Assembly: GCA_963765895.1 (NCBI GenBank)
Contig: CAVXZB010000038.1
Coordinates: 131,068 to 195,067, forward strand
Source: an uncultured Nitrososphaeraceae archaeon
GTDB taxonomy: Archaea; Thermoproteota; Nitrososphaeria; Nitrososphaerales; Nitrososphaeraceae
Direction of reading: 5' to 3'
DNA: 64,000 nucleotides
Part shown: in pieces, positions 1-64,000 of the stretch
How positions within the stretch are numbered: position 1 is the first letter of the stretch
How the letters are laid out: each line of letters opens with the position of its first letter
Notes under the pieces: model-generated
Databases searched by the model: none
What the model was told of the DNA's origin: nothing
What the model saw: only the letters and a program-made list of their open reading frames with translations
Made by a program: the position numbers and the translations under genes

Positions 1-184
1 TTAATTAAATAACGATATGTAGAACTTAGAAAATATACTAATGGGTTTGACTAAAGTGCGGGGATCCTAGGCATCGGTATATTGGTAGTAAGACCAAGTC
101 AATATTTATTGGATATGGGTATCGCTTCACATTAAAGATAGATTGAATGGAAGCTCACGATGAGAGTTAAACATATCGAATCGC

Positions 185-1141
185 GGCCATGTAGAAATCA
201 TCACAAAAATGACAATATTCGTTAGCCTGTGCATGTTATAGGCTATGCATCTGAATGATAGTTCCCTGTTCTGTGTTTTTACTAGCCTTGAAGAAATATA
301 TTCTCCAAATAGTCGTTTTATGACAGACATTATGGTCTCATCCTTGTTTCGTTGATTGTACAATAGTTCGTTATATCCACGTTTCATCTGCTTTCTATAT
401 CTGCCATGTGTTCTCCATATCGGTACATGTTCATATCGAGCTGGAATAACACTGAATGCATGCAAGGTTTCTCTTACCAACTGATGATTATCTTCATTAT
501 CATATCCCTTATCAGCTGTAACTACGGATAGTGGAAGGGATATTTGACGTCCTTGTTATGATTGGCTTGAAATCTACATTATCATGTCTTGTAGGAGCTC
601 GTCTTATCCTTATGTTGCAGATAATCTGTTGTAATACATCGGCTCTAATAGATAATTTCGCATATTTTCTTCTTGCTTCTATTCGTTCATCATAATACTG
701 TGAAGCATGAGTTATCTTAAATCCTGTTGAATCTATTCCTACAAAGATATGCTTCGTACAGCTAATTACAATGAATGACGAAATTATCTTCTCAAGCAGT
801 GAATTGCTAATTCTGTCTGTCTGTAAACTTTTGCAATGTTGTAAAATGAGGAATACGTGACAATCGTAGGTACGATCTAAGGTAATATGCCTCGACTAAC
901 CACTCGACAAACATCCTATAACTCTTACCTTCGTACTGTCTTATTGTAAGTAATACTAAATGCTGCCATATCGTAAATGCATGATTGCTCTTTCTGTGAA
1001 GAAACAATGGTATCCTTGAATTTCTCAAGACACGGTACATAGTATTAGCCAGCCTAACATATCTTGATTCTTTCAACATCCATATTGGATCATACGTCTA
1101 GAAAGCTCTAACGGTATTCAGAACATGGTTTCTACAGAGCC
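185..1141 (-). mobile_element. IS5-family insertion sequence (ISH1-like subgroup), copy 1; transposase frameshifted
   Basis: Terminal inverted repeats GGCCATGTAGAAATC (from 185) and GGTTTCTACAGAGCC (to 1141). Perfect 8-bp target duplication CGAATCGC at 177-184 and 1142-1149. ORFs 807..1079 and 127..480 plus the bases between them encode DDE-transposase motifs (GIDSTG, ADKGYD, YNQRNKDET). Size of ~0.95 kb and an 8-bp duplication fit the ISH1 subgroup. Confidence 0.9.
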
Positions 1142-1186
1142 CGAATCGCAAATGATTTAAATATAATAGCATGCATAATCTACTCT

Positions 1187-1390
1187 ATGAACAAGGCTTT
1201 TTCAATTGCTTCAGCTATGGTACTCTTAGCATTGCTGTTAGCGACAGGAGTCGGGCTGATTCATCCTGCCAACGCATGCCCAAATAATCCAAGCGGTACC
1301 ACAGGTATGAAAGGCAATCCAGCTGCATCATCTAGTCCTAGTACTCAAATAGCACAACCGTCACAACCTTTGCAGTCCAACTCAGTTTAG
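1187..1390 (+). CDS. Small secreted protein
   Basis: Hydrophobic signal peptide ending in ANA, followed by a Pro/Ser/Gln-rich tail. TATA-like TTTAAATA about 25 bp upstream and a T-rich tract downstream. Confidence 0.6.
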   Translation: MNKAFSIASAMVLLALLLATGVGLIHPANACPNNPSGTTGMKGNPAASSSPSTQIAQPSQPLQSNSV

Positions 1391-1898
1391 ATCAGGCAAC
1401 AAATTTCCTCTATTTTATTTGTTAGTAAATACAGATAAGCTAATATTACGAGTGGCTTTTCATAAAATTTGCAACTTACGAGAGTAAGGCGCAGCTGCCT
1501 AATCGAATCACACCGGTTAGATGGAGATATTGTTTTAGAATTAATTGACCTCTATCTAGAAAGTACAGTGGAATACCTTCTTATTCAATAGGCGGGTATC
1601 AAATTTGATAGTAAGTACATATGATGCAAATTAAAGATATTCCCCCAAACATCAAAAATATACAACTAATAAGACCATTTTCAAACTAGTATCAAGTTGA
1701 AGTTTCCTGTGTAACGGGTATATCACAGTTGAACGTAAAAGTGGTTTTTAATCACTGCACTTAGGTCTACTAATATATGTCCAATGCCTAACCTGGAAGA
1801 CTATAGAAAAATTTCAAGCTATGTACAGTCAGTATTTTGTGATTTGAAAATTTGGGTGACCCTTTATATACAACCAACACGTCTAATTATAATGCCTC

Positions 1899-3123
1899 AT
1901 GGATGGTGATGATTCAAATTTTAATGCGTTTCACGACAGAGTGATAAAATCCTACAAAAAGGAATTACCGTCAGGAATGGAGGTTTCGGATGAAATATCG
2001 TTTTTTGAATATTCTCAACATTACTGCATCTGCTATATAGATATATCAGAATCTACAAAAACTACAGCCATGATCAAAGATCCTCAAAAGATTAGAGACT
2101 ACTACTCTACTTTTCTCAATTCTATGGCGGCTGTAATATCAGAATTTCACGGAAAGATAATCAAGAGGTACTGGTGATGGTATCCTTTACTACTTTCCAA
2201 GTACTAGTAATGTGGAAAATGGTTCTGCCTTCAGCGACGTCCTCGAGTGTGGACTTACTATGATCACTTTAAGATCTGTTATCGGCGCGAGACTAGCAGA
2301 AATAGTACCACAAATCAGTTACAGAGTTAGTGCAGATTATGGCAGAGTAGAGATCGCCAGGTCAGCGGGAAATCCTGAACGAGATGATCTATTCGGTTCT
2401 ACGGTAAATCTGTGTACGAAGATAAACTCAAAAGCATCTCCAAATGAAATGGTCATAGGTGGAGATCTTTATCAGTTCCTGAAGAATCCATCTTTTTCAT
2501 CTCTGAACAGCAAGTATAAATTCAAAGGAACAACCGAATATTGTCTGGACGTGAGACATCCATATCCTGTGTATAATGTAGTAAGAAGGGAAAGCATGGA
2601 TTCTAATGACCTAATGCGTCGATATGATAAATTCTTCGATGCTATGATTGTGAAAAAACACAAGGTACAGGCTGCAGTTGGTGGTAAATCAGATCAATAC
2701 CGACTAAATTCACACGGACATTTAGATCAACAAATACAAAGTAAGGAGTCCGTCCATAATGTCTTGATAGTCGATGATGAGCCTGATGTTCTGTTAACAT
2801 ATAGGTCTTTCTTGGAGGATGCTGGTTATAACGTTGAAGCATATTCCGATCCACAGGAATCATTAAAGAGATTCGCGGAACATTCTTCTTCTTACTATGA
2901 CCTGGTAATCCTTGATATAAGGATGCCGGTTGTAAATGGTCTACAATTATACAGTAGAATGAAAGCTATTGATGCCGAAATAAAGATTATATTTCTTTCC
3001 GCTCTAGACGCTGCAGAAGAATTGTTGACCATATTGCCTGGTGTAAAGAATAAGAATACGTTTATCAGAAAACCAGTAGACCTAAGTATGTTTCTTAGTG
3101 CAGTTAAGACCGTGCTGAATTAG
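1899..3123 (+). CDS. Class III adenylate/guanylate cyclase fused to a C-terminal response-regulator receiver domain (one frameshift near 2165)
   Basis: YIDISEST; KIIK then, in a shifted frame, TGDGILYYF; DLFGSTVNLCTKI; receiver motifs LIVDDEPD, DLVILDIRMP and KP. Confidence 0.85.
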
Positions 3124-4219
3124 GCCTTGCTTATCATCCTGTGGCCTATATCTTCATGAGAATGTAGTACTGTACTTTCTGTTCGTATTAATTAGAAATC
3201 CGCCGCAAAATGTCTTGGCGCCATAGTATTACATATTGTTGATTCTGGTTAATGTATGGCAAGGTTTGTCGCTATTTCATATTTTATGTCAGAATATTCG
3301 AGTCTATGTGGCTATCTCGTCTTTTGGCCTGAACATAATCTCCTCTGGATCACGTTATCAATTTCCTTGCCCCTTACCATAGTACTTTACCAATCTTCAA
3401 TAGTTATTTCTACAATGTATAATCAAATACCAAACATTATCCTACGAATTCCAGATCAATTCCGATCCGAATATATCAATAATAGGTAGAGTCTCTAATA
3501 AATAAATAAGCTGGTTTGTATGAATCCTTTTGTCATTAGCTACTTCTCTGATGTAATGTAAGCTTGTCCGTATAGTCTAATATTAAGATCACTTCTAATG
3601 GGAGTAGCAAGTTCATAACCAGTACCATAGTGTACGTATAAATATTAGGCTCATGCTCAATTAATCGGTTAGTCAGCAAAACAAATTGAGAACAATCTGG
3701 CAATGCAAGCAACTCGATCCAGCAGTCGAATAATCAGAAACCTGCAAGAACCTTATCAACAGTTTGGATGGTTAGGTGACCAGACAAGGGTATAAACTGT
3801 CAATGCGTCAATTAATGACTTTTCTAAAAATGGATAACCATTCTGACTTACCAAAAATAGAAACTTAGAAACTAGAACGTTTGATAAGAGATTGTGTTTA
3901 TTCATATGCGTAATGATCGCAAGTTATCTCCAGGTACATATATGTAAGAACCGCAGCAATTGCTCATTTTTACGAAATGAATGATGTAGGCTTGCGATGG
4001 AAGAAGCTAAAGAAGTTCAAGGTTTAATTTAGAAATGTAATAGAAGATAGATCCTACACAAGAGACAACATCAAAAACTAACGGAGGTATAGGAATTCCA
4101 AATAATCATGAAAACCAGTAGTAATATATAGAAGTCAGATTTTTTAGACGCTCGATAACTTTTACTTTTTATTGCTTTAGGTTAGTATTTAGTTAACCTG
4201 TAGATTCTGGTAGTTGTAA

Positions 4220-4993
4220 AATGCCTCGTTCTGTTATCACAGAACATGACAAAGAAACGACTACATTGTTATAGTTGGGTTCCTGAACTACTAGATCATA
4301 GAGATAATTATTTTCTCACTCCTGTTGAGAAATTGCTGGAAAAAGTTGGATTAACAGCAAACTGTCCAGAGGTTGTATATAATCAAGGTGAATTATGTTC
4401 AGGCACTGCAAACGCTATTGGGGAATCAATCGAGTATACTTTAATAAAAGGTAAAAAAGAAGTTTTTGCACCTTCTCGTCTATTCATTTATTATACTGAA
4501 CGTAGGATAGAAGGGACTATACTCGAAAACCCGGAGCAATGATTAGAGACGGAATAAAATCGGTAAATAGAGAAGGAGCATGAAAAGAGACAATCTAGCC
4601 GGATATTATTGGCGAGTTTACAAAAGAGCTATCAATAAAATCCCTAGAGATGCGTTACCTCACCCCGATCCTGGCATATCAACGTATAAACAGAAGACTA
4701 AACAACTTCAAGTCAGTTCCAGCACTAGGTTTTCCATTTGTATTCGGGTCACAGTTTACGAATCTTTTATCTCATTACAACTAGCAAGAACAAGATTTAG
4801 CCAATGCCTGGGCCATGGGAGCAAGCCTTAACAGGACACGCGTTGCTGGCAGTAAGATATGGCGACTCTATTCATAGATTCATAGTAAGAAATGCGTGGG
4901 GCGAAGCTTGGATAAAAATAGGGATTTCCAATGCCTTATGATTAGCTACTAGACCCGAACCTTAGCGACGACTTTTGGATAATAAAGATGTAG
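4220..4993 (+). pseudogene. Papain-like (C1A) cysteine protease remnant
   Basis: Fragments across frames: YSWVPELLDHRD, YNQGELCSGTANAI (degenerate GSCTA), PSRLFIYY, GHALLAV, FIVRNAWG, DDFWII. Confidence 0.8.
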
Positions 4994-5435
4994 AATAATC
5001 ATGTATTCTGATTGCATACAATAAGTATCGCCGCTGGACTCGCCGGGGATGGTACAGAAGTCCATGACGATACTTGACCCGTAATGGGTATGTATAGTGC
5101 ACAATATTTTATATAAAAATTTACATAAAAAACGAAAAATCGCCGTTGAGACTCGTGAAAACAACGTGATCGAAGCATGTTATTAACGGGCGAGTCTCAA
5201 CAGCGACACACTCGTGTTATTCTTTGTTACACAATATTTTATTTAATGAATGCAGAAACCAGTCGTCTGTTTTATTAAGTTATTCTGGGCAAAGACTTTT
5301 TAATTATATAAACTGACACTTGTTAGGTTCTTTAATACGATAGGAGCACACAAAATTTACTAATCCTTTGATATCCTTCTAAAGTTCATAACTGGGCTGA
5401 TCTATATCTTCCGTAGAGGACAGGAAACATAGAAA

Positions 5436-6500
5436 ATGATTGATACTAATGGATACGCTGCCAAACAGATCAAACAACCTCTTACTCCATATTCATTTAA
5501 AAGACGTAATCCACTCGATAATGATGTCTTAATCGACATTCAATACTGCGGCATTTGTCACTCTGATATACATCAGGTACGTAACGAGTGGGGATCTTCC
5601 ACTTTTCCGATGGTTCCGGGACATGAGATAGTGGGAGTTGTCTTCACAAGTTGGTTCCAACGTAACTCGATTTAAAGTCGGCGACAGTGTCGCTGTGGGA
5701 AACTTTGTGGACTCTTCGGCGAGTGCAAACCGTGTGTCAACGGACTTGAACAATATTGCGTGAAGGGAGCAACTTGGACCTATAATGCACTCGAAAAATA
5801 TGAAGGTGAAAGTATGCCGACACAGGGCGGATACTCTGATAAAATAGTTGTGAAAGAAAAGTATGTCCTTCACATCCCTAACAACCTTCCTCTGGCTGCG
5901 TCAGCGCCGCTCCTCTGCGCAGGCATCACACTTTATTCGCCTCTTGTCCACTGGAAGGCGGGTCCTGGCAAGAAGGTAGCTATACTTGGATTAGGAGGCA
6001 TAGGTCATATCGGAGTGAAAATAGCACACGCACTTGGGGCTGAAGTCACTGTACTAAGCCATTCATTGAATAAACAAGATGAGGCCATACGAATGAAAGC
6101 CGATAGTTTTTATGCAACATCAGATCCAAGTACCTTCAAAAAGCTTAGGGGATATTTTGATTTAATAATTAATACGGTCTCAGTACAGATAGACCTGAAT
6201 AAGTATCTGAAACTATTAAAATTGGACGGTACAATGGTCATTGTTGGACTTCCAGAAAAGGAAATACAGTTTAATGCTTTTTCACTTACTAATGCACGTC
6301 GTAGTATAGCAGGTTCAGTCATAGGCGGGGTCAAAGAAACCCAGGATATGCTTAATTTCTGTAGCGAGCGCAACATTACTTGCGATGTCGAACTTATTCC
6401 AATTCAACAAGTAAACGAAGCATACGAGCGGGTTGTAAGCAGTGATGTTCGATATAGATTTGTTATAGACATTTTGAACTCACTTGCGTCCAAGAGTTGA
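5436..6500 (+). CDS. Zn-dependent NAD(P)H alcohol dehydrogenase, cinnamyl-ADH/YahK type (frameshifts at about 5640-5720)
   Basis: [30 protein letters not shown] and DVRYRFVID motifs. Confidence 0.9.
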
Positions 6501-6873
6501 TACCTGGTTTTCTACGTAGCACGTTATATTACAACATCACAAATCATGTGAGTGACGTAGACAAATCGTAGATATTTTTTGGAGGAAAGTGCTAATTATG
6601 AATTTACAAGTTGCCTCAGTTTACTTTATCACTCAATATCAATACACTCCTGTTTACGTCTAAACATATAGATCACTCCTATATCGAAGGAGAAATAACT
6701 AAGCACTAGAATGATATCACTAGGTACATCAACAAAATCAAAGCAAAAATATTGATGAGCGTATATCTTAATATGATACACTTTGTTCTAAAGACCTCTA
6801 TGATAGTTAGCGCGCTTTGTGCCTATAGCATCAATATAGCTACTGCATAATTAAAGAAACAAATATAATGTCC

Positions 6874-7881
6874 TTAGATTGACAAGAATTTTTGTGCATC
6901 GAAAAAGCTTTTGAGTTCCTTTGAAATCTGATCGCAGAATATTCCTAAAATCTCAAAGTCGAGAAGGTTAAGTTTCTTTTCACTAAACATAGCAAGAACA
7001 CCTATTGCATCGTGGTTGTAAATTAGTGGGTACCCTGCAAATGATTTCAAATTCTCCCTTTTTGCCCAGTCTTGATATTTTATTCTTGGATCGTTTACGA
7101 CATCATTTGTAATTACAGGCTTCTTGTTCTTAATTATAGGTCCAATCTTGACAGAATCTACGGATACTTTCGAAAATTCTCCGCTAATATTCTTGTATTT
7201 CCCGGCACTATATTTTAGTATTAGAAACTTTCTTTTACTATCAAGAAGCCAGATTCTTGCAAATTTTGCATCGAAATGTTTTACAACACTTTCTGCGGTC
7301 AGTTGAAGTTTATCGTTCAGGTTGTCGTATTTCTGAACCGAGTTCAAAATTCTGTACACCCGAGACTTTCTCTCAATCATGTTGTGTTCATCAAATATTG
7401 CGTACGGAGATGCCTTCAAAGTCTTCGACTCAAATGACCGATAGTCTAGAATCAGGTCTGCGAATCTATGTAAAAAATTGTTACTTTCTAGCTCATATTG
7501 TTCGGTGGATTCAAAAACAAAATGCGACACCCAATCAAATTCTCCTCCACTTAATTTAGCCGAGTAAATACAGAATGGGATTTCCTCTACGTAATTCGAC
7601 AGTCTCTCTATTAGAACGGATGAATTACTTGGATACTTGAACTTGAGGATTATCGTTCGGTTTAGTTTTTCAGATACAAGACTTGGATTAAGTATAGCGG
7701 AGTATCCTAGAACTATATGGTCGCGTTCCATTCGCTGGAGTCTGTATCTTATGGCTCTCTCCGTTATTTCATGTCCGATACTTTGGACTGCTTTTCGGAT
7801 TTCGCTCGATGAGCTGCGGGCATTCTTTCCAAGACAAGAAAGCACCACCTTGTCGATGTCATCTAACAAGAGCATACGCAC
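6874..7881 (-). CDS. Lrp/AsnC-family transcriptional regulator with C-terminal GAF domain
   Basis: N-terminal HTH (LDDIDK..NAR..ERAIRYRLQRME), a RAM-like middle region, and a GAF C-terminus (PVITNDVVNDPR..WAKRENLKSFAGYPL..IGVLAMFS). Confidence 0.85.
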   Translation of the reverse strand: MRMLLLDDIDKVVLSCLGKNARSSSSEIRKAVQSIGHEITERAIRYRLQRMERDHIVLGYSAILNPSLVSEKLNRTIILKFKYPSNSSVLIERLSNYVEEIPFCIYSAKLSGGEFDWVSHFVFESTEQYELESNNFLHRFADLILDYRSFESKTLKASPYAIFDEHNMIERKSRVYRILNSVQKYDNLNDKLQLTAESVVKHFDAKFARIWLLDSKRKFLILKYSAGKYKNISGEFSKVSVDSVKIGPIIKNKKPVITNDVVNDPRIKYQDWAKRENLKSFAGYPLIYNHDAIGVLAMFSEKKLNLLDFEILGIFCDQISKELKSFFDAQKFLSI

Positions 7882-8085
7882 TAGTACCGTTTAGTATTAT
7901 AATAACTTGCAATAGCCTACTGTCCGGCAAAAATAATCAAGATCAGTACGCTTTATCTTCAACTTCCGAAACTTATTCAAGGTCAGAATTAAGTCAGTAA
8001 CAATTTAGCAGAACAAAGATTACTTTATATAATTTTATCAAATCTGAGAATCCTATATAAACTCATTAGCATCATTATCACCAGA

Positions 8086-8214
8086 ATGTACAGGATTGAC
8101 TGGCTAACCTGTAACCGGTGTCAGGCCTCGTTCTACCTAAGAGGAGACCTGCAAATGTAAAAAGATTCTCTGATATGTCCAGATTGCTTTTTAGAAGAAT
8201 ATGAATTAAAATGA
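8086..8214 (+). pseudogene. Micro zinc-ribbon protein (CxxC...CxxC) with one in-frame TAA
   Basis: Manual translation MYRIDWLTCNRCQASFYLRGDLQM*KDSLICPDCFLEEYELK. TATA box CCTATATAAA at about 8052-8061, at leaderless-mRNA spacing. Confidence 0.6.
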
Positions 8215-8239
8215 GGTTAACTAAGTAACGATTTATCCC

Positions 8240-9450
8240 TACATCAGTCTCATCAGATAGCTTTCTTATTTTTTGGCAATTCTTTGGAATAGGCTCGCGT
8301 GAGCCAGATAGGGGTCACGATTGTAGTAAGTGCTAGCATTATGATTATTACCATATAGATATCAGATGTTAAAGCACCAGATGTTATACCCACCGCTGCC
8401 CACAAGTCCAACCTCTACACTCGATATCATTCCTATACCTACTTCCATAGACCTGTTTTGTCTCTTAAAAATAGGATTGATGATAATCCGCCCTCTTTCA
8501 TTTTCGTAATGATGGCAATTGATACGACTATCGCAGATAGATATAGTACTTCCATATTGATTCCCTTATGTACTTGCGCTCCAATAATAGGAAAGGATAA
8601 CGGAGCAAATATTATCTCTAGTTTTTGACATATTCTCCTATTGTTGATTCCTCTAGTACTTGCCATTGCCATACCAACAGCAAAAGCTCCTACAATTGGT
8701 AATAGCCCTACAAACGCTGCTATTCCAGCCGCTCCAAAAAATGAAGCCGTAACTATATACCTTCGACACTTCCCTTAGATTTCCCAAGTTTTCGACGTGT
8801 AATAGTTGTGCAACTAGTACAACAGCGCCTACAAGCAATACACAAAAATCCTAATATCTTTAAGACTAGAAATATGATATTTGTAATCTCTGGTGTCATT
8901 GTTCCTGTTCGAACCATAGTCGTTACTACTAACAGTACCGAAATTGATAGTATATCGTCGACTATCTCAGCTCCTAGTATTAATCTGGCACCTTTTAATT
9001 GCATTTTCCCTAATTCTGATGGCACTTGAATCGATATGACTATACTCATAGCAGTTGGTGCAGTAGCAACAAGCATTGATTCTAGTGCTTATAGTCCGAA
9101 TGGGGAGAAAAGAATATACGCCATGAAGAATGATATGATAACCCTATAGAGCCATCTGTAAATGAGGCTGCCTCGCCTCTTAGAAATTCCCCTGGAGTAA
9201 TTTCTAGCCCTGCTTTAAACAGATTACTATAGCAGATAATTCGCCAATATGCTTGATAGTTTCATCAAGATTAACTATGATCTTTCCCCCAAATGATATA
9301 AAGAGTTCCTAGTGCAAATGGACCTAGATTATACCAGCAAGTAATTCAACTAATACAACTGGTGTTTTTATCTATGAAAAATCTTAGCAAATACACTAGC
9401 AGTAAATAATAATATATCCTATGAAATTACTATATGTAAAAATACACTAT
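8240..9450 (-). pseudogene. Cation:proton antiporter (CPA2/KefB-like), multiply frameshifted; ends approximate
   Basis: ELLAGII.GP, LFKAGLEITPGEF, ARLILGAEIVDDILSI, IFAPLSFPIIGAQV, GMISSVEVGL fragments in several frames. Confidence 0.8.
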
Positions 9451-9782
9451 CCTATATTATTCCTGTCAGGATCTGTCAATATTATAGTTAATTCGGATTC
9501 GGACTTACTTATGGCATTTTGGCTTTAGTGCTGTTGTCTCTACTCCCTCGTCATAATTGAGTTTTTGCAATTACTACATCAGTGTCTACTTGTTTTTCAT
9601 CTATTCTTATACCATAACCACATGCGTTACTAATTTTTTCCTGATATTGAGGACATGTAGTATTATCACACTTACCACAACTATCTAAACATCTAGATGC
9701 TGTCGAGGAATTAAACCAGCAAATCTTCTCCTATCCAGCTAGTTACTATGTCAGCTGCACTTACAGTGTTCTTACTAATATT

Positions 9783-10031
9783 TTAAAAATTAAACAGGTC
9801 ACCAAAAAATCCCCTCCTTCTCCATCTATTATCATGATAATCGTCATCATATGCTCCATCGTTGTAATGGTATTTGTTATAATGTTCGTCTTCGTAACTA
9901 CTTTGGATTTGGGCTATCTTGTCTATCTCTCCTCTATCTAACCATACTCCCTTACAAGAAGGACAGTAATCAATAAGTGCCTCGTACCTTCGCATTAGCT
10001 ACATTAGAGCTGAACATTTTGGACATTACAT
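9783..10031 (-). pseudogene. zf-TFIIB-type zinc-ribbon protein with two in-frame stops near the N-terminus
   Basis: M*CPKCSALM*LMRRYEALIDYCPSCKGVWLDRGEIDKI...RRRGFFGDLFNF. Confidence 0.8.
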
Positions 10032-10607
10032 ATCTGAATATATATCGCCTCTCTTGTCATTTTCTAGAGAAAACGTGTCACTTAAGATTAGTGGTTGCTT
10101 TGCTTTACATACTTCTACTAGTAAGATAGATTAGGATTATACAACCATAATTCTTATCTGAAATAGATTAGTGTTTTGAATAATAGGGGATTAAGTTGTT
10201 GCATATTCCATTTAATTAAATTGTATATAACAATGCAATACACTGAAAACATATTGTCGGTGTGTTACGCACGATCCTTAACTACATAAAAGATTTAGAC
10301 ATGCAGTAGAAAGTTATGAACAGTTCATGATTTTAAGACTTGACTCATAGTCATTTTGCTAATAACAGATGTGTATAGCGGAGTCAACTTGCCGAAATAA
10401 TGAGCCCTCCAATAGCTACAGCCGGCCTTCTGTATATTAGTTTATTAGTATATTAGGTACCTTGGAGGCAGAACTATACAAGTAAAAGATTGTGGCAAGA
10501 TAGAGAAGATAAGATTTCAGTTTTAGACACAATAATATCAATATCAGAACATGATATCATGCGCAATATCAATTCTAGACCATAAATAAATACCCACCAC
10601 CGTACCA

Positions 10608-10892
10608 CTAATAACAATCTTCTTTACATTTATCCAAACCTTTCCGACTTAATTTAATGTCTTCTAGTGTATCTCTTTCAATGAACCCTTTTTGTATTAG
10701 ATGTTGTACAATTTCATTTGTTGCTTGATATCCATATGATGGTCTTTCATATGCTTCGGGACTGACATTTTTAAAAAAAACCTCAATAGCTTTTACACTA
10801 TTGTCTAGATTACCATGGGCCATTAAGTACATTCCGCAAAGAAACTTTTTGGAGTATCTTTGCAGCTCTCCTGATGTAAATATTCCCTGCAA
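10608..10892 (-). CDS. Hypothetical protein, possibly winged helix
   Basis: 94-aa ORF; the C-terminus VQHLIQKGFIE...IKLSRKG resembles a wHTH wing. Confidence 0.45.
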   Translation of the reverse strand: MQGIFTSGELQRYSKKFLCGMYLMAHGNLDNSVKAIEVFFKNVSPEAYERPSYGYQATNEIVQHLIQKGFIERDTLEDIKLSRKGLDKCKEDCY

Positions 10893-11586
10893 TTGAAGTC
10901 TTATTACGTCATATCTAAGACAGATAAATAACTTTCACATTTAATAATAAAAATTATTTAATGAATGCTAAAGGTAAGACGGATAATGTACATTCTAGTG
11001 ACATTTTATAGGTTAAAAAAGAGTTAGTTCTGAGATAGCAATAGAACAACCCGACCTATTTAAAGAATACGGAATAAACCAATTTGCATTTGGAATATTT
11101 GAGTAAGCTATCATACTTCAGGTTTCATCATCTAGACCATGTATGTTACTCACCATAGTACCATGAAAAGATATTCGGAAACTGAAATTGGTGGTGACCA
11201 GTCATCAGCCCGAGGTTAATTCCGAACGACCTCAGCCATGCCATGTCGTATCATGTCGTATATAACATTATCATATGACGCCGTCGTCAGTTTGCAGCTG
11301 CAAGTTTTCATATGAAATTGGGGTTTACATGATATCGTTATAAAAATAAATTTGACGTATAGATCGGTACAGGACAAGATAGCAATCAGCACTGATAGGA
11401 TAGGCTAAGATTCATTTGATTGTTCTAGCCAAGTCAGTCTCCAGTTGTACGAGTGCATTCCAACTCAATAATCTGGAGATTGATTCCTATCAGCATAGAT
11501 AATTTAGCTCGTTGGTCTAAATAATAAGCTAACTTAGCAGAACCAACCTCTACCTAGAATAGAGGTAATATTGCGGTAAAAGATGG

Positions 11587-11769
11587 TTAGGATTTGCGAA
11601 TATGAGTCTTTATCTTCTCCACTAAATCTGGCTTCATTATATCTTCTTCCTTGTAACCATGATCTTTAATTGCATGCTGACCTGCATCTTTCATTAGGTC
11701 TTCCTCCGTTTCGCCATTTGCAAGAAAATCGCAGTCGCATCCTACTTCACGGCATGATACTGTTAACAT
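11587..11769 (-). CDS. DUF1059 small metal-binding protein
   Basis: SCREVGCDCDFLANGETEEDLM...HAIKDHG...KIKTHIR. Confidence 0.85.
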   Translation of the reverse strand: MLTVSCREVGCDCDFLANGETEEDLMKDAGQHAIKDHGYKEEDIMKPDLVEKIKTHIRKS

Positions 11770-11936
11770 TAACTATACATAAAAATCAGCCCTAATAAAC
11801 TTAAATTGTCTTGGCATTTATTCACAACACAGACTGCCAGAACTATTACTTTTTCACGCGCCTATTTAGAGATGGCCCTCGGCCCCAATGACTAAAATGC
11901 TTGAAACTGAATTATTAAGCAAAAAAAGGAACTTAA

Positions 11937-12357
11937 TCAGTAGACCAGTAGTAGTTTCCATTCCCAAGCTTTTTTAGAGAGATTTCCTTCAGCATCTATA
12001 ACAACCTCAAAGACTCCAATGAGATTATTAAGTGATGCCAGTTTACCTTTCGATGATGTGCTATATAATACAGAATCACGCCAGTTTATACTTCTAGAAG
12101 GATCAATTCTACCTATGTCTTCACCAACGTAGATTGCTAGTTCTGATCCTCCAACCAAGATCGCCCCTAATCCTTTGCCATGGCCTATTCGCTAGTGTTT
12201 GTAGGTCTTCCGATGAAGGTTAGTATTTCCTTTAGTTATGCTCCCTTTAGACTGCCACTCATAGATACAGATGTTTCAATTGAATGACCTTCAGTATCCA
12301 GGTCCTCTTTTGGCTCGTAACTTTGCCTTTCAATTCTGCAATTTGATCTCCTAACAT
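11937..12357 (-). pseudogene. Conserved-looking hypothetical protein, frameshifted
   Basis: MLGDQIAELKGKVT at the 5' end and KLASLNNLIGVFEVVIDAEGNLSKKAWEWK at the 3' end, in different frames. Confidence 0.6.
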
Positions 12358-12954
12358 ACGATAGAGAGAAATGGCTTCTTTGAATATAAGTAATTATTGG
12401 AAGGCGCAATTCTTGCAGTTTTGAACTCCAACTATGACGTATATTTGCTTAAATTACAGACGCAGGTATCATAGTTACATTTTTTTATGAAATGAGACTG
12501 AATCTTATGTAACTGAACATGCATGCAAAACCTTGTGAATACCTGTGGTTAGTATCGTCATTCAATTTCATATTGTCTAGCATCTGGTCGCCAATGTATT
12601 TTTTCTTTAACTCCTTGCTTTGAGGATCTTTCCACTAAGCATAGTATTAAGATTCGTGCTTTAGTTCGGACATTTCTTTTCCGACCTTGATATGCTCTTT
12701 ATAGTTGCATTTACCGGTATTGGCAAGTGCTGTTTATTCATCTCAACCTAGATAGTGCCAATTGTTTAAGTTATTCTATTCTAGAAATCAGTTCTTTACG
12801 CTACATCATTCTCAATGCATTTATAATAAGACCTGGTGCATACGCCTCCCGATGGTTTTCCAAAATTTATAACTCATGATATGAGGATAGGGGTTGTTGA
12901 ATAGAATGCAACTGATAACAATAGTAATTATACCATATAGTTTGAATAGGTGTC

Positions 12955-14435
12955 ATGAATTTGGGAATACATAGAGCTTTAGTATTTCAAGGAGGGGGTT
13001 CACTTGGAGCGTACGAAGCTGGGGCCTACAAAGGTATGAATGAGGAACTTTCAGGATTCTTCAGAAAAGAAGGAAGGGAAAACGAACCAACATTTCATAT
13101 AGTCTCTGGGACCTCGATTGGGGCTATAAATTCTGCTATATTGGTAAGCTTTGTAAAGGAAAATAAAACATGGGAAGGATCAGGCGAAAGATTAGTAGAA
13201 TTTTGGGAATATCGTATCTAAACAGTCATCGGTTGATAGCATGCCACATTTTGCAAATTATTGGGATTCTTGGCGTACAGTAAATAGACATATTGCATCA
13301 GGAGAATCTGCTAGAAGATATTTCAGGTACTAAGGAATTTATTTTTAAAGGAGTTCCTAATGTATTTATACCAAAGACGCCTTTACCAGACACTAGATTT
13401 TTTGACCCTTCAAATACGTGGTATGTCTATGATAATAAACCATTAAAAGCAAGCTTGGAAAGGTTCGCAAAGTTTCCTATTTCCACAAGCTTCGAAAATG
13501 ATGAACCACGACTCTTGTTGGTTGCCGTAGACGTACAGGAAGCTACTCCAGTGGTTTTTGATAGTTACGAAAAGGAAGATGGAACAAGGAAGTCAGAATA
13601 TGGCAAATATGGTAGAATGAAATCAGACGGTTCTGCAATCGACTCAGAGAATAATGAAGGATTTGAACACGTTATAAGATATAATAATGGAATAACAGCA
13701 GACTTCGTATTAGCAAGTTGTTCGGTTCCAGTAAATTATGATTATACGAGACTAAATGTAGAAAACCACACATTGGACTTACGAAAGCCTGGCCACAACA
13801 CACAGGCAGAGGGTAATAATGGGCCTTCTTCAAACGTCAGTAACAGCTTGCGCTTCTTCTGGGATGGTGGTCTATTAGCTAATACACCTTTAAGGCAGAC
13901 CATCCTTGCTCACAGACATTATTGGCTTAAAGTAAAGAAATTGGAAGACAATATACCCAGACTCAAATTTGGTATAATAAATCTTCATCCGGCTAAACAA
14001 GAATATGTTCCTTCTGATTACGATAGTGTTGTTGACAGGAAGAACGATATCATATATCATGATAGAACAGAATTTGATGAATTTGTTGCAGTTCTCGTAT
14101 CAGATTACGCAATGCTCGCTAAGTCTCTAATTAAGCTGGCCGAGGACAATGGTGCAGGCAAAGAAGCATTGGAAAAGATTTTGAAGGAGAAAACTAATGC
14201 TGTTTTTCCTGCTACTGGTAGGCATGGATTATACAGCGATTTGCTAAAGGGTAGAGTTGTTGTTGATTTTGTTGCTCGTTTGGAGCGAAAGAACGATAGT
14301 CATACTATTTCAAATAAAACATTTGACTTTTCAAAGACTACAATCCAACAGCTAATCCAAGATGGATATAAAGAGACCAAGGAACAGATGAAACAAATTC
14401 TCACCGATTTAAAAAAAGAACTGTCTGACACATAG
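12955..14435 (+). CDS. Patatin-like phospholipase, copy 1 (frameshifts at about 13213 and 13325)
   Basis: QGGGSLGAY, GTSIG nucleophile and WDGG catalytic Asp; DUF3734-like C-terminus (K.FDFS..TI). Confidence 0.88.
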
Positions 14436-15020
14436 TGATTTAGTCTGCATCGCAGTAGCCTACACACATCATTTTTCAGGAAGTACATATAGGATGGACA
14501 AATAGATAGTTAATTTTAGAAGAGTCTACTTCACTGAGACAGAATCTGATGTAGAGATACTCTTGTTCCAATACCAGATGTTCCTATCGATAGGTTAGCA
14601 TTTACTCCTTTTCTGTTTATCATAAACAAAAAATCTGTAGGTCAATGAATAGCCAGTAGTTAGGCTTGACAATCTTTATCCAAGGTTGTGCAGTTTCGTT
14701 ATATGGTCACAAACCTTCAATCTCATATCAACAGCTCTGTATGGTGACATCGAGCTTGGTAGGAATCTTACCTATACTTTGCTTTAACTTTTTCTATAAC
14801 CTGTTACTTTAGAATCAACATAGAAGCGCTGGTACAGTATTTGAGAGCCTCTTGATTAGAACGCTGCTAAAAAGTGTGTTCAAATTCTTGAATACATTAC
14901 GTTTATTTGCAAATTATGGCATGCGGATATAATTGGGGCGAGTACTTGTTTTTACTTACAAGTTCCACTTATTTACCATAAATTGTACCCTTGACATTAA
15001 CATTCTTCGAGAATTTTGGA

Positions 15021-16158
15021 CTATCCTACATATGGAGGGGTGATATCTGAACCAAAAATATAGAATAAACCATCGCGGGATCCTATAAACATCATACTAT
15101 TTGCAATGGCTGCTGAAGAGTCCACCATATTCATTGTTGGAAATTTCCAGGTTTGTTTTCCACTATTGATATCTAACCCGTAAATATAAGAGTCGAGGGA
15201 ACCGAAAAACATTACAGCATCATATTCAGATATGGCTGGAGATGACCATATTTTATCTCCTGTTTCGAAATTCCATACCACTGAGCCATCTTTGACCTGA
15301 AAACAATATACATTATTATTAGATGTTGCAAAGAATGCCTTATCCCTTATCGTAGCAGGGGAAGCCATTACAGGTTTTGTTATCTGTTTACTCCATCTAA
15401 TCTTTCCTGTAGATTGATTCAAACAAAACATTCCTCCATTATAAGTCCCAATGAATAGTAATGGGCTTTCATCATCGAAGGATAAACACGGTGACGAAGA
15501 TCTAATCTTGCCATTCAACCTTGTTTTCCATAGCAGTTTCCCATCTATATCTAAACAATAGAGGAATCCATCATCAGACCCTATAAATATTTCATTTCCG
15601 TTAAATGACGGTGAGGACCATACCTGTCCACCGGTTTCAAACTTCCATCTCACATCCCCACTGACGTCCTTCGAGAGCATAGACAGCATTATCTATGGAA
15701 CCGACAACTAACATCACGTCATCGACCAAACATGGAGAAGAAAAAACTGGACCAGGAATTTCATACCTCCAAATCTCTTTCCCATTATTCGTATCAATTC
15801 CAAACACAAAATCTTTTCCTATATGAGATGTACCATCAGTCCAGGAATCATAGGTAGCAGTCACTAAAATACTATCATAAACTAAGGGCGACGAAACTAA
15901 AGGACTTTTAATATCTAAATGCCATTTTCTTTGCTTTTTGACAGGATTTAATGCAAGAATTCGCCCTGTTAAAGTTAAAACATATAATGTCCCTTTTGCA
16001 AATATAGGAGATGAGACAATCGGTCCGACTTCTGTTACCCATGAAAGCGAAGGTTTGCGATGTATCCTCGAAGAGGATGCTCCTGTTCGCATGGAGTTTC
16101 CTCTGAACATCTTCCATGACTGCTTATCGGATATTCCCAATGGTTCTTTCCAGTTCAA
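15021..16158 (-). CDS. PQQ-like/BamB-type beta-propeller repeat protein (frameshift near 15670)
   Basis: WKMFRGNSMRTG N-terminus and repeated W.F.TG..I.SSP...D..LY.LD blades. Confidence 0.85.
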
Positions 16159-16429
16159 TATTCTTAACTCTCAATGTCCTATAAGAATACATTGCCAAAG
16201 AACATTTACGTAGAGGATTAATCTAACAGTGTAACTGTGTGGTCGCATACATTTACTTAATTAACATATGATACCAAATAGCGAAGTGAAAGACACTCGT
16301 CAATGTGAACTGATTTTCAACAAACGTCCACATCACGTTGTACTCAAACAGTCTTAACTCGTTACATGACTGTCAAAGGTAGAATATGCAAGAAAAGAAC
16401 ACGAGAATATCACGCCAATTTACAAATGA

Positions 16430-17437
16430 TCATCCTTTCAGCAGAGCTCTAGTTACAAGCAATGCCAATCCTGCAATCGCGGCGCTAGCCGGGATGGTTA
16501 TAATCCATGCATAAACAATCCGTTTACCAATCCCCCATCTGACTGCGGACAATCGCTTAGATGCTCCTGCCCCCATAATAGCTCCGGATATTGCATGTGT
16601 GGTGCTTACTGGTATTCCTAGCCAAGCCATCGAAGTAAGTATTACTCCTCCGCCTGTTTCAGCACAAAATCCTTGAAATGATTTTAGAGTGGTAAGCGAA
16701 AACGCCATCGTCTTTATAATTCGCCATCCTCCAAAGAAGGTCCCTAATGCAATAGCTGCAGCTGAAACTAGAACTACAGAAACAGGAACAACAAAGTTTT
16801 TTGAATCTAATAGCCCTGCCGAGATTAGTAGGGCAGTAATCACACCCATAGTTTTTTGACCATCATTCGCACCGTGAGTGAGAGAAAAGAATGCAGACGA
16901 TCCTATCTGCAATTTTCCGAACAGTTTATTTATAACTGATGGCCTGTTCCTTCGAAAAACTAACATAATACTTATTGTCAGTACAAAAGCAATTACAAAA
17001 CCCATCACTGGCGAAACTACCATAAATGTCAACGTTTTTTCAACTCCTGGAAAAACGATCGCTTTTGTTCCACCTGCCACTAATCCAGCACCAATTAGGC
17101 CACCGATCAAAGCATGGCTACTCGATGATGGAAGGCCAAAGTACCACGTAATTAAATTCCAGCTAATTGCTCCGACTAGCGCCGCTATGATTACGTATAC
17201 TGTTGAAAATTCTGGCTGTATAATACCTTTACCAACAGTGGCTGCTACTGCTGTTCCAAAAATGAATGGTCCAATAAAATTTGCTATGGCGGCCATGCTT
17301 ACGGCATATAACGGTCTTAATACACGAGTTCCTACAACGGTTGCTATAGAGTTAGCAGAATCATGGAACCCATTTATAAAATCAAAAAATAGAGCGAAGA
17401 CTATCGTCCCATAGATTAGGAATAAATTCTCAGTCAT
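16430..17437 (-). CDS. pit: Inorganic phosphate transporter, PiT family
   Basis: NGFHDSANSIAT, GLPSSSSHALIGG, HGANDGQKTMG, PVSTTH signature motifs; intact. Confidence 0.95.
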   Translation of the reverse strand: MTENLFLIYGTIVFALFFDFINGFHDSANSIATVVGTRVLRPLYAVSMAAIANFIGPFIFGTAVAATVGKGIIQPEFSTVYVIIAALVGAISWNLITWYFGLPSSSSHALIGGLIGAGLVAGGTKAIVFPGVEKTLTFMVVSPVMGFVIAFVLTISIMLVFRRNRPSVINKLFGKLQIGSSAFFSLTHGANDGQKTMGVITALLISAGLLDSKNFVVPVSVVLVSAAAIALGTFFGGWRIIKTMAFSLTTLKSFQGFCAETGGGVILTSMAWLGIPVSTTHAISGAIMGAGASKRLSAVRWGIGKRIVYAWIITIPASAAIAGLALLVTRALLKG

Positions 17438-17504
17438 TTCCGTTTTAATTTGTGGTAATGCTTATGTCCTCGGTTGTCAAGCTCGTTATGCATATTTACT
17501 TCTC

Positions 17505-18164
17505 TTAGCCATATTTTAGGGCAATATCCTCTATTATATCCGAGACATCAGCGGTCCTATCTATAGCCCCTTCTAAAGTCTCGTAAATTTCCTTTTGTTT
17601 TATAATATTTATGGCATCATGCTCATTTTCAAAAAGGTCTGCGATTGCAGTTCTATAAAGCTTGTCTCCTTCATGCTCGAAGCCAGTTATCCGAGCAGAA
17701 TGTTCAATCAGATCCTGAGCGTTCTTAAATTTTTTCAGCATTACAACCACAAAATGGATCTCTTTCGAGGCGAAATGAAGTACATTGGCCATCTCTAGCA
17801 TTTTTGGTGTTGGCTTATGAATTTTATAAAGCACAAATCTGTCTGCAGTCCCATCAGCATAATCTAATACCTCATCGATAGCGCCTGTTAGTTTTGAGAT
17901 GTCTTCTCGATCGAAAGGCGTAACAAACGTTTTGTCGAGAATATCAAATATGTTGTGAGCAATCTTGTCTCCACTGTGCTCTAGATCCTTTATGGCAGAC
18001 ATGCGTTCGTTAATGTTATCATAGGTAGCAATGAGTTCAACCAAAGCTCCTGTTGCTTTTATTAAATTGGAAGACTGCTTTTCAAGTATATCAATAATTG
18101 CTTTATCGTTAGATTTTAACCATGAAAACCAATGCAATGTGCTGTTCATTTGATCTATCTTCAC
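17505..18164 (-). CDS. DUF47 PhoU-like phosphate transport regulator
   Basis: DLEHSGD, TFVTPFDREDI, EHEGD, EIYETLE..ID; immediately upstream of pit, the standard pairing. Confidence 0.92.
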   Translation of the reverse strand: MKIDQMNSTLHWFSWLKSNDKAIIDILEKQSSNLIKATGALVELIATYDNINERMSAIKDLEHSGDKIAHNIFDILDKTFVTPFDREDISKLTGAIDEVLDYADGTADRFVLYKIHKPTPKMLEMANVLHFASKEIHFVVVMLKKFKNAQDLIEHSARITGFEHEGDKLYRTAIADLFENEHDAINIIKQKEIYETLEGAIDRTADVSDIIEDIALKYG

Positions 18165-18696
18165 TGGGAGGAACTAAATAATATGTATTATCTCGTTATT
18201 GATGTTTTAAGATACATAAAATTAGGGTGTTGACATGATTTCATCCCAGTTTTTAGGAATTGCATTTATATAAATCAATAACTAAACATTAATGACTAAA
18301 CTCAGCTTTGTGTATACAAAGAAGGCAATAAGAGATAAAGTATCTATTTTTTATAAATTATTACTCCAAATTCGGAAAGACTATTATAATGTCATGAATT
18401 CGCTAGCAATAAAAAAAATAGCACATGTTTAAACAATACAGCAAGATGATATCCTTTCATAGCATAGCAACAATGGTATCTAAAGGATCGTCATGAGAGA
18501 TATTAAAGAGGAAATTACTACCATTAAGGTAGGACTAACTGCACTAGTTCAGAAAACATGTTTGCTGTCCCATATTTTAAATCAATACTTTAAAACGATA
18601 TCAAGAGCATCCTTCTTGAACAAGTAACTGTACATCGTATTTGCAGACTTGCTGGTTCTTGAGACTGTGCCGTCAAATCAGTTCTCCATTCGAGGA

Positions 18697-18831
18697 ATGT
18701 ATAATAAGAAATTTAATGATGTGCTGTTTCCACATCTAGAGAGCAGACACATCAGCACAATGTGGCAGCATTTGTTACGATTCATTATAAGACAGCACGA
18801 TGGCTAGATTTGTAGGATGCTTGATTACTAG
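18697..18831 (+). mobile_element. Decayed fragment of the IS5/ISH1-like transposase N-terminus
   Basis: Translates as VLFPHLESRHISTMWQHLLRFIIRQHDG*ICRM, aligning to PLFLHRKSNHAFTIWQHLVLLTIRQYEGKSYRM of IS copy 1. Confidence 0.65.
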
Positions 18832-18937
18832 TGTTCGTAAGAGCCGTGTTAGCTAGTAAAACCAGCAATTAGTTGTAACTAGTGGACCTTTGCAGAATAG
18901 CTATATAGGGAACTGAACATCAATGTTTATTGTGAGT

Positions 18938-19013
18938 GGTAAGGACGGTAAGTAGAGGTAAGGACGGTAAGTAGAGGTAAGGACGGTAAGTAGAGGTAAG
19001 GACGGTAAGTAGA
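18938..19013 (+). repeat. Perfect tandem repeat, 4 x 19 bp (GGTAAGGACGGTAAGTAGA)
   Basis: Read directly: copies start at 18938, 18957, 18976 and 18995, with no spacers. Confidence 0.97.
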
Positions 19014-19078
19014 CAGAGAAATATAGTGCGCATTAAAAGCTTATTACTCACCATACCGTACGTACCTATAACACTAGA

Positions 19079-19336
19079 TTGGATCATACTTACTCACCAT
19101 ACACAGGAACAAACAAAAAGCAACGCATATGGGCGCTAGTATCAGATGGTAAATATTCCTCAGATCAGATAGCTTCAATGGTTGGTACTACTATAGAATA
19201 TGTCTGGAAGGAGACAAGTAGATGTAGAAAATCTACAACAGCAACTGGCCTTGTTCTTAGTAGGAGGACCACACAGCTATCAAAAAGAAAGGATGCAACA
19301 TACATCCATCTTTCCAACATAAACATCAAATATTGA
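19079..19336 (+). CDS. Small helix-turn-helix protein, possibly truncated
   Basis: KKQRIWALVSDGKYSSDQIASMVGTTIEYVWKETSR fits an HTH pattern. Confidence 0.55.
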   Translation: MDHTYSPYTGTNKKQRIWALVSDGKYSSDQIASMVGTTIEYVWKETSRCRKSTTATGLVLSRRTTQLSKRKDATYIHLSNINIKY

Positions 19337-19349
19337 AGCTATCAAAAGT

Positions 19350-20315
19350 TTAATTGCTACTGTTACTTTCCATTCTTACATAGTCGAGAACTACTTTACC
19401 TCTTGGATGGACATCCTTTTGGTAGTCTAGTGCCTTACCTGCCTCCTCTAGTAAAAATGTCCTGTCTACATTTACTTTTACATTATTTTAATCTACCCAC
19501 TGTGCCAATTTAGTCAGCCGTTCTCTATCTGCTTGTGTGAACTGAAATATTGCCTTGACATTATATTGATTCATCAGCTCTGAGTTTGGCTACTTTAGCA
19601 TAGAGATAATTATGCCACCTTTCTTTAAGACTTTGAAAGACCTTTTGTATGTGTCACCGCCTACAGTATCAAAGACTGAATCATAGTCATGCAGCAGATC
19701 TTCAAAGTTCTGGCTCTTGTAGTCTATGACTTGATCAGCTCCCAGTTCTTGGACAAACACCTTGTCATTTGCACTTGCCGTTGTCGCTATGAATGCTCCC
19801 AAGTTCTTGGCAAGCTGTATAGCAATTGATCCTATACCTCCTGCTCCACCATGAATTAGAATCCGTTGACCATTTGATAATCCAATGTTTTCAACAAGTG
19901 CGCGCCATGAACTAACGCCTACAAGTGGTAAGGCCGCCGCTTCGCCATGGCTTAGCCTCTTTGGTTTATTTGCGATAGTTTCTGTCTTTGCTAAAGCCAT
20001 TTCTGCAAATGCTCCTGACCCACCAGTTAGCTACTCCAGCTTGTCCATATACTTCATCTCCTTGCTTGAAATCTGATAGACACCTCCTCCAATTTCTTTG
20101 ACAATACCTAGAAAAATCCATACCCAATGTAAAGGGGAATTGAAGTTGTATCATTTGTTGAAAGTAACCTTCACGAATTTTCCAATCTACAGGATTTAGG
20201 CCAGCTGCTTTTACGCTAACTAAAACTTTTCCAGAAGATAAAGTTGGTTCAGGCGTATTTTGGTTAATCTCAATAACCTCACTGCCTCCGTACTGTTAAT
20301 TTGAGCAGACTTCAT
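19350..20315 (-). CDS. NADP-dependent MDR/quinone oxidoreductase, frameshifted
   Basis: MKSAQIN, AAGLNPVDWKIREG, FPFTLGMDFS, ILIHGGAGGIGSIAIQLAK, HPRGKVVL. Confidence 0.85.
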
Positions 20316-20796
20316 TGCCATATAATAAATTATGAGATATTAAAGAGTGTGCTAAAATGCAAGGTACAGAAGACGTTATGTGGGAACAGAAAATCATGGC
20401 GGATATCCTTAAGACGTACAGTGACCATATCATATCATGATGACGAATGTTCCGGAGTGGATTGGACCATAAAAAGCCGATCGCCGATTCTATGTCTTTC
20501 ATTCTAGCTAGTTCTAACGAATATCGAATTTCTTGCACGAAATCACCAGATTCTGAAAATGGTAGATTTCGAAAGCTTCCAGAGTAGGAATAACTGAAAA
20601 TGATATTGGCCTATTCAGATTATTCATTCTCTGAAGGTTGCATATTTTCGAATACTATAAAATCATTTGCTTCCGGAAATGCTATCTTGTTAGGTAAATT
20701 TTAAGTCTATTGATAACTTCTATAAACATAAGGTTTGAATCCGATATCTTATTCAAAACCAATATTTTTATAACTCCTCTAAAAGTTATTGTTTAC

Positions 20797-21775
20797 TTGG
20801 AAACTAGATTAATAATACTTGATGTTCTAGCATCACTAATTGTTCTTGCAATTGTATCAAGTATTGTTATATTGCAATTAGAAGCTTATGCTCTATCAAA
20901 GGATGTAGTTTAAGGTTCACAGCGGCAATTGACAACACTGGCAAATACTTCAGAACTATACTAACAGAAATGATAGCAGAGTATTATCAGATTCTCCTCC
21001 TACAAATATTCGTCCTAATATTCAAACAGATTATAATCTCAACATGCAACTTCTCCAAGAATATCTAAGTTTGCATATATTGATCCTCTTGCACTTCTTA
21101 TTGGAGACTATCAGATAGGAAGACTAGTGTTGATTGCACCATTTGCGGTATGTAGAAGTGATGAAGGAACGCCTATTCATATTGGAGACTATTCTAATAT
21201 GCAAGATGGTGTAATTTTACATGCTCTTGAAACAACATCATGGTAAGAATATTGATAATAGAATATATTGAGCAGCAGGGATATCTTTTGAAGGGAAATG
21301 ATACTGGCTATAAGGATGGTTTTGCAATATTTGTTGGTGATAAGGTTAGTTTAGCACATGGAGTACAGATACACGGGCGGCATTTATTGGAAAGACACAT
21401 TTGTAGGTATGAATAACTTGATCTTTAATACTAAAAGTTGGCATAGAGTGGCTATAGGAGATCAGTACGATAACCGAGGTGTTCCAATCCCTGACAATAA
21501 ATTTACCACCAGGAACGCTTGTAACTACACAAGCGGTTGCAAATGCTTTATCATCAATAGTTGGAAGCCAATATGGGGAGATAAACGGAGCTGTTCTGCA
21601 CGTAAATCAAGAGCTTGCAAAAGGATACAATGCACAAACCATTCAAAAACTGGCTACAGAGATGGAAGATGTGTTAGAGCAGGAAGAGATGCTTCAAACA
21701 GGTAGTCCAACAGGAAACCCAAATGATTTATCTAGTAATAATAATAACAGTGACCTGTCATACTTGAGGAAGTGA
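20797..21775 (+). pseudogene. cam: Gamma-class carbonic anhydrase (Cam-like) with signal peptide, fragmented
   Basis: AYIDPLALLIGD, APFAVCRSDEGTPIHIGDYSNMQDGVILHALET, VSLAHGVQIHG, VLHVNQELAKGY across frames. Confidence 0.82.
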
Positions 21776-22372
21776 AGATGACCAATGGGATAACTAATAA
21801 TACTTAGATAATAATGGAACATTAGGAAAGACGACTTTTAGTGGGCAGCTATAGTCGCAGTAATAGTATTAGCACAGGTGTTTACGCACTTTAGTCTACT
21901 ATGATAAAAACCATCGATAAAATGTAAAAACCAATAGTAGTCAATAGAAAAGTATACTGCTCACAGTCTACTGTCTTTTTATTATACCTGGCTCAAAAAA
22001 TGTAGTCCTATTATTTCCGGGCGTCATAATTAAAGTAATCTGCACCTGAACCTCCGTTGCTGGGTTTGTGCCTCCATTACCAAGTAAATTCCACGGCATG
22101 CCATTATTCATACCATTAATATATTTGAGCACTATCGATTTTCTTCCTTTCTATTACAGTGCTACACTTATGTAATCGAATTGTTAATAAAATAATGGTA
22201 CTTATTAGTAATAGAAACTGAAAGACGATTCTAATATCGAGGGGCGCACATACTCATGTTCCCGTTCATCTATACACGTACATATACAAGATAAGACCAG
22301 GATGAGCCCAATAAACGCTAAAACTATCGGCATTTCCACTCTGTCGACTCTGTCGACTCTGCAAATTGATGA

Positions 22373-22505
22373 TATTTGATTCAGGCAATAGCCAGTGAGT
22401 GTTAACACATCGGACAGTATAGGATTTTGACAAGTCCAGTATAATTATATCGGAAAAGTGCCTTCTAATACAGAAGTGCGGCAGGCACGTCAGATTATAA
22501 ACATT
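22373..22505 (+). repeat. Dispersed palindromic element, copy A
   Basis: About 130 bp of clear similarity to 26866-26995; core TAATACAGAAGTGC..GCACGTCAGATTATAAA. Confidence 0.88.
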
Positions 22506-22851
22506 TTCTAAATTGAGGTATCATCTGGAGAGCCAGACTTCGTTCGATGGGCATAGATGTTGATAGGGACAAAAAGTTTCATGTGTAACTCAATTTATGG
22601 CCCTCAAAAATGAATCTCATACCACCAGTAACATCAGCTCATCATGTTTTGTTTTCAACTCAAGTATTTTCTATCAAACGCAAGGTATATTGATGCATAA
22701 AACTAACCTCGTATTCGTTACCTTCAGGCAAGGTCATATACCTAAGTTATTGACAACGAAATAGCGCTTCGTTTCTAATCAACTGCGGTTAGAATCTTCT
22801 TCATAAAGAATAAGCATAATGTTCAACTATGACCAAACGTAGTATCATTGA

Positions 22852-23100
22852 TTGAACTATAAGATGATAATGGCAACAGCAATAATCGCAGCGGCCACGG
22901 TAACAGCATTCGGCATACCCAAGGTGGCGCACGCAGACGGATCAAGTGCAGGAAGTAGAGGGCGGCGCGAGAGGACTTTAGGAACCATGTAGGTTTTCAA
23001 GGAAGTTGCGCAGATCACGGATATGATGTGACTCTGAATCCTGGATGGTGTCTGGACTTTAAGAGCTGATACGCGATTCAGTGGGGGAGTCCTAAGTCTA
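22852..23100 (+). pseudogene. Small secreted Cys-containing peptide, frameshifted
   Basis: LNYKMIMATAIIAAATVTAFGIPKVAHA-DGSS signal peptide; a shifted frame gives DFRNHVGFQGSCADHGYDVTLNPGWCLDFKS. Confidence 0.5.
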
Positions 23101-23209
23101 GGTCAATAAGTAAACAAGTGTTTACGCTTACTTAAAACAGTCCTAACGTACAGTCTGAGCTTCTACATCAGCAACAGCCTTTACTACAGGGTTGCTGGCT
23201 CGTAGCACC

Positions 23210-23449
23210 TTATAGACTGGGTTTATTAAGGCAATGATTCTTAATATCATCTTTATAGTCCTTGGCGTTTTTATCTGATTTCTCCACGAGGCACGTTGTT
23301 GTGTCTCCCTCGCTACTAGCAAATGGGACCACGTCCTTAATAGGTTTATTGAGCCCCTCGGCGACAGGGGATATGGTATAAAGACTATGTATTGATAGAT
23401 TAAACCAACATGAAATAACCAATGCATTGTAAACAAATGCATTAACCAC
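23210..23449 (-). CDS. Small, probably secreted protein
   Basis: Hydrophobic N-terminus and a Cys pair (TTTCLVE...KNHCLNK). Confidence 0.4.
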   Translation of the reverse strand: MVNAFVYNALVISCWFNLSIHSLYTISPVAEGLNKPIKDVVPFASSEGDTTTCLVEKSDKNAKDYKDDIKNHCLNKPSL

Positions 23450-23731
23450 TCAAAATAAAAATTGTCGAAGTATAGACTATTGCAATTGTAACGAATTTGA
23501 AAAGGCAGTTGACTATTATAATATTCGATATTGTCGGCTTGAGGACGATAAGTTTAACGCAGTAAAAAAGGGGTTGTTCCCTATTTCCCCTCTTTAGATA
23601 TAGCGTCCCACTGCTAGTCTGGAGCCTTTCAAGTATTGTTCATGGTGTACAAAGAAACTAAAGCAACTAAAGAGTGAATAGTTATCCATACCACTTATAT
23701 CGACCATAGCCCTTAAAATCATACACGAATA

Positions 23732-23911
23732 ATGCAGCCATACCACATGCTATTTAAGAAGGCCGAAGAGGGAGGCTTTACAGGAAAGTGCTTAGAGTTA
23801 CCTGGAGCCATTTCTGAGGGAGAAACCATGGAAGAACTTAGAGAAACAGATAGAAGCACTCTTGTTAGCAAGAGTTATACAAGAAGTAGCAGAACTAAGG
23901 TAATGCGCTAG
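23732..23911 (+). CDS. hicB: HicB-family antitoxin (C-terminus probably frameshifted)
   Basis: Manual translation MQPYHMLFKKAEEGGFTGKCLELPGAISEGETMEELRE matches the HicB P.LPG..S.GET.EE signature; below the ORF-track cutoff. Confidence 0.85.
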   Translation: MQPYHMLFKKAEEGGFTGKCLELPGAISEGETMEELRETDRSTLVSKSYTRSSRTKVMR

Positions 23912-23951
23912 TGAACGAAGTAATCTAACAAAGTAATTATTGACTGACTAA

Positions 23952-24159
23952 TTGAGTCTACGAAATCATAACTGGCGTGAGGTAGTTAGAGTTCTAAGTC
24001 GTCATGGTTTTGATATGGAAAGTTGTGCTTGACAATCTCTATAACAATATATCGAAGAGATAAAGGATGATCCAAAATCAACAGATAAAACAGAGTACGT
24101 TAAGGGCTATTCTTGACCAGGCTGATATTTCAAGAGAGCAGTTTCTTAGCGAACTGTAG
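23952..24159 (+). pseudogene. hicA: HicA-family toxin, internally disrupted
   Basis: LSLRNHNWREVVRVLSRHGF start and IKQSTLRAILDQADISREQFLSEL end; the central GSH motif is missing. Confidence 0.78.
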
Positions 24160-24245
24160 CGTATAACTAGGATCAGTGTCGCAGACGGCACATGCGGCGT
24201 TTACAACGAACCAACTGACACTATTATTTCTTTTCTATATTTTTT

Positions 24246-24459
24246 ATGTTAAAGAGGCTAACTTCCAGTAAGTAGGCATTAGCTTGGTTTTGCTAATTGT
24301 AGGAACCGCCGCACCGACTACAATCTTGACAATTCAGCCAGCGCAGGCACAGCACAATCACTGTCGCTTGCCAAACGGGACCATTCCCCAGGCCAAGGAG
24401 ACCAAGGTTGTCCCCTGGGCTTAATTGATAACCCAGGGAGCGAACACGCAGGCAACTAA
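24246..24459 (+). pseudogene. Small secreted peptide with a Cys pair, frameshifted
   Basis: VGISLVLLIVGTAAPTTILTIQPAQA-QHNHCRLPNG, then in a shifted frame GQGDQGCPLGLIDNPGSEHAGN*; a T-run follows. Confidence 0.5.
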
Positions 24460-24472
24460 CTTTTTTTTATTT

Positions 24473-24777
24473 TTATTTATAAACTAAACAAACCGCATAT
24501 TTTTCATTTATATAGTAAAAAATCTCTGGCGATTTCACGAGGGAATTTATGAACTCCTTTTTGGTTTTAGTACACCACGGACAGAACCGAAAGGGGGCCA
24601 GCGACGCTATAGGCCTATCAAGACGCCGTAGGCCTATAAAATTGTGCATCATTGCATATACCAACCGTCTTTTGTTATAGCGTTATAGGAATTCTCCTTA
24701 GCCTTGTAGTAACAGACATCATATTCCACGCTTTTTTCAAATTTGCGACAACAATATTCTCCAGCCAATATAGTCAT
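24473..24777 (-). pseudogene. CC...FCPWC putative zinc-binding protein (DUF6980-like pattern), frameshifted
   Basis: MTILAGEYCCRKFEKSV... joined to ...APFRFCPWCTK; its start overlaps the upstream stop (TAATG). Confidence 0.5.
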
Positions 24778-24953
24778 TACGAATTATCTGTGACGTCTTT
24801 GCTGCCATTGCCATCGCTCTCGCTGTTATTGCTTTTCATTTTTTTAGTTTTGTTATGTGAATAGACAATAGTCCAGATAGTTGCTACAAAATATGGCAAC
24901 ATTATCAGTATTGCTACTACAGGTGTAACTTCAGTTGGAATGACTGTGACCAT
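24777..24953 (-). CDS. 58-aa single-pass membrane protein
   Basis: MVTVIPTEVTPVVAILIMLPYFVATIWTIVYSHNKTKKMK...; tightly packed with its neighbours. Confidence 0.5.
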   Translation of the reverse strand: MVTVIPTEVTPVVAILIMLPYFVATIWTIVYSHNKTKKMKSNNSESDGNGSKDVTDNS

Positions 24954-24960
24954 AATTTAA

Positions 24961-25125
24961 TTATCTCTCTTCAGTAACTTCTCCTTCTTCAACAATGAGG
25001 TTTGATATCTCTGAACCATCGACATGTCTTATTATGATATTGTATAAGTGGTCCATGCCTTGATCCCTATTCTCGCACTCGAAAGTTCCAGATATCTTAA
25101 AACTATAACGCTTTCTTTCTGTCAA
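24961..25125 (-). CDS. 54-aa hypothetical protein
   Basis: TTG start, (M)TERKRYSFKISGTFECENRDQGMDHLYNIIIRHVDGSEISNLIVEEGEVTEER; operon-like packing. Confidence 0.5.
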   Translation of the reverse strand: MTERKRYSFKISGTFECENRDQGMDHLYNIIIRHVDGSEISNLIVEEGEVTEER

Positions 25126-25150
25126 TGAATTCCACGTCTCAAGTAACTAA

Positions 25151-25372
25151 TCATTTACCCTTTTTTATCTCATCCGTGGTGTGCTGAAAGATTTTAGTCG
25201 TATATGTATTATTACTACTGCTACCGTTACTGGTTGGTGGGTGTGTCGTAAATGTATCATTTCCAAGTGCCTTCACATTTACACTAAGCGAGGCAAGTGA
25301 AGCAGATCCTGCCAGGACCATTGTAACTACGATGATACTCGCCAGAATAATTTTCTTGGTTAACGTTGTTAG
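25151..25372 (-). CDS. Small secreted or membrane-anchored protein (start codon unclear)
   Basis: TKKIILASIIVVTMVLAGSASLASLSVNVKA signal-like segment followed by a Thr/Ser/Asn-rich tail. Confidence 0.45.
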   Translation of the reverse strand, partial: LTTLTKKIILASIIVVTMVLAGSASLASLSVNVKALGNDTFTTHPPTSNGSSSNNTYTTKIFQHTTDEIKKGK

Positions 25373-25532
25373 TTAGTTTACTAGACCCCCTATTTGATAA
25401 CTATGTCATTTCTGTCTTTACCTGATATCACTAGCATAAAGGGTTCCTTAAGATTTCTAATGGGTTGTTTAGACCGTGAGTCAGCGTTTTTATACGACCT
25501 TGTGCCTTTACTCGTATAGAGCCCTTAATTAG

Positions 25533-25565
25533 GTCAAATTTGATTCACACACCCTTTGGGCCCCA
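25533..25565 (-). repeat. Dispersed ~30-bp motif, family 2
   Basis: Reverse complement TGGGGCCCAAAGGGTGTGTGAATCAAATTTGAC resembles the copies at 37905, 42345 and 61479. Confidence 0.6.
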
Positions 25566-25611
25566 GAAGATATATAGCACTAAGAGGCTAGATGATTTGG
25601 ATAACAAGTAA

Positions 25612-25869
25612 TTATATGAATAAGTCCTTTTTTTGATGATTGGACGTTCTTTTTGCTAATGGTGCTTTGCTAATGGTGCTTCTTGGTAAACACTTGTTGT
25701 AGGTGGATTCGGTCTTTTGCAGTTCAGTAACTGATCGATTGTCAAGATTTGGATCTTTGGATACTTGTGTTTCTAGACAGATGATGCATAAGGATCTGTT
25801 ATTTTAGGTTCCTTTATCATTTTACTTGTCATCTCTTATCTGTGCTTCTCTATGATTGATCCCATCATT
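25612..25869 (-). pseudogene. C-terminal remnant of a DNA methyltransferase/Mrr-like restriction endonuclease fusion
   Basis: TSKMIKE...YASSV*KHKYPKIQILTIDQLLNCKRPNPP..YQEAP resembles the YPxIQILTIxxLL tail I recall for this family. Confidence 0.65.
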
Positions 25870-25932
25870 GATGATGTTCCACCGGTTGTATCCAATTATT
25901 AAAATAATAGATAGTAATAATAACAAGAACAT

Positions 25933-26169
25933 CTAGTGTGAGCGATAATAATGATGGCTGTCGCTAGTTCTCCTCTTATCAAAAGAAGCAGCATTCCGTG
26001 GCGGAGGAGGACTATCATTCTCATGTCCTGAATGTGTTCTAATATGATTCCAATAGTCTGAACTTGTGATCGCAGTTTTACATACAGGACAATTGGCATA
26101 CCCACATCTATGATGTCCTATAAAGTTTGGATGAAGCGTAATGTTACATCTATCACATTTATTTTGCAT
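25933..26169 (-). CDS. Small zinc-finger protein (C2H2-like)
   Basis: CDRC..HHRC and CPVC....YWNHIRTH. Confidence 0.7.
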   Translation of the reverse strand: MQNKCDRCNITLHPNFIGHHRCGYANCPVCKTAITSSDYWNHIRTHSGHENDSPPPPRNAASFDKRRTSDSHHYYRSH

Positions 26170-26755
26170 GTCTATTTTATCACTTTTGTCGTTGATAGTA
26201 GTATGTGCATATCATAATTAGGATGTATCGAACGATTGCACTTATATCACGCTGGATAAGATGAAGCTCCAATTACTATATGAAGTGAGAATAGTTATAG
26301 TTATTTCACATGCATTCTGGATATACATAGGCTAATCAGATAACAGTTTATATATGTCTTAGTCATGGGCATGCTCTAGTACTGGGTGACGCGGTCCCAC
26401 TACCTATTTCATAAGTAGCGGGCCGTGAATTATTATTTCCCCTACCGGTGCATTATATCCAGCATGATATCCGGCGCAGTGGTCTGCTGTGTGGTTTACA
26501 CATACCTCTAGTTCAGGATGATCAAGCATCCGAAGATCCTTCCGGATATCCATCAATATAGATTATGTTCTTAGGCGTTGGTTCGAATGTACTCACAAAT
26601 ATTCCCTGCTCGTATTCGAAGATATACTCAGCCGAATGCGCCTGTCTATGAGGGACTATGTATTGATCATAGTACATGCATATAATATATTGCCGCCGTA
26701 ATATCAGGCTCTCACTTCATCGGTACATGATGTAGATGTCTCTTTAAATCCTGTG

Positions 26756-26810
26756 TTCTCTAATACTGATGTGCCGCATATCAGATTATAAATATCTGCT
26801 TAAATTGAGG
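26756..26810 (+). repeat. Dispersed palindromic element, copy B (core only)
   Basis: TAATACTGATGTGCCGCATATCAGATTATAAATATCTGCTTAAATTGAGG. Confidence 0.82.
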
Positions 26811-26865
26811 CGACTCTACAAATGCTGATCTATAGGTAGTAGCAAGTGATGGATGTGAACCAGTG

Positions 26866-26995
26866 TATTTAATTCAGTCAATCACCAGTAAGTTTTAACA
26901 CATCGGACAGTATCGGATTTTGACACGCCCGTATAATTATACCGGAAAAATATCTTCTAATACCGATGTGCGACATGCCAGATTATAAATACTTC
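26866..26995 (+). repeat. Dispersed palindromic element, copy C
   Basis: TTAACACATCGGACAGTATCGGATTTTGACA...GTATAATTATACCGGAAAA...CTTCTAATACCGATGTGCGACATGCCAGATTATAAA; matches copy A. Confidence 0.88.
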
Positions 26996-27418
26996 TGAAA
27001 ACAGGCATAGGATGTAATGATCAGTGCCTATGGGTTATGGCAAAAAACTTATGTACAGGCTGCTCAAGAGGCGCGCCCGCCACACCAAAAAGGAAATAGG
27101 AATGTTATGATAATAATGATAATAATATCGTCAGGCTAGGTTACGTTCGCGCTCCTTCTTCTTCGTCATCTGATTTCCAAATAAAAAATGATGAAATAAT
27201 GATAAAAATAATACGGCATCTACCACTAGAAATATCAACAATTACTTGAAGCGCAGGGCGGATGAGACAAATGAAATCCTGCTAAGCAGTGATGTTTAAG
27301 CTTTGATCTCTAAATGATCTAACTGGATAGTAACGTCTGGAAGAGTAGCCTTATCAGATTAATGAGTTTGTATATATCTTCTATTTATTACTGTATCAAA
27401 ATACGGTAATAAATTTTG

Positions 27419-27578
27419 CTACTGTTGATTAATGCAATTAAGACACCATTGTTGATCTACTGGCAGAGCTTCTGTTCTGGGCTCAGGTACCTCTACTGCT
27501 CATACCGCTATTCACGTCCTGTTCAGATATAACTCGTACAAGGTATTTTGTATCTTTGCCACATTTGTCACATAGCAT
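27419..27578 (-). pseudogene. Micro zinc-ribbon protein, frameshifted
   Basis: MLCDKCGKDTKYLVRV..., then in a shifted frame EALPVDQQWCLNCINQQ*. Confidence 0.55.
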
Positions 27579-27754
27579 ATTATTTTTCTTACGATCTATT
27601 CGTTTGACATTATATAATAAGAAATCGTCCTTCAATCCATCAAATAAGAAATTGTAGACAATTCAATTAATCGTTATAATGTAGGCAAATACACTCAAGG
27701 ATTAAAGAACAACACAGATGGCCCACTTGGTATCTACATACAACATGATAACTA

Positions 27755-27850
27755 GGAAAAGTCCCTTCTAATATAGATGTGCCGCACGCCAGATTATAAA
27801 CATTTGGTAAAGTGGTATCTTATATGGATAGACCAGCTTGGTTGAATGCA
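27755..27850 (+). repeat. Dispersed palindromic element, copy D, next to the integrase 3' end
   Basis: GGAAAAGTCCCTTCTAATATAGATGTGCCGCACGCCAGATTATAAACATTT; the downstream bases also resemble those after copy A. Confidence 0.85.
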
Positions 27851-27883
27851 CATAGAACTGAGTAGTTGATACTGCCCCAAATG

Positions 27884-29096
27884 CTAAGTCATGCCCGGCG
27901 CGCCAGCAACCTGTCTTCTTTCGATTTCCTGTAACCTAGCTGATAATGACACAAGCTGATCTGATAACCGGCTATGGCATCATCCTTTATTTTATCGCGC
28001 TGTCTTAGTGATTGATTCAATTCTTCCAATTCCTCTACCTTAGTCTGTATATCGGCGCCCTGTCTTTCTAGTTGCTGGACATTAAGGAATATAGATAAGG
28101 TTCAATTTTACGGAATATCTCAGCTTTTTCCCGAATCCTTTTTGCGCCAGTATGTAGAACCTGCGTGTCCTATAATATTCCGAGTAATCAGCATAACCTA
28201 GGTCAGATATGGTAGTCTTAACAAACCTTCTAAATGAATGAAGAGTTATCTGTCTTCGTCGTTCGTTACCATCCTCTCTTGCATCTTTACCTATACGATC
28301 TATTGTCATTTGAAAAGACTTTAGCAAGTCGTTATAAAGCCACAAATAATTTGGTCTTTCAATATCTTGGTAAACTGCAAATACAAAATCAGTATTAATC
28401 ATAGTGGGATTTCTATATTCTGAAATGGTTTTTCCATCTTGCTTGCCTTTGTGGCAGACTCTCCTGGTTCGATATTTATAATCTAGCCATGATTTTAACT
28501 GATTGGCGACTTCGTTAGTTAGAAAAATAATTCTATCTGATCTGGTCTTAGTATATTCACCTCTTATAGATAATTTTGAAGGAGTTGAGTCAAAAATCCA
28601 AGTCCTTTACACGTATTGATAAAGCTTCTCCTGCACGCATACCGGTGGTTGCTAACAACATCGTAAAAGTTTTTAGCATGATGTCAGACGATGGCATTTA
28701 ATATCTCTACGATATCCTCTTTAGATATCGCCCTTTATATCTTATTGCTGTGATTTATACCTTTAGTTATCTACGTACTAAAATATATTCATGATACTCA
28801 AGAAAGTTTTTTTATCGTTACGACTCGCTGCTTCAGCGTAATTGTTGAAATCCTGTTTTCACTTGAATATCTAGCATATCTATTGAGAAGAGAGTAAGCA
28901 TCTTCTTTATTCTTCTGATTTTTGAAATCAAATCCGCTAAATCTAACGAGTATTTATCCTCCACAAATTTCTTGAAAGTTTTAAGCCTTGCATGATATTC
29001 TCTTGCGGTTAATTTGTTCATCATGCTTACATTTGTGACGTATTCAGAGATTAGATAATCTGAATTCAAATTATATTTTATTACGCTTAAACTCAT
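27884..29096 (-). pseudogene. Tyrosine recombinase/integrase, multiply frameshifted
   Basis: Motifs across frames: LLATTGMRAGEALSIRVKDL (catalytic R), RGEYTKTRSDRIIFL (K), TLHSFRRF (HxxR), GHAGSTYWR (H/Y), then a coiled-coil-like tail. Confidence 0.9.
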
Positions 29097-29130
29097 ATAC
29101 TCCGTATTTACAGTCTTATATTCAACGCAA

Positions 29131-29409
29131 TTATGTAATTTGCTCTACTATCCACTCTTTGAACTTTATAATTGCAAATACTTCAGACTGCTTGATAAAA
29201 GCAGGATCTTTTATTTTCCATTCAGCTTGGGGAATAGAATCAAAAAACTCTTGCATACACAAAGTAAATCTGAAGCGTAAATTTCTTGGGTTTTCAGTTA
29301 TTCCATAATGATATAAAATATCATTAATCTTTTCGAATGCATCATCATAATCTCTTTTAAATGATGGCATTTCAAAAACGTGATACAATATTGAAATTAT
29401 TGCATCCAA
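29131..29409 (-). CDS. Hypothetical protein co-oriented upstream of the integrase
   Basis: 92-aa ORF ending 34 bp before the integrase start. Confidence 0.5.
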   Translation of the reverse strand: MDAIISILYHVFEMPSFKRDYDDAFEKINDILYHYGITENPRNLRFRFTLCMQEFFDSIPQAEWKIKDPAFIKQSEVFAIIKFKEWIVEQIT

Positions 29410-29643
29410 ATCCCCACGTATGGTAATCAGATTTTATTCCCTAATTAGACTTCACTTCTTATCTAATTATGTATTTGTCAATATATAGCTAGTCAAACAT
29501 TTTCAGCTATAACTGGCCTAAGGCCAATTACATTTGCTCTAGCTAAGTTAGGACTAACTTTAGCAACTATTAGCCGATTTTCCTTGTCTAATAAGACAAT
29601 ACAATCCATTCTCTTTTATTTGACAGATAATAGTTAGTATCAG

Positions 29644-31053
29644 TTAGAACAGTTCACCCTGATATTCGAGATCGCTAAAATCTAAGGTATTGTTATATGC
29701 CGTTTCTCTTAACATTTTAATAGTCTTCGACGAAAAGTCAAATATCTTGTTTGATATAATATGTTCATCATTTTTTCGGTTTATCCGTACTATTTTGCCT
29801 ATTTCATATTGTCCGACAAGTATATCTGAATATTTTCTATTTCTAAAGGCCAGACCGTGATTCATAGTCTTTCTGTCTAATAAGGCATTTATGACGTCAT
29901 CTTTTACACCATTATCTTTTGCAATCTTGATTAGCTCTCTTGCTAGATCGACGTAGTCAGATACTAGTAATAGGACCTGTTCATCACGTCCTGTTCTGTC
30001 AGAAAAGGTTATGTCGCCATTTCTATTTACGATCCCATCGCGGTCCCAGGGAATCCTGTCTTGCTTAACTGGATGGACATTTACCAAGGCTATATTCAAT
30101 CTTGGAACAGTGTGTTTGAAACCCTTTCTCTTCAGCCAATATTGCCGGTGTAGCAGAACGACCTGCGATAGAGGAGTATTACTCATTATTCCGCCGTCCC
30201 AAAAGTACCGGATACTTTTCTCGTAGTCAGATTTAACGCTATTATAGCTTTCGACTTCTAAAGTGCTGTAGCCATAGTTAAGTGGTACAGATGCACTTGC
30301 AATAACATGATCAGCTGTGATCCCGTCGTTGTACCTTATAACATGTGTGAATCCTACTTCTTTTCCATCTTGTACATTATATTTTCCATACCCAGATTTT
30401 CTTGTACCGTCTTCCTTTTCGTAACTATCAAATACTACAGTCGCACCTTCTGCTACGTCAACACTAACTAGGATGAGTCTTGGTTTAGTCAACGAATCTC
30501 TTTCGTCAAAAGTTGTCGCTATTGGAAACTTTGCGAACCTTTCTAAGCTTCTCTTTAGTGGACCACTGTCAAAGCGATACCATATATTTTGGGGATCAAA
30601 AAATTTAGCATCGAGTTGTGGTGTTAAAGGAGAAAAAACAGTAGGTACTCCTGTAACCGAAAACTCTTTTGTAGAATAATATCGCCTCGCAGCTTCTCCA
30701 GTGGCTATACCGCGGTCAATGTTGTTGTGTAAGTAATCCCACCAATTTGTAAAGCCAGGAATACAATCCAATAATGATTCCTTTGATAAATATTCCCAGA
30801 ATTCTACTAGTCTTTCAGAAGAGCCCTCCCATGTATTATTTTCCATCACATAGCTCACGATAACTGCTGAATTTATAGCCCCAATCGAAGTCCCAGCGAC
30901 AATATCTAAGAACGGTTTACCTTTAAACCCCCTTTCCTTATCCTTTTTGGTGACTATTTCATACAATGCCTGATATGCTCCTGCTTCATACGCTCCAAGT
31001 GAACCGCCACCCTGTAGGACTAGTACTCTTTGGAAATCTGGTAAATCCTTCAT
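29644..31053 (-). CDS. Patatin-like phospholipase, copy 2 (intact)
   Basis: QGGGSLGAY, GTSIG, WDGG; uninterrupted 469-aa ORF. Confidence 0.93.
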   Translation of the reverse strand: MKDLPDFQRVLVLQGGGSLGAYEAGAYQALYEIVTKKDKERGFKGKPFLDIVAGTSIGAINSAVIVSYVMENNTWEGSSERLVEFWEYLSKESLLDCIPGFTNWWDYLHNNIDRGIATGEAARRYYSTKEFSVTGVPTVFSPLTPQLDAKFFDPQNIWYRFDSGPLKRSLERFAKFPIATTFDERDSLTKPRLILVSVDVAEGATVVFDSYEKEDGTRKSGYGKYNVQDGKEVGFTHVIRYNDGITADHVIASASVPLNYGYSTLEVESYNSVKSDYEKSIRYFWDGGIMSNTPLSQVVLLHRQYWLKRKGFKHTVPRLNIALVNVHPVKQDRIPWDRDGIVNRNGDITFSDRTGRDEQVLLLVSDYVDLARELIKIAKDNGVKDDVINALLDRKTMNHGLAFRNRKYSDILVGQYEIGKIVRINRKNDEHIISNKIFDFSSKTIKMLRETAYNNTLDFSDLEYQGELF

Positions 31054-31679
31054 GTATTATCTAAATATGTCAATAGAGAACTTATTATGTTTGACTATTT
31101 TGACACCCTTCAGAGGCGGTTCCAAATATATCCAATGTCTACTAGATCCTGATCTGAATAGAGTTATTTTGTTGTCTTTAGAGTCTACTGAACGCATTGT
31201 GTAATTTTGCCTTTGTAATGCTAGAGACCACAGCTAGACACAGATTCAACTTTTTTTAGGCTAGGGGACTGTGAAACTATAAGAATGAATTAGCCCAGAT
31301 ACCTGATAGGAAGGCAACTAATGTTTTGGCTTTTCTCCGAGATTTAAAGGCTAGGTAATGGATGTCAATGATATCAAATATTAGGCGGTAGGAGACATCA
31401 AACCTTTTTATCATTTTTCTGGAATTTCATGTTTCAATAAGTGAATACTAAACTTACTGGCTTGATTTTTGGCAAAATCTTCGAATTGAACACGTATAAT
31501 ATTGGCTTAGTGGCATCATGTATCAGCAATAGCACTGCAATCATGGTGTAGCACATAGGCCAACTAATAGAGAACATGGAGTATTTGGGACATTTTTTTG
31601 ATGGTTGGATAACCATACAATGCGCAATTTACTCAAGGAGGGGATTCAATAGTTTATATATTTTAACTTTCTGTGGTAT

Positions 31680-32110
31680 AGTAATGTTTTAACTTGTTAT
31701 TTCATTTATGATTTTTATCAGCTCTTCATTTTCAATTGGCTTTCTAATAAATTGATTTTCCTTTAGTTCACTAACCATATCTATAAATTCTCTACTGTTA
31801 AATCGGCCAGCTGTTAGAAAGCAGACCTTAGCTTTATTATCGATCTTTTTGAGTTCTCTAAATAATTAAAGCCATTCATTTTTTTCAGTTTGATATCTAG
31901 GAGTAAAAGATCATACAGATCCTTCTTAAAATCCTCCAATGCTAAACCAGGATCGTCAAACGTATCAACTACAAATCCGTTGTCTTCCAGAACATTCGCG
32001 AAGGTTATACAGATATCAGATTCATCATCTACAACTAAAATCCTCTTCATTTTGCTTAAATTTAACCGCTTCCCAACTTGAATCGTTATCATTTCACCTT
32101 CATGAAACAT
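31680..32110 (-). CDS. Stand-alone response-regulator receiver protein (frameshift near 31860)
   Basis: RILVVDDESD, YDLLLLDIKL; a shifted frame supplies FLTA and FIRKPIENEELIK. Confidence 0.8.
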
Positions 32111-32339
32111 GCATTAAAATACTAGGATTTTTTTGTGTCATTGTTTTTGATAATAAGCTAGAAAGGTACATTGCAACTACATTATTGCAGTCTCTGACTT
32201 ATTTCTATATTTAACTATGTATACTAGAAGTTTAGCATTTTATTCAGAACAATTTGCAAATTAATTAATCTTTATATAGACAGGAAACCGAACTTTTATA
32301 TATTTATTGATAATAAAACCCTCATCGACTAGTAAGAAA

Positions 32340-32899
32340 GGGCTGACCGCAGCCACGAAGGGAAAAAACTGAGAGTGTTACATTTAGAATTGAGTCTAGA
32401 GCATTAAAGAACTTGACGAGAAGCTCAACAAAAAGATATTAGTACCAACATGTTGGTAAATAAATTAATAAAAGATCATCTAAATTGGCATTCTACTGCA
32501 GCAAAGGCTGGTTTTATATCGCTCAGAAGACCGTTTGTTTCAAGGCTCATAAAATATCTACCGGAACAAGAAATTATTTCTCTAGCTGAATACGTGGCAA
32601 AGACAACAAATAAGGATTCTGTACTACTTATGAAAAATGAATACACTATAAAGTCAGCTCTAGATCTATTAGAATCCTGGATAAAAATATCTGATTTTCC
32701 ATACAGACATGAGGAGGAGATGTATGATGATCAGAACAAGCACTCATATGTCGTACAACATGATATGGGAATCAAAGCGTCAATATATCTCTCTAGTTTA
32801 TTTCAATTCCTGTTTGAAGAATTAGGACAATACAAAAAGATAGATTTTGATAAAACTGAAAATACGTTAACATTTTCAATCGATATTGGAACTTGCTAG
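32340..32899 (+). CDS. Putative regulator with ribbon-helix-helix-like N-terminus (frameshifted; start approximate)
   Basis: Upstream frame TESVTFRIESRALK joins ISTNMLVNKLIKDHLNWH; C-terminal YVVQHDMGIKASIYL. Confidence 0.6.
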
Positions 32900-32904
32900 A
32901 GGAA

Positions 32905-33180
32905 CAACGATGTTTCTACATGTGGGGTAATATCCATTTTGCTGGAGATCAGTATATTTCTGCAACTTCTGAGTGACATCTTCGTGCTATGATTGGGGTT
33001 GTAGCTTTTGTTGTTCTAGTGCTTCTCTCTGCGTTCTCTGTGCTTCTCCCTGTCGTTGTGCTTGTTGTTGTTGTTGTTGTTGTACTTCATATGCTTCGGC
33101 CTGTCGGTCCATATCAGCTCCTGTTCGATGTCTGGCTATGCCTACTTCTAAGGCTACTGAAGCCAATCTTCCTTATTTTA
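32905..33180 (-). pseudogene. Gln-rich SHOCT-like protein remnant containing a (CAA)n tract
   Basis: GIARHRTG..YEVQQQQQQAQRQ..QPQS*HEDVTQKLQKYTDLQQNG. Confidence 0.5.
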
Positions 33181-33934
33181 TCTTCGAGAGAGTATTAGCA
33201 GTTATAATATACTTTCCGAAAATGAGTTTCGCCCTGTCAACTTAGCAATGTCTATACTGGCAAAGATTCCGTCCTGCTATTTACCGCGCGAGATGAGAAA
33301 ATGTCTTTAACTGTATTACTGTATCTGTTGCTCTAATAAGCGAGTATTTGAATAATTCTAAGGCAATCCAAACGTTTGGACAAAAGAGAGGACTCATGTT
33401 ATTATATCGAAATAGACTCATATAGTTAGCCTTCTCAGATATCTCTGCTGCCGCAGAGAGTATATGTGTTTTCAATCGATGAAGCCATGCTTCTGATTGA
33501 CCCTGACTAAAGCTTTGCCATACAGAGGATATTTTATGACAGTGGTATACTGATTCCATGTTTCTTAACCTCCTTCAATTGATATTTCTTTCCAATCAAG
33601 TACCAATATCTTGTGGTAACTGTCGTTATACTCTTTGCCGTCCATGGAGTAGGTTATGGAAGGTCTTTTGATATACATAAGAACAAATGAAAGTTATCGA
33701 GAAATCAGAGTAATAGTTAGTTAGACAGTTATAGATTCAACAATTGTACAGCTATGTATGAACTAACTTGAAACACTAACAAACCTTGTCGCCCTGCGAT
33801 GATCCAGTCAGACGTCAGAAAAACATTTTCTAACCCATTTTAAAAGCAAGCGATAGACCTTACGCTTGCTTCGGGAAAATTACTAACTATGATATAAGAA
33901 AACTTTTTTTTAACTTCATCAAATGCTTGTTTTA

Positions 33935-34588
33935 TCAAAAGTGTTTATAATAATTACCATGTTGCATATGTTGCCTTCGAAGGGTGGTCACTATGCCTTT
34001 ATAACTAAGGCCGTCGTTGTTGTTTATCCTTTTGATGTAAGCACCTATCAATTTCTTCTCGGCTATCAAAAGGAATAAGATTATGGCAGCAGGGATTAAG
34101 AGAAGGAGAGAAATGAAGAAAAACGGTTCATTAGCCCTATAAATTAGGATGGGGCTTCCCAATAGTATTGCGATCTGGTAAACCGCAATAAGTGTAAAAA
34201 CTGGAATAATTAGTGCCCAGATCATTGCTTTAAAATACCTACTTGTTTGTTTATCTGTTGCCTTAAGGGTAAGTCTCAATCCATAGATAACCAAAGATAT
34301 ACCCAAAAGGAAGACGCCTAAAGCCGCGTATTGACCCTGTGTGGCTGTTTTGCTAAATTCTCGGCCCATACTCTTGAGCAGCTGAACCTCTTCAGAAGTC
34401 GACCTCTTAATGTCTTTTATGTCAGATGACTGGTTTGGAGTTAGACTTTCTTGCAGTGGCATCTCCTCTGTCAAATTACTTGTGCTGTTAACCTGAGAAG
34501 AGGCTGTGAATTCTGGTATTGATATAGAGCTTACTAAATAGCACATGAACATCATATTAAAAACGGCAAGTGTAAAGAAAAACAACAA
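33935..34588 (-). CDS. Uncharacterised membrane protein (signal peptide plus 3 TM), paralog of 51943..52428
   Basis: Hydrophobic segments LGVFLLGISLVIYGL, WALIIPV and LLLLIPA. Confidence 0.7.
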   Translation of the reverse strand: MLFFFTLAVFNMMFMCYLVSSISIPEFTASSQVNSTSNLTEEMPLQESLTPNQSSDIKDIKRSTSEEVQLLKSMGREFSKTATQGQYAALGVFLLGISLVIYGLRLTLKATDKQTSRYFKAMIWALIIPVFTLIAVYQIAILLGSPILIYRANEPFFFISLLLLIPAAIILFLLIAEKKLIGAYIKRINNNDGLSYKGIVTTLRRQHMQHGNYYKHF

Positions 34589-34839
34589 TTGAGTAACTAA
34601 TTCTAATAGACATCACTTGTTGCTGCGAATCCAAAGCTATTTTATCTTCTCTTTATCACCTTGTATTATTTGTTTTGCCATATGCTGCTTTGCGCCGTAT
34701 TACAATAATGCCATAATTTAACTTGTATTTGAATGAAAAATAATTTTCATGAAAAAATAAATACGTGTAATTAAGTTTTAAGATCTACGGCAAGTTACTA
34801 TCGATATGGATATGCTGAAAAAGAAAAAATGTGAATATC

Positions 34840-35325
34840 CTAAGAGGAGCAGAATTAGTCTATACAAGTTATTTTTTCCCTTCATTCTTCGCAATTCTCA
34901 GCGTTGCTCTTCTTCTTCAGATGGTAAACGCAAAGCTTAATCCTACACGTTGCAAAGTCTATTAAAACAGACAACTAATCAATATGTCTTAAGGACGCAA
35001 GTGCAGGAGATCATACCGTCAAATATAGCGCGACTGACGGAAAACTCGTTGGAATACTTTCAGATCCCCTGCTTTGAAAGCAGGAGATGTAGTCATTAGT
35101 CAGGGAGACCCTGGCGGGAATAATGACGATCCAAATACCAAGATGGCCCTCGATGCCAAAAACGCACAAGGTCAGGATGTACGATTCAAGGTCACAATAG
35201 GGCTACGGACCAGCTGGAAAGAAATCGAAAGTACAGACACTGACAGCGCATTATCTATTTCCTTTAGTAACAATAACAAATTCATAGAAATTATCGGTAC
35301 TCAAGCTGAACTAATGTCCGCTTAA
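34840..35325 (+). pseudogene. Secreted beta-rich protein remnant; start approximate
   Basis: Signal-like start, HTVKYSATDGKLVGILSDP, ALDAKNAQGQDVRFKVTI, LSISFSNNNKFIEIIGTQ; broken frames. Confidence 0.5.
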
Positions 35326-35889
35326 CTGAAACAAAGGAAAAAATCCTTTTTAGTATTTAACATAGCTTGCGATGTAGGAGTCAAATGGATAAGGAATACC
35401 TGATTGTGAAGCTTAGGATATAACAAGGAGATCCCAGTAACTGTTCAGTGATCGATATAGTTTATGAGGGCGCATAGCCTTATGAGATAGTAATCTATTG
35501 TAACCCGCTACCTCAAAGCATATAAGAAAAGCGCATATGGAAGTGATACTTCAGGCCGTTGTATTTGCCATTTGGCCTGCATTTCCCTACTTTCACTTTT
35601 AAGAAAATCCTATTTAAGAAACAATGTTCCAGCTGGGGCGAGTGGGATTTCACAGTCCTCGTTAAATGGGTTCAGCTATACCATTGGATTTTATGATCCT
35701 GTTATGGGGATTATATCTACTATGTGAAGACGGTACCAGGGAACGAGATAAAATGTGAGAGATATAGGATCGGATAAGCACATACGGGATTAACGAAGGA
35801 GATAGAAATCAACTGAAAGCCAGGTGGGAAACAATTGAATGTAAAACTTCACCATTTGATTTATAATTAGAGGTCTTTTTACATAATTC

Positions 35890-36351
35890 TTAGACACATT
35901 TTTTGTGAGGCTGAAAGATTATCCTTTTATCATCTTTCTCTAGCTTTGTTACCTGGTCTATTGAGGACTCTATCTCAATTTCTTGGCCCACCTTTTCTTC
36001 CATATAGTCTTGAAAATCTTTGATATCATAGAGTTCAGTATAGGATCTTCCTGATTCCATTAAGCCGATATTGTGTCTGTTTATAGTCCTAAAACCTACA
36101 GGTGTCTTGAATGCGATTCCAATAATATAGTCTATAAACCAAACCTCCTGATCCTCAATTATGTAAACATATTCTGCATTAGAATCAGTGGCTGTACCTG
36201 GTGACTGGCTTGTTTTTTTTCCCTTTGTGTCGAATATGTGCATTCGTATCGAGTGTATATATGCAATCCAGCCAGTTAAAGGCTCCTTCAACTCATTCTC
36301 TGAAAGTATCCTTTTTTCAGAATATACTTCCAGGTTTAATTCCTCCCACAT
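35890..36351 (-). CDS. Hypothetical protein
   Basis: 153-aa ORF with globular-protein composition. Confidence 0.55.
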   Translation of the reverse strand: MWEELNLEVYSEKRILSENELKEPLTGWIAYIHSIRMHIFDTKGKKTSQSPGTATDSNAEYVYIIEDQEVWFIDYIIGIAFKTPVGFRTINRHNIGLMESGRSYTELYDIKDFQDYMEEKVGQEIEIESSIDQVTKLEKDDKRIIFQPHKKCV

Positions 36352-37173
36352 ACCTGCGCAATTGCTAGTAGATCAAATCTACCTACATAACAAAAACCTT
36401 GAGGCTCGTCGAAGGTGACATTTCGGAAACAAATGTAGAGGTTAATTGTAAGAGCTGCAAATTCTTATCCTAAACACTGACGAGGGGTAGCGACTGCAAT
36501 TGTAATAAAGTTGGAGAAATATTATAGGAGCAAAGCGATATAGCGTTGGCTCTTCTGTAATTACTGTCTCAGAGAGACTAGCCTTAAGGACTAGAATACC
36601 GTGAATTGGCGGTAAACTGTATTTGGGAGAGAAACATCTAGTCCAATCGGAAGAAAGTATTCTCTCTCGTTCCATTTGTAAATATAATATTCAGTCAAAA
36701 AAATGATATTTAATAATACGGATGAGAAAGTGAATGAGTTTAGCACATTTCCTGCTTGTCCGAAAGATAATATACAAATAATCCCAGGGAATGCCACTAC
36801 GATAACGTGCTTGGGCACAATACCAATTTTGCTGACATATTGCTACTGCGTCGGCAGTATCGTATTGCTATGATCATTTTATAGCCCCGGTACAATACAT
36901 GAGACTATGAGATTCATTACCATCTTCGGCCGGATATACATAGAGGGCAAGATTGGTAACACTATGTTTCCGTCAATAAGTGAAAAGTGGTATTGCGGCC
37001 TTTTTCTCGGGTGACTCTTGCGACCGCCGAATGGTATAGCGAACTTGTTATAATCTATTTCTTCTGCTGTCATCAATTGACTAATATATCTGTCAATGTC
37101 TGCCTAAAAAGAACTAAATGATTTACTATAACGGGATTATGCATATCTAAATCGCAAAGATTTAGTCCGAAAG

Positions 37174-37527
37174 CTATTCTAACGCGTCCAGTATCCTAAC
37201 CTCTTCAGTGATAAGGCACGCATATTCATCTTCATACCAGGCATGAACTTGCTCGTCTGTTATGGTGCCGCCACTATCATAGTAAGGACATTCAATCACA
37301 CATCTTTCAGCAGTACAACCAAGTCTATCGGGTGGTAATTCATGGGTATTACCATATCTTTGCCAAACACTGCAATCATGGCTCATCCACTCCCGCTTTT
37401 TGTCTTTGTAGTGTTGTTCTGGAGTTTTGTCTAACCAAGGTCGGATTAGGTATGTGTAAATATATAGCGATTTACAGTATTTGATTGACACATTAACATA
37501 TTGCTCAGGTGTTAATTCCAATCCCAT
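37174..37527 (-). CDS. Cys-rich hypothetical protein
   Basis: HDCSVW...LGCTAERCVIECPYY. Confidence 0.55.
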   Translation of the reverse strand: MGLELTPEQYVNVSIKYCKSLYIYTYLIRPWLDKTPEQHYKDKKREWMSHDCSVWQRYGNTHELPPDRLGCTAERCVIECPYYDSGGTITDEQVHAWYEDEYACLITEEVRILDALE

Positions 37528-37627
37528 CGTTGGAATACGGCTATCATGTTCGGCTGCCTCTACTAGTCTGCTGCGATATGCTTCCCATTCGGCAATTACC
37601 TTTTCCTTGTCGCGTGTATTGCGATAT

Positions 37628-37843
37628 TTACCTGACTAGCATCTGGTATTTATATGCCCTGCGGCCCAGTTCCAAATTAAAATCGTTTATCCTACGCTTC
37701 CGTTCATCTGCGTCTGCTAAGTTGGAAGTGGTAGCGCTATCACCATAACTTTTATCAGCCGTCTTAATGCCTCTTTTGCTTTCGACGTCGACAACATTCT
37801 TGTGAAGATTATCGATCTCCTTACCTAGATTATGCACTTTCAT
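37628..37843 (-). CDS. Hypothetical protein
   Basis: 71-aa ORF heading the minus-strand cluster; may join 37174..37527. Confidence 0.45.
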   Translation of the reverse strand: MKVHNLGKEIDNLHKNVVDVESKRGIKTADKSYGDSATTSNLADADERKRRINDFNLELGRRAYKYQMLVR

Positions 37844-37904
37844 GTATTTATCTGCTATCTATTTCTATCCGTTCCATACGTTCATTTAGTGCTCTAATTC
37901 ACAC

Positions 37905-37933
37905 GACCAGTGGTTTATTAACCATATTTGACT
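37905..37933 (+). repeat. Dispersed ~30-bp motif, family 2
   Basis: CCAGTGGTTTATTAACCATATTTGACT versus CCAGTGGTTTGTGAACCAAATATGACT at about 61484 (23 of 27 identical). Confidence 0.7.
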
Positions 37934-38087
37934 CAATTTTGCCACCCAAGAATGATTAATATCAGACACCCAAGGAAATGATTGGCACTTCCGTAGGACA
38001 AGAAAAGTTAATGAATAAAGACGAGATAAAATTTATTGTAGAATCACCAGCTTGCCACTCAGTCTATCACTATATCTATTAGATTCT

Positions 38088-39727
38088 TTACAGTTTGGTC
38101 ACCATATTCAATATTTGACCATTTCTATCAACAACGAGATTTAACAAGTCGCCTAGATGTTTCTTCTTCATTTGTTTAACTATGTCTACAGTCCCATTGA
38201 CCTTGTGCCCGTCTACAGATATAATCACATCGCCTCTTCTTATTAAATATCCACTTTTATCTACATCTAAGATTGAACCTTTGAGGCCAGCATTGTAGGC
38301 AGGGCTTCCAGGAATAACTGCTTGTACTGCAGCTCCTTTGCTCTTTATTGGCAACTTCATGTCTTCAGCTATGCTAGGAGTTAAATCAAAAGTACTAATC
38401 CCAAGTCTGGGAGTAGAAGGAATAGAAGATGATAGTTGTGATGATGGTGATGACTTAATTTTATTATGATCACTATTATTTTCGTCATTCTTGTCCTGGT
38501 TACTGCTATTCTTCAGATTTTGCTGTTCTTCTTCTCGTTTGGGAGAGATAGGTGGCGGAGTGTATAGCCCGTATGCATTACTGTTATTTTCATCCTTTAA
38601 CTGTAGTTTTTCCATCATGGATACGAGTGAAATGTACTCTGTATTATTCATGTTAGAAAGATAATCACGTATAACAGGACTATTCGTATTGCGCCATATT
38701 ATTACGCCTTTAACAAGATCTGACTCATTTGCTATTGATAATGTAGATAATATGAGACGGTCAGAGGGCGGACTATTATCAATATAGTTCGATGTTCTAG
38801 CAGAATAAACAACGTATCTAATAGGTTTATCATTAAACTTTTTTAAGAAAACTTTTAGATTGTGATCTAGATCTGTTACATTATAGTAATTAGTACTTGC
38901 CAAAACTATACCATCCGTGTTATTATAAAAATGTCTTTTTACATCGTTTGTCTTGAATCCTTCAAAGTAAAGAACGGGATAAAAATGCAAGTCTTTTCTT
39001 TTTTTCTGTAATGCTTCTTCAAGTTTAGATTTAAGCATAAAAATAACATTTTCTTTTGGAACTCTGTTATTCTCATTGATGCTGTCTTTGGAATGGTTAT
39101 GACTATTATCATTATTTCCCTTACCTTTATTTGCATGTGCACTGTCATTAGATAGATTGAAGTCATATATAACAAACCCATCAAGTGATAATGGGTATTT
39201 TGTTTTTAAGTAAATTGAGATAATTAATCCAACCATTCCAATCGAAGTTTCCTTTGGGACCAGCTTCTGAAGGTGGAAGCAATATAATTATTATCTTCAG
39301 TTTGGTTCCATCTGCTGACTGTAATAGATTTTCTGTCAATGATTCTAGCTGCTTTAGACCTGAAATCAGCCATAGTAAAATAATATTCATTGTATCCTTG
39401 CTTTAGAATAGCATTTACTGCATTTTTTCGCTCAGTTGTGTTTTTGACGGATTCAAGAGGTAGTTGATAGGGTGCCCACATTCCAAAGTTTGTTATAGGC
39501 ATAGTTGTTTGATTGGTGAAAGGACTGACAGTACCTGTAGTATCATTATTTGAAAAAAATTCAGTCTCTGATAAGGACTTTACATTTTTATTTATTCTTT
39601 TATTACCATCAAATAATGATTCATTTCCAAGTACAGGAGCAACAAATATTGACGCTAATAATAGTAATTGCAGTGAGACTAGAGTTATTGTAATTGTCTT
39701 TGATTTTGAAATTTGTATTAACTTCAT
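38088..39727 (-). CDS. Secreted protein with C-terminal PDZ domain, frameshifted
   Basis: Signal peptide in 39224..39727; PRLGISTFDLTP..GAAVQAVIPGSPAYNAGLKG..GDVIISVDG is an HtrA-type PDZ. Confidence 0.75.
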
Positions 39728-40133
39728 TGCCTACAAATAGAGAGAATGATATAATATGTTCGACATAATAAACTCAACGTTTAGAAGAAAACCATTCTTC
39801 TGGTATATAGAAAGTTCAGTTCTTCTACTGCTTCTTGATATTTTATTTCTATTAACCAGATTATCCACCGATACCATATCATAGTTGTTGCAGCCATGTA
39901 ATAATCAGCAATGATATTAAATAATGATCAATTCTTGCTGAAATAATTCCTTTTCTCAAAGATATAGCCAAAAGTGTTAGCCTAGATCTTATAATATCGG
40001 TAAGCAGTTCATCTCTATTGTCATCCTATATCCAATCATTTAAAGCATGTATACAGAGAACCGTTTTAAGACATCATAGTCCTATACCCTACTATATAAG
40101 GCGTTATTATCATTGTTTGCTGACTTAGGACTA

Positions 40134-41111
40134 TTAATCAGATCCAAAGGCTATAACTGGTTTTTGATTTTTGTTAGTAATCCTAGCTGTTGGCATAAAC
40201 CTCGTATTGCATGCTCTTCCAAATCTTCCTTTGAGATCAACTGCTATTATTCCGCCTGTATACTCACCAAATCTTTCGGTTAACACATCAATTGATTTTT
40301 TGCTTGATAAATGTGCACTGTTTCTTGATTCCATTTGGTCACAGGCGTATTTACATAAACACAGCCTCATAATATACTCTCCATAGCCAGTAGCGCACGC
40401 AGCTCCTGATTTATTGTCTGCATAGATTCCAGAACCGATTATTGCAGAATCACCTATTCTTCCATGCATCTTAAGCCATATCCCACCAGTTGATACAGCT
40501 GAAGCAACGTTTCCATCTTTGTCAATTGCAACTGCTCCTACAGTAGAATAATGGTGATGACTTTTTTCTTGCGATGCCGCAGATGAGAGCATCATCAGCT
40601 TGCTATTCTTTTTCCATTTTATTCTAACATTCTTCATAAGTTTATTGTATTCATTTAATATTTTCTTATTTAGCTCTTGAGGATATTCTTCAACAGTATT
40701 GCCAAAGAACTTTGAAAGTCTAGTTACTCCATCAGAGACCATCATCACATGATCAGTGCACTCCATAATTTTTCTTGCTAACTTTATGGGATTCTTGATA
40801 CCCATGGCCATTCCTACAGAACCTGCTGATATATCTCTCCCATCCATAATTGAGGCGTCCATCTCTACTGTCTTGTCAATTGTAAGGTAAGAGCCAACGC
40901 CAGCGTCGAATACGCCACTATCCTCCATGCTTGCTACTGCTGCTTCTACTGAATCGACTGCGTTGCTACTACTTCTCTTTAGCAAATCGAAACCATAAGA
41001 AACGGCAGACTTAAGAGACCTGGTGATATCATTTGTTCTTTTTATTTTTTCAACGCCTGCTCCTCCATGTATCAATATGCCAAAATCAAAACCCTTGCGA
41101 TCAGAAGTCAA
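40134..41111 (-). CDS. iaaA: Isoaspartyl peptidase/L-asparaginase (Ntn hydrolase)
   Basis: IHGGAG, EMDASIMDG, STVGAVAID (Thr nucleophile), STGG, GRIGDS, ATGYGE. Confidence 0.93.
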   Translation of the reverse strand: MTSDRKGFDFGILIHGGAGVEKIKRTNDITRSLKSAVSYGFDLLKRSSSNAVDSVEAAVASMEDSGVFDAGVGSYLTIDKTVEMDASIMDGRDISAGSVGMAMGIKNPIKLARKIMECTDHVMMVSDGVTRLSKFFGNTVEEYPQELNKKILNEYNKLMKNVRIKWKKNSKLMMLSSAASQEKSHHHYSTVGAVAIDKDGNVASAVSTGGIWLKMHGRIGDSAIIGSGIYADNKSGAACATGYGEYIMRLCLCKYACDQMESRNSAHLSSKKSIDVLTERFGEYTGGIIAVDLKGRFGRACNTRFMPTARITNKNQKPVIAFGSD

Positions 41112-41366
41112 AATTCAGTCTTTGATTTATTCAATTACTCTTCTTTTTATAATTACCTAATGAGGATGACCTTTCTTTTAAGAATCAATCAATGCCTGTC
41201 ATCGCTACTTTCTTCAAAATAATAAAACTTCAAAGTCGATCTATATAAAAGGTGTATATAAGAATGAAGACCAAAAGTATTACAAGCAGAAGAAGCAAGT
41301 GAGTAACTTATAGTCCCATAAAGTCGCACAAACGATTTTAACTGGCTGCTAATTGGACTTCAACTT

Positions 41367-41744
41367 GTGAGTAGGTCCGAGGCAAAACCAGAAGAACAAG
41401 AAGAACAAGAAGATTACATTTCATACGAGGAGTTTTCAAACGTACACTTGAAAATTGGTAAAGTTATCCAAGCAGAAGGTGTGTCGGGTATGAAAAAGGT
41501 ATTTAAGATAAGGGTTGATATTGGAGCAGGTCAAAGGGATTTGGTTGTCGGCGCTGCGCTATTTTACAAACCAGAAGAATTAGTTGGCAAAGTAGTAGTA
41601 GTTTGTACAAATCTAGAACCTAAGAAAATCGGTGGTATAGTTTCAAATGGAATGCTACTTGCCGCCGATGGACCAGAAGGAAGGCCAATATTTCTTACTG
41701 TTAAAGAAGAAGATGACGTCGTCATTGGGGCTGGTATTAAGTAA
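41367..41744 (+). CDS. tRNA-binding OB-fold protein (Trbp111/CsaA/MetRS C-terminal-like)
   Basis: ISYEEFSNVHLKIGKV..VDIG..NLEPKKIGGIVSNGMLLAA. Confidence 0.9.
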   Translation: MSRSEAKPEEQEEQEDYISYEEFSNVHLKIGKVIQAEGVSGMKKVFKIRVDIGAGQRDLVVGAALFYKPEELVGKVVVVCTNLEPKKIGGIVSNGMLLAADGPEGRPIFLTVKEEDDVVIGAGIK

Positions 41745-42344
41745 ACATTTTCTGCAAATGACTTTGAGAATAACAATCAAAAGCATATAGCTAAACATGA
41801 AATAAGGATATCCGTATTTAATAACATTAGGTAAACATCACCTTCGAAATCAGAGGCAGAAATCTCTCACACCAATAGTATAAATAAGAAAATGATTTTA
41901 TTACACAACAGAATAAGTAAACTAAAATAGGATCAATACAAAGTCCTAAAAATTACCTTTGATACCCACAATGCTTCTTTTTCAGAGACACGCAGCAAAC
42001 AATAGTCGAACCAATGAGACTTAATATAGAAGAAGGTCACTTCTGTGAGACTCCATTAGGGAAGATAGACGACGATAAGAATGACAATAGTTTTCCTCTT
42101 CTGTCACTCCTGAGCGAATGAAGAGACCTAGATCTGTTCGAGAAGATACTGACACAGATATCATAGTTAGGCAAGATTTGTAAAATGACACCAGATCTTA
42201 TGTAACTAAACATGTACACAACATCTAGTACTACTTCTTTATTATTTCGTTTGTTATTTTCAGTATTGCTATGAACTAGATCCGCCTTTCGTTACTTTCC
42301 ACGTATCTGATACTAGTCAACCAAATTGAACCCATGTAATTATT

Positions 42345-42374
42345 TGGGCTAGTTGGTTTGTGAATCAATTTGAC
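42345..42374 (+). repeat. Dispersed ~30-bp motif, family 2
   Basis: TGGGCTAGTTGGTTTGTGAATCAATTTGAC. Confidence 0.65.
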
Positions 42375-43467
42375 ATGATTTTATGTCCCTAGCCGATAGC
42401 AATAAAGTCATTAACCTTGGAACTATCAGGAAGTCGTTGGTCCGGGTTCGGTGGGATGCAATACACTAGTGTATGTAATCCAATTCCAATAGTCTCCAGG
42501 GATCGCTATTTGAAGAATATGGTTCGACTCAGTTTATAATATCTCAACTTGAAAAATAATTCTACTAGTCACAAGACTTATCTTGCCTAATTCCTTTCCT
42601 TAGTTTTTAGCCGGCTTACCTAAAAGTGTTAAACCTCATAAAATGGCAAAGTAGTAATAGATAGTAGCGAGTAATAGAAAGAAGACTTTAGTTTTCCCCC
42701 CAAACCAAATAGTCTTCCATAAACGCGGCGTGAGTAGGTTTTATGGTCATCCGCTCACGTCGTGACCGTACATCCCGACATTGGTGATTCTGCACCTAAT
42801 GGAACATAACTATAGGCAAAGGATTATGAATTCCTGTTTCTAATGCCTTATCTTTTGAGGAAATTCGTTAGCCTCATTAGCAAATAAAGTCAGTTACCAT
42901 TTCAATCAATGCCAGAAAGCAGTTATTTCTAGTATAAGATCTTAGTAATTAAAGTTACATTGGACTAAACCAAAAGGAAAGTAGGATAACTAAAATTTAA
43001 TATCAAATCATGATAAGTTCTGCCTGTAGATAGGTGAATGAAGTGATATGAAACTCAAAGAAAAGGGGGTATCTGACTTGGTGGTTGCAATGTTATACTT
43101 CCTGTTATAGCTGCAGAACTAGGAACGTCTGAAATTTCTCTATATATTATGACGTCCGTAGATATCCAGAAAAGTACTTGTTTGGAACAGCACCACACTC
43201 GAATGCGCAGTTTTTCTCCTGTATTGACTTTCACAAGCGAAATAGCCGTGATCTCTACCTTTCAAAAAATTTACGCGTGCCAAGGATGGTGTTATGATCT
43301 CGTTACCAGAAGGTTCATCATACGTTTGCAATGGTAAAGGGTAATAGATAAATTGAAAAGAACAGTTCGCAGTAATTGATACGTCTGGGTTCTTAATTAG
43401 ACTAGCAGTTAAATGTAAATTAGTATCCCTATTTACCGGTGCTTGTTTTAATGATTCTATATGTATT

Positions 43468-43656
43468 TTAGTGATGTTTGATGTATTGTCTATAGTAATG
43501 TTTAAACTGCGGAGTTATATCCTCAGCTTTTACACCATGTGCTTTTATTAGATACTCTGTACCAGCTCTCCAAAGCTCATCTTCTGTTTCTCCTTTAGCT
43601 ACAAAATCGCAGCCCAACACTCCTGCGCCTGTGTCACGACATCCTAATGACAACAT
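43468..43656 (-). CDS. DUF1059 small protein, second copy
   Basis: GCRDTGAGVLGCDFVAKGETEDEL...IKAHG. Confidence 0.8.
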   Translation of the reverse strand: MLSLGCRDTGAGVLGCDFVAKGETEDELWRAGTEYLIKAHGVKAEDITPQFKHYYRQYIKHH

Positions 43657-44361
43657 ATTCTGTCGTGTTTATCATCATCATATATTCCTTTTTCAAGGTA
43701 TGTGTGAAAACGACACAACTAGAAGTAAAAAATAAGCTCTGAATTATGTAATGAGAATCAGGCCACACAAATTAATCATTAAAAACACAGATAAAAAGAG
43801 ACAAGCAAAAGACATTTCAAGAGAAAATTCTGTCGAACTAGAGCAAGAGTTACTTGATGACATCAAAGCTGCCGCTTGGAATAAAGATCACAGACTGGAG
43901 TTTATTTCAGATTTTATTAATAAACTACGCTGCAATTACATTCTTTTAAAAGTTTCTGTCCTATTTTATCTTTCTCAGTGCTAGATAGGGGTTCTATCAA
44001 GATGGATTAGATATATACCAATTTGGTGGCGATTATAAAGATAATAATAAATATCTCATACCATAAATATTAAATGGAATTGCCAAATAGCTTACAATTA
44101 CACAAATTCCTTCATGATTCATTTGAGTATAAACAAATTCTGCACCTTTTCAATGCTTTTACTACAATTATTACTAATACTTTAGCCTATGAGAGCCCGA
44201 TAGTCAAAAGCTTGCGGCCTCCTAATTTACTCTATCAGAATCAATTTGATGCCGGCTTATTCTGCGGTATCGTACGCTTTTCTAAGACGAGATCATTATC
44301 TATGCAAGCATTTTTGCAAAAAGCCCTTCCAAAGGATTCAAGACCGAGGCTTTCAAAATAG

Positions 44362-45955
44362 GTGTGTGGCTGCAAGATAGACTCCGCTAATAAAGCAGAT
44401 AGTAATGTTGATAAGGAGAAAAATGATGGCAGTATTAATAGCAAAGAAAGCATCATCATAACCAATCCTTTAGCACAACGATTAAAATGGCATTATGAAC
44501 TTTATCGAAGAATAAAACTACTGCCATGGTGGATAAAATACAATATAGGAATAGCAGAGACTGCCGTTCTGAAGAGAAATATATTAAAATTGGCTTCAGA
44601 TATCGGATTTCAAGATAGGTGGACCGCAGCACTGTTACGACATGCAGTATCAGAGTTTTCAAAAAAAGGCCTTGGTGCTGATTATTACGGATATCACAAT
44701 ATTCAGCATGAGCTTGAGGCTGCTTATTTTAGTCTGATAGCAGCTTATGCTTACTACAGTCATGATTTCAGCTTTGATCAGCAGGATTTAATCTATTTGT
44801 TTGTTGCTGCTCTCTTTTCATGATTATGATCCATTGAAGCATTTTGATAAGCCTCATGAGGACTCGGTTGAAGCATTTGTAAGAGATGATAAACAAATAA
44901 AAAAATATCTTGATGATGTTGGAATAAATATTGACATTGTTTTTGTATTAATTCAACGCACAGCATATCCATTCCGAGATAAGATAGCCGAACATGCTAA
45001 CATGAGGATTGAAGAGTTGTTCACTCTTGCAGGTATCCCTGAAAATGATTCCAAGACAAGAGAGCACTATAAACATCTTGGGTGGTTCCTGTCCGTATCG
45101 GAACGCATAGCAGGCTATGCTTTGGGCGACATTGAACATGGTCGTGATCTTGCGCGTCGCAACGCCCACGCATTAGGTTGGCATCCTTCACGAATCAATG
45201 AAGAATCCGTACGATACTTTAGCATTATGAAAGAGGAGAAAGAAATGATGAGGAGTGTGCTAGAATATGTCCCTGAAAAGTACAAGAAGAACTTTTTTGA
45301 TAATATACAATCTTTTAAGGATGCTTGGGAGGAAGAAAATAGTATAAGAGCATCAATTAGAAAAAATGAAACTAACCTAATACCAATTTTGATAGAAAAA
45401 TGTGACAGTAGTATCGATTTGAATGTAAGAGAATCGGTTTTGAATATATATCGAGAGTTACCACTTCCGGTACCACCAATTTATGAGAACAAGTTCAAAA
45501 AATCACTGTCTAATTCCAATACCATTCTAATTACTTTAAGGGTCAATGATAAGGATGGTGAAATTGTTGGCTATGTAAAAGGTGGTCCTCTTGAGACCTA
45601 TGAACTCAGACGAGGCACACACGATTCTAATGTAGAAAAAAAGAATACGGCATATATGGAATGGATTGGCATTAAATCTGGCTACTGGGGAGAAGCTGGT
45701 GGCCATCTTCTTAGGTCAGAGTTTCTTAAGGAAGCAAGAAACAGAGGTTATGAATATGTAACTAGCTACGTCCATCGACTCGTAATAACAAATAGAAAGA
45801 AAAGGGGTGAACCAATAGAAATAGTACAAAAGTACGACCCAGATAGACTAGACTACTATCGCGTAGATCTTAAAAAGTTGACAGATGTCACTACCATTAC
45901 AGATCCAGATCCAAGAATTATTGAAACATTGCCATTCGATTTAGGAATCCATTAG
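44362..45955 (+). CDS. HD-domain protein fused to a C-terminal GNAT-like domain (frameshift near 44815)
   Basis: YHNIQHELE and VAAL/FHDYD metal motifs, PHE; C-terminal IVGYVKGGPLE..TAYMEWIGIKSGYWGEAGGHLL..EARNRGYEYV. Confidence 0.75.
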
Positions 45956-46393
45956 CGATTTTAGATTGAAAACTTAGGTATATATCGAAATTCGATAAAT
46001 TCGAATATGCATGGTTAAAAATTGGCATTAGTCATTATTATTATCAGTATTGACACTTTGAAAGGATATGAAATAATGAGATGATTACAATGAAAATCAT
46101 CCTAAAGACATGACAAGAGAAAAAATCTGGCGAGCAGTATAAGATAGAAAAACTAAAGAAAAGGAAAATGAGACATGAAGTTAACGCCGGCGTTTATCGG
46201 GATCATATCCAAAATCATATTTAATATTCCAAGCTCGATTTTCGCCGGCTAGATAATCATCCCGCTTCAATAGTACTCTTCATTCCTCAGTAGTCATAGG
46301 AATGATTATAGCATGGTTGGGGGCCCAAATTTATGGGTCCATAAAATCATGACAGTACCACTCCCACCTATCAGTGTGCAAGTTATATTGTTA

Positions 46394-47285
46394 TCATGGT
46401 CGTGTTCCGACCATGCATATGGATTCATTATCCATTTTTATGACTCTGTTAGCAGTTCCATAATTTTGCTCTGCTTCTTCTGCCACTTTTCTCCAGATCT
46501 CTTCTCTTCTATCTTCAGTTTCTTTAGATAACACAATATGAGCAGAAGCGCTAACTGCTTGACAGTAACGACAATAATCATCACCTGACGCAAATTCAAA
46601 TGTTACAATTACCTTTTCAATATGAATATCTCTGAATCCTGCTCTGGCTAGAGAATTTTCAAGCTTATTTGTGTCAGATAGGCTAAAGGGGTTTGGAGTT
46701 CCTGGAAGTGCTGACGTTTGCACTTGACTGCCTATAATTCTGGTAGCCAAGCTAATAATTGGGACTTTAGGCGCATCAGCCCAAACTGCAGACTGCAAAT
46801 CGCCCACCTGATACTAGCGAACTATATATTTTTCCTATCGCAGCATCTAGATTTGGCAATAGCATTAGTCCCCAGCGACATAGTGCTGCATCAAACGATG
46901 AGTTTGCCAGGTCTAAATTCTCGGCATCACTTTCTTTAAACTCAATTATGTCCTGCAATCTCAGCAATGCAGCTCTTTCTTTTGCAATGGCTAGCATTTG
47001 TCTTGAAATGTCTGTAGCCAAAACATAACCGCTGGTTCCGACAACTTTTGCTGCTGTAATTGATGGTTCTCCGATGCCGGTTGCTATATCCAATATTCTT
47101 TGTCCGGATTTAATTTCAGCAAGTTCGATTAATCGCTGGCTGAGCTTTTGAGCTCCTTTCTCAATAGGCTGCCACCACTCTTTCCACCCTTCTGCAACAC
47201 AATTCCAGCCTTCACGTTGATCCATTTTAAACTGATTAGAATCAAAGGTCGAAGAAGCCATTTGATTACCATCATACTTCGACAT
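46394..47285 (-). CDS. Class I SAM-dependent methyltransferase (UbiE-like), frameshift near 46800
   Basis: ILDIATGIGEP, DISRQML, DAENL, FDAALCRWGLM. Confidence 0.88.
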
Positions 47286-47992
47286 ATAAAGTTGCTATTA
47301 TCAACGCTGTCTCACTTGGATGTGGACTTAATGCTAGGTGTATGCGATTCCAATAATCCTTGGACTAATCGTAGCTATCAGCTGTTTTTCAATCAAACAT
47401 ACTATCTTGTTTTCATGCATTTGAATTAAACTAATAATAAAGATAAACGATCGTCCCATTTTTCAACGGCCAGAACGATCTCTTTTTATGGTAATAAAGT
47501 AAACTCACCGGAGACGAAATAGTGGTATAGTGAAGTGATTTATATTATTAATTGATTAGTAATTTATTCTAGGGGCCGAATTTGTGGGACCGATTGAGTC
47601 CTCTAATCGGTACCCCACTCCATGTCTAAAATTAATGCTGATTTTATTAATAATGTGTCGAATTTAATTAATCTACTAACTGTGCCGCATGGAAACTTCC
47701 GTTCTAGCAAATCATACAATCCAACTAATTCCTTCAGAATATCCCGTATTTTGGGCTTGTAATATTGGACTAGGACTATGTCTTCTATTTCATTTCTTCT
47801 AACAAGATAATTGAAATAAACCATCTCTTCCAAAAGAGAGGAAAGGCTTTAAGCAACCCTATGAAAGACTCGGCGTCTGAAGTGCTCATGATTACGTTGC
47901 ACTCATGGCAGCATAGCGTCAAGTTCTACAGTTTCATGCTTTTCATTCTGCTGACAGTGACGATGAACCTGCATATTATCTACACCTTACCT

Positions 47993-48941
47993 GGCTATGT
48001 AGAAAACATCATCAATATTACAAGATTAGTCAGTCTATGCATATTGTAGGTGATACATCTAAATGATAACTCTCTGTTCTGCATTCTAGTCAATCTAGAC
48101 ATAAGATTCTCTCCAAATAGTCGTTTTATAACTGATATTATGGTTTCATCTTTGTTTCGTTGATTGTACAGCAATTTGGAGTAACCACGCTTCATCTGCT
48201 TTCTGTACTTACCATGTGTTCTCCACATCGGTACATGTTCATATCGAGCAGGAATAATACTGAATGCATGTAAGTCCTCTCTTACGAGAAGGTGATTATC
48301 TTCACTATCGTAACCCTTATCAGCTGTAACTACGGATAATAGAAGAATATTTGATGTCCTTGTTATAATTGGCCTGAAATCTACATTATCATGCCTTGTT
48401 GGAGCTCGTCTTATCTTAATTGTACATATGATTTGTTGTAATACATCTACTCCAATAGATAATTTCGCATATTTTCTTCTCAATTCTGTTCGATCAAGTA
48501 TAATATTGTGATGCATGAGTTATCTTAAATCCTGTTGAATCTATTCCTGCAAAGATATGCTTGGTACCACTAATTACAATGAATGACGAAATTATCTTTT
48601 CAAGCAATGAATTATTGATTCTATCTGTAAACTTTTGCAATGTTGTAAAATGAGGAATACGTGACAACCGTAGAAATGACCTTAGGTAATAGGCTTCAAT
48701 TAACCACTCGACAAACATTCTATAACTCTTACCTTCATACTGTCGTATAGCAACTAGAACTATGTGCTGCCATATTGTAAATATGTGATTACTTTTCCTG
48801 TTAGAAAATAGAGGAATCCTTGCATGCTTCAAAACACGGAACATAGTACCTGCAAGTCTGACGTACATTGATTCTTTCAATAGACTATTGGTATTATACT
48901 CTTACAAAGCTTTGACTGTATGAGATGGTTTCTACACAGCC
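47993..48941 (-). mobile_element. IS5-family (ISH1-like) insertion sequence, copy 2; transposase frameshifted near 48495
   Basis: Inverted repeats GGCTATGTAGAAAAC and GGTTTCTACACAGCC; 8-bp target duplication CCTTACCT at 47985-47992 and 48942-48949; ORFs homologous to copy 1. Confidence 0.92.
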
Positions 48942-49030
48942 CCTTACCTCTAAAATATTTATACAAAAGCGCATAGTCTTATTGCAGTAGTATAATTTCT
49001 TCAACCGTAACGCAAATTCCTAACTGGAAT

Positions 49031-49630
49031 ATGAAATCAGACTATGTCGAAACATGTAACTGTGATTACGGATGTCCTTGCAATTTCAGTGGATTTCCAA
49101 GTGCTGGTTTTTGCAGGACTCTGGTACTATATCACATTCAAAATGGGAGTTATGGTAAGGATATCAATTTGGATGGCCTTGATGCTATTTATGCAGTATC
49201 TTGGCCCAAGGCAATTCATGAAGGAAATGGGACGATGCAATTATTTATAACTAGAAAAGCAAGTGAACAACAGAGACAGGCTCTTGTTAATATTTTATCA
49301 GGCCAAGCGAAGGGAGACGGTCCTTTTGTACTGTTTGCCGGGACATTCAAATATTTCCTCGAACCACAATTCTTTGATATTAAGGTCAACATAGATGGAA
49401 AAAAGAGTATTTTCTCAGTGCCATGTATTATAGATGTGCAGATTGAAAGTTTCCTAAATCCTGTATCCGGGAAAGAGCAGGAGACAAAAGTACAGTTACC
49501 AAACGGATTCATTTGGAAACTTGCAGAAGCAGCAAAATCAAAAATTATGCGCATCACAACTCCATGTCTAAATTTTGAGCACTCGGGACAAAATGCCTAC
49601 TACTCAGCAGTGGAATTCAAAGGCCCGTAA
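49031..49630 (+). CDS. DUF1326 domain protein
   Basis: YVETCNCDYGCPC..GFC, WPKAIHEGNG, QRQALVNILSG; the true start may lie slightly upstream. Confidence 0.85.
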   Translation: MKSDYVETCNCDYGCPCNFSGFPSAGFCRTLVLYHIQNGSYGKDINLDGLDAIYAVSWPKAIHEGNGTMQLFITRKASEQQRQALVNILSGQAKGDGPFVLFAGTFKYFLEPQFFDIKVNIDGKKSIFSVPCIIDVQIESFLNPVSGKEQETKVQLPNGFIWKLAEAAKSKIMRITTPCLNFEHSGQNAYYSAVEFKGP

Positions 49631-50385
49631 CTGACTGACCTGTAACTATGTTTCATTTCTTATCCTGTCTCCTCCTTTACTTCGGTTTCCAATCATTCCA
49701 TTCCCTGAGCCTTAGCCTCTGCCGCCTCTGCGGCTTTGCTTTTGCTGTTGCTATGTTTTATTTTGCCTGCTTTGGCTATGGGTGATTCTTCTATGAGAAA
49801 GTAATGTCTCAACTGTCACAACTATCTTAACTCGTTGTATTACTTTTTCCTTTTTGATATTCTTACTTAGTACTGATCTGTGTTCAGAAACTGGATAAAA
49901 GTACAGGTAATCTATTAATATAAAACTGAGTTGAGTCAAGCCAGTTAAGACACTGATTTCTTATAGAAAAGTTATCCATGCCTATTTCGATCATCTTCTA
50001 TCTCATGGCCAATTTTTCCTGGTCTGAAAACTTGAGACCAAACTCTTCTAGATACTGTAATCCGGCTTCCTCTGCCTTTTTCCAGTCTACAAGTATGATT
50101 TCTAGCCAGCAATAGACCCTTTCACCATTGATCCTTACCTGTTTAGGTCCCATTTCAGATGAATATCATTGGTCTGTGTCCGGCGAATTCTATCTCTGAT
50201 GTCACTTATGAAGCCAGGGTTGGAGGCGTTATCATGGGGCTCGGTAGGGAAATAGGTGTTATACGTGATCCTTATGTTAAATAGTATAATCTGTATTTTT
50301 GTAACATGTATTTGGCTATCTATAAGATTATGCATTCTATCTTTCGTAACAAACTTAAAAGCGACATTTATTACAAAACCCCTTT

Positions 50386-50763
50386 ATGCCTAAAATAATG
50401 ACACCCGGAGAAGTGCTCAATTCAGTAGTTGAAGGTATCAACACAGGGGATCTAGATTCCCTCATGACGCTCTATGAGGCGGATGCGTGTTTTGCATCGC
50501 AACCAGGACAACTTGCAAAAAGTCCGGAATCTGTACGCCAAAGTCTATGTAGTTTCATCGACTTGAAGGGCAAATTGAATCTAAAAGTAAAGAGGATGCT
50601 TCAAGCAAGCGATCTTGCTCTCGTAGCTACTGAATGGTCATTCAACGGAGCCGGACCTGATGGTAATCCTGTTAATATGGCTGCCAGATCTGCGGACGTT
50701 CTACGTCATCAGGACGATGGGACTTGGCGGTTTGTCATAGATAATCCTTGGGGGACAGACTAA
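50386..50763 (+). CDS. SnoaL/NTF2-like protein (DUF4440/YybH type)
   Basis: INTGDLDSLMTLYEADA...SADVLRHQDDGTWRFVIDNPWG. Confidence 0.88.
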   Translation: MPKIMTPGEVLNSVVEGINTGDLDSLMTLYEADACFASQPGQLAKSPESVRQSLCSFIDLKGKLNLKVKRMLQASDLALVATEWSFNGAGPDGNPVNMAARSADVLRHQDDGTWRFVIDNPWGTD

Positions 50764-51942
50764 TAAAACAGAAATTAATATAGAATAAGACATAATCACT
50801 AATTTTTCTTCTATCCTCAAGATTGCCTAAAAATGAACAAAAGTTTGTACCCTGTTCTTCCCTCGTAATAATAAATGGACGTGGTGAGACTTGTAGCGTA
50901 TGGTCTATTTACGGAAAAAAGCTGGGCTCAGCTTGTTGCAGTTATGCAGTCTACCATAGGATTAGTTATTAATGCCATCTCATTAGTTATCCCAAATAAG
51001 GGTACAATAGCTGATTCACTATAATGGTTTTAGAGCTCCTCTAAATTTGACTTGGTTAAGAATCTCTAACGACCTAAATGGATGACGTATATTTTCTATC
51101 GCTTCTGGAAGTAATTGGTTTAGACTTAGTAATTCTTCGTTTCTGTAAACCGCTCGATTATGCATTGACTTACATACAACCTAAAAACTCTATCCATCTA
51201 CTTTAACTGAATGTCCGGAAGGGTTATTTGAGCATTATCTGTTATGTTGACATCTTTATTCAAATTGCTTTGTAACAATCGCCAGTCCATTATGGATGGG
51301 ACTATAGTTTCCAGTACATCTCTTAACCATAGAATCATCCTATCCCATAGTTGACTACACGGTGATGTTATATAACTGGCAATTTAAAGGCTTTATGCGC
51401 TTGTTAGGAACAACATATTTTCACTTAAGACTTCTTGACGTGGTCATTATACAGGGATGAAATACAACAGTTCGTAACCCAGCAAATCCACAATGATGAT
51501 TGGCCGTTACCTAACTGGTTTGCCTTGACTTAGATTACCCCTTCTCCTCTTCTCAAGCGAAGGACCAGTTGCTAGAATTAGTACAGATAGTGGTCAGACC
51601 TTTGAAACATTGCTGACTCTTACAGCCAACTGGACCATTACTCTCATTGAATAACTTGACATCGTCATTTTTTTGTCAGCTGTGTTTGAAACCACAATCC
51701 GAGGATCATCACAAGCAGTATTTTAACAATCATTATCAATCGGTAGATAGCCCGATATTGAAGAAAAAGAAGGTGACGGAAATGGACAATATTTTATTGG
51801 TCTGACCTGTCCAGGTGTTTCTTCCTTTAAACGAAAAGAACATGTATGACTAACCTCTTTCGTGCAGACCATTCAACAATATTCGATTGTAAAATGGTTG
51901 GTCTAAATAGATTTAATAATCATTCGTACTACAAGTTCCTGA

Positions 51943-52428
51943 TTGTTATCAGCTCATCCAATTATTATCATGTTACTTCTAATAGTTCTGTTGAATCATG
52001 ATCAGACAGTTTGGGCCCAACACTTATCCTTTGGTCAAGATTCATTTGAGAATACAACAAATAGCCAAACACAAAATCGTCTTGATACAATAATTAAGCT
52101 ATTGCAGCAGACAAAGCAAGGAAGTATTATCCAGCTAAACCTGACGATTATTGTATTCATGATGGGACTGGCTTATGTAATCTTTGGACTGTACATTGGA
52201 CAGGAACAAAAACTGTCTGTCTTTACGAAGAGATTATATCTGACTGCTTATTTTGCACTAATTATTCCTATCACAGTTATACTTGTAAGATACATAGTTA
52301 ACGCCATGTCGTCTGGTGTATTGGATGATCCAGTTCTAACTGTCGCATTCCTACTTCTAATTCCTGTTACAGCCTCGTATGTCCTGATGATAGTAAAGAG
52401 CAGGCATGAATTTGTACCGCGTTCTTAA
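51943..52428 (+). CDS. Uncharacterised membrane protein (signal peptide plus 3 TM), paralog of 33935..34588
   Basis: IIVFMMGLAYVIFGL, FALIIPI, FLLLIPV. Confidence 0.7.
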   Translation: MLSAHPIIIMLLLIVLLNHDQTVWAQHLSFGQDSFENTTNSQTQNRLDTIIKLLQQTKQGSIIQLNLTIIVFMMGLAYVIFGLYIGQEQKLSVFTKRLYLTAYFALIIPITVILVRYIVNAMSSGVLDDPVLTVAFLLLIPVTASYVLMIVKSRHEFVPRS

Positions 52429-52478
52429 GCAAGCGTACCGGACAATAATTATAACAGGCTAATGTATATCACAAGTTT

Positions 52479-53968
52479 GTGAATTCCAATATCCATAGAG
52501 CATTAATATGTCAGGGAGGAGGATCACTTGGTGCATACGAAGCTGGAGTATATAATGCCATTAAAGAGGATCTCTCAGAATTCTTTAGAATTGAAGGTAG
52601 GCGAGACGAGCCACTATTTCATATTGTATCTGGAACATCTATAGTTTCGATAAACGCTGCTATTTTGGTAAACTATGTAAAGGAAAATAAAACGTGGGAA
52701 GGATCTGGCGAAAGCTTAGTCGAATTTTGGAAATATCTATCTACGCAATCGCGGGTTTATAACATACCACATTTTGCAGATTATTGGGATTCGTGGCATA
52801 GCGCGGATAATCGAATTGCATCAGGTGAGTCTGCCAGAAGATATTTTAGCATAAAACAATTTATTTTGAATGGTGTTCCTAAAGTATTTGTACCCAAGAC
52901 CTCTACCAGATAATCGATTTTTTGACCCTTCAAATACTTGATATACCTATAATAACAAACCGTTAAAAGAGAGCCTCGAAAGGTTTGCCAAATTTCCTAT
53001 CTCTACGAGCTTCGAGAATGGTGAACCAAGACTCTTGCTGGTTGCCGTGGATGTAAAAGGTGCCCCAGTAATCTTTGATAGTTATGAAAAGGAAGATGGG
53101 ACAAGGAAATCAGAATATGGTAAATATGGTAGACTGAAATCTGTAGGCTCAGCAAAGAATCAGGAAAATGAGGCATTTGAACACGTTATAAGATATAATG
53201 ATGGCATTAAGTCAGACTTAGTTTTAGCAAGCTGTTCAGTCCCTGTAAATTATGATTATACTAGACTCGATGTGGAAACCCGCCCCTTGCTCCTAGAAGG
53301 TCGAGACGACAACGCAGCTATTGGAGATAATGGTAGGCCTATTTCGAATAGTATAGTGACCAGCTTGCACTATTTGTGGGATGGTGGGCTTTTATCTAAT
53401 ACACCATTAAGGCTGACTATCTTGGCTCACGGAGATTATTGGTATAGAGTGGGGAAATTAGAATATGGAATTCCTACACTTAGATACGGTATAATAAATC
53501 TTCATCCAGCAAAACAAGAATATCTTCCTTCTGACTATGATGGTGTTCTTGACAGAAAGAATGACATAGTCTACCATGACAGAACACTGTTTGATGAAAA
53601 TATGGCAATTCTTTTATCTGATTTCGCGATATTCGCAGAGTCGCTAATCAAATTAGCGGAAAAGAAGGGTGTAAGCAATGAGGATTTACAAATGCTTTTC
53701 GGAGAAAACTAGGCGTATTTATCTTGTCACTGGGAAACAAATAAGATATGACGATTTATTGAAGGGTAGAGGAGATGTTGATTTCGTCGTTCGTTTAGAG
53801 CGAAAAAACAATATTCATACTATTTCAAACAAGACATTTGATTTTTCAAACACCACAATTCGACAGCTAATACAAGATGGATATAAAGAGGCTAAGGAAC
53901 AGATGAAACGCCTTGTACAGAGTCAAAAAAGAACTCCGTTAAGATTTCTTGTTCTGTTAGGGTGTTAA
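52479..53968 (+). pseudogene. Patatin-like phospholipase, copy 3 (decayed)
   Basis: Close paralog of copy 1. GTSIG is changed to GTSIV, there is an in-frame TGA where copy 1 has Trp (NT*Y), and there are two frameshifts. Confidence 0.88.
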
Positions 53969-54000
53969 TTTATACACATACACCTAAGAAATACCCACTC

Positions 54001-54572
54001 ATGAGAATTAATCATCTCTACACCTATCTAAGGGCAAACATTAGTCTTGTTATTCCAATAAGTCTTATTTTCTTAATTGTAATTTTTGGCGGTATTGGAG
54101 TGTATCTAGCTGAACACGAACAGCAAGGTGCTGATATAACTAACTTAGGTAACGCCTTTTGGTGGGCTGTAGTTACAATAACAACTGTAGGATATGGTGA
54201 TTATTATCCAGTAACGTCAGCCGGACGGTTAATAGCGGTATTAGTGATGTTCACTGGAATCGGTATCGTTTTAACCTTAATAGGTATGCTTTCACAGAGA
54301 AGATTACAGCGTTTGGAGTCCAGATAAAGTCAAAGACTAAAGTTCAACCCAGATTATTAGGTTATGAGACGAAGACAGACATAAAAAAAATAAAATCGAG
54401 GGGATTGAGAAGATGACTGATGAAGTCTTTTGACACACTGATTATCATGATCAAAAGTCTGCGTCGTACTCTACTCGAAGAGTCCAAGATCTTACACAAG
54501 TGCTCGAGGTGTGGTAACGTTTATTATAGCAAGCCCAAATTTCGCAGCAACTGTGGTCTTGATCTTACCTAG
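54001..54572 (+). CDS. KcsA-like 2-TM potassium channel with a frameshifted C-terminal zinc-ribbon-like tail
   Basis: FWWAVVTITTVGYGDYYP selectivity filter; the downstream frame ends KCSRCGNVYYSKPKFRSNCGLDLT*. Confidence 0.85.
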
Positions 54573-54798
54573 TGTCTGTTCAGAGAAAATTCCGACCAGA
54601 TTTGGCGTTTCTTTGGAACGCCAGGTACCCATTGTGGTTTAATTGATTGAAAATTTGGAGCATCTATTGGCAATTTATAAATCGGATTAACCGTTCTTCG
54701 AATTTTATAATCGCCTAGTCGACTAATCATCTACTGCACTCCTTTCTTATCCCTTTCATAATAGTAAGTTACCGGACTACGTCTAATCGCTATATGAA

Positions 54799-55011
54799 TC
54801 AACTAGAATTTTTCTTGATATTTTCGATAACAATCAAGGCAAGCGTCTTAATCTGCTCGTCTACACCAGGTGAATTAATGATCTCATTTATAGCATCTGC
54901 TGCTTTTGTGCCATACGCTGCAAGCTTATCCATTTCTTTAATTTGAATCATAGGCACATTCGAGGAATAAATTCTATGTTTTATATAGTTAATCTGATCT
55001 ACTACTGACAA
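54799..55011 (-). CDS. Small helical hypothetical protein
   Basis: 70-aa amphipathic, HEAT-like sequence pattern. Confidence 0.5.
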   Translation of the reverse strand: MSVVDQINYIKHRIYSSNVPMIQIKEMDKLAAYGTKAADAINEIINSPGVDEQIKTLALIVIENIKKNSS

Positions 55012-55056
55012 TTTTCATACCTCATGGCATCTTTAGCACGTAATTACTAGATGTAA

Positions 55057-55449
55057 TTACTCGGTAATTTCAACAATTGCATTGTTATCCTCATCACTTT
55101 CGCTACTATCATTACTACCATGTTTATGATGCTGATTGTTATTGCTACCGGTACTGTGATGATCACTCCCGTTACCATCACCATTACTACCATGTTCATG
55201 ATCTTGATTGTTAGCGGTACCGGTACTGTGATGTTGGGCTTGATTATCACCATTGTCACCATTATCAGAAGATCCCGATGAAGTTGGTGCAATCGGAGGA
55301 TAAGAAGACGGATTAGGGTCATTCGAGCCATTTCCTACACTCTTAGCATACAATATAGGGGTGAGATTATTTGGCAATATAGTTGCTGCAAAAGATAATG
55401 CCACTAGTGTTAGCATAAACAATTTTCGATCTATGAAGATGTGAGTCAA
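55057..55449 (-). CDS. Secreted low-complexity His/Asn/Gly/Ser-rich protein
   Basis: Signal-like N-terminus; HHSTG..NNQ.H.HGSN occurs twice. Confidence 0.65.
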   Translation of the reverse strand: MTHIFIDRKLFMLTLVALSFAATILPNNLTPILYAKSVGNGSNDPNPSSYPPIAPTSSGSSDNGDNGDNQAQHHSTGTANNQDHEHGSNGDGNGSDHHSTGSNNNQHHKHGSNDSSESDEDNNAIVEITE

Positions 55450-55903
55450 TTCTTATATCTTAAAATTGGTATTATTATATGTGTATTAAGACACATATGT
55501 AGACCATAATAAACTTGCTATTTATTACAAAAGACACTTTGATAAAAAAAACATTTTTCGATGACAAATGCCAGAATTGTAACGACAAATGATTGCATCG
55601 ACAGCAGAGACATCATTATCACTACAAAACGCAATAAATAAGAATACTCATGCTTTAACCGAAGGAATTTACGACATACGAAATTTTAAGAGATTTAGAC
55701 ATTAGTTTTCCTTTTGGAATTTTCAATTTCTTGAAGAGTCAAATTCAAATGTTCTTTAATTTCATCTTCTTGCATACATCATGATTAGACACCAGAATGT
55801 CTAAATTATGATTTGTGTGCCTTGGTGAATTCTGTTGAATGGTCATATAAGAAATAAGAGTAACACTAAATGTCAATATCAAAGTTAGAGATCATTCCAG
55901 TTA

Positions 55904-58204
55904 ATGTTTTATACTTACAAATTTATTAGTAGGTTAGAGGGCTCTTTGGTCAACGCAGCATCATCAGAAGTAATAGGTGGAAGGACTGAGGTATTGCATG
56001 GAGAGCAGAATGTCCTAAACACTATATTACAATTTACTTCTAAAGCAAAGAATAGAATTGATGCGTGTGTAGTTTACTCTAGGCCATCATTAGTTGTCGA
56101 AATTAAACAGTTAAGAAAAGTGTTTCTTGCTGCTAAGAGCAGGGGTGTTAAATTAAGATATGTTACTGAAGTCAATGAGGATAACGTTGGCTATTGTAAA
56201 GAGTTAATAAAAATGGTCAATGAGCTTCGTCATTTAGATGGAATCAAGGGAAATTTTTACATAAGTGAAACAGAATATATTGCTCCTGCAAGCCTGCATG
56301 AAGAAGGAAAGTCAGCATCAGAGATTATCTATACTAGCGTAAAGGAAATTATAGAACAGCAACGACAATTTGTATTTGATAGTTTCTGGGCTAGAGCTAG
56401 ACCTGCTGAGCAAAAGATTAAGGAACTAGAAGAAGGGATAATACATTATGAAACCAAAGTATTAGAAAACAAAGAAGAAATCTTTCGCCATATGAAATCT
56501 GTTATTCAAAAGGCAACTGAAAGATCAGTAGTTTGTTCGATTGGTGGAATCCAATTAGTATATAATAATTTCTTTGAAGATTACAAAAGAATAGTAGCTG
56601 ACAAGGAAATAATAGCAGGAGAAAGTAAAAAAGAAAGTAAAGGCATACGATGGATTACTTCTATAGACAAGGACAGTATAGAGTTAGTAAAAATATTTCT
56701 AAATGCAGGTATGCAGATAAGACATCTCAAAACCCTAACACACATGAATTTTGCTGTTGATGACAGGTATTTTTATTCTACTATAGATAAAATGGAGAAT
56801 GGTAACTTTGTGAATAATCTTTTGACTAGTAATGAATCAGCCTACATTAGACACTATAGTCTGATTTTTGAAGAGCTTTGGAAGAATGGAATTGATGCTC
56901 TAGACAGGATAAAAGATATCGAAGCAGGGGCACATTTGTCTGATATTGAAATTATTCCAAGTTCAGCTAGAGCTCAGGAACTGTATTTAGACATTGTTAA
57001 GGCCGCATCAGAGGAGATATTATGGATATTTCCTAGCATCAATGCATTTATTCGTCAAGAAAGGATAGGAGCAATACAATTAGCAAAAGACGCAGCCAGA
57101 GAAAGAAATGTAAAGGTTAGGATAATGATACCTGCAAACAGTGTAATTGAGCAAAAAATTCAGCAGCTAAAACAATATTGTTATCCTAGTAATTTGATAG
57201 ATGTCAGATATATTGTACAGATGTCAGATACTAAAGCCACAATATTAGTTGTTGATAAAAAGGCTTCATTGGTTATGGAACTAAAAGATGATTCAAAGGC
57301 GACTTTTATGGAGGCAATAGGATTATCAACTTATTCTAATAGTAAAGCTGGAGTTGCATCTTATATTGCTATATTTGAAAACTTATGGAAGCAAACTGAG
57401 TTATATGAAAAGCTAAAGGAATCAAAAAAACAACTCGAATTGGCCTATGAACAATTAAAAAGACATGATAAAATGCAAGAGGAGTTTATCAATATAGCTG
57501 CACATGAATTGTGTACGCCCATTCAGCCTATACTTGGACTAACTCAGATCGTTAGATCTAACTCAAAAGATGCAAAGCAATGTGAATTACTGGATGCTAC
57601 TATTAGGAATGCGAGGAGATTACAACAGCTTACTGAAGATATATTGGATGTTACAAAGATCGAAGGCCATTCATTATCTCTTAATAAAGAGCAATTCAAT
57701 ATGAATGATGTAATAACTAATGTGATAAATGATATATCATCAACAGCAACAAGTGCAAAGATTTACTCAAATAAAGAAATCAATACTACAGCAGCAACAA
57801 CCCCAATTAAATTAGAATACAGCTATACTCAAGATATTCTTGTTCAAGCAGATAAGGGTAGAATAATTCAAGTTATTAATATTCTACTAAATAATGCTAT
57901 TAACTTCACTCAAAAGGGAACTATATCAATCAGATTAGAATGGAAGAAAAAACAAGATGACGATGATGATGATTTAGACTATATTGTGATTAGTGTGAAG
58001 GATACTGGCCAGGGAATAGATCCAGAAATATTACCTAATCTCTTCACAAAGTTTGCTACAAAATCACAAACTCGAGGAACTGGACTTGGATTATTCATAT
58101 CAAAAAATATTGTAGAAGCTCATGGTGGTAAAATGTGGGCTCAAAATAATGATGACGGAATTGGAGCTACATTTGCATTCAGTCTACCAATTACAAACAA
58201 ATAG
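55904..58204 (+). CDS. Cytoplasmic sensor histidine kinase with repeated TrmB/PLD-like N-terminal domains
   Basis: H-box FINIAAHELCTPIQPI, N-box NNAINFT, G1 DTGQGI, G2 GTGLGL; intact 766 aa with no obvious TM segment. Confidence 0.93.
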   Translation: MFYTYKFISRLEGSLVNAASSEVIGGRTEVLHGEQNVLNTILQFTSKAKNRIDACVVYSRPSLVVEIKQLRKVFLAAKSRGVKLRYVTEVNEDNVGYCKELIKMVNELRHLDGIKGNFYISETEYIAPASLHEEGKSASEIIYTSVKEIIEQQRQFVFDSFWARARPAEQKIKELEEGIIHYETKVLENKEEIFRHMKSVIQKATERSVVCSIGGIQLVYNNFFEDYKRIVADKEIIAGESKKESKGIRWITSIDKDSIELVKIFLNAGMQIRHLKTLTHMNFAVDDRYFYSTIDKMENGNFVNNLLTSNESAYIRHYSLIFEELWKNGIDALDRIKDIEAGAHLSDIEIIPSSARAQELYLDIVKAASEEILWIFPSINAFIRQERIGAIQLAKDAARERNVKVRIMIPANSVIEQKIQQLKQYCYPSNLIDVRYIVQMSDTKATILVVDKKASLVMELKDDSKATFMEAIGLSTYSNSKAGVASYIAIFENLWKQTELYEKLKESKKQLELAYEQLKRHDKMQEEFINIAAHELCTPIQPILGLTQIVRSNSKDAKQCELLDATIRNARRLQQLTEDILDVTKIEGHSLSLNKEQFNMNDVITNVINDISSTATSAKIYSNKEINTTAATTPIKLEYSYTQDILVQADKGRIIQVINILLNNAINFTQKGTISIRLEWKKKQDDDDDDLDYIVISVKDTGQGIDPEILPNLFTKFATKSQTRGTGLGLFISKNIVEAHGGKMWAQNNDDGIGATFAFSLPITNK

Positions 58205-58500
58205 GTTAATGAAGAGTTACGGATTAACTAATCTACCACCATTAGTAGAGACCTATGATCCTCTCACTATTGTCTTTATTCATTTCTTCTTTTACTACTG
58301 CAATTTTGTTATTTCAGCAGTTATCTATCTTCTTAGAGCTTCTAGTTGATAAAGAATTGATAGCTTACATGAAGAATATACCCTTGTCAATGAAGGAGTT
58401 ACCATATCAAAAGATAGATCCTAGAGTTCGAAGATCACAACAACTTTTATCAACTATTGCTTATTAGACGAGAGAACCATTATTGGAAAGCAGACATAAA

Positions 58501-58520
58501 TGGATTGGATTGGATTGGAT
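58501..58520 (+). repeat. (TGGAT)4 microsatellite
   Basis: Read directly. Confidence 0.85.
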
Positions 58521-58622
58521 TACTAAACTGGTGATGACATCACAGTCAAAAAGGGTAAGATAAATTGTCAAAGTCTTTTTAGTCCCTCACGTCATACAAA
58601 TATCCTCATCGGTACTGTAATT

Positions 58623-59350
58623 CTAATTTTCCGAGATCTTTTCCTTTCCTTCTTTAATTAAATTGTATCGAATAAGTATTCTTCTATTTATTCCTATTAA
58701 CAATCCGACAGAAATCATTAATAGCAAATCAAATACTATGGTTGCAAGTACTGCTGTTGAATTATCAATGTAAATTATTCCTCGTCGACTTGGTGTAAAC
58801 AAACTGCCAATAAACAAGACTGATATTATAATTCGTGATGTTGTTCCTATCACATATGCAAGATGAATGTGTGTTCCGCCCTTTACATAAATAGAACCAG
58901 ACTTTGAGTCCTTCCAGAACGACATAAGCCGATTTGAGTGTAAATAAGAATAATATGCTAAACCAAGAAACAATATTAAATAAGGAATAAGATATAAAAT
59001 TGGAATGCCAACGTCATAAAATGAATCGAAGACAACAATAGAACTTAATACTAAAAAGAAAATAGACTCTGCTATAAATTTTGGCTTGGTTACTCTTCTC
59101 CCGTATTTGGTCCATCTGAGTCTGGTAATGATTACAATTACGATTACGATGCTATACAGTATTATCCTACCTATATTGGCTCCTTGTGGTGCTATAGATT
59201 TTTGAACATCTGATAGATGGAGTTTCGAAGGATTAATATTGTTAGACGCAGGCGCATGTGCAGTTTGTATTGAGGAGGAGAGTATAATGAAAATAGTAAT
59301 TATAGATACTATGAGTATCGGCTTCGAATCTTCCCTATAGACGTTACATT
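58623..59350 (-). pseudogene. Multi-pass membrane protein (CcdC/DUF1453-like), broken; 5' end approximate
   Basis: Hydrophobic segments, SFWKDSKSGSIYVKGG, FDLLLMISVGLLIGINRRI. Confidence 0.5.
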
Positions 59351-59712
59351 GCTTTCTTATTTTACTATTACACCATAATCAAGACCACTATCACTCAATT
59401 TAGAGTTTCGACTTATTCTCTGTTTAGACAGAGTGCATATCTTCGTTGAAACTAGCTACTTTTGTTCATATCGCACTTAGACTTAAATTGTTATACTTGT
59501 TCTTTGTTGACTAATTAACCATTCTTGGCAAGCCTGGAAGAATCCTCAATTATGATCATGATATAGATAGGTATTCTGGTTAAATGATTAAGTTCGGTTG
59601 TTAGTTATCCTGATTTATTAATATTCGGAGGAGCAGAAGGCTCTTTTAAAGGAAGAGTTGGAGCTTACCAGGCACTTTTAGATTCTCTTGCAGTACGCCA
59701 CCGCATTAATTT

Positions 59713-60120
59713 TCATGTCGTCTTGATATCCCTCGACAACGACCAACTAAGTATTATTCTTATTGCCACTATAACAGCAAGTGAAATTAGGTCCCTATCC
59801 GATGGAGTTAGTATAGTTTTAATGATGTCACTACCTACTTCGAGGTCTAGGGCAAGAATGAGACTGTTTCCTACAAAGCGCTTTATGCCTTCCTCTTCTT
59901 TTGTTTGCTCGAGCGGAGATCTTCGTATTAGCTTTACGTACATAATAAATCCGCGTATAATGGATATTGCTATAATGACACCAACAGCGATGTCTATCCC
60001 AAGTGTGAGAGAGTCTAAAAAATGTCTGACAAAGTCTTCAAGAGGCATTCCAGGAAATTGCGACTGTTGTTCAAGTACCATTATTATATTTCCGACAAGT
60101 GACTGAACTATAATAACCAT
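59713..60120 (-). CDS. DUF1622 membrane protein
   Basis: LILALDLEVGSDIIKTI.P...LAVIVAIRIILSWSL.RDI. Confidence 0.85.
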   Translation of the reverse strand: MVIIVQSLVGNIIMVLEQQSQFPGMPLEDFVRHFLDSLTLGIDIAVGVIIAISIIRGFIMYVKLIRRSPLEQTKEEEGIKRFVGNSLILALDLEVGSDIIKTILTPSDRDLISLAVIVAIRIILSWSLSRDIKTT

Positions 60121-60689
60121 GTGATAAGTGCTTTTCCTATCAACTAATCATATACGATTACAAACAAGGTACATTCCCTTACCATCAACCAACTAGATGA
60201 TGTAGTATAAATTCCATGGAAGCTAATTATTGTGGAACATTTTAAAATTTTTCGGAGCTTCCCATAGCAAACAGAAGTGGATTTATTGCTGCTGGCCCAG
60301 AGATTCCAATAGCCGTGGCCTTAGTTCCAGTTGGCCAACCACTGATTTCTGCACGAATTTCCCATATATGAGTTGCCTCCAAAAGTGCAATAAGTAAAGT
60401 TCCACATAAATTCGGTTATACTTCTCTAGCAAGATTTTCAGATTGTTAGTTTATAAAGTTCAAGAACGTTAATAATCTTTAAGGGACGACGGCTCTGCTT
60501 TGATGATTATTTCCCTCCTAGAAGAGATATTGTTTGTTAGTGGACAGAGTCATTTGAACTACTGGAATAAATTCCATCTGAATATGATATATAACATATA
60601 TCCATGTCGCGATCTTAAAACCTCTTATTGTGTTAAAGATATGTCAAGTTCCTATAATTGAAGAGCTAAATCGTTGGTACCAACGTTTG

Positions 60690-61424
60690 CATTTAATGAC
60701 CTTCTTTTGTATTCCATAATTCTCTCATTACCAACTATTTCCATCCACTCTTTCACCATACCCTTTCCGAAACTCCATCCAATTTTCTAACTCAGAGTAT
60801 GCCTCAGGCGATAGAAACGAAATATATTCTTCCTCATCTCCGGCATAAACGACTATCTTAGCGGCTAGACGATTTCCTTCTCTTTTGATTGGCATTATGT
60901 GCCGCCAACGCAAATAGTCCCAAGCTTCGAGTCTAATTCCAGAAGACGACATTGTGCAAAACTATACTCTTTATCCTTCTATCTGGATATTCACAGATCT
61001 CCTGGATCTCCTCTATGGTGGGAGCCCGATCGTCAGCATGTCTTCTACTCTTTGGCAGGCCTCGAGTCATTTTTTTTCCATGCAATTGGAATATCTGTTA
61101 TTTCACAGAATAACTTTAGTGAATTAACGGAGTTCCGAAGAGTTGCTCCTGTGATATCCCTTTTTTCAACTCTCTCCTTTTGAAATTGTAAAAACTTTAT
61201 GATACAGTGGAATGCCCTTTTGGATATCTTATTCCATTTGTCGCAAAGCAGTTGCATCTTTCCTCCATGCTTGTATTAACAAGTAGATCAATATGATTAA
61301 AGAAGGCGCGTAGCCGCCTGAGGTAGTAGTCTCTTGTGACTGGCGATCTCACCGCATACAAGAACAGTGAATTTGCGTCTGATACTTCATCTGACTCCTC
61401 TTTCACATGCAGTCTGATTTGCAA
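60690..61424 (-). pseudogene. Second tyrosine integrase, frameshifted and C-terminally truncated
   Basis: FLYAVRSPVTRDYYLRRL, TLRNSVNSLKLFCE, SSSGIRLEAWDYL (catalytic R), IVVYAGDEEEYISFLSPEAY; no HxxR or Tyr region follows. Confidence 0.85.
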
Positions 61425-61478
61425 TTATCTAGTTTCATTTTTTTTCAAGTGAATCCAATTAGAGAACTAATATCACAA

Positions 61479-61510
61479 TGGGGCCAGTGGTTTGTGAACC
61501 AAATATGACT
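61479..61510 (+). repeat. Dispersed ~30-bp motif, family 2, about 55 bp upstream of the second integrase
   Basis: TGGGGCCAGTGGTTTGTGAACCAAATATGACT. Confidence 0.7.
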
Positions 61511-61574
61511 TTATTTTTGGCCCATTTTATGTTGCATAACTACTGTTTGCATGACGGAGTTTGTGTTAGCCGGG

Positions 61575-61790
61575 CTACAGATTCAACTTAGCCTCAGGAT
61601 GTTCTTGGTGTTGTTCTTGCACAGATTGATCGGTTGTATGTCGTTTCAAGAATTTACTAGCGGGAAAAATTACACCAGAAAGTATTGCCCATAGTCCACC
61701 TATGACAATCAGTAGGAACGCCTGGCCAGTAAGAGTTAAAGTAGCGTCTTGAGTTGTAATTGCAACAACAAATACTATACCTGCAAACAT
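61575..61790 (-). pseudogene. Membrane-protein fragment (FUSC-like)
   Basis: AFLLIVIGGLWAILSGVIFP; it lacks the rest of a full-length protein. Confidence 0.4.
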
Positions 61791-61958
61791 TAAGAGCTAT
61801 ACCCAATCAGATTTGCAGGAAAGTAGCCATAATGCTAGATCTGGCATTACACTTAGAAAAAAATAGGTTCTAAATTGACATCACTCTTAAATATTATTAA
61901 GTCCTACCAGTTATTTATCGATAGAATTTAAGGAATTAATTATTTAATAATCCCTATA

Positions 61959-63992
61959 ATGATAATGTGGTTAGTGCACCTGATAGCATTATCTTTTTTG
62001 ATAGGAATTTTATTTTTAATATCAGTCTCAGAAGCGAGGGGCGTCTTTACTGCACACGGACAATCGATGGAATTATCAGAAGCAAAAAGTAGAGAATGCC
62101 CAGGTCCGGTCCCAGAACCTAGTATGACGATTATTACTCCCCCATGTAATAGGAAAACTACAGTTAGTACAATAAACGCTACTAGTTCAGCAGGAGCAAT
62201 TGTCAAATATAACCCAACCTTAAGAGGAGAAAAGGTTTCAGCCACGTGCCTACCACCATCTGGATCAATGCTTCCGATAGGAAATAATTCTATTACATGT
62301 ACTGCCATCGACAAACAAGGCACGGTGGTTATGCAAAAGTTTGTCATAACGGTTGCTACTGACAGAACACCCCCAAGGATACAAATACCCAATCACAATC
62401 TTATAGTTGCTAATGCTACCAATGCAAATGGTACTAGAATCAACTATGCCAAGTCTATATCGGTAACCGATAATGTGGCCACAAATATACATCCTATATG
62501 CCAACCCATAGCTTCTGGTCAGGTATTTCCAGTAGGAAATACTACTATCGTTTGTACAGCCAAGGATAATAGCAATAATACAGCAAAAGCATCATTTGTT
62601 GTAGTAATTGCTGACAGAATACCCCCAAGGATACAAGTACCCAATCACAATCTTATAGTTGCTAATGCTACCAATGCAAGAGGATCTGTTGTTGACTATA
62701 ATGTAAGTGCAACAGACAACGTGGCCACAAATATACATCCTATATGCCAACCCATAGCTTCTGGTCAGGTATTTCCAGTAGGAAATACTACTATCGTTTG
62801 TACAGCCAAGGATAATAGCAATAATACAGCAAAAGCATCATTTGTTGTAGTAATTGCTGACAGAATACCCCCAAGGATACAAGTACCCAATCACAATCTT
62901 ATAGTTGCTAATGCTACCAATGCAAGAGGATCTGTTGTTGACTATAATGTAAGTGCAACAGACAACGTGGCCACAAATATACATCCTATATGCCAACCCA
63001 TAGCTTCTGGTCAGGTATTTCCAGTAGGAAATACTACTATCGTTTGTACAGCCAAGGATAATAGCAATAATACAGCAAAAGCATCATTTGTTGTAGTAAT
63101 TGCTGACAGAATACCCCCAAGGATACAAGTACCCAATCACAATCTTATAGTTGCTAATGCTACCAATGCAAGAGGATCTGTTGTTGACTATAATGTAAGT
63201 GCAACAGACAACGTGGCCACAAATATACATCCTATATGCCAACCCATAGCTTCTGGTCAGGTATTTCCAGTAGGAAATACTACTATCGTTTGTACAGCCA
63301 AGGATAATAGCAATAATACAGCAAAAGCATCATTTGTTGTAGTAATTGCTGACAGAATACCCCCAAGGATACAAGTACCCAATCACAATCTTATAGTTGC
63401 TAATGCTACCAATGCAAGAGGATTTGTTGTTGACTATAATGTAAGTGCAACAGACAACGTGGCCACAAATATACAAAACGTGGCCACAAATATACATCCT
63501 ATATGCCAACCCATAGCTTCTGGTCAGGTATTTCCAGTAGGAAATACTACTATCGTTTGTACAGCCAAGGATAATAGCAATAATACAGCAAAAGCATCAT
63601 TTGTTGTAGTAATTGCTGACAGAATACCCCCAAGGATACAAGTACCCAATCACAATCTTATAGTTGCTAATGCTACCAATGCAAGAGGATCTGTTGTTGA
63701 CTATAATGTAAGTGCAACAGACAACGTGGCCACAAATATACATCCTATATGCCAACCCATAGCTTCTGGTCAGGTATTTCCAGTAGGAAATACTACTATC
63801 GTTTGTACAGCCAAGGATAATAGCAATAATACAGCAAAAACATCATTTGTTGTAATAGTAAAAAATAAAGAGGTAGTTTCCACTAGATCTAATGGTCTTA
63901 TCTTAGCAATAATTCTGATAATTATCGCAGGTGCCATCGCGGCAGCGATTTTTATTTATAGACGAAGTCGTCAGGAAAAATATTCGATTTGA
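61959..63992 (+). CDS. Cell-surface protein with tandem HYR domains and a C-terminal membrane anchor
   Basis: Signal peptide; repeats D..PP.I..P..L.V.AT...G..V.Y.VSATDNV....C....G..FPVG.TT.VCTA.D...N.A..SF.V.V; TM helix followed by RRSRQEK. Confidence 0.92.
   Translation: MIMWLVHLIALSFLIGILFLISVSEARGVFTAHGQSMELSEAKSRECPGPVPEPSMTIITPPCNRKTTVSTINATSSAGAIVKYNPTLRGEKVSATCLPPSGSMLPIGNNSITCTAIDKQGTVVMQKFVITVATDRTPPRIQIPNHNLIVANATNANGTRINYAKSISVTDNVATNIHPICQPIASGQVFPVGNTTIVCTAKDNSNNTAKASFVVVIADRIPPRIQVPNHNLIVANATNARGSVVDYNVSATDNVATNIHPICQPIASGQVFPVGNTTIVCTAKDNSNNTAKASFVVVIADRIPPRIQVPNHNLIVANATNARGSVVDYNVSATDNVATNIHPICQPIASGQVFPVGNTTIVCTAKDNSNNTAKASFVVVIADRIPPRIQVPNHNLIVANATNARGSVVDYNVSATDNVATNIHPICQPIASGQVFPVGNTTIVCTAKDNSNNTAKASFVVVIADRIPPRIQVPNHNLIVANATNARGFVVDYNVSATDNVATNIQNVATNIHPICQPIASGQVFPVGNTTIVCTAKDNSNNTAKASFVVVIADRIPPRIQVPNHNLIVANATNARGSVVDYNVSATDNVATNIHPICQPIASGQVFPVGNTTIVCTAKDNSNNTAKTSFVVIVKNKEVVSTRSNGLILAIILIIIAGAIAAAIFIYRRSRQEKYSI
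62359..63855 (+). repeat. Six near-identical ~246-bp intragenic repeats (HYR units)
   Basis: Unit starts at 62359, 62611, 62857, 63103, 63349 and 63616; unit 5 has a 21-bp internal duplication. Confidence 0.95.
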
Positions 63993-64000
63993 AGGTGGAA

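What the first reader, a model, noticed from the sequence alone, without database searches (positions are those of the whole stretch)
22373..29600. Integrase-linked array of palindromic sites interleaved with cassette-like cargo: candidate integron-like gene-capture platform in an archaeon
Seen: a tyrosine recombinase (27884-29096, minus strand) has four same-orientation copies of one non-coding element downstream of its 3' end (27755, 26866, 26756, 22373). I found no copy elsewhere in the window. Between the copies lie only short, unrelated genes: HicB/HicA, a restriction-modification tail, three zinc-binding micro-ORFs, several secreted peptides and a packed micro-operon. Known: integron cassette arrays and pdif modules combine a tyrosine recombinase with repeated palindromic sites and small cargo rich in toxin-antitoxin genes. 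The sites here lack the attC RYYYAAC/GTTRRRY pair, and I did not recognise the IntI-specific insertion, so this is not a classical integron. Inference: a different recombinase/site pair that accretes cargo, or the scars of repeated tandem integration. Spacing is uneven (0.1-4.3 kb) and the integrase is broken, so it may be a relic.
Basis: partly seen in the sequence, partly recalled or inferred. Interest (0 to 1): 0.8.

Follow-up and report, generated by a model that had tools for sequence, protein, structure and literature searches.

The report
Mobile-element relic array, not integron
The four repeated sites are worn copies of a roughly 330-base non-coding module from a family of integrating plasmid-like elements that litters this archaeon's genome, so the locus looks like a graveyard of old insertions and not a working gene-capture machine.

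Summary
The four same-orientation copies and the broken tyrosine recombinase are real. The element is not special to this locus. A profile finds 113 copies in the 4.9-Mb genome. It occurs in 5 of 6 sister species and in 0 of 34 genomes of other genera. It is a non-coding module of about 330 bp: ATCGGA-type direct repeats, a short dyad, an A/T-rich TTATAAA stretch and a GGCGCGCC end motif. In the best-kept copies it sits just 3' of a primase/helicase replication gene. In 4 copies it abuts the 3' end of a convergent integrase. It does not fold and has no attC boxes. Its ends are ragged.

Window 19313-29128 is a mosaic of DNA that recurs elsewhere in the genome. A sister species has this block cut down to 1.17 kb, and none of the deletion ends lies in a site. 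Genome-wide, 45 of 50 neighbouring copies are co-oriented.

Best reading: repeated co-oriented site-specific integration of related elements, followed by decay. An integron-like platform is not supported.

The parts
19313..29128 (.). 9.8-kb island: a mosaic of repeated, decayed mobile-element DNA that holds the whole finding
   Evidence: Sister species G004:C190 matches the window up to 19312 (93%) and again from 29129 (91%), with only 1.17 kb between. Inside these limits every 200-nt bin but a few recurs 1-38 times elsewhere in the genome. Single-copy DNA resumes outside.
22221..22250 (+). Half-core remnant (fifth, partial copy)
   Evidence: family D14 (76% to copy D). One search match at 22230 with 2 mismatches.
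22359..22644 (+). Copy A: inner left arm, core and right part. Its subfamily is shared with contigs C76 and C40.
   Evidence: profile positions 39-322, E 1.4e-54. (83-84% to C76 and C40). (right-flank cluster 2).
26759..26811 (+). Copy C: about 50 nt of core only, directly ahead of copy B (a tandem pair)
   Evidence: E 8.9e-06. Similar tandem pairs occur on C75, C28, C24 and C27.
26823..27119 (+). Copy B: full-length copy whose right part contains the GGCGCGCC end motif. Its subfamily is shared with C26, C25 and C59.
   Evidence: positions 9-309, E 9.3e-69. (right part and flank like C26/C25/C59).
27736..27950 (+). Copy D: core and right part without the left arm. Its end motif overlaps the last codons of the integrase.
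   Evidence: The same arrangement occurs at C60:3043-3360, C32:6302-6613 and C24:233840-234161.
27884..29096 (-). Tyrosine recombinase pseudogene
   Evidence: at least 5 frame changes, plus stops. (Pfam PF00589 on 28590-28697). (tblastn to intact paralogue C68, 31-50% identity in three frames).
23732..23911 (+). HicB-like remnant (weak), part of the DNA that G004 also keeps as scraps
   Evidence: UPF0150 E 0.003, below cut-off. (G004 scraps match 23382-23476, 23888-23918, 24023-24079).
19590..20000 (-). Fragment of a zinc-type alcohol dehydrogenase gene at the left edge of the island
   Evidence: ADH_zinc_N E 1e-14 on a 136-aa piece. Neighbouring frames hold further pieces.

Best explanation
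The four sites are ragged remnants of one non-coding module of about 330 bp. The module belongs to a genus-specific family of integrating, self-replicating plasmid-like elements that encode an archaeo-eukaryotic primase with a PriX domain, a P4/D5-type helicase Rep with a zinc-type C-terminal domain, and a tyrosine integrase.

In the best-preserved elements the module starts about 75 nt after the rep stop codon. In some architectures it ends at the stop codon of a convergent integrase gene. It carries two direct half-repeats of about 30 bp holding ATCGGA motifs, a short dyad, an A/T-rich TTATAAA stretch and a GGCGCGCC end motif.

I infer that it is the element's double-stranded cis-acting control region. 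Most likely it is the Rep-bound origin, by analogy with origins that lie just 3' of rep in pRN1-type plasmids. It may also hold arm or core sites for the integrase.

The window block 19313-29128 arose by several independent, co-oriented, integrase-mediated insertions of related elements next to one another (accretion). Pseudogenisation and deletion then removed the replication genes, killed the integrase and truncated the modules.

Shown: the copies, their genome-wide spread, the linkage to rep and integrase, the co-orientation, the decay, and the lack of site-bounded differences between species. Inferred: the origin or attachment function, and integration as the cause of co-orientation.
For: Spread. 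There are 113 copies in the genome and 127 with a longer model. The element occurs in 5 of 6 sister species and in 0 of 34 genomes of other genera.

Linkage. 17 of 113 copies have the rep 3' end within 600 nt upstream on the same strand (15% against 0.7% of random positions). 32 of 113 have primase fragments within 5 kb (28% against 4.8%). 27 of 113 have integrase fragments within 5 kb (24% against 8.3%).

The upstream gene is a replication gene. Pfam gives PriX and DUF5906 helicase with a Walker A motif. The Rep C-terminus is a Cys/His-rich domain that ends about 75 nt before the module. A fairly intact element lies at C24:210153-217028, ordered integrase, primase, helicase, module.

In 4 copies, including D, the module ends in the last integrase codons.

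Flanks. Left flanks cluster (largest cluster 21 of 111) while right flanks are diverse (largest 5 of 112).

Orientation. 45 of 50 neighbouring copies within 10 kb are co-oriented, in 27 runs of 2 to 7 copies. A, B and D belong to different subfamilies, so they are not local duplicates.

Decay. The integrase has at least 5 frameshifts. No ORF of 120 aa or more lies in 20000-29644. The whole block recurs elsewhere in the genome.

The sister species keeps only five scraps of the block, and the deletion ends fall outside all copies. Metagenome contigs repeat that haplotype.

Precedents. The pRN1 origin lies within 166 bp 3' of its rep gene (PMC4234260, abstract read). Arrays built by re-use of attachment sites are known (PMC6563490 passages; PMC5704250 passages).
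Against: No primase or Rep remnant is detectable anywhere in the window. The units between the copies therefore cannot be recognised as former elements, apart from the one integrase.

About 60-70% of copies genome-wide have no element gene within 5 kb. This could mean the module spreads on its own.

I found no attL/attR pair and no empty site. Three attempts to find one in sister genomes failed, and no flanking direct repeat was seen at the C24 element.

Unlike the pRN1 origin, the module has no stable stem-loop.

Two metagenome joints link repeat copies in register. One is 26919 to 27755 (one contig, 50 nt on the shorter side). The other is 22591 to 26963 (one contig, 25 nt on the shorter side). 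They could reflect recombination between sites, though paralogous loci explain them as well.
Confidence: 0.6

Rival explanations
1. Integron-like or cassette-type gene-capture platform. The integrase recombines the repeated sites, and the DNA between two sites is a mobile cassette.
For: Co-oriented sites with small, unrelated ORFs between them lie next to a tyrosine recombinase. Co-oriented arrays are general in this genome (45 of 50 pairs). A is a mosaic of B-left and D-right. One metagenome contig joins B's left arm in register to D's core, skipping 835 nt. Another joins 22591 to 26963.
Against: The sites lie at the 3' end of the integrase, not at an attI-like 5' position. There are no RYYYAAC/GTTRRRY pairs in 0 of 8 site-strand combinations. 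There is no fold. An intact paralogue scores 23.6 bits against a cut-off of 265 on the integron-integrase model. ORFs lie on both strands. The 'cargo' itself is repeated elsewhere in the genome. The sister-species differences never end in a site. Only 6 of 113 copies are within 500 nt of any integrase fragment. Copy ends are ragged. The joints are single contigs at an 88% threshold, and in-genome paralogues with that same joined structure exist (C60, C32, C24).
Confidence: 0.07
2. The module is a non-autonomous mobile element (MITE- or satellite-like) that proliferates on its own, mobilised in trans by the integrase or another enzyme. Its presence near element genes is secondary.
For: Copies (113) outnumber Rep C-terminal remnants (32 tblastn pieces) and integrase loci (50). 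Most copies have no element gene within 5 kb. Many copies have unique flanks on both sides. There is a mode of right ends at the GGCGCGCC motif (43 of 127 hits end at profile positions 480-539).
Against: The left end is not discrete: profile start positions are spread evenly. Right ends also fall at many points from +10 to +115. I saw no terminal inverted repeats and no target duplications. Strong co-orientation of neighbours is not expected from transposition.
Confidence: 0.15
3. The module is a portable promoter or regulatory region. TTATAAA would be an archaeal TATA box and the ATCGGA repeats would be regulator sites. It would drive downstream genes or a small RNA, and in the circular form perhaps the integrase operon.
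For: A conserved TTATAAA sits at a fixed place after a dyad. In the A subfamily, co-oriented small secreted-protein genes follow. In the C24 element, the integrase would lie downstream of the module after circularisation.
Against: The nearest downstream ORFs are more often on the opposite strand (55 opposite, 40 same, 18 none, of 113). In D-type copies it would fire antisense into the integrase. There is no conserved ORF start at the end motif (12 of 72 copies match, ORFs of 5-57 aa). There is no Rfam family and no conserved structure. The one RNA library gave only a 35-nt contig piece on copy D and cannot show starts.
Confidence: 0.12

Closest known systems
Tandem accretion of integrative elements at re-used attachment sites (ICE/IME/CIME arrays in bacteria; arrays of integrated elements noted for archaea)
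   Same: Co-oriented repeats bound successive units. Old units have lost their integration and replication genes. A tyrosine recombinase sits at one end. The model is described in PMC5704250 (passages), and arrays through re-use of a site are noted in PMC6563490 (passages).
   Different: No attL/attR crossover was mapped here. The repeat is a module of about 330 bp with ragged ends, not a short attachment core next to a tRNA or other target gene. No tRNA gene lies in the window.
Integrated mobile elements of Thaumarchaeota with integrase plus primase/helicase replication genes (Krupovic et al. 2019, PMC6563490)
   Same: A tyrosine integrase together with an archaeo-eukaryotic primase and helicase, integrated in ammonia-oxidising archaea. 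That paper describes short attachment sites and tandem integration.
   Different: I cannot say whether this family or its module was catalogued. The genus here is an uncultured Nitrososphaerales lineage (the title of a related record).
pRN1-type plasmid origin just 3' of the primase-helicase gene
   Same: A cis-acting region lies immediately downstream of a primase/helicase rep gene (PMC4234260 abstract; here).
   Different: The pRN1 origin is a 100-nt stem-loop. This module shows no folding beyond shuffles and instead has direct repeats and an A/T-rich stretch.
Integron (IntI, attI, attC cassette array)
   Same: A tyrosine recombinase beside repeated co-oriented sites with small ORFs between them.
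   Different: The integrase is not IntI-like. There are no attC boxes or fold. The sites lie 3' of the integrase. ORFs lie on both strands. The sites are dispersed genome-wide.
MITEs and other non-autonomous repeats
   Same: A short non-coding unit present in more than 100 copies in a prokaryote genome.
   Different: It has no inverted termini, no discrete left end and no target duplications. Neighbouring copies are co-oriented.

Membership tests
Integron | IntI-type integrase (integron-integrase model, with its extra domain) | tested here: not met
   The intact paralogue C68 scores 23.6 bits on TIGR02249 against a cut-off of 265, and 63.6 bits on archaeal XerA against 220. The window copy is too broken to score. 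Its pieces give only PF00589.
Integron | attC sites with RYYYAAC ... GTTRRRY boxes | tested here: not met
   0 pairs in 8 site-strand combinations (four copies with 60-nt flanks). The whole window has 4 per strand.
Integron | attC folds as an imperfect single-strand hairpin | tested here: not met
   Fold z-scores of 67 distinct copies: mean -0.15, 10% below -2. Window copies: -0.04, 0.04, 0.62. For the left part, mean z was -0.47 and -0.43 on 36 of 41 copies, with DNA parameters. RNAalifold gave no pair on 67 copies.
Integron | Array starts at attI/Pc at the 5' side of intI, with co-oriented cassettes | tested here: not met
   All sites lie beyond the 3' end of the integrase, and ORFs between them lie on both strands.
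Tyrosine recombinase (Pfam PF00589) | Catalytic-domain profile match | tested here: met
   Window 28590-28697 scores 28.1 bits against a cut-off of 27.1. Paralogue C68 gives E 1.5e-09 and phrog_1 integrase E 5e-16.
Tandem accretion array of integrative elements | Co-oriented repeats that bound successive units | tested here: met
   Four of four copies are on the + strand in the window. 45 of 50 neighbouring pairs are co-oriented genome-wide.
Tandem accretion array of integrative elements | Repeats are attL/attR products with a defined crossover | tested here: inconclusive
   No empty site was found. No flanking repeat was seen at the C24 element. Right ends have a mode at the GGCGCGCC motif but are otherwise ragged.
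Tandem accretion array of integrative elements | Units hold remnants of element genes | tested here: inconclusive
   In the window only the integrase is detectable, with no Rep or primase piece at E up to 1e-3. In other arrays Rep pieces precede the copies.
MITE | Discrete ends with inverted termini and target duplications | tested here: not met
   Profile start positions are spread evenly, and end positions are only partly peaked. Truncation points vary.
pdif / Xer modules | 28-bp dif-like sites in alternating orientation bounding modules | tested here: not met
   All copies share one orientation, and the unit is about 330 bp. A dif-like 11-6-11 site was not searched for.
SSV-type integrase | Attachment site inside the integrase gene, which is split on integration | tested here: inconclusive
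   The end motif overlaps only the last codons of the gene. The gene here is broken by frameshifts and is not split into two halves at a site.

The most novel reading that the evidence does not exclude
The module of about 330 bp is itself the docking site of a Nitrososphaerales-specific family of integrases. Incoming elements insert next to resident copies in a fixed orientation. This builds the 27 co-oriented runs seen in this genome and similar runs in a sister species. It would be an archaeal accretion system that stockpiles cargo such as small secreted proteins, toxin-antitoxin remnants and patatin-like genes. It would work like CIME/ICE accretion, or loosely like an integron, but with an unrelated double-stranded site.
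Probability: 0.2. Interest if true: 0.6.

Novelty: new member of a known kind. Interest (0 to 1): 0.3.

Why it matters
For the scan, this removes a false lead: there is no archaeal integron here. For the biology of soil ammonia-oxidising archaea, it shows that one uncultured genus with unusually large genomes (3.4-4.9 Mb in the genomes searched) carries more than 100 copies of a single mobile-element control module. These sit in co-oriented runs among pseudogenes. That pattern points to heavy, repeated invasion by integrating primase/helicase plasmids and rapid decay, and it may explain part of the genome inflation. The module is also a convenient marker for finding intact elements, their attachment sites and perhaps a usable replication origin for a group that has no genetic tools.

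Tried and rejected
1. Structured RNA or single-strand hairpin. By eye I saw a hairpin of about 115 nt between the core and the end motif. It was not borne out. RNAalifold gave no pairs on 67 copies. Fold z-scores equal those of shuffles. There is no Rfam family and no tRNA in the window.

2. The ATG in the end motif as a gene start. 12 of 72 copies match, with ORFs of 5-57 aa. Rejected.

3. Integrase adjacency as a rule. Of 50 integrase loci, only 4 overlap a copy and 2 more lie within about 380 nt.

4. Empty-site search in sister genomes for three other regions. These gave mosaic matches or contigs that break at the repeats, so no answer.

5. Flanking direct repeats at the C24 element: none above chance.

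6. Viral contigs: 0 exact matches to a gapped pattern. Genome contigs: 1 match. The pattern is strict, so this does not show absence.

7. Public runs. No run holds more than 0.14 of the sampled words. The laid contigs come from relatives, so parts without cover mean nothing. The RNA run cannot show transcription.

8. Strand of neighbouring ORFs: only a mild bias.

9. Earlier findings of this scan: none for this genome or this sequence.

10. Literature. Two searches for repeats or MITEs in ammonia-oxidising archaea or Nitrososphaerales listed nothing relevant. This is no proof that the element is unpublished. The supplementary tables of PMC6563490 could not be seen.

Full report
THE OBSERVATION

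The window holds four + strand copies of one non-coding element. Their cores lie at 22464, 26759, 26956 and 27767. A 16-nt degenerate pattern matches all four exactly. It gives 6 matches at up to 2 mismatches, against a mean of 0.74 in 100 shuffles, and none of the 100 shuffles reaches 6.

The copies are unequal:
- A (22359-22644) lacks the outer left part.
- B (26823-27119) is full length.
- C (26759-26811) is about 50 nt of core set directly ahead of B.
- D (27736-27950) has the core and right part but no left arm.
- A fifth half-core lies at 22221-22250.

A is a mosaic: its left arm resembles B (86%) and its right arm resembles D (73%).

The tyrosine recombinase at 27884-29096 (minus strand) changes frame at least five times and has in-frame stops. 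One 35-aa piece still passes Pfam Phage_integrase.

There is no tRNA gene and no Rfam family in the window.

The word 'palindromic' is only weakly justified. Each core has a 4-5 bp dyad, but the sites do not fold better than shuffled sequence.

THE ELEMENT IS GENOME-WIDE AND GENUS-SPECIFIC

- A profile built from the four cores finds 53 hits at E below 0.01 in the 4.9-Mb, 88-contig genome.
- An extended profile finds 113 hits at E below 1e-3.
- A longer profile finds 127 hits at E below 1e-5.
- BLAST with copy A finds the element in 5 of 6 other species of the genus. It is found in none of 34 genomes of other genera of the family and order.

ANATOMY

An alignment of 71 copies and the listing show a conserved block from about 215 nt before to about 115 nt after a fixed TTATAAA. 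From left to right it holds:
- two direct half-repeats of about 30 nt that carry ATCGGA motifs;
- a short dyad;
- the A/T-rich TTATAAA stretch;
- a conserved TGTATAGA-type box;
- in many copies, an end motif containing GGCGCGCC.

The left end is not discrete. Right ends have a mode at the end motif (43 of 127 hits end at profile positions 480-539), but otherwise they fall at many points.

A hairpin of about 115 nt that I thought I saw was not supported:
- RNAalifold finds no pair on 67 distinct copies.
- Fold z-scores average -0.15, and the window copies score -0.04, 0.04 and 0.62.
- The left part gives -0.47 and -0.43 on 36 of 41 copies with DNA parameters.

The ATG inside the end motif does not open a conserved ORF. 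12 of 72 copies match, and their ORFs are 5-57 aa.

WHAT THE ELEMENT BELONGS TO

Clustering of ORFs around the copies shows recurrent co-oriented upstream genes.
- Some are fragments of an archaeo-eukaryotic primase with a PriX domain.
- Others are fragments of a helicase-type Rep. Its last 68 residues are Cys/His-rich, and its stop codon lies about 75 nt before the module.
- The helicase part hits DUF5906 and shows a Walker A motif.

A fairly intact element lies at C24:210153-217028 with the order integrase, two small ORFs, primase, helicase, Rep C-terminus, module.

Association counts, (n = 113 copies):

| Feature near a copy | Copies | Share | Random positions |
|---|---|---|---|
| Rep 3' end within 600 nt upstream, same strand | 17 | 15% | 0.7% |
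| Primase pieces within 5 kb | 32 | 28% | 4.8% |
| Integrase pieces within 5 kb | 27 | 24% | 8.3% |
| Integrase pieces within 500 nt | 6 | 5.3% | 1.5% |

Of 50 integrase loci, 4 overlap a copy (C60, C32, C24 and the window's D), and 2 more lie within about 380 nt. In those four loci the end motif overlaps the last integrase codons.

Left flanks cluster (largest cluster 21 of 111), while right flanks are diverse (largest 5 of 112).

The module is therefore the non-coding region that follows rep. In one architecture it fills the gap between convergent rep and int genes.

THE LOCUS IS A DECAYING MOSAIC

A sister species (G004, contig C190) matches the window at 93-96% up to 19312 and at 91% from 29129. 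Between these points it has only 1.17 kb. That stretch holds five scraps of the window block:
- 23382-23476
- 23888-23918
- 24023-24079
- 25910-25931
- 26411-26438

It also holds a 734-bp stretch (L018 6836-7569, running on from the left-flank gene) that has no counterpart at this window locus. A BLAST against G000 finds only a 66%-identical match elsewhere, on contig C84.

The ancestor therefore had the block, and G004 lost A, C, B, D and nearly all of the integrase by deletions. None of the deletion ends lies inside a copy. Metagenome contigs of one run repeat the G004-like joints: 23477 to 23888, 23918 to 24023, 24085 to 25910, 25931 to 26412 and 28756 to 29129.

Within the genome, almost every part of 19313-29128 recurs 1-7 times elsewhere. 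The modules recur 18-38 times and the integrase catalytic part 25-31 times. Single-copy DNA resumes outside those limits.

No ORF of 120 aa or more lies between 20000 and 29644. The small ORFs mostly have no family. The HicB call is sub-threshold. No Rep or primase remnant is detectable in the window.

CO-ORIENTED ARRAYS ARE GENERAL

Of 50 neighbouring copy pairs within 10 kb, 45 share orientation. 77 of the 113 copies lie in 27 runs of 2 to 7 copies. These pairs are not independent, because blocks have been duplicated.

In the window, A, B and D belong to different subfamilies. A goes with C76 and C40. B goes with C26, C25 and C59. D goes with C60, C32 and C24. They are therefore separate arrivals and not local duplicates.

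Separate arrivals that land side by side in one orientation are what repeated site-specific integration next to a resident copy produces. This process is documented for bacterial ICE/IME/CIME arrays (PMC5704250, passages) and noted for archaeal integrated elements (PMC6563490, passages).

MECHANISM, AND HOW SURE I AM

Best reading (0.6): the block is a stack of old, co-oriented integrations of related primase/helicase/integrase elements that has since decayed. The repeated 'site' is their cis-acting module of about 330 bp. I infer that the module is chiefly the Rep-bound origin. It has iteron-like repeats and an A/T-rich stretch just 3' of rep, as in pRN1, where the 166 bp downstream of rep hold the origin (PMC4234260 abstract). 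Unlike pRN1 it has no stem-loop. It may also hold integrase sites, because its end overlaps the integrase stop codon in four loci. No crossover point was mapped.

Rivals:
- A self-spreading non-autonomous element (0.15). Copies outnumber element genes and many are solitary, but the ends are ragged and neighbours are co-oriented.
- A portable promoter (0.12). There is a TATA-like box, but downstream genes are more often on the opposite strand.
- An integron-like capture platform (0.07). The IntI model, attC boxes, fold, site position and ORF orientation were all tested and not met. Species differences do not end at the sites. Two single-contig joints between repeat copies remain compatible with recombination between sites, but loci with that same joined structure exist as paralogues in this genome.

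NOVELTY

Integrated primase/helicase/integrase elements and tandem arrays are a known kind. This module family and its abundance in one uncultured Nitrososphaerales genus appear undescribed in the papers I could search. I could not see the supplementary tables of PMC6563490.

Noticed in passing
L030 (G001:C49) 4642-8838 and L031 (G006:C589) 3915-8102: Intact elements in sister species encode a protein of about 1,400 aa. Its middle part resembles the N-terminal half of the Rep fragment on C75 (L009:2881-4077). Its C-terminus is a family B DNA polymerase domain (E 1e-34 to 1e-36). The gene is flanked by a PriX-type primase gene and by one (G006) or two (G001) tyrosine integrase genes. A helicase-like/PolB fusion on an integrase-borne archaeal element may deserve its own look.
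   Followed up: partly
window 29644-31053 (minus strand): An intact patatin-like phospholipase gene (469 aa, Pfam E 1.5e-21) lies just outside the island. Parts of it recur about 10 times in the genome, and homologues sit near other module copies (cluster 3).
   Followed up: partly
window 25520-25570: A short stretch resembles, by eye, the shared sequence that follows the stop codon of a second group of integrase genes (contigs C18, C26, C59). It may be the remnant of a further, different integrase module inside the island.
   Followed up: no
genome-wide (G000): There are 50 loci with tyrosine-integrase fragments, only about ten of them near full length. Together with many frameshifted genes in repeat-rich contigs, this suggests massive invasion by mobile elements followed by decay in a 4.9-Mb genome.
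   Followed up: partly
G000 contigs C24:216734-234161, C48:36677-42012, C25:23431-34098: These are larger co-oriented runs of the same module (7, 5 and 4 copies). Between the copies lie genes for secreted Cys-rich proteins, beta-propeller-like proteins and sugar-binding protein fragments.
   Followed up: partly
L018 (G004:C190) 6838-7490: The sister species continues the left-flank gene into a C-terminal part with two Cys pairs. The window lacks this part, so the left edge of the island in the window is a truncation of that gene.
   Followed up: partly
window 24961-25125 (minus strand): A 54-aa ORF in the 'micro-operon' recurs nearly unchanged at 5 loci near other module copies (cluster 17). 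It has no Pfam family.
   Followed up: no
window 21127-21775 (+ strand): A gene is broken over three frames here. From recall only, its pieces look like a hexapeptide-repeat or gamma-carbonic-anhydrase-type protein. Pfam gave no hit on the pieces.
   Followed up: partly
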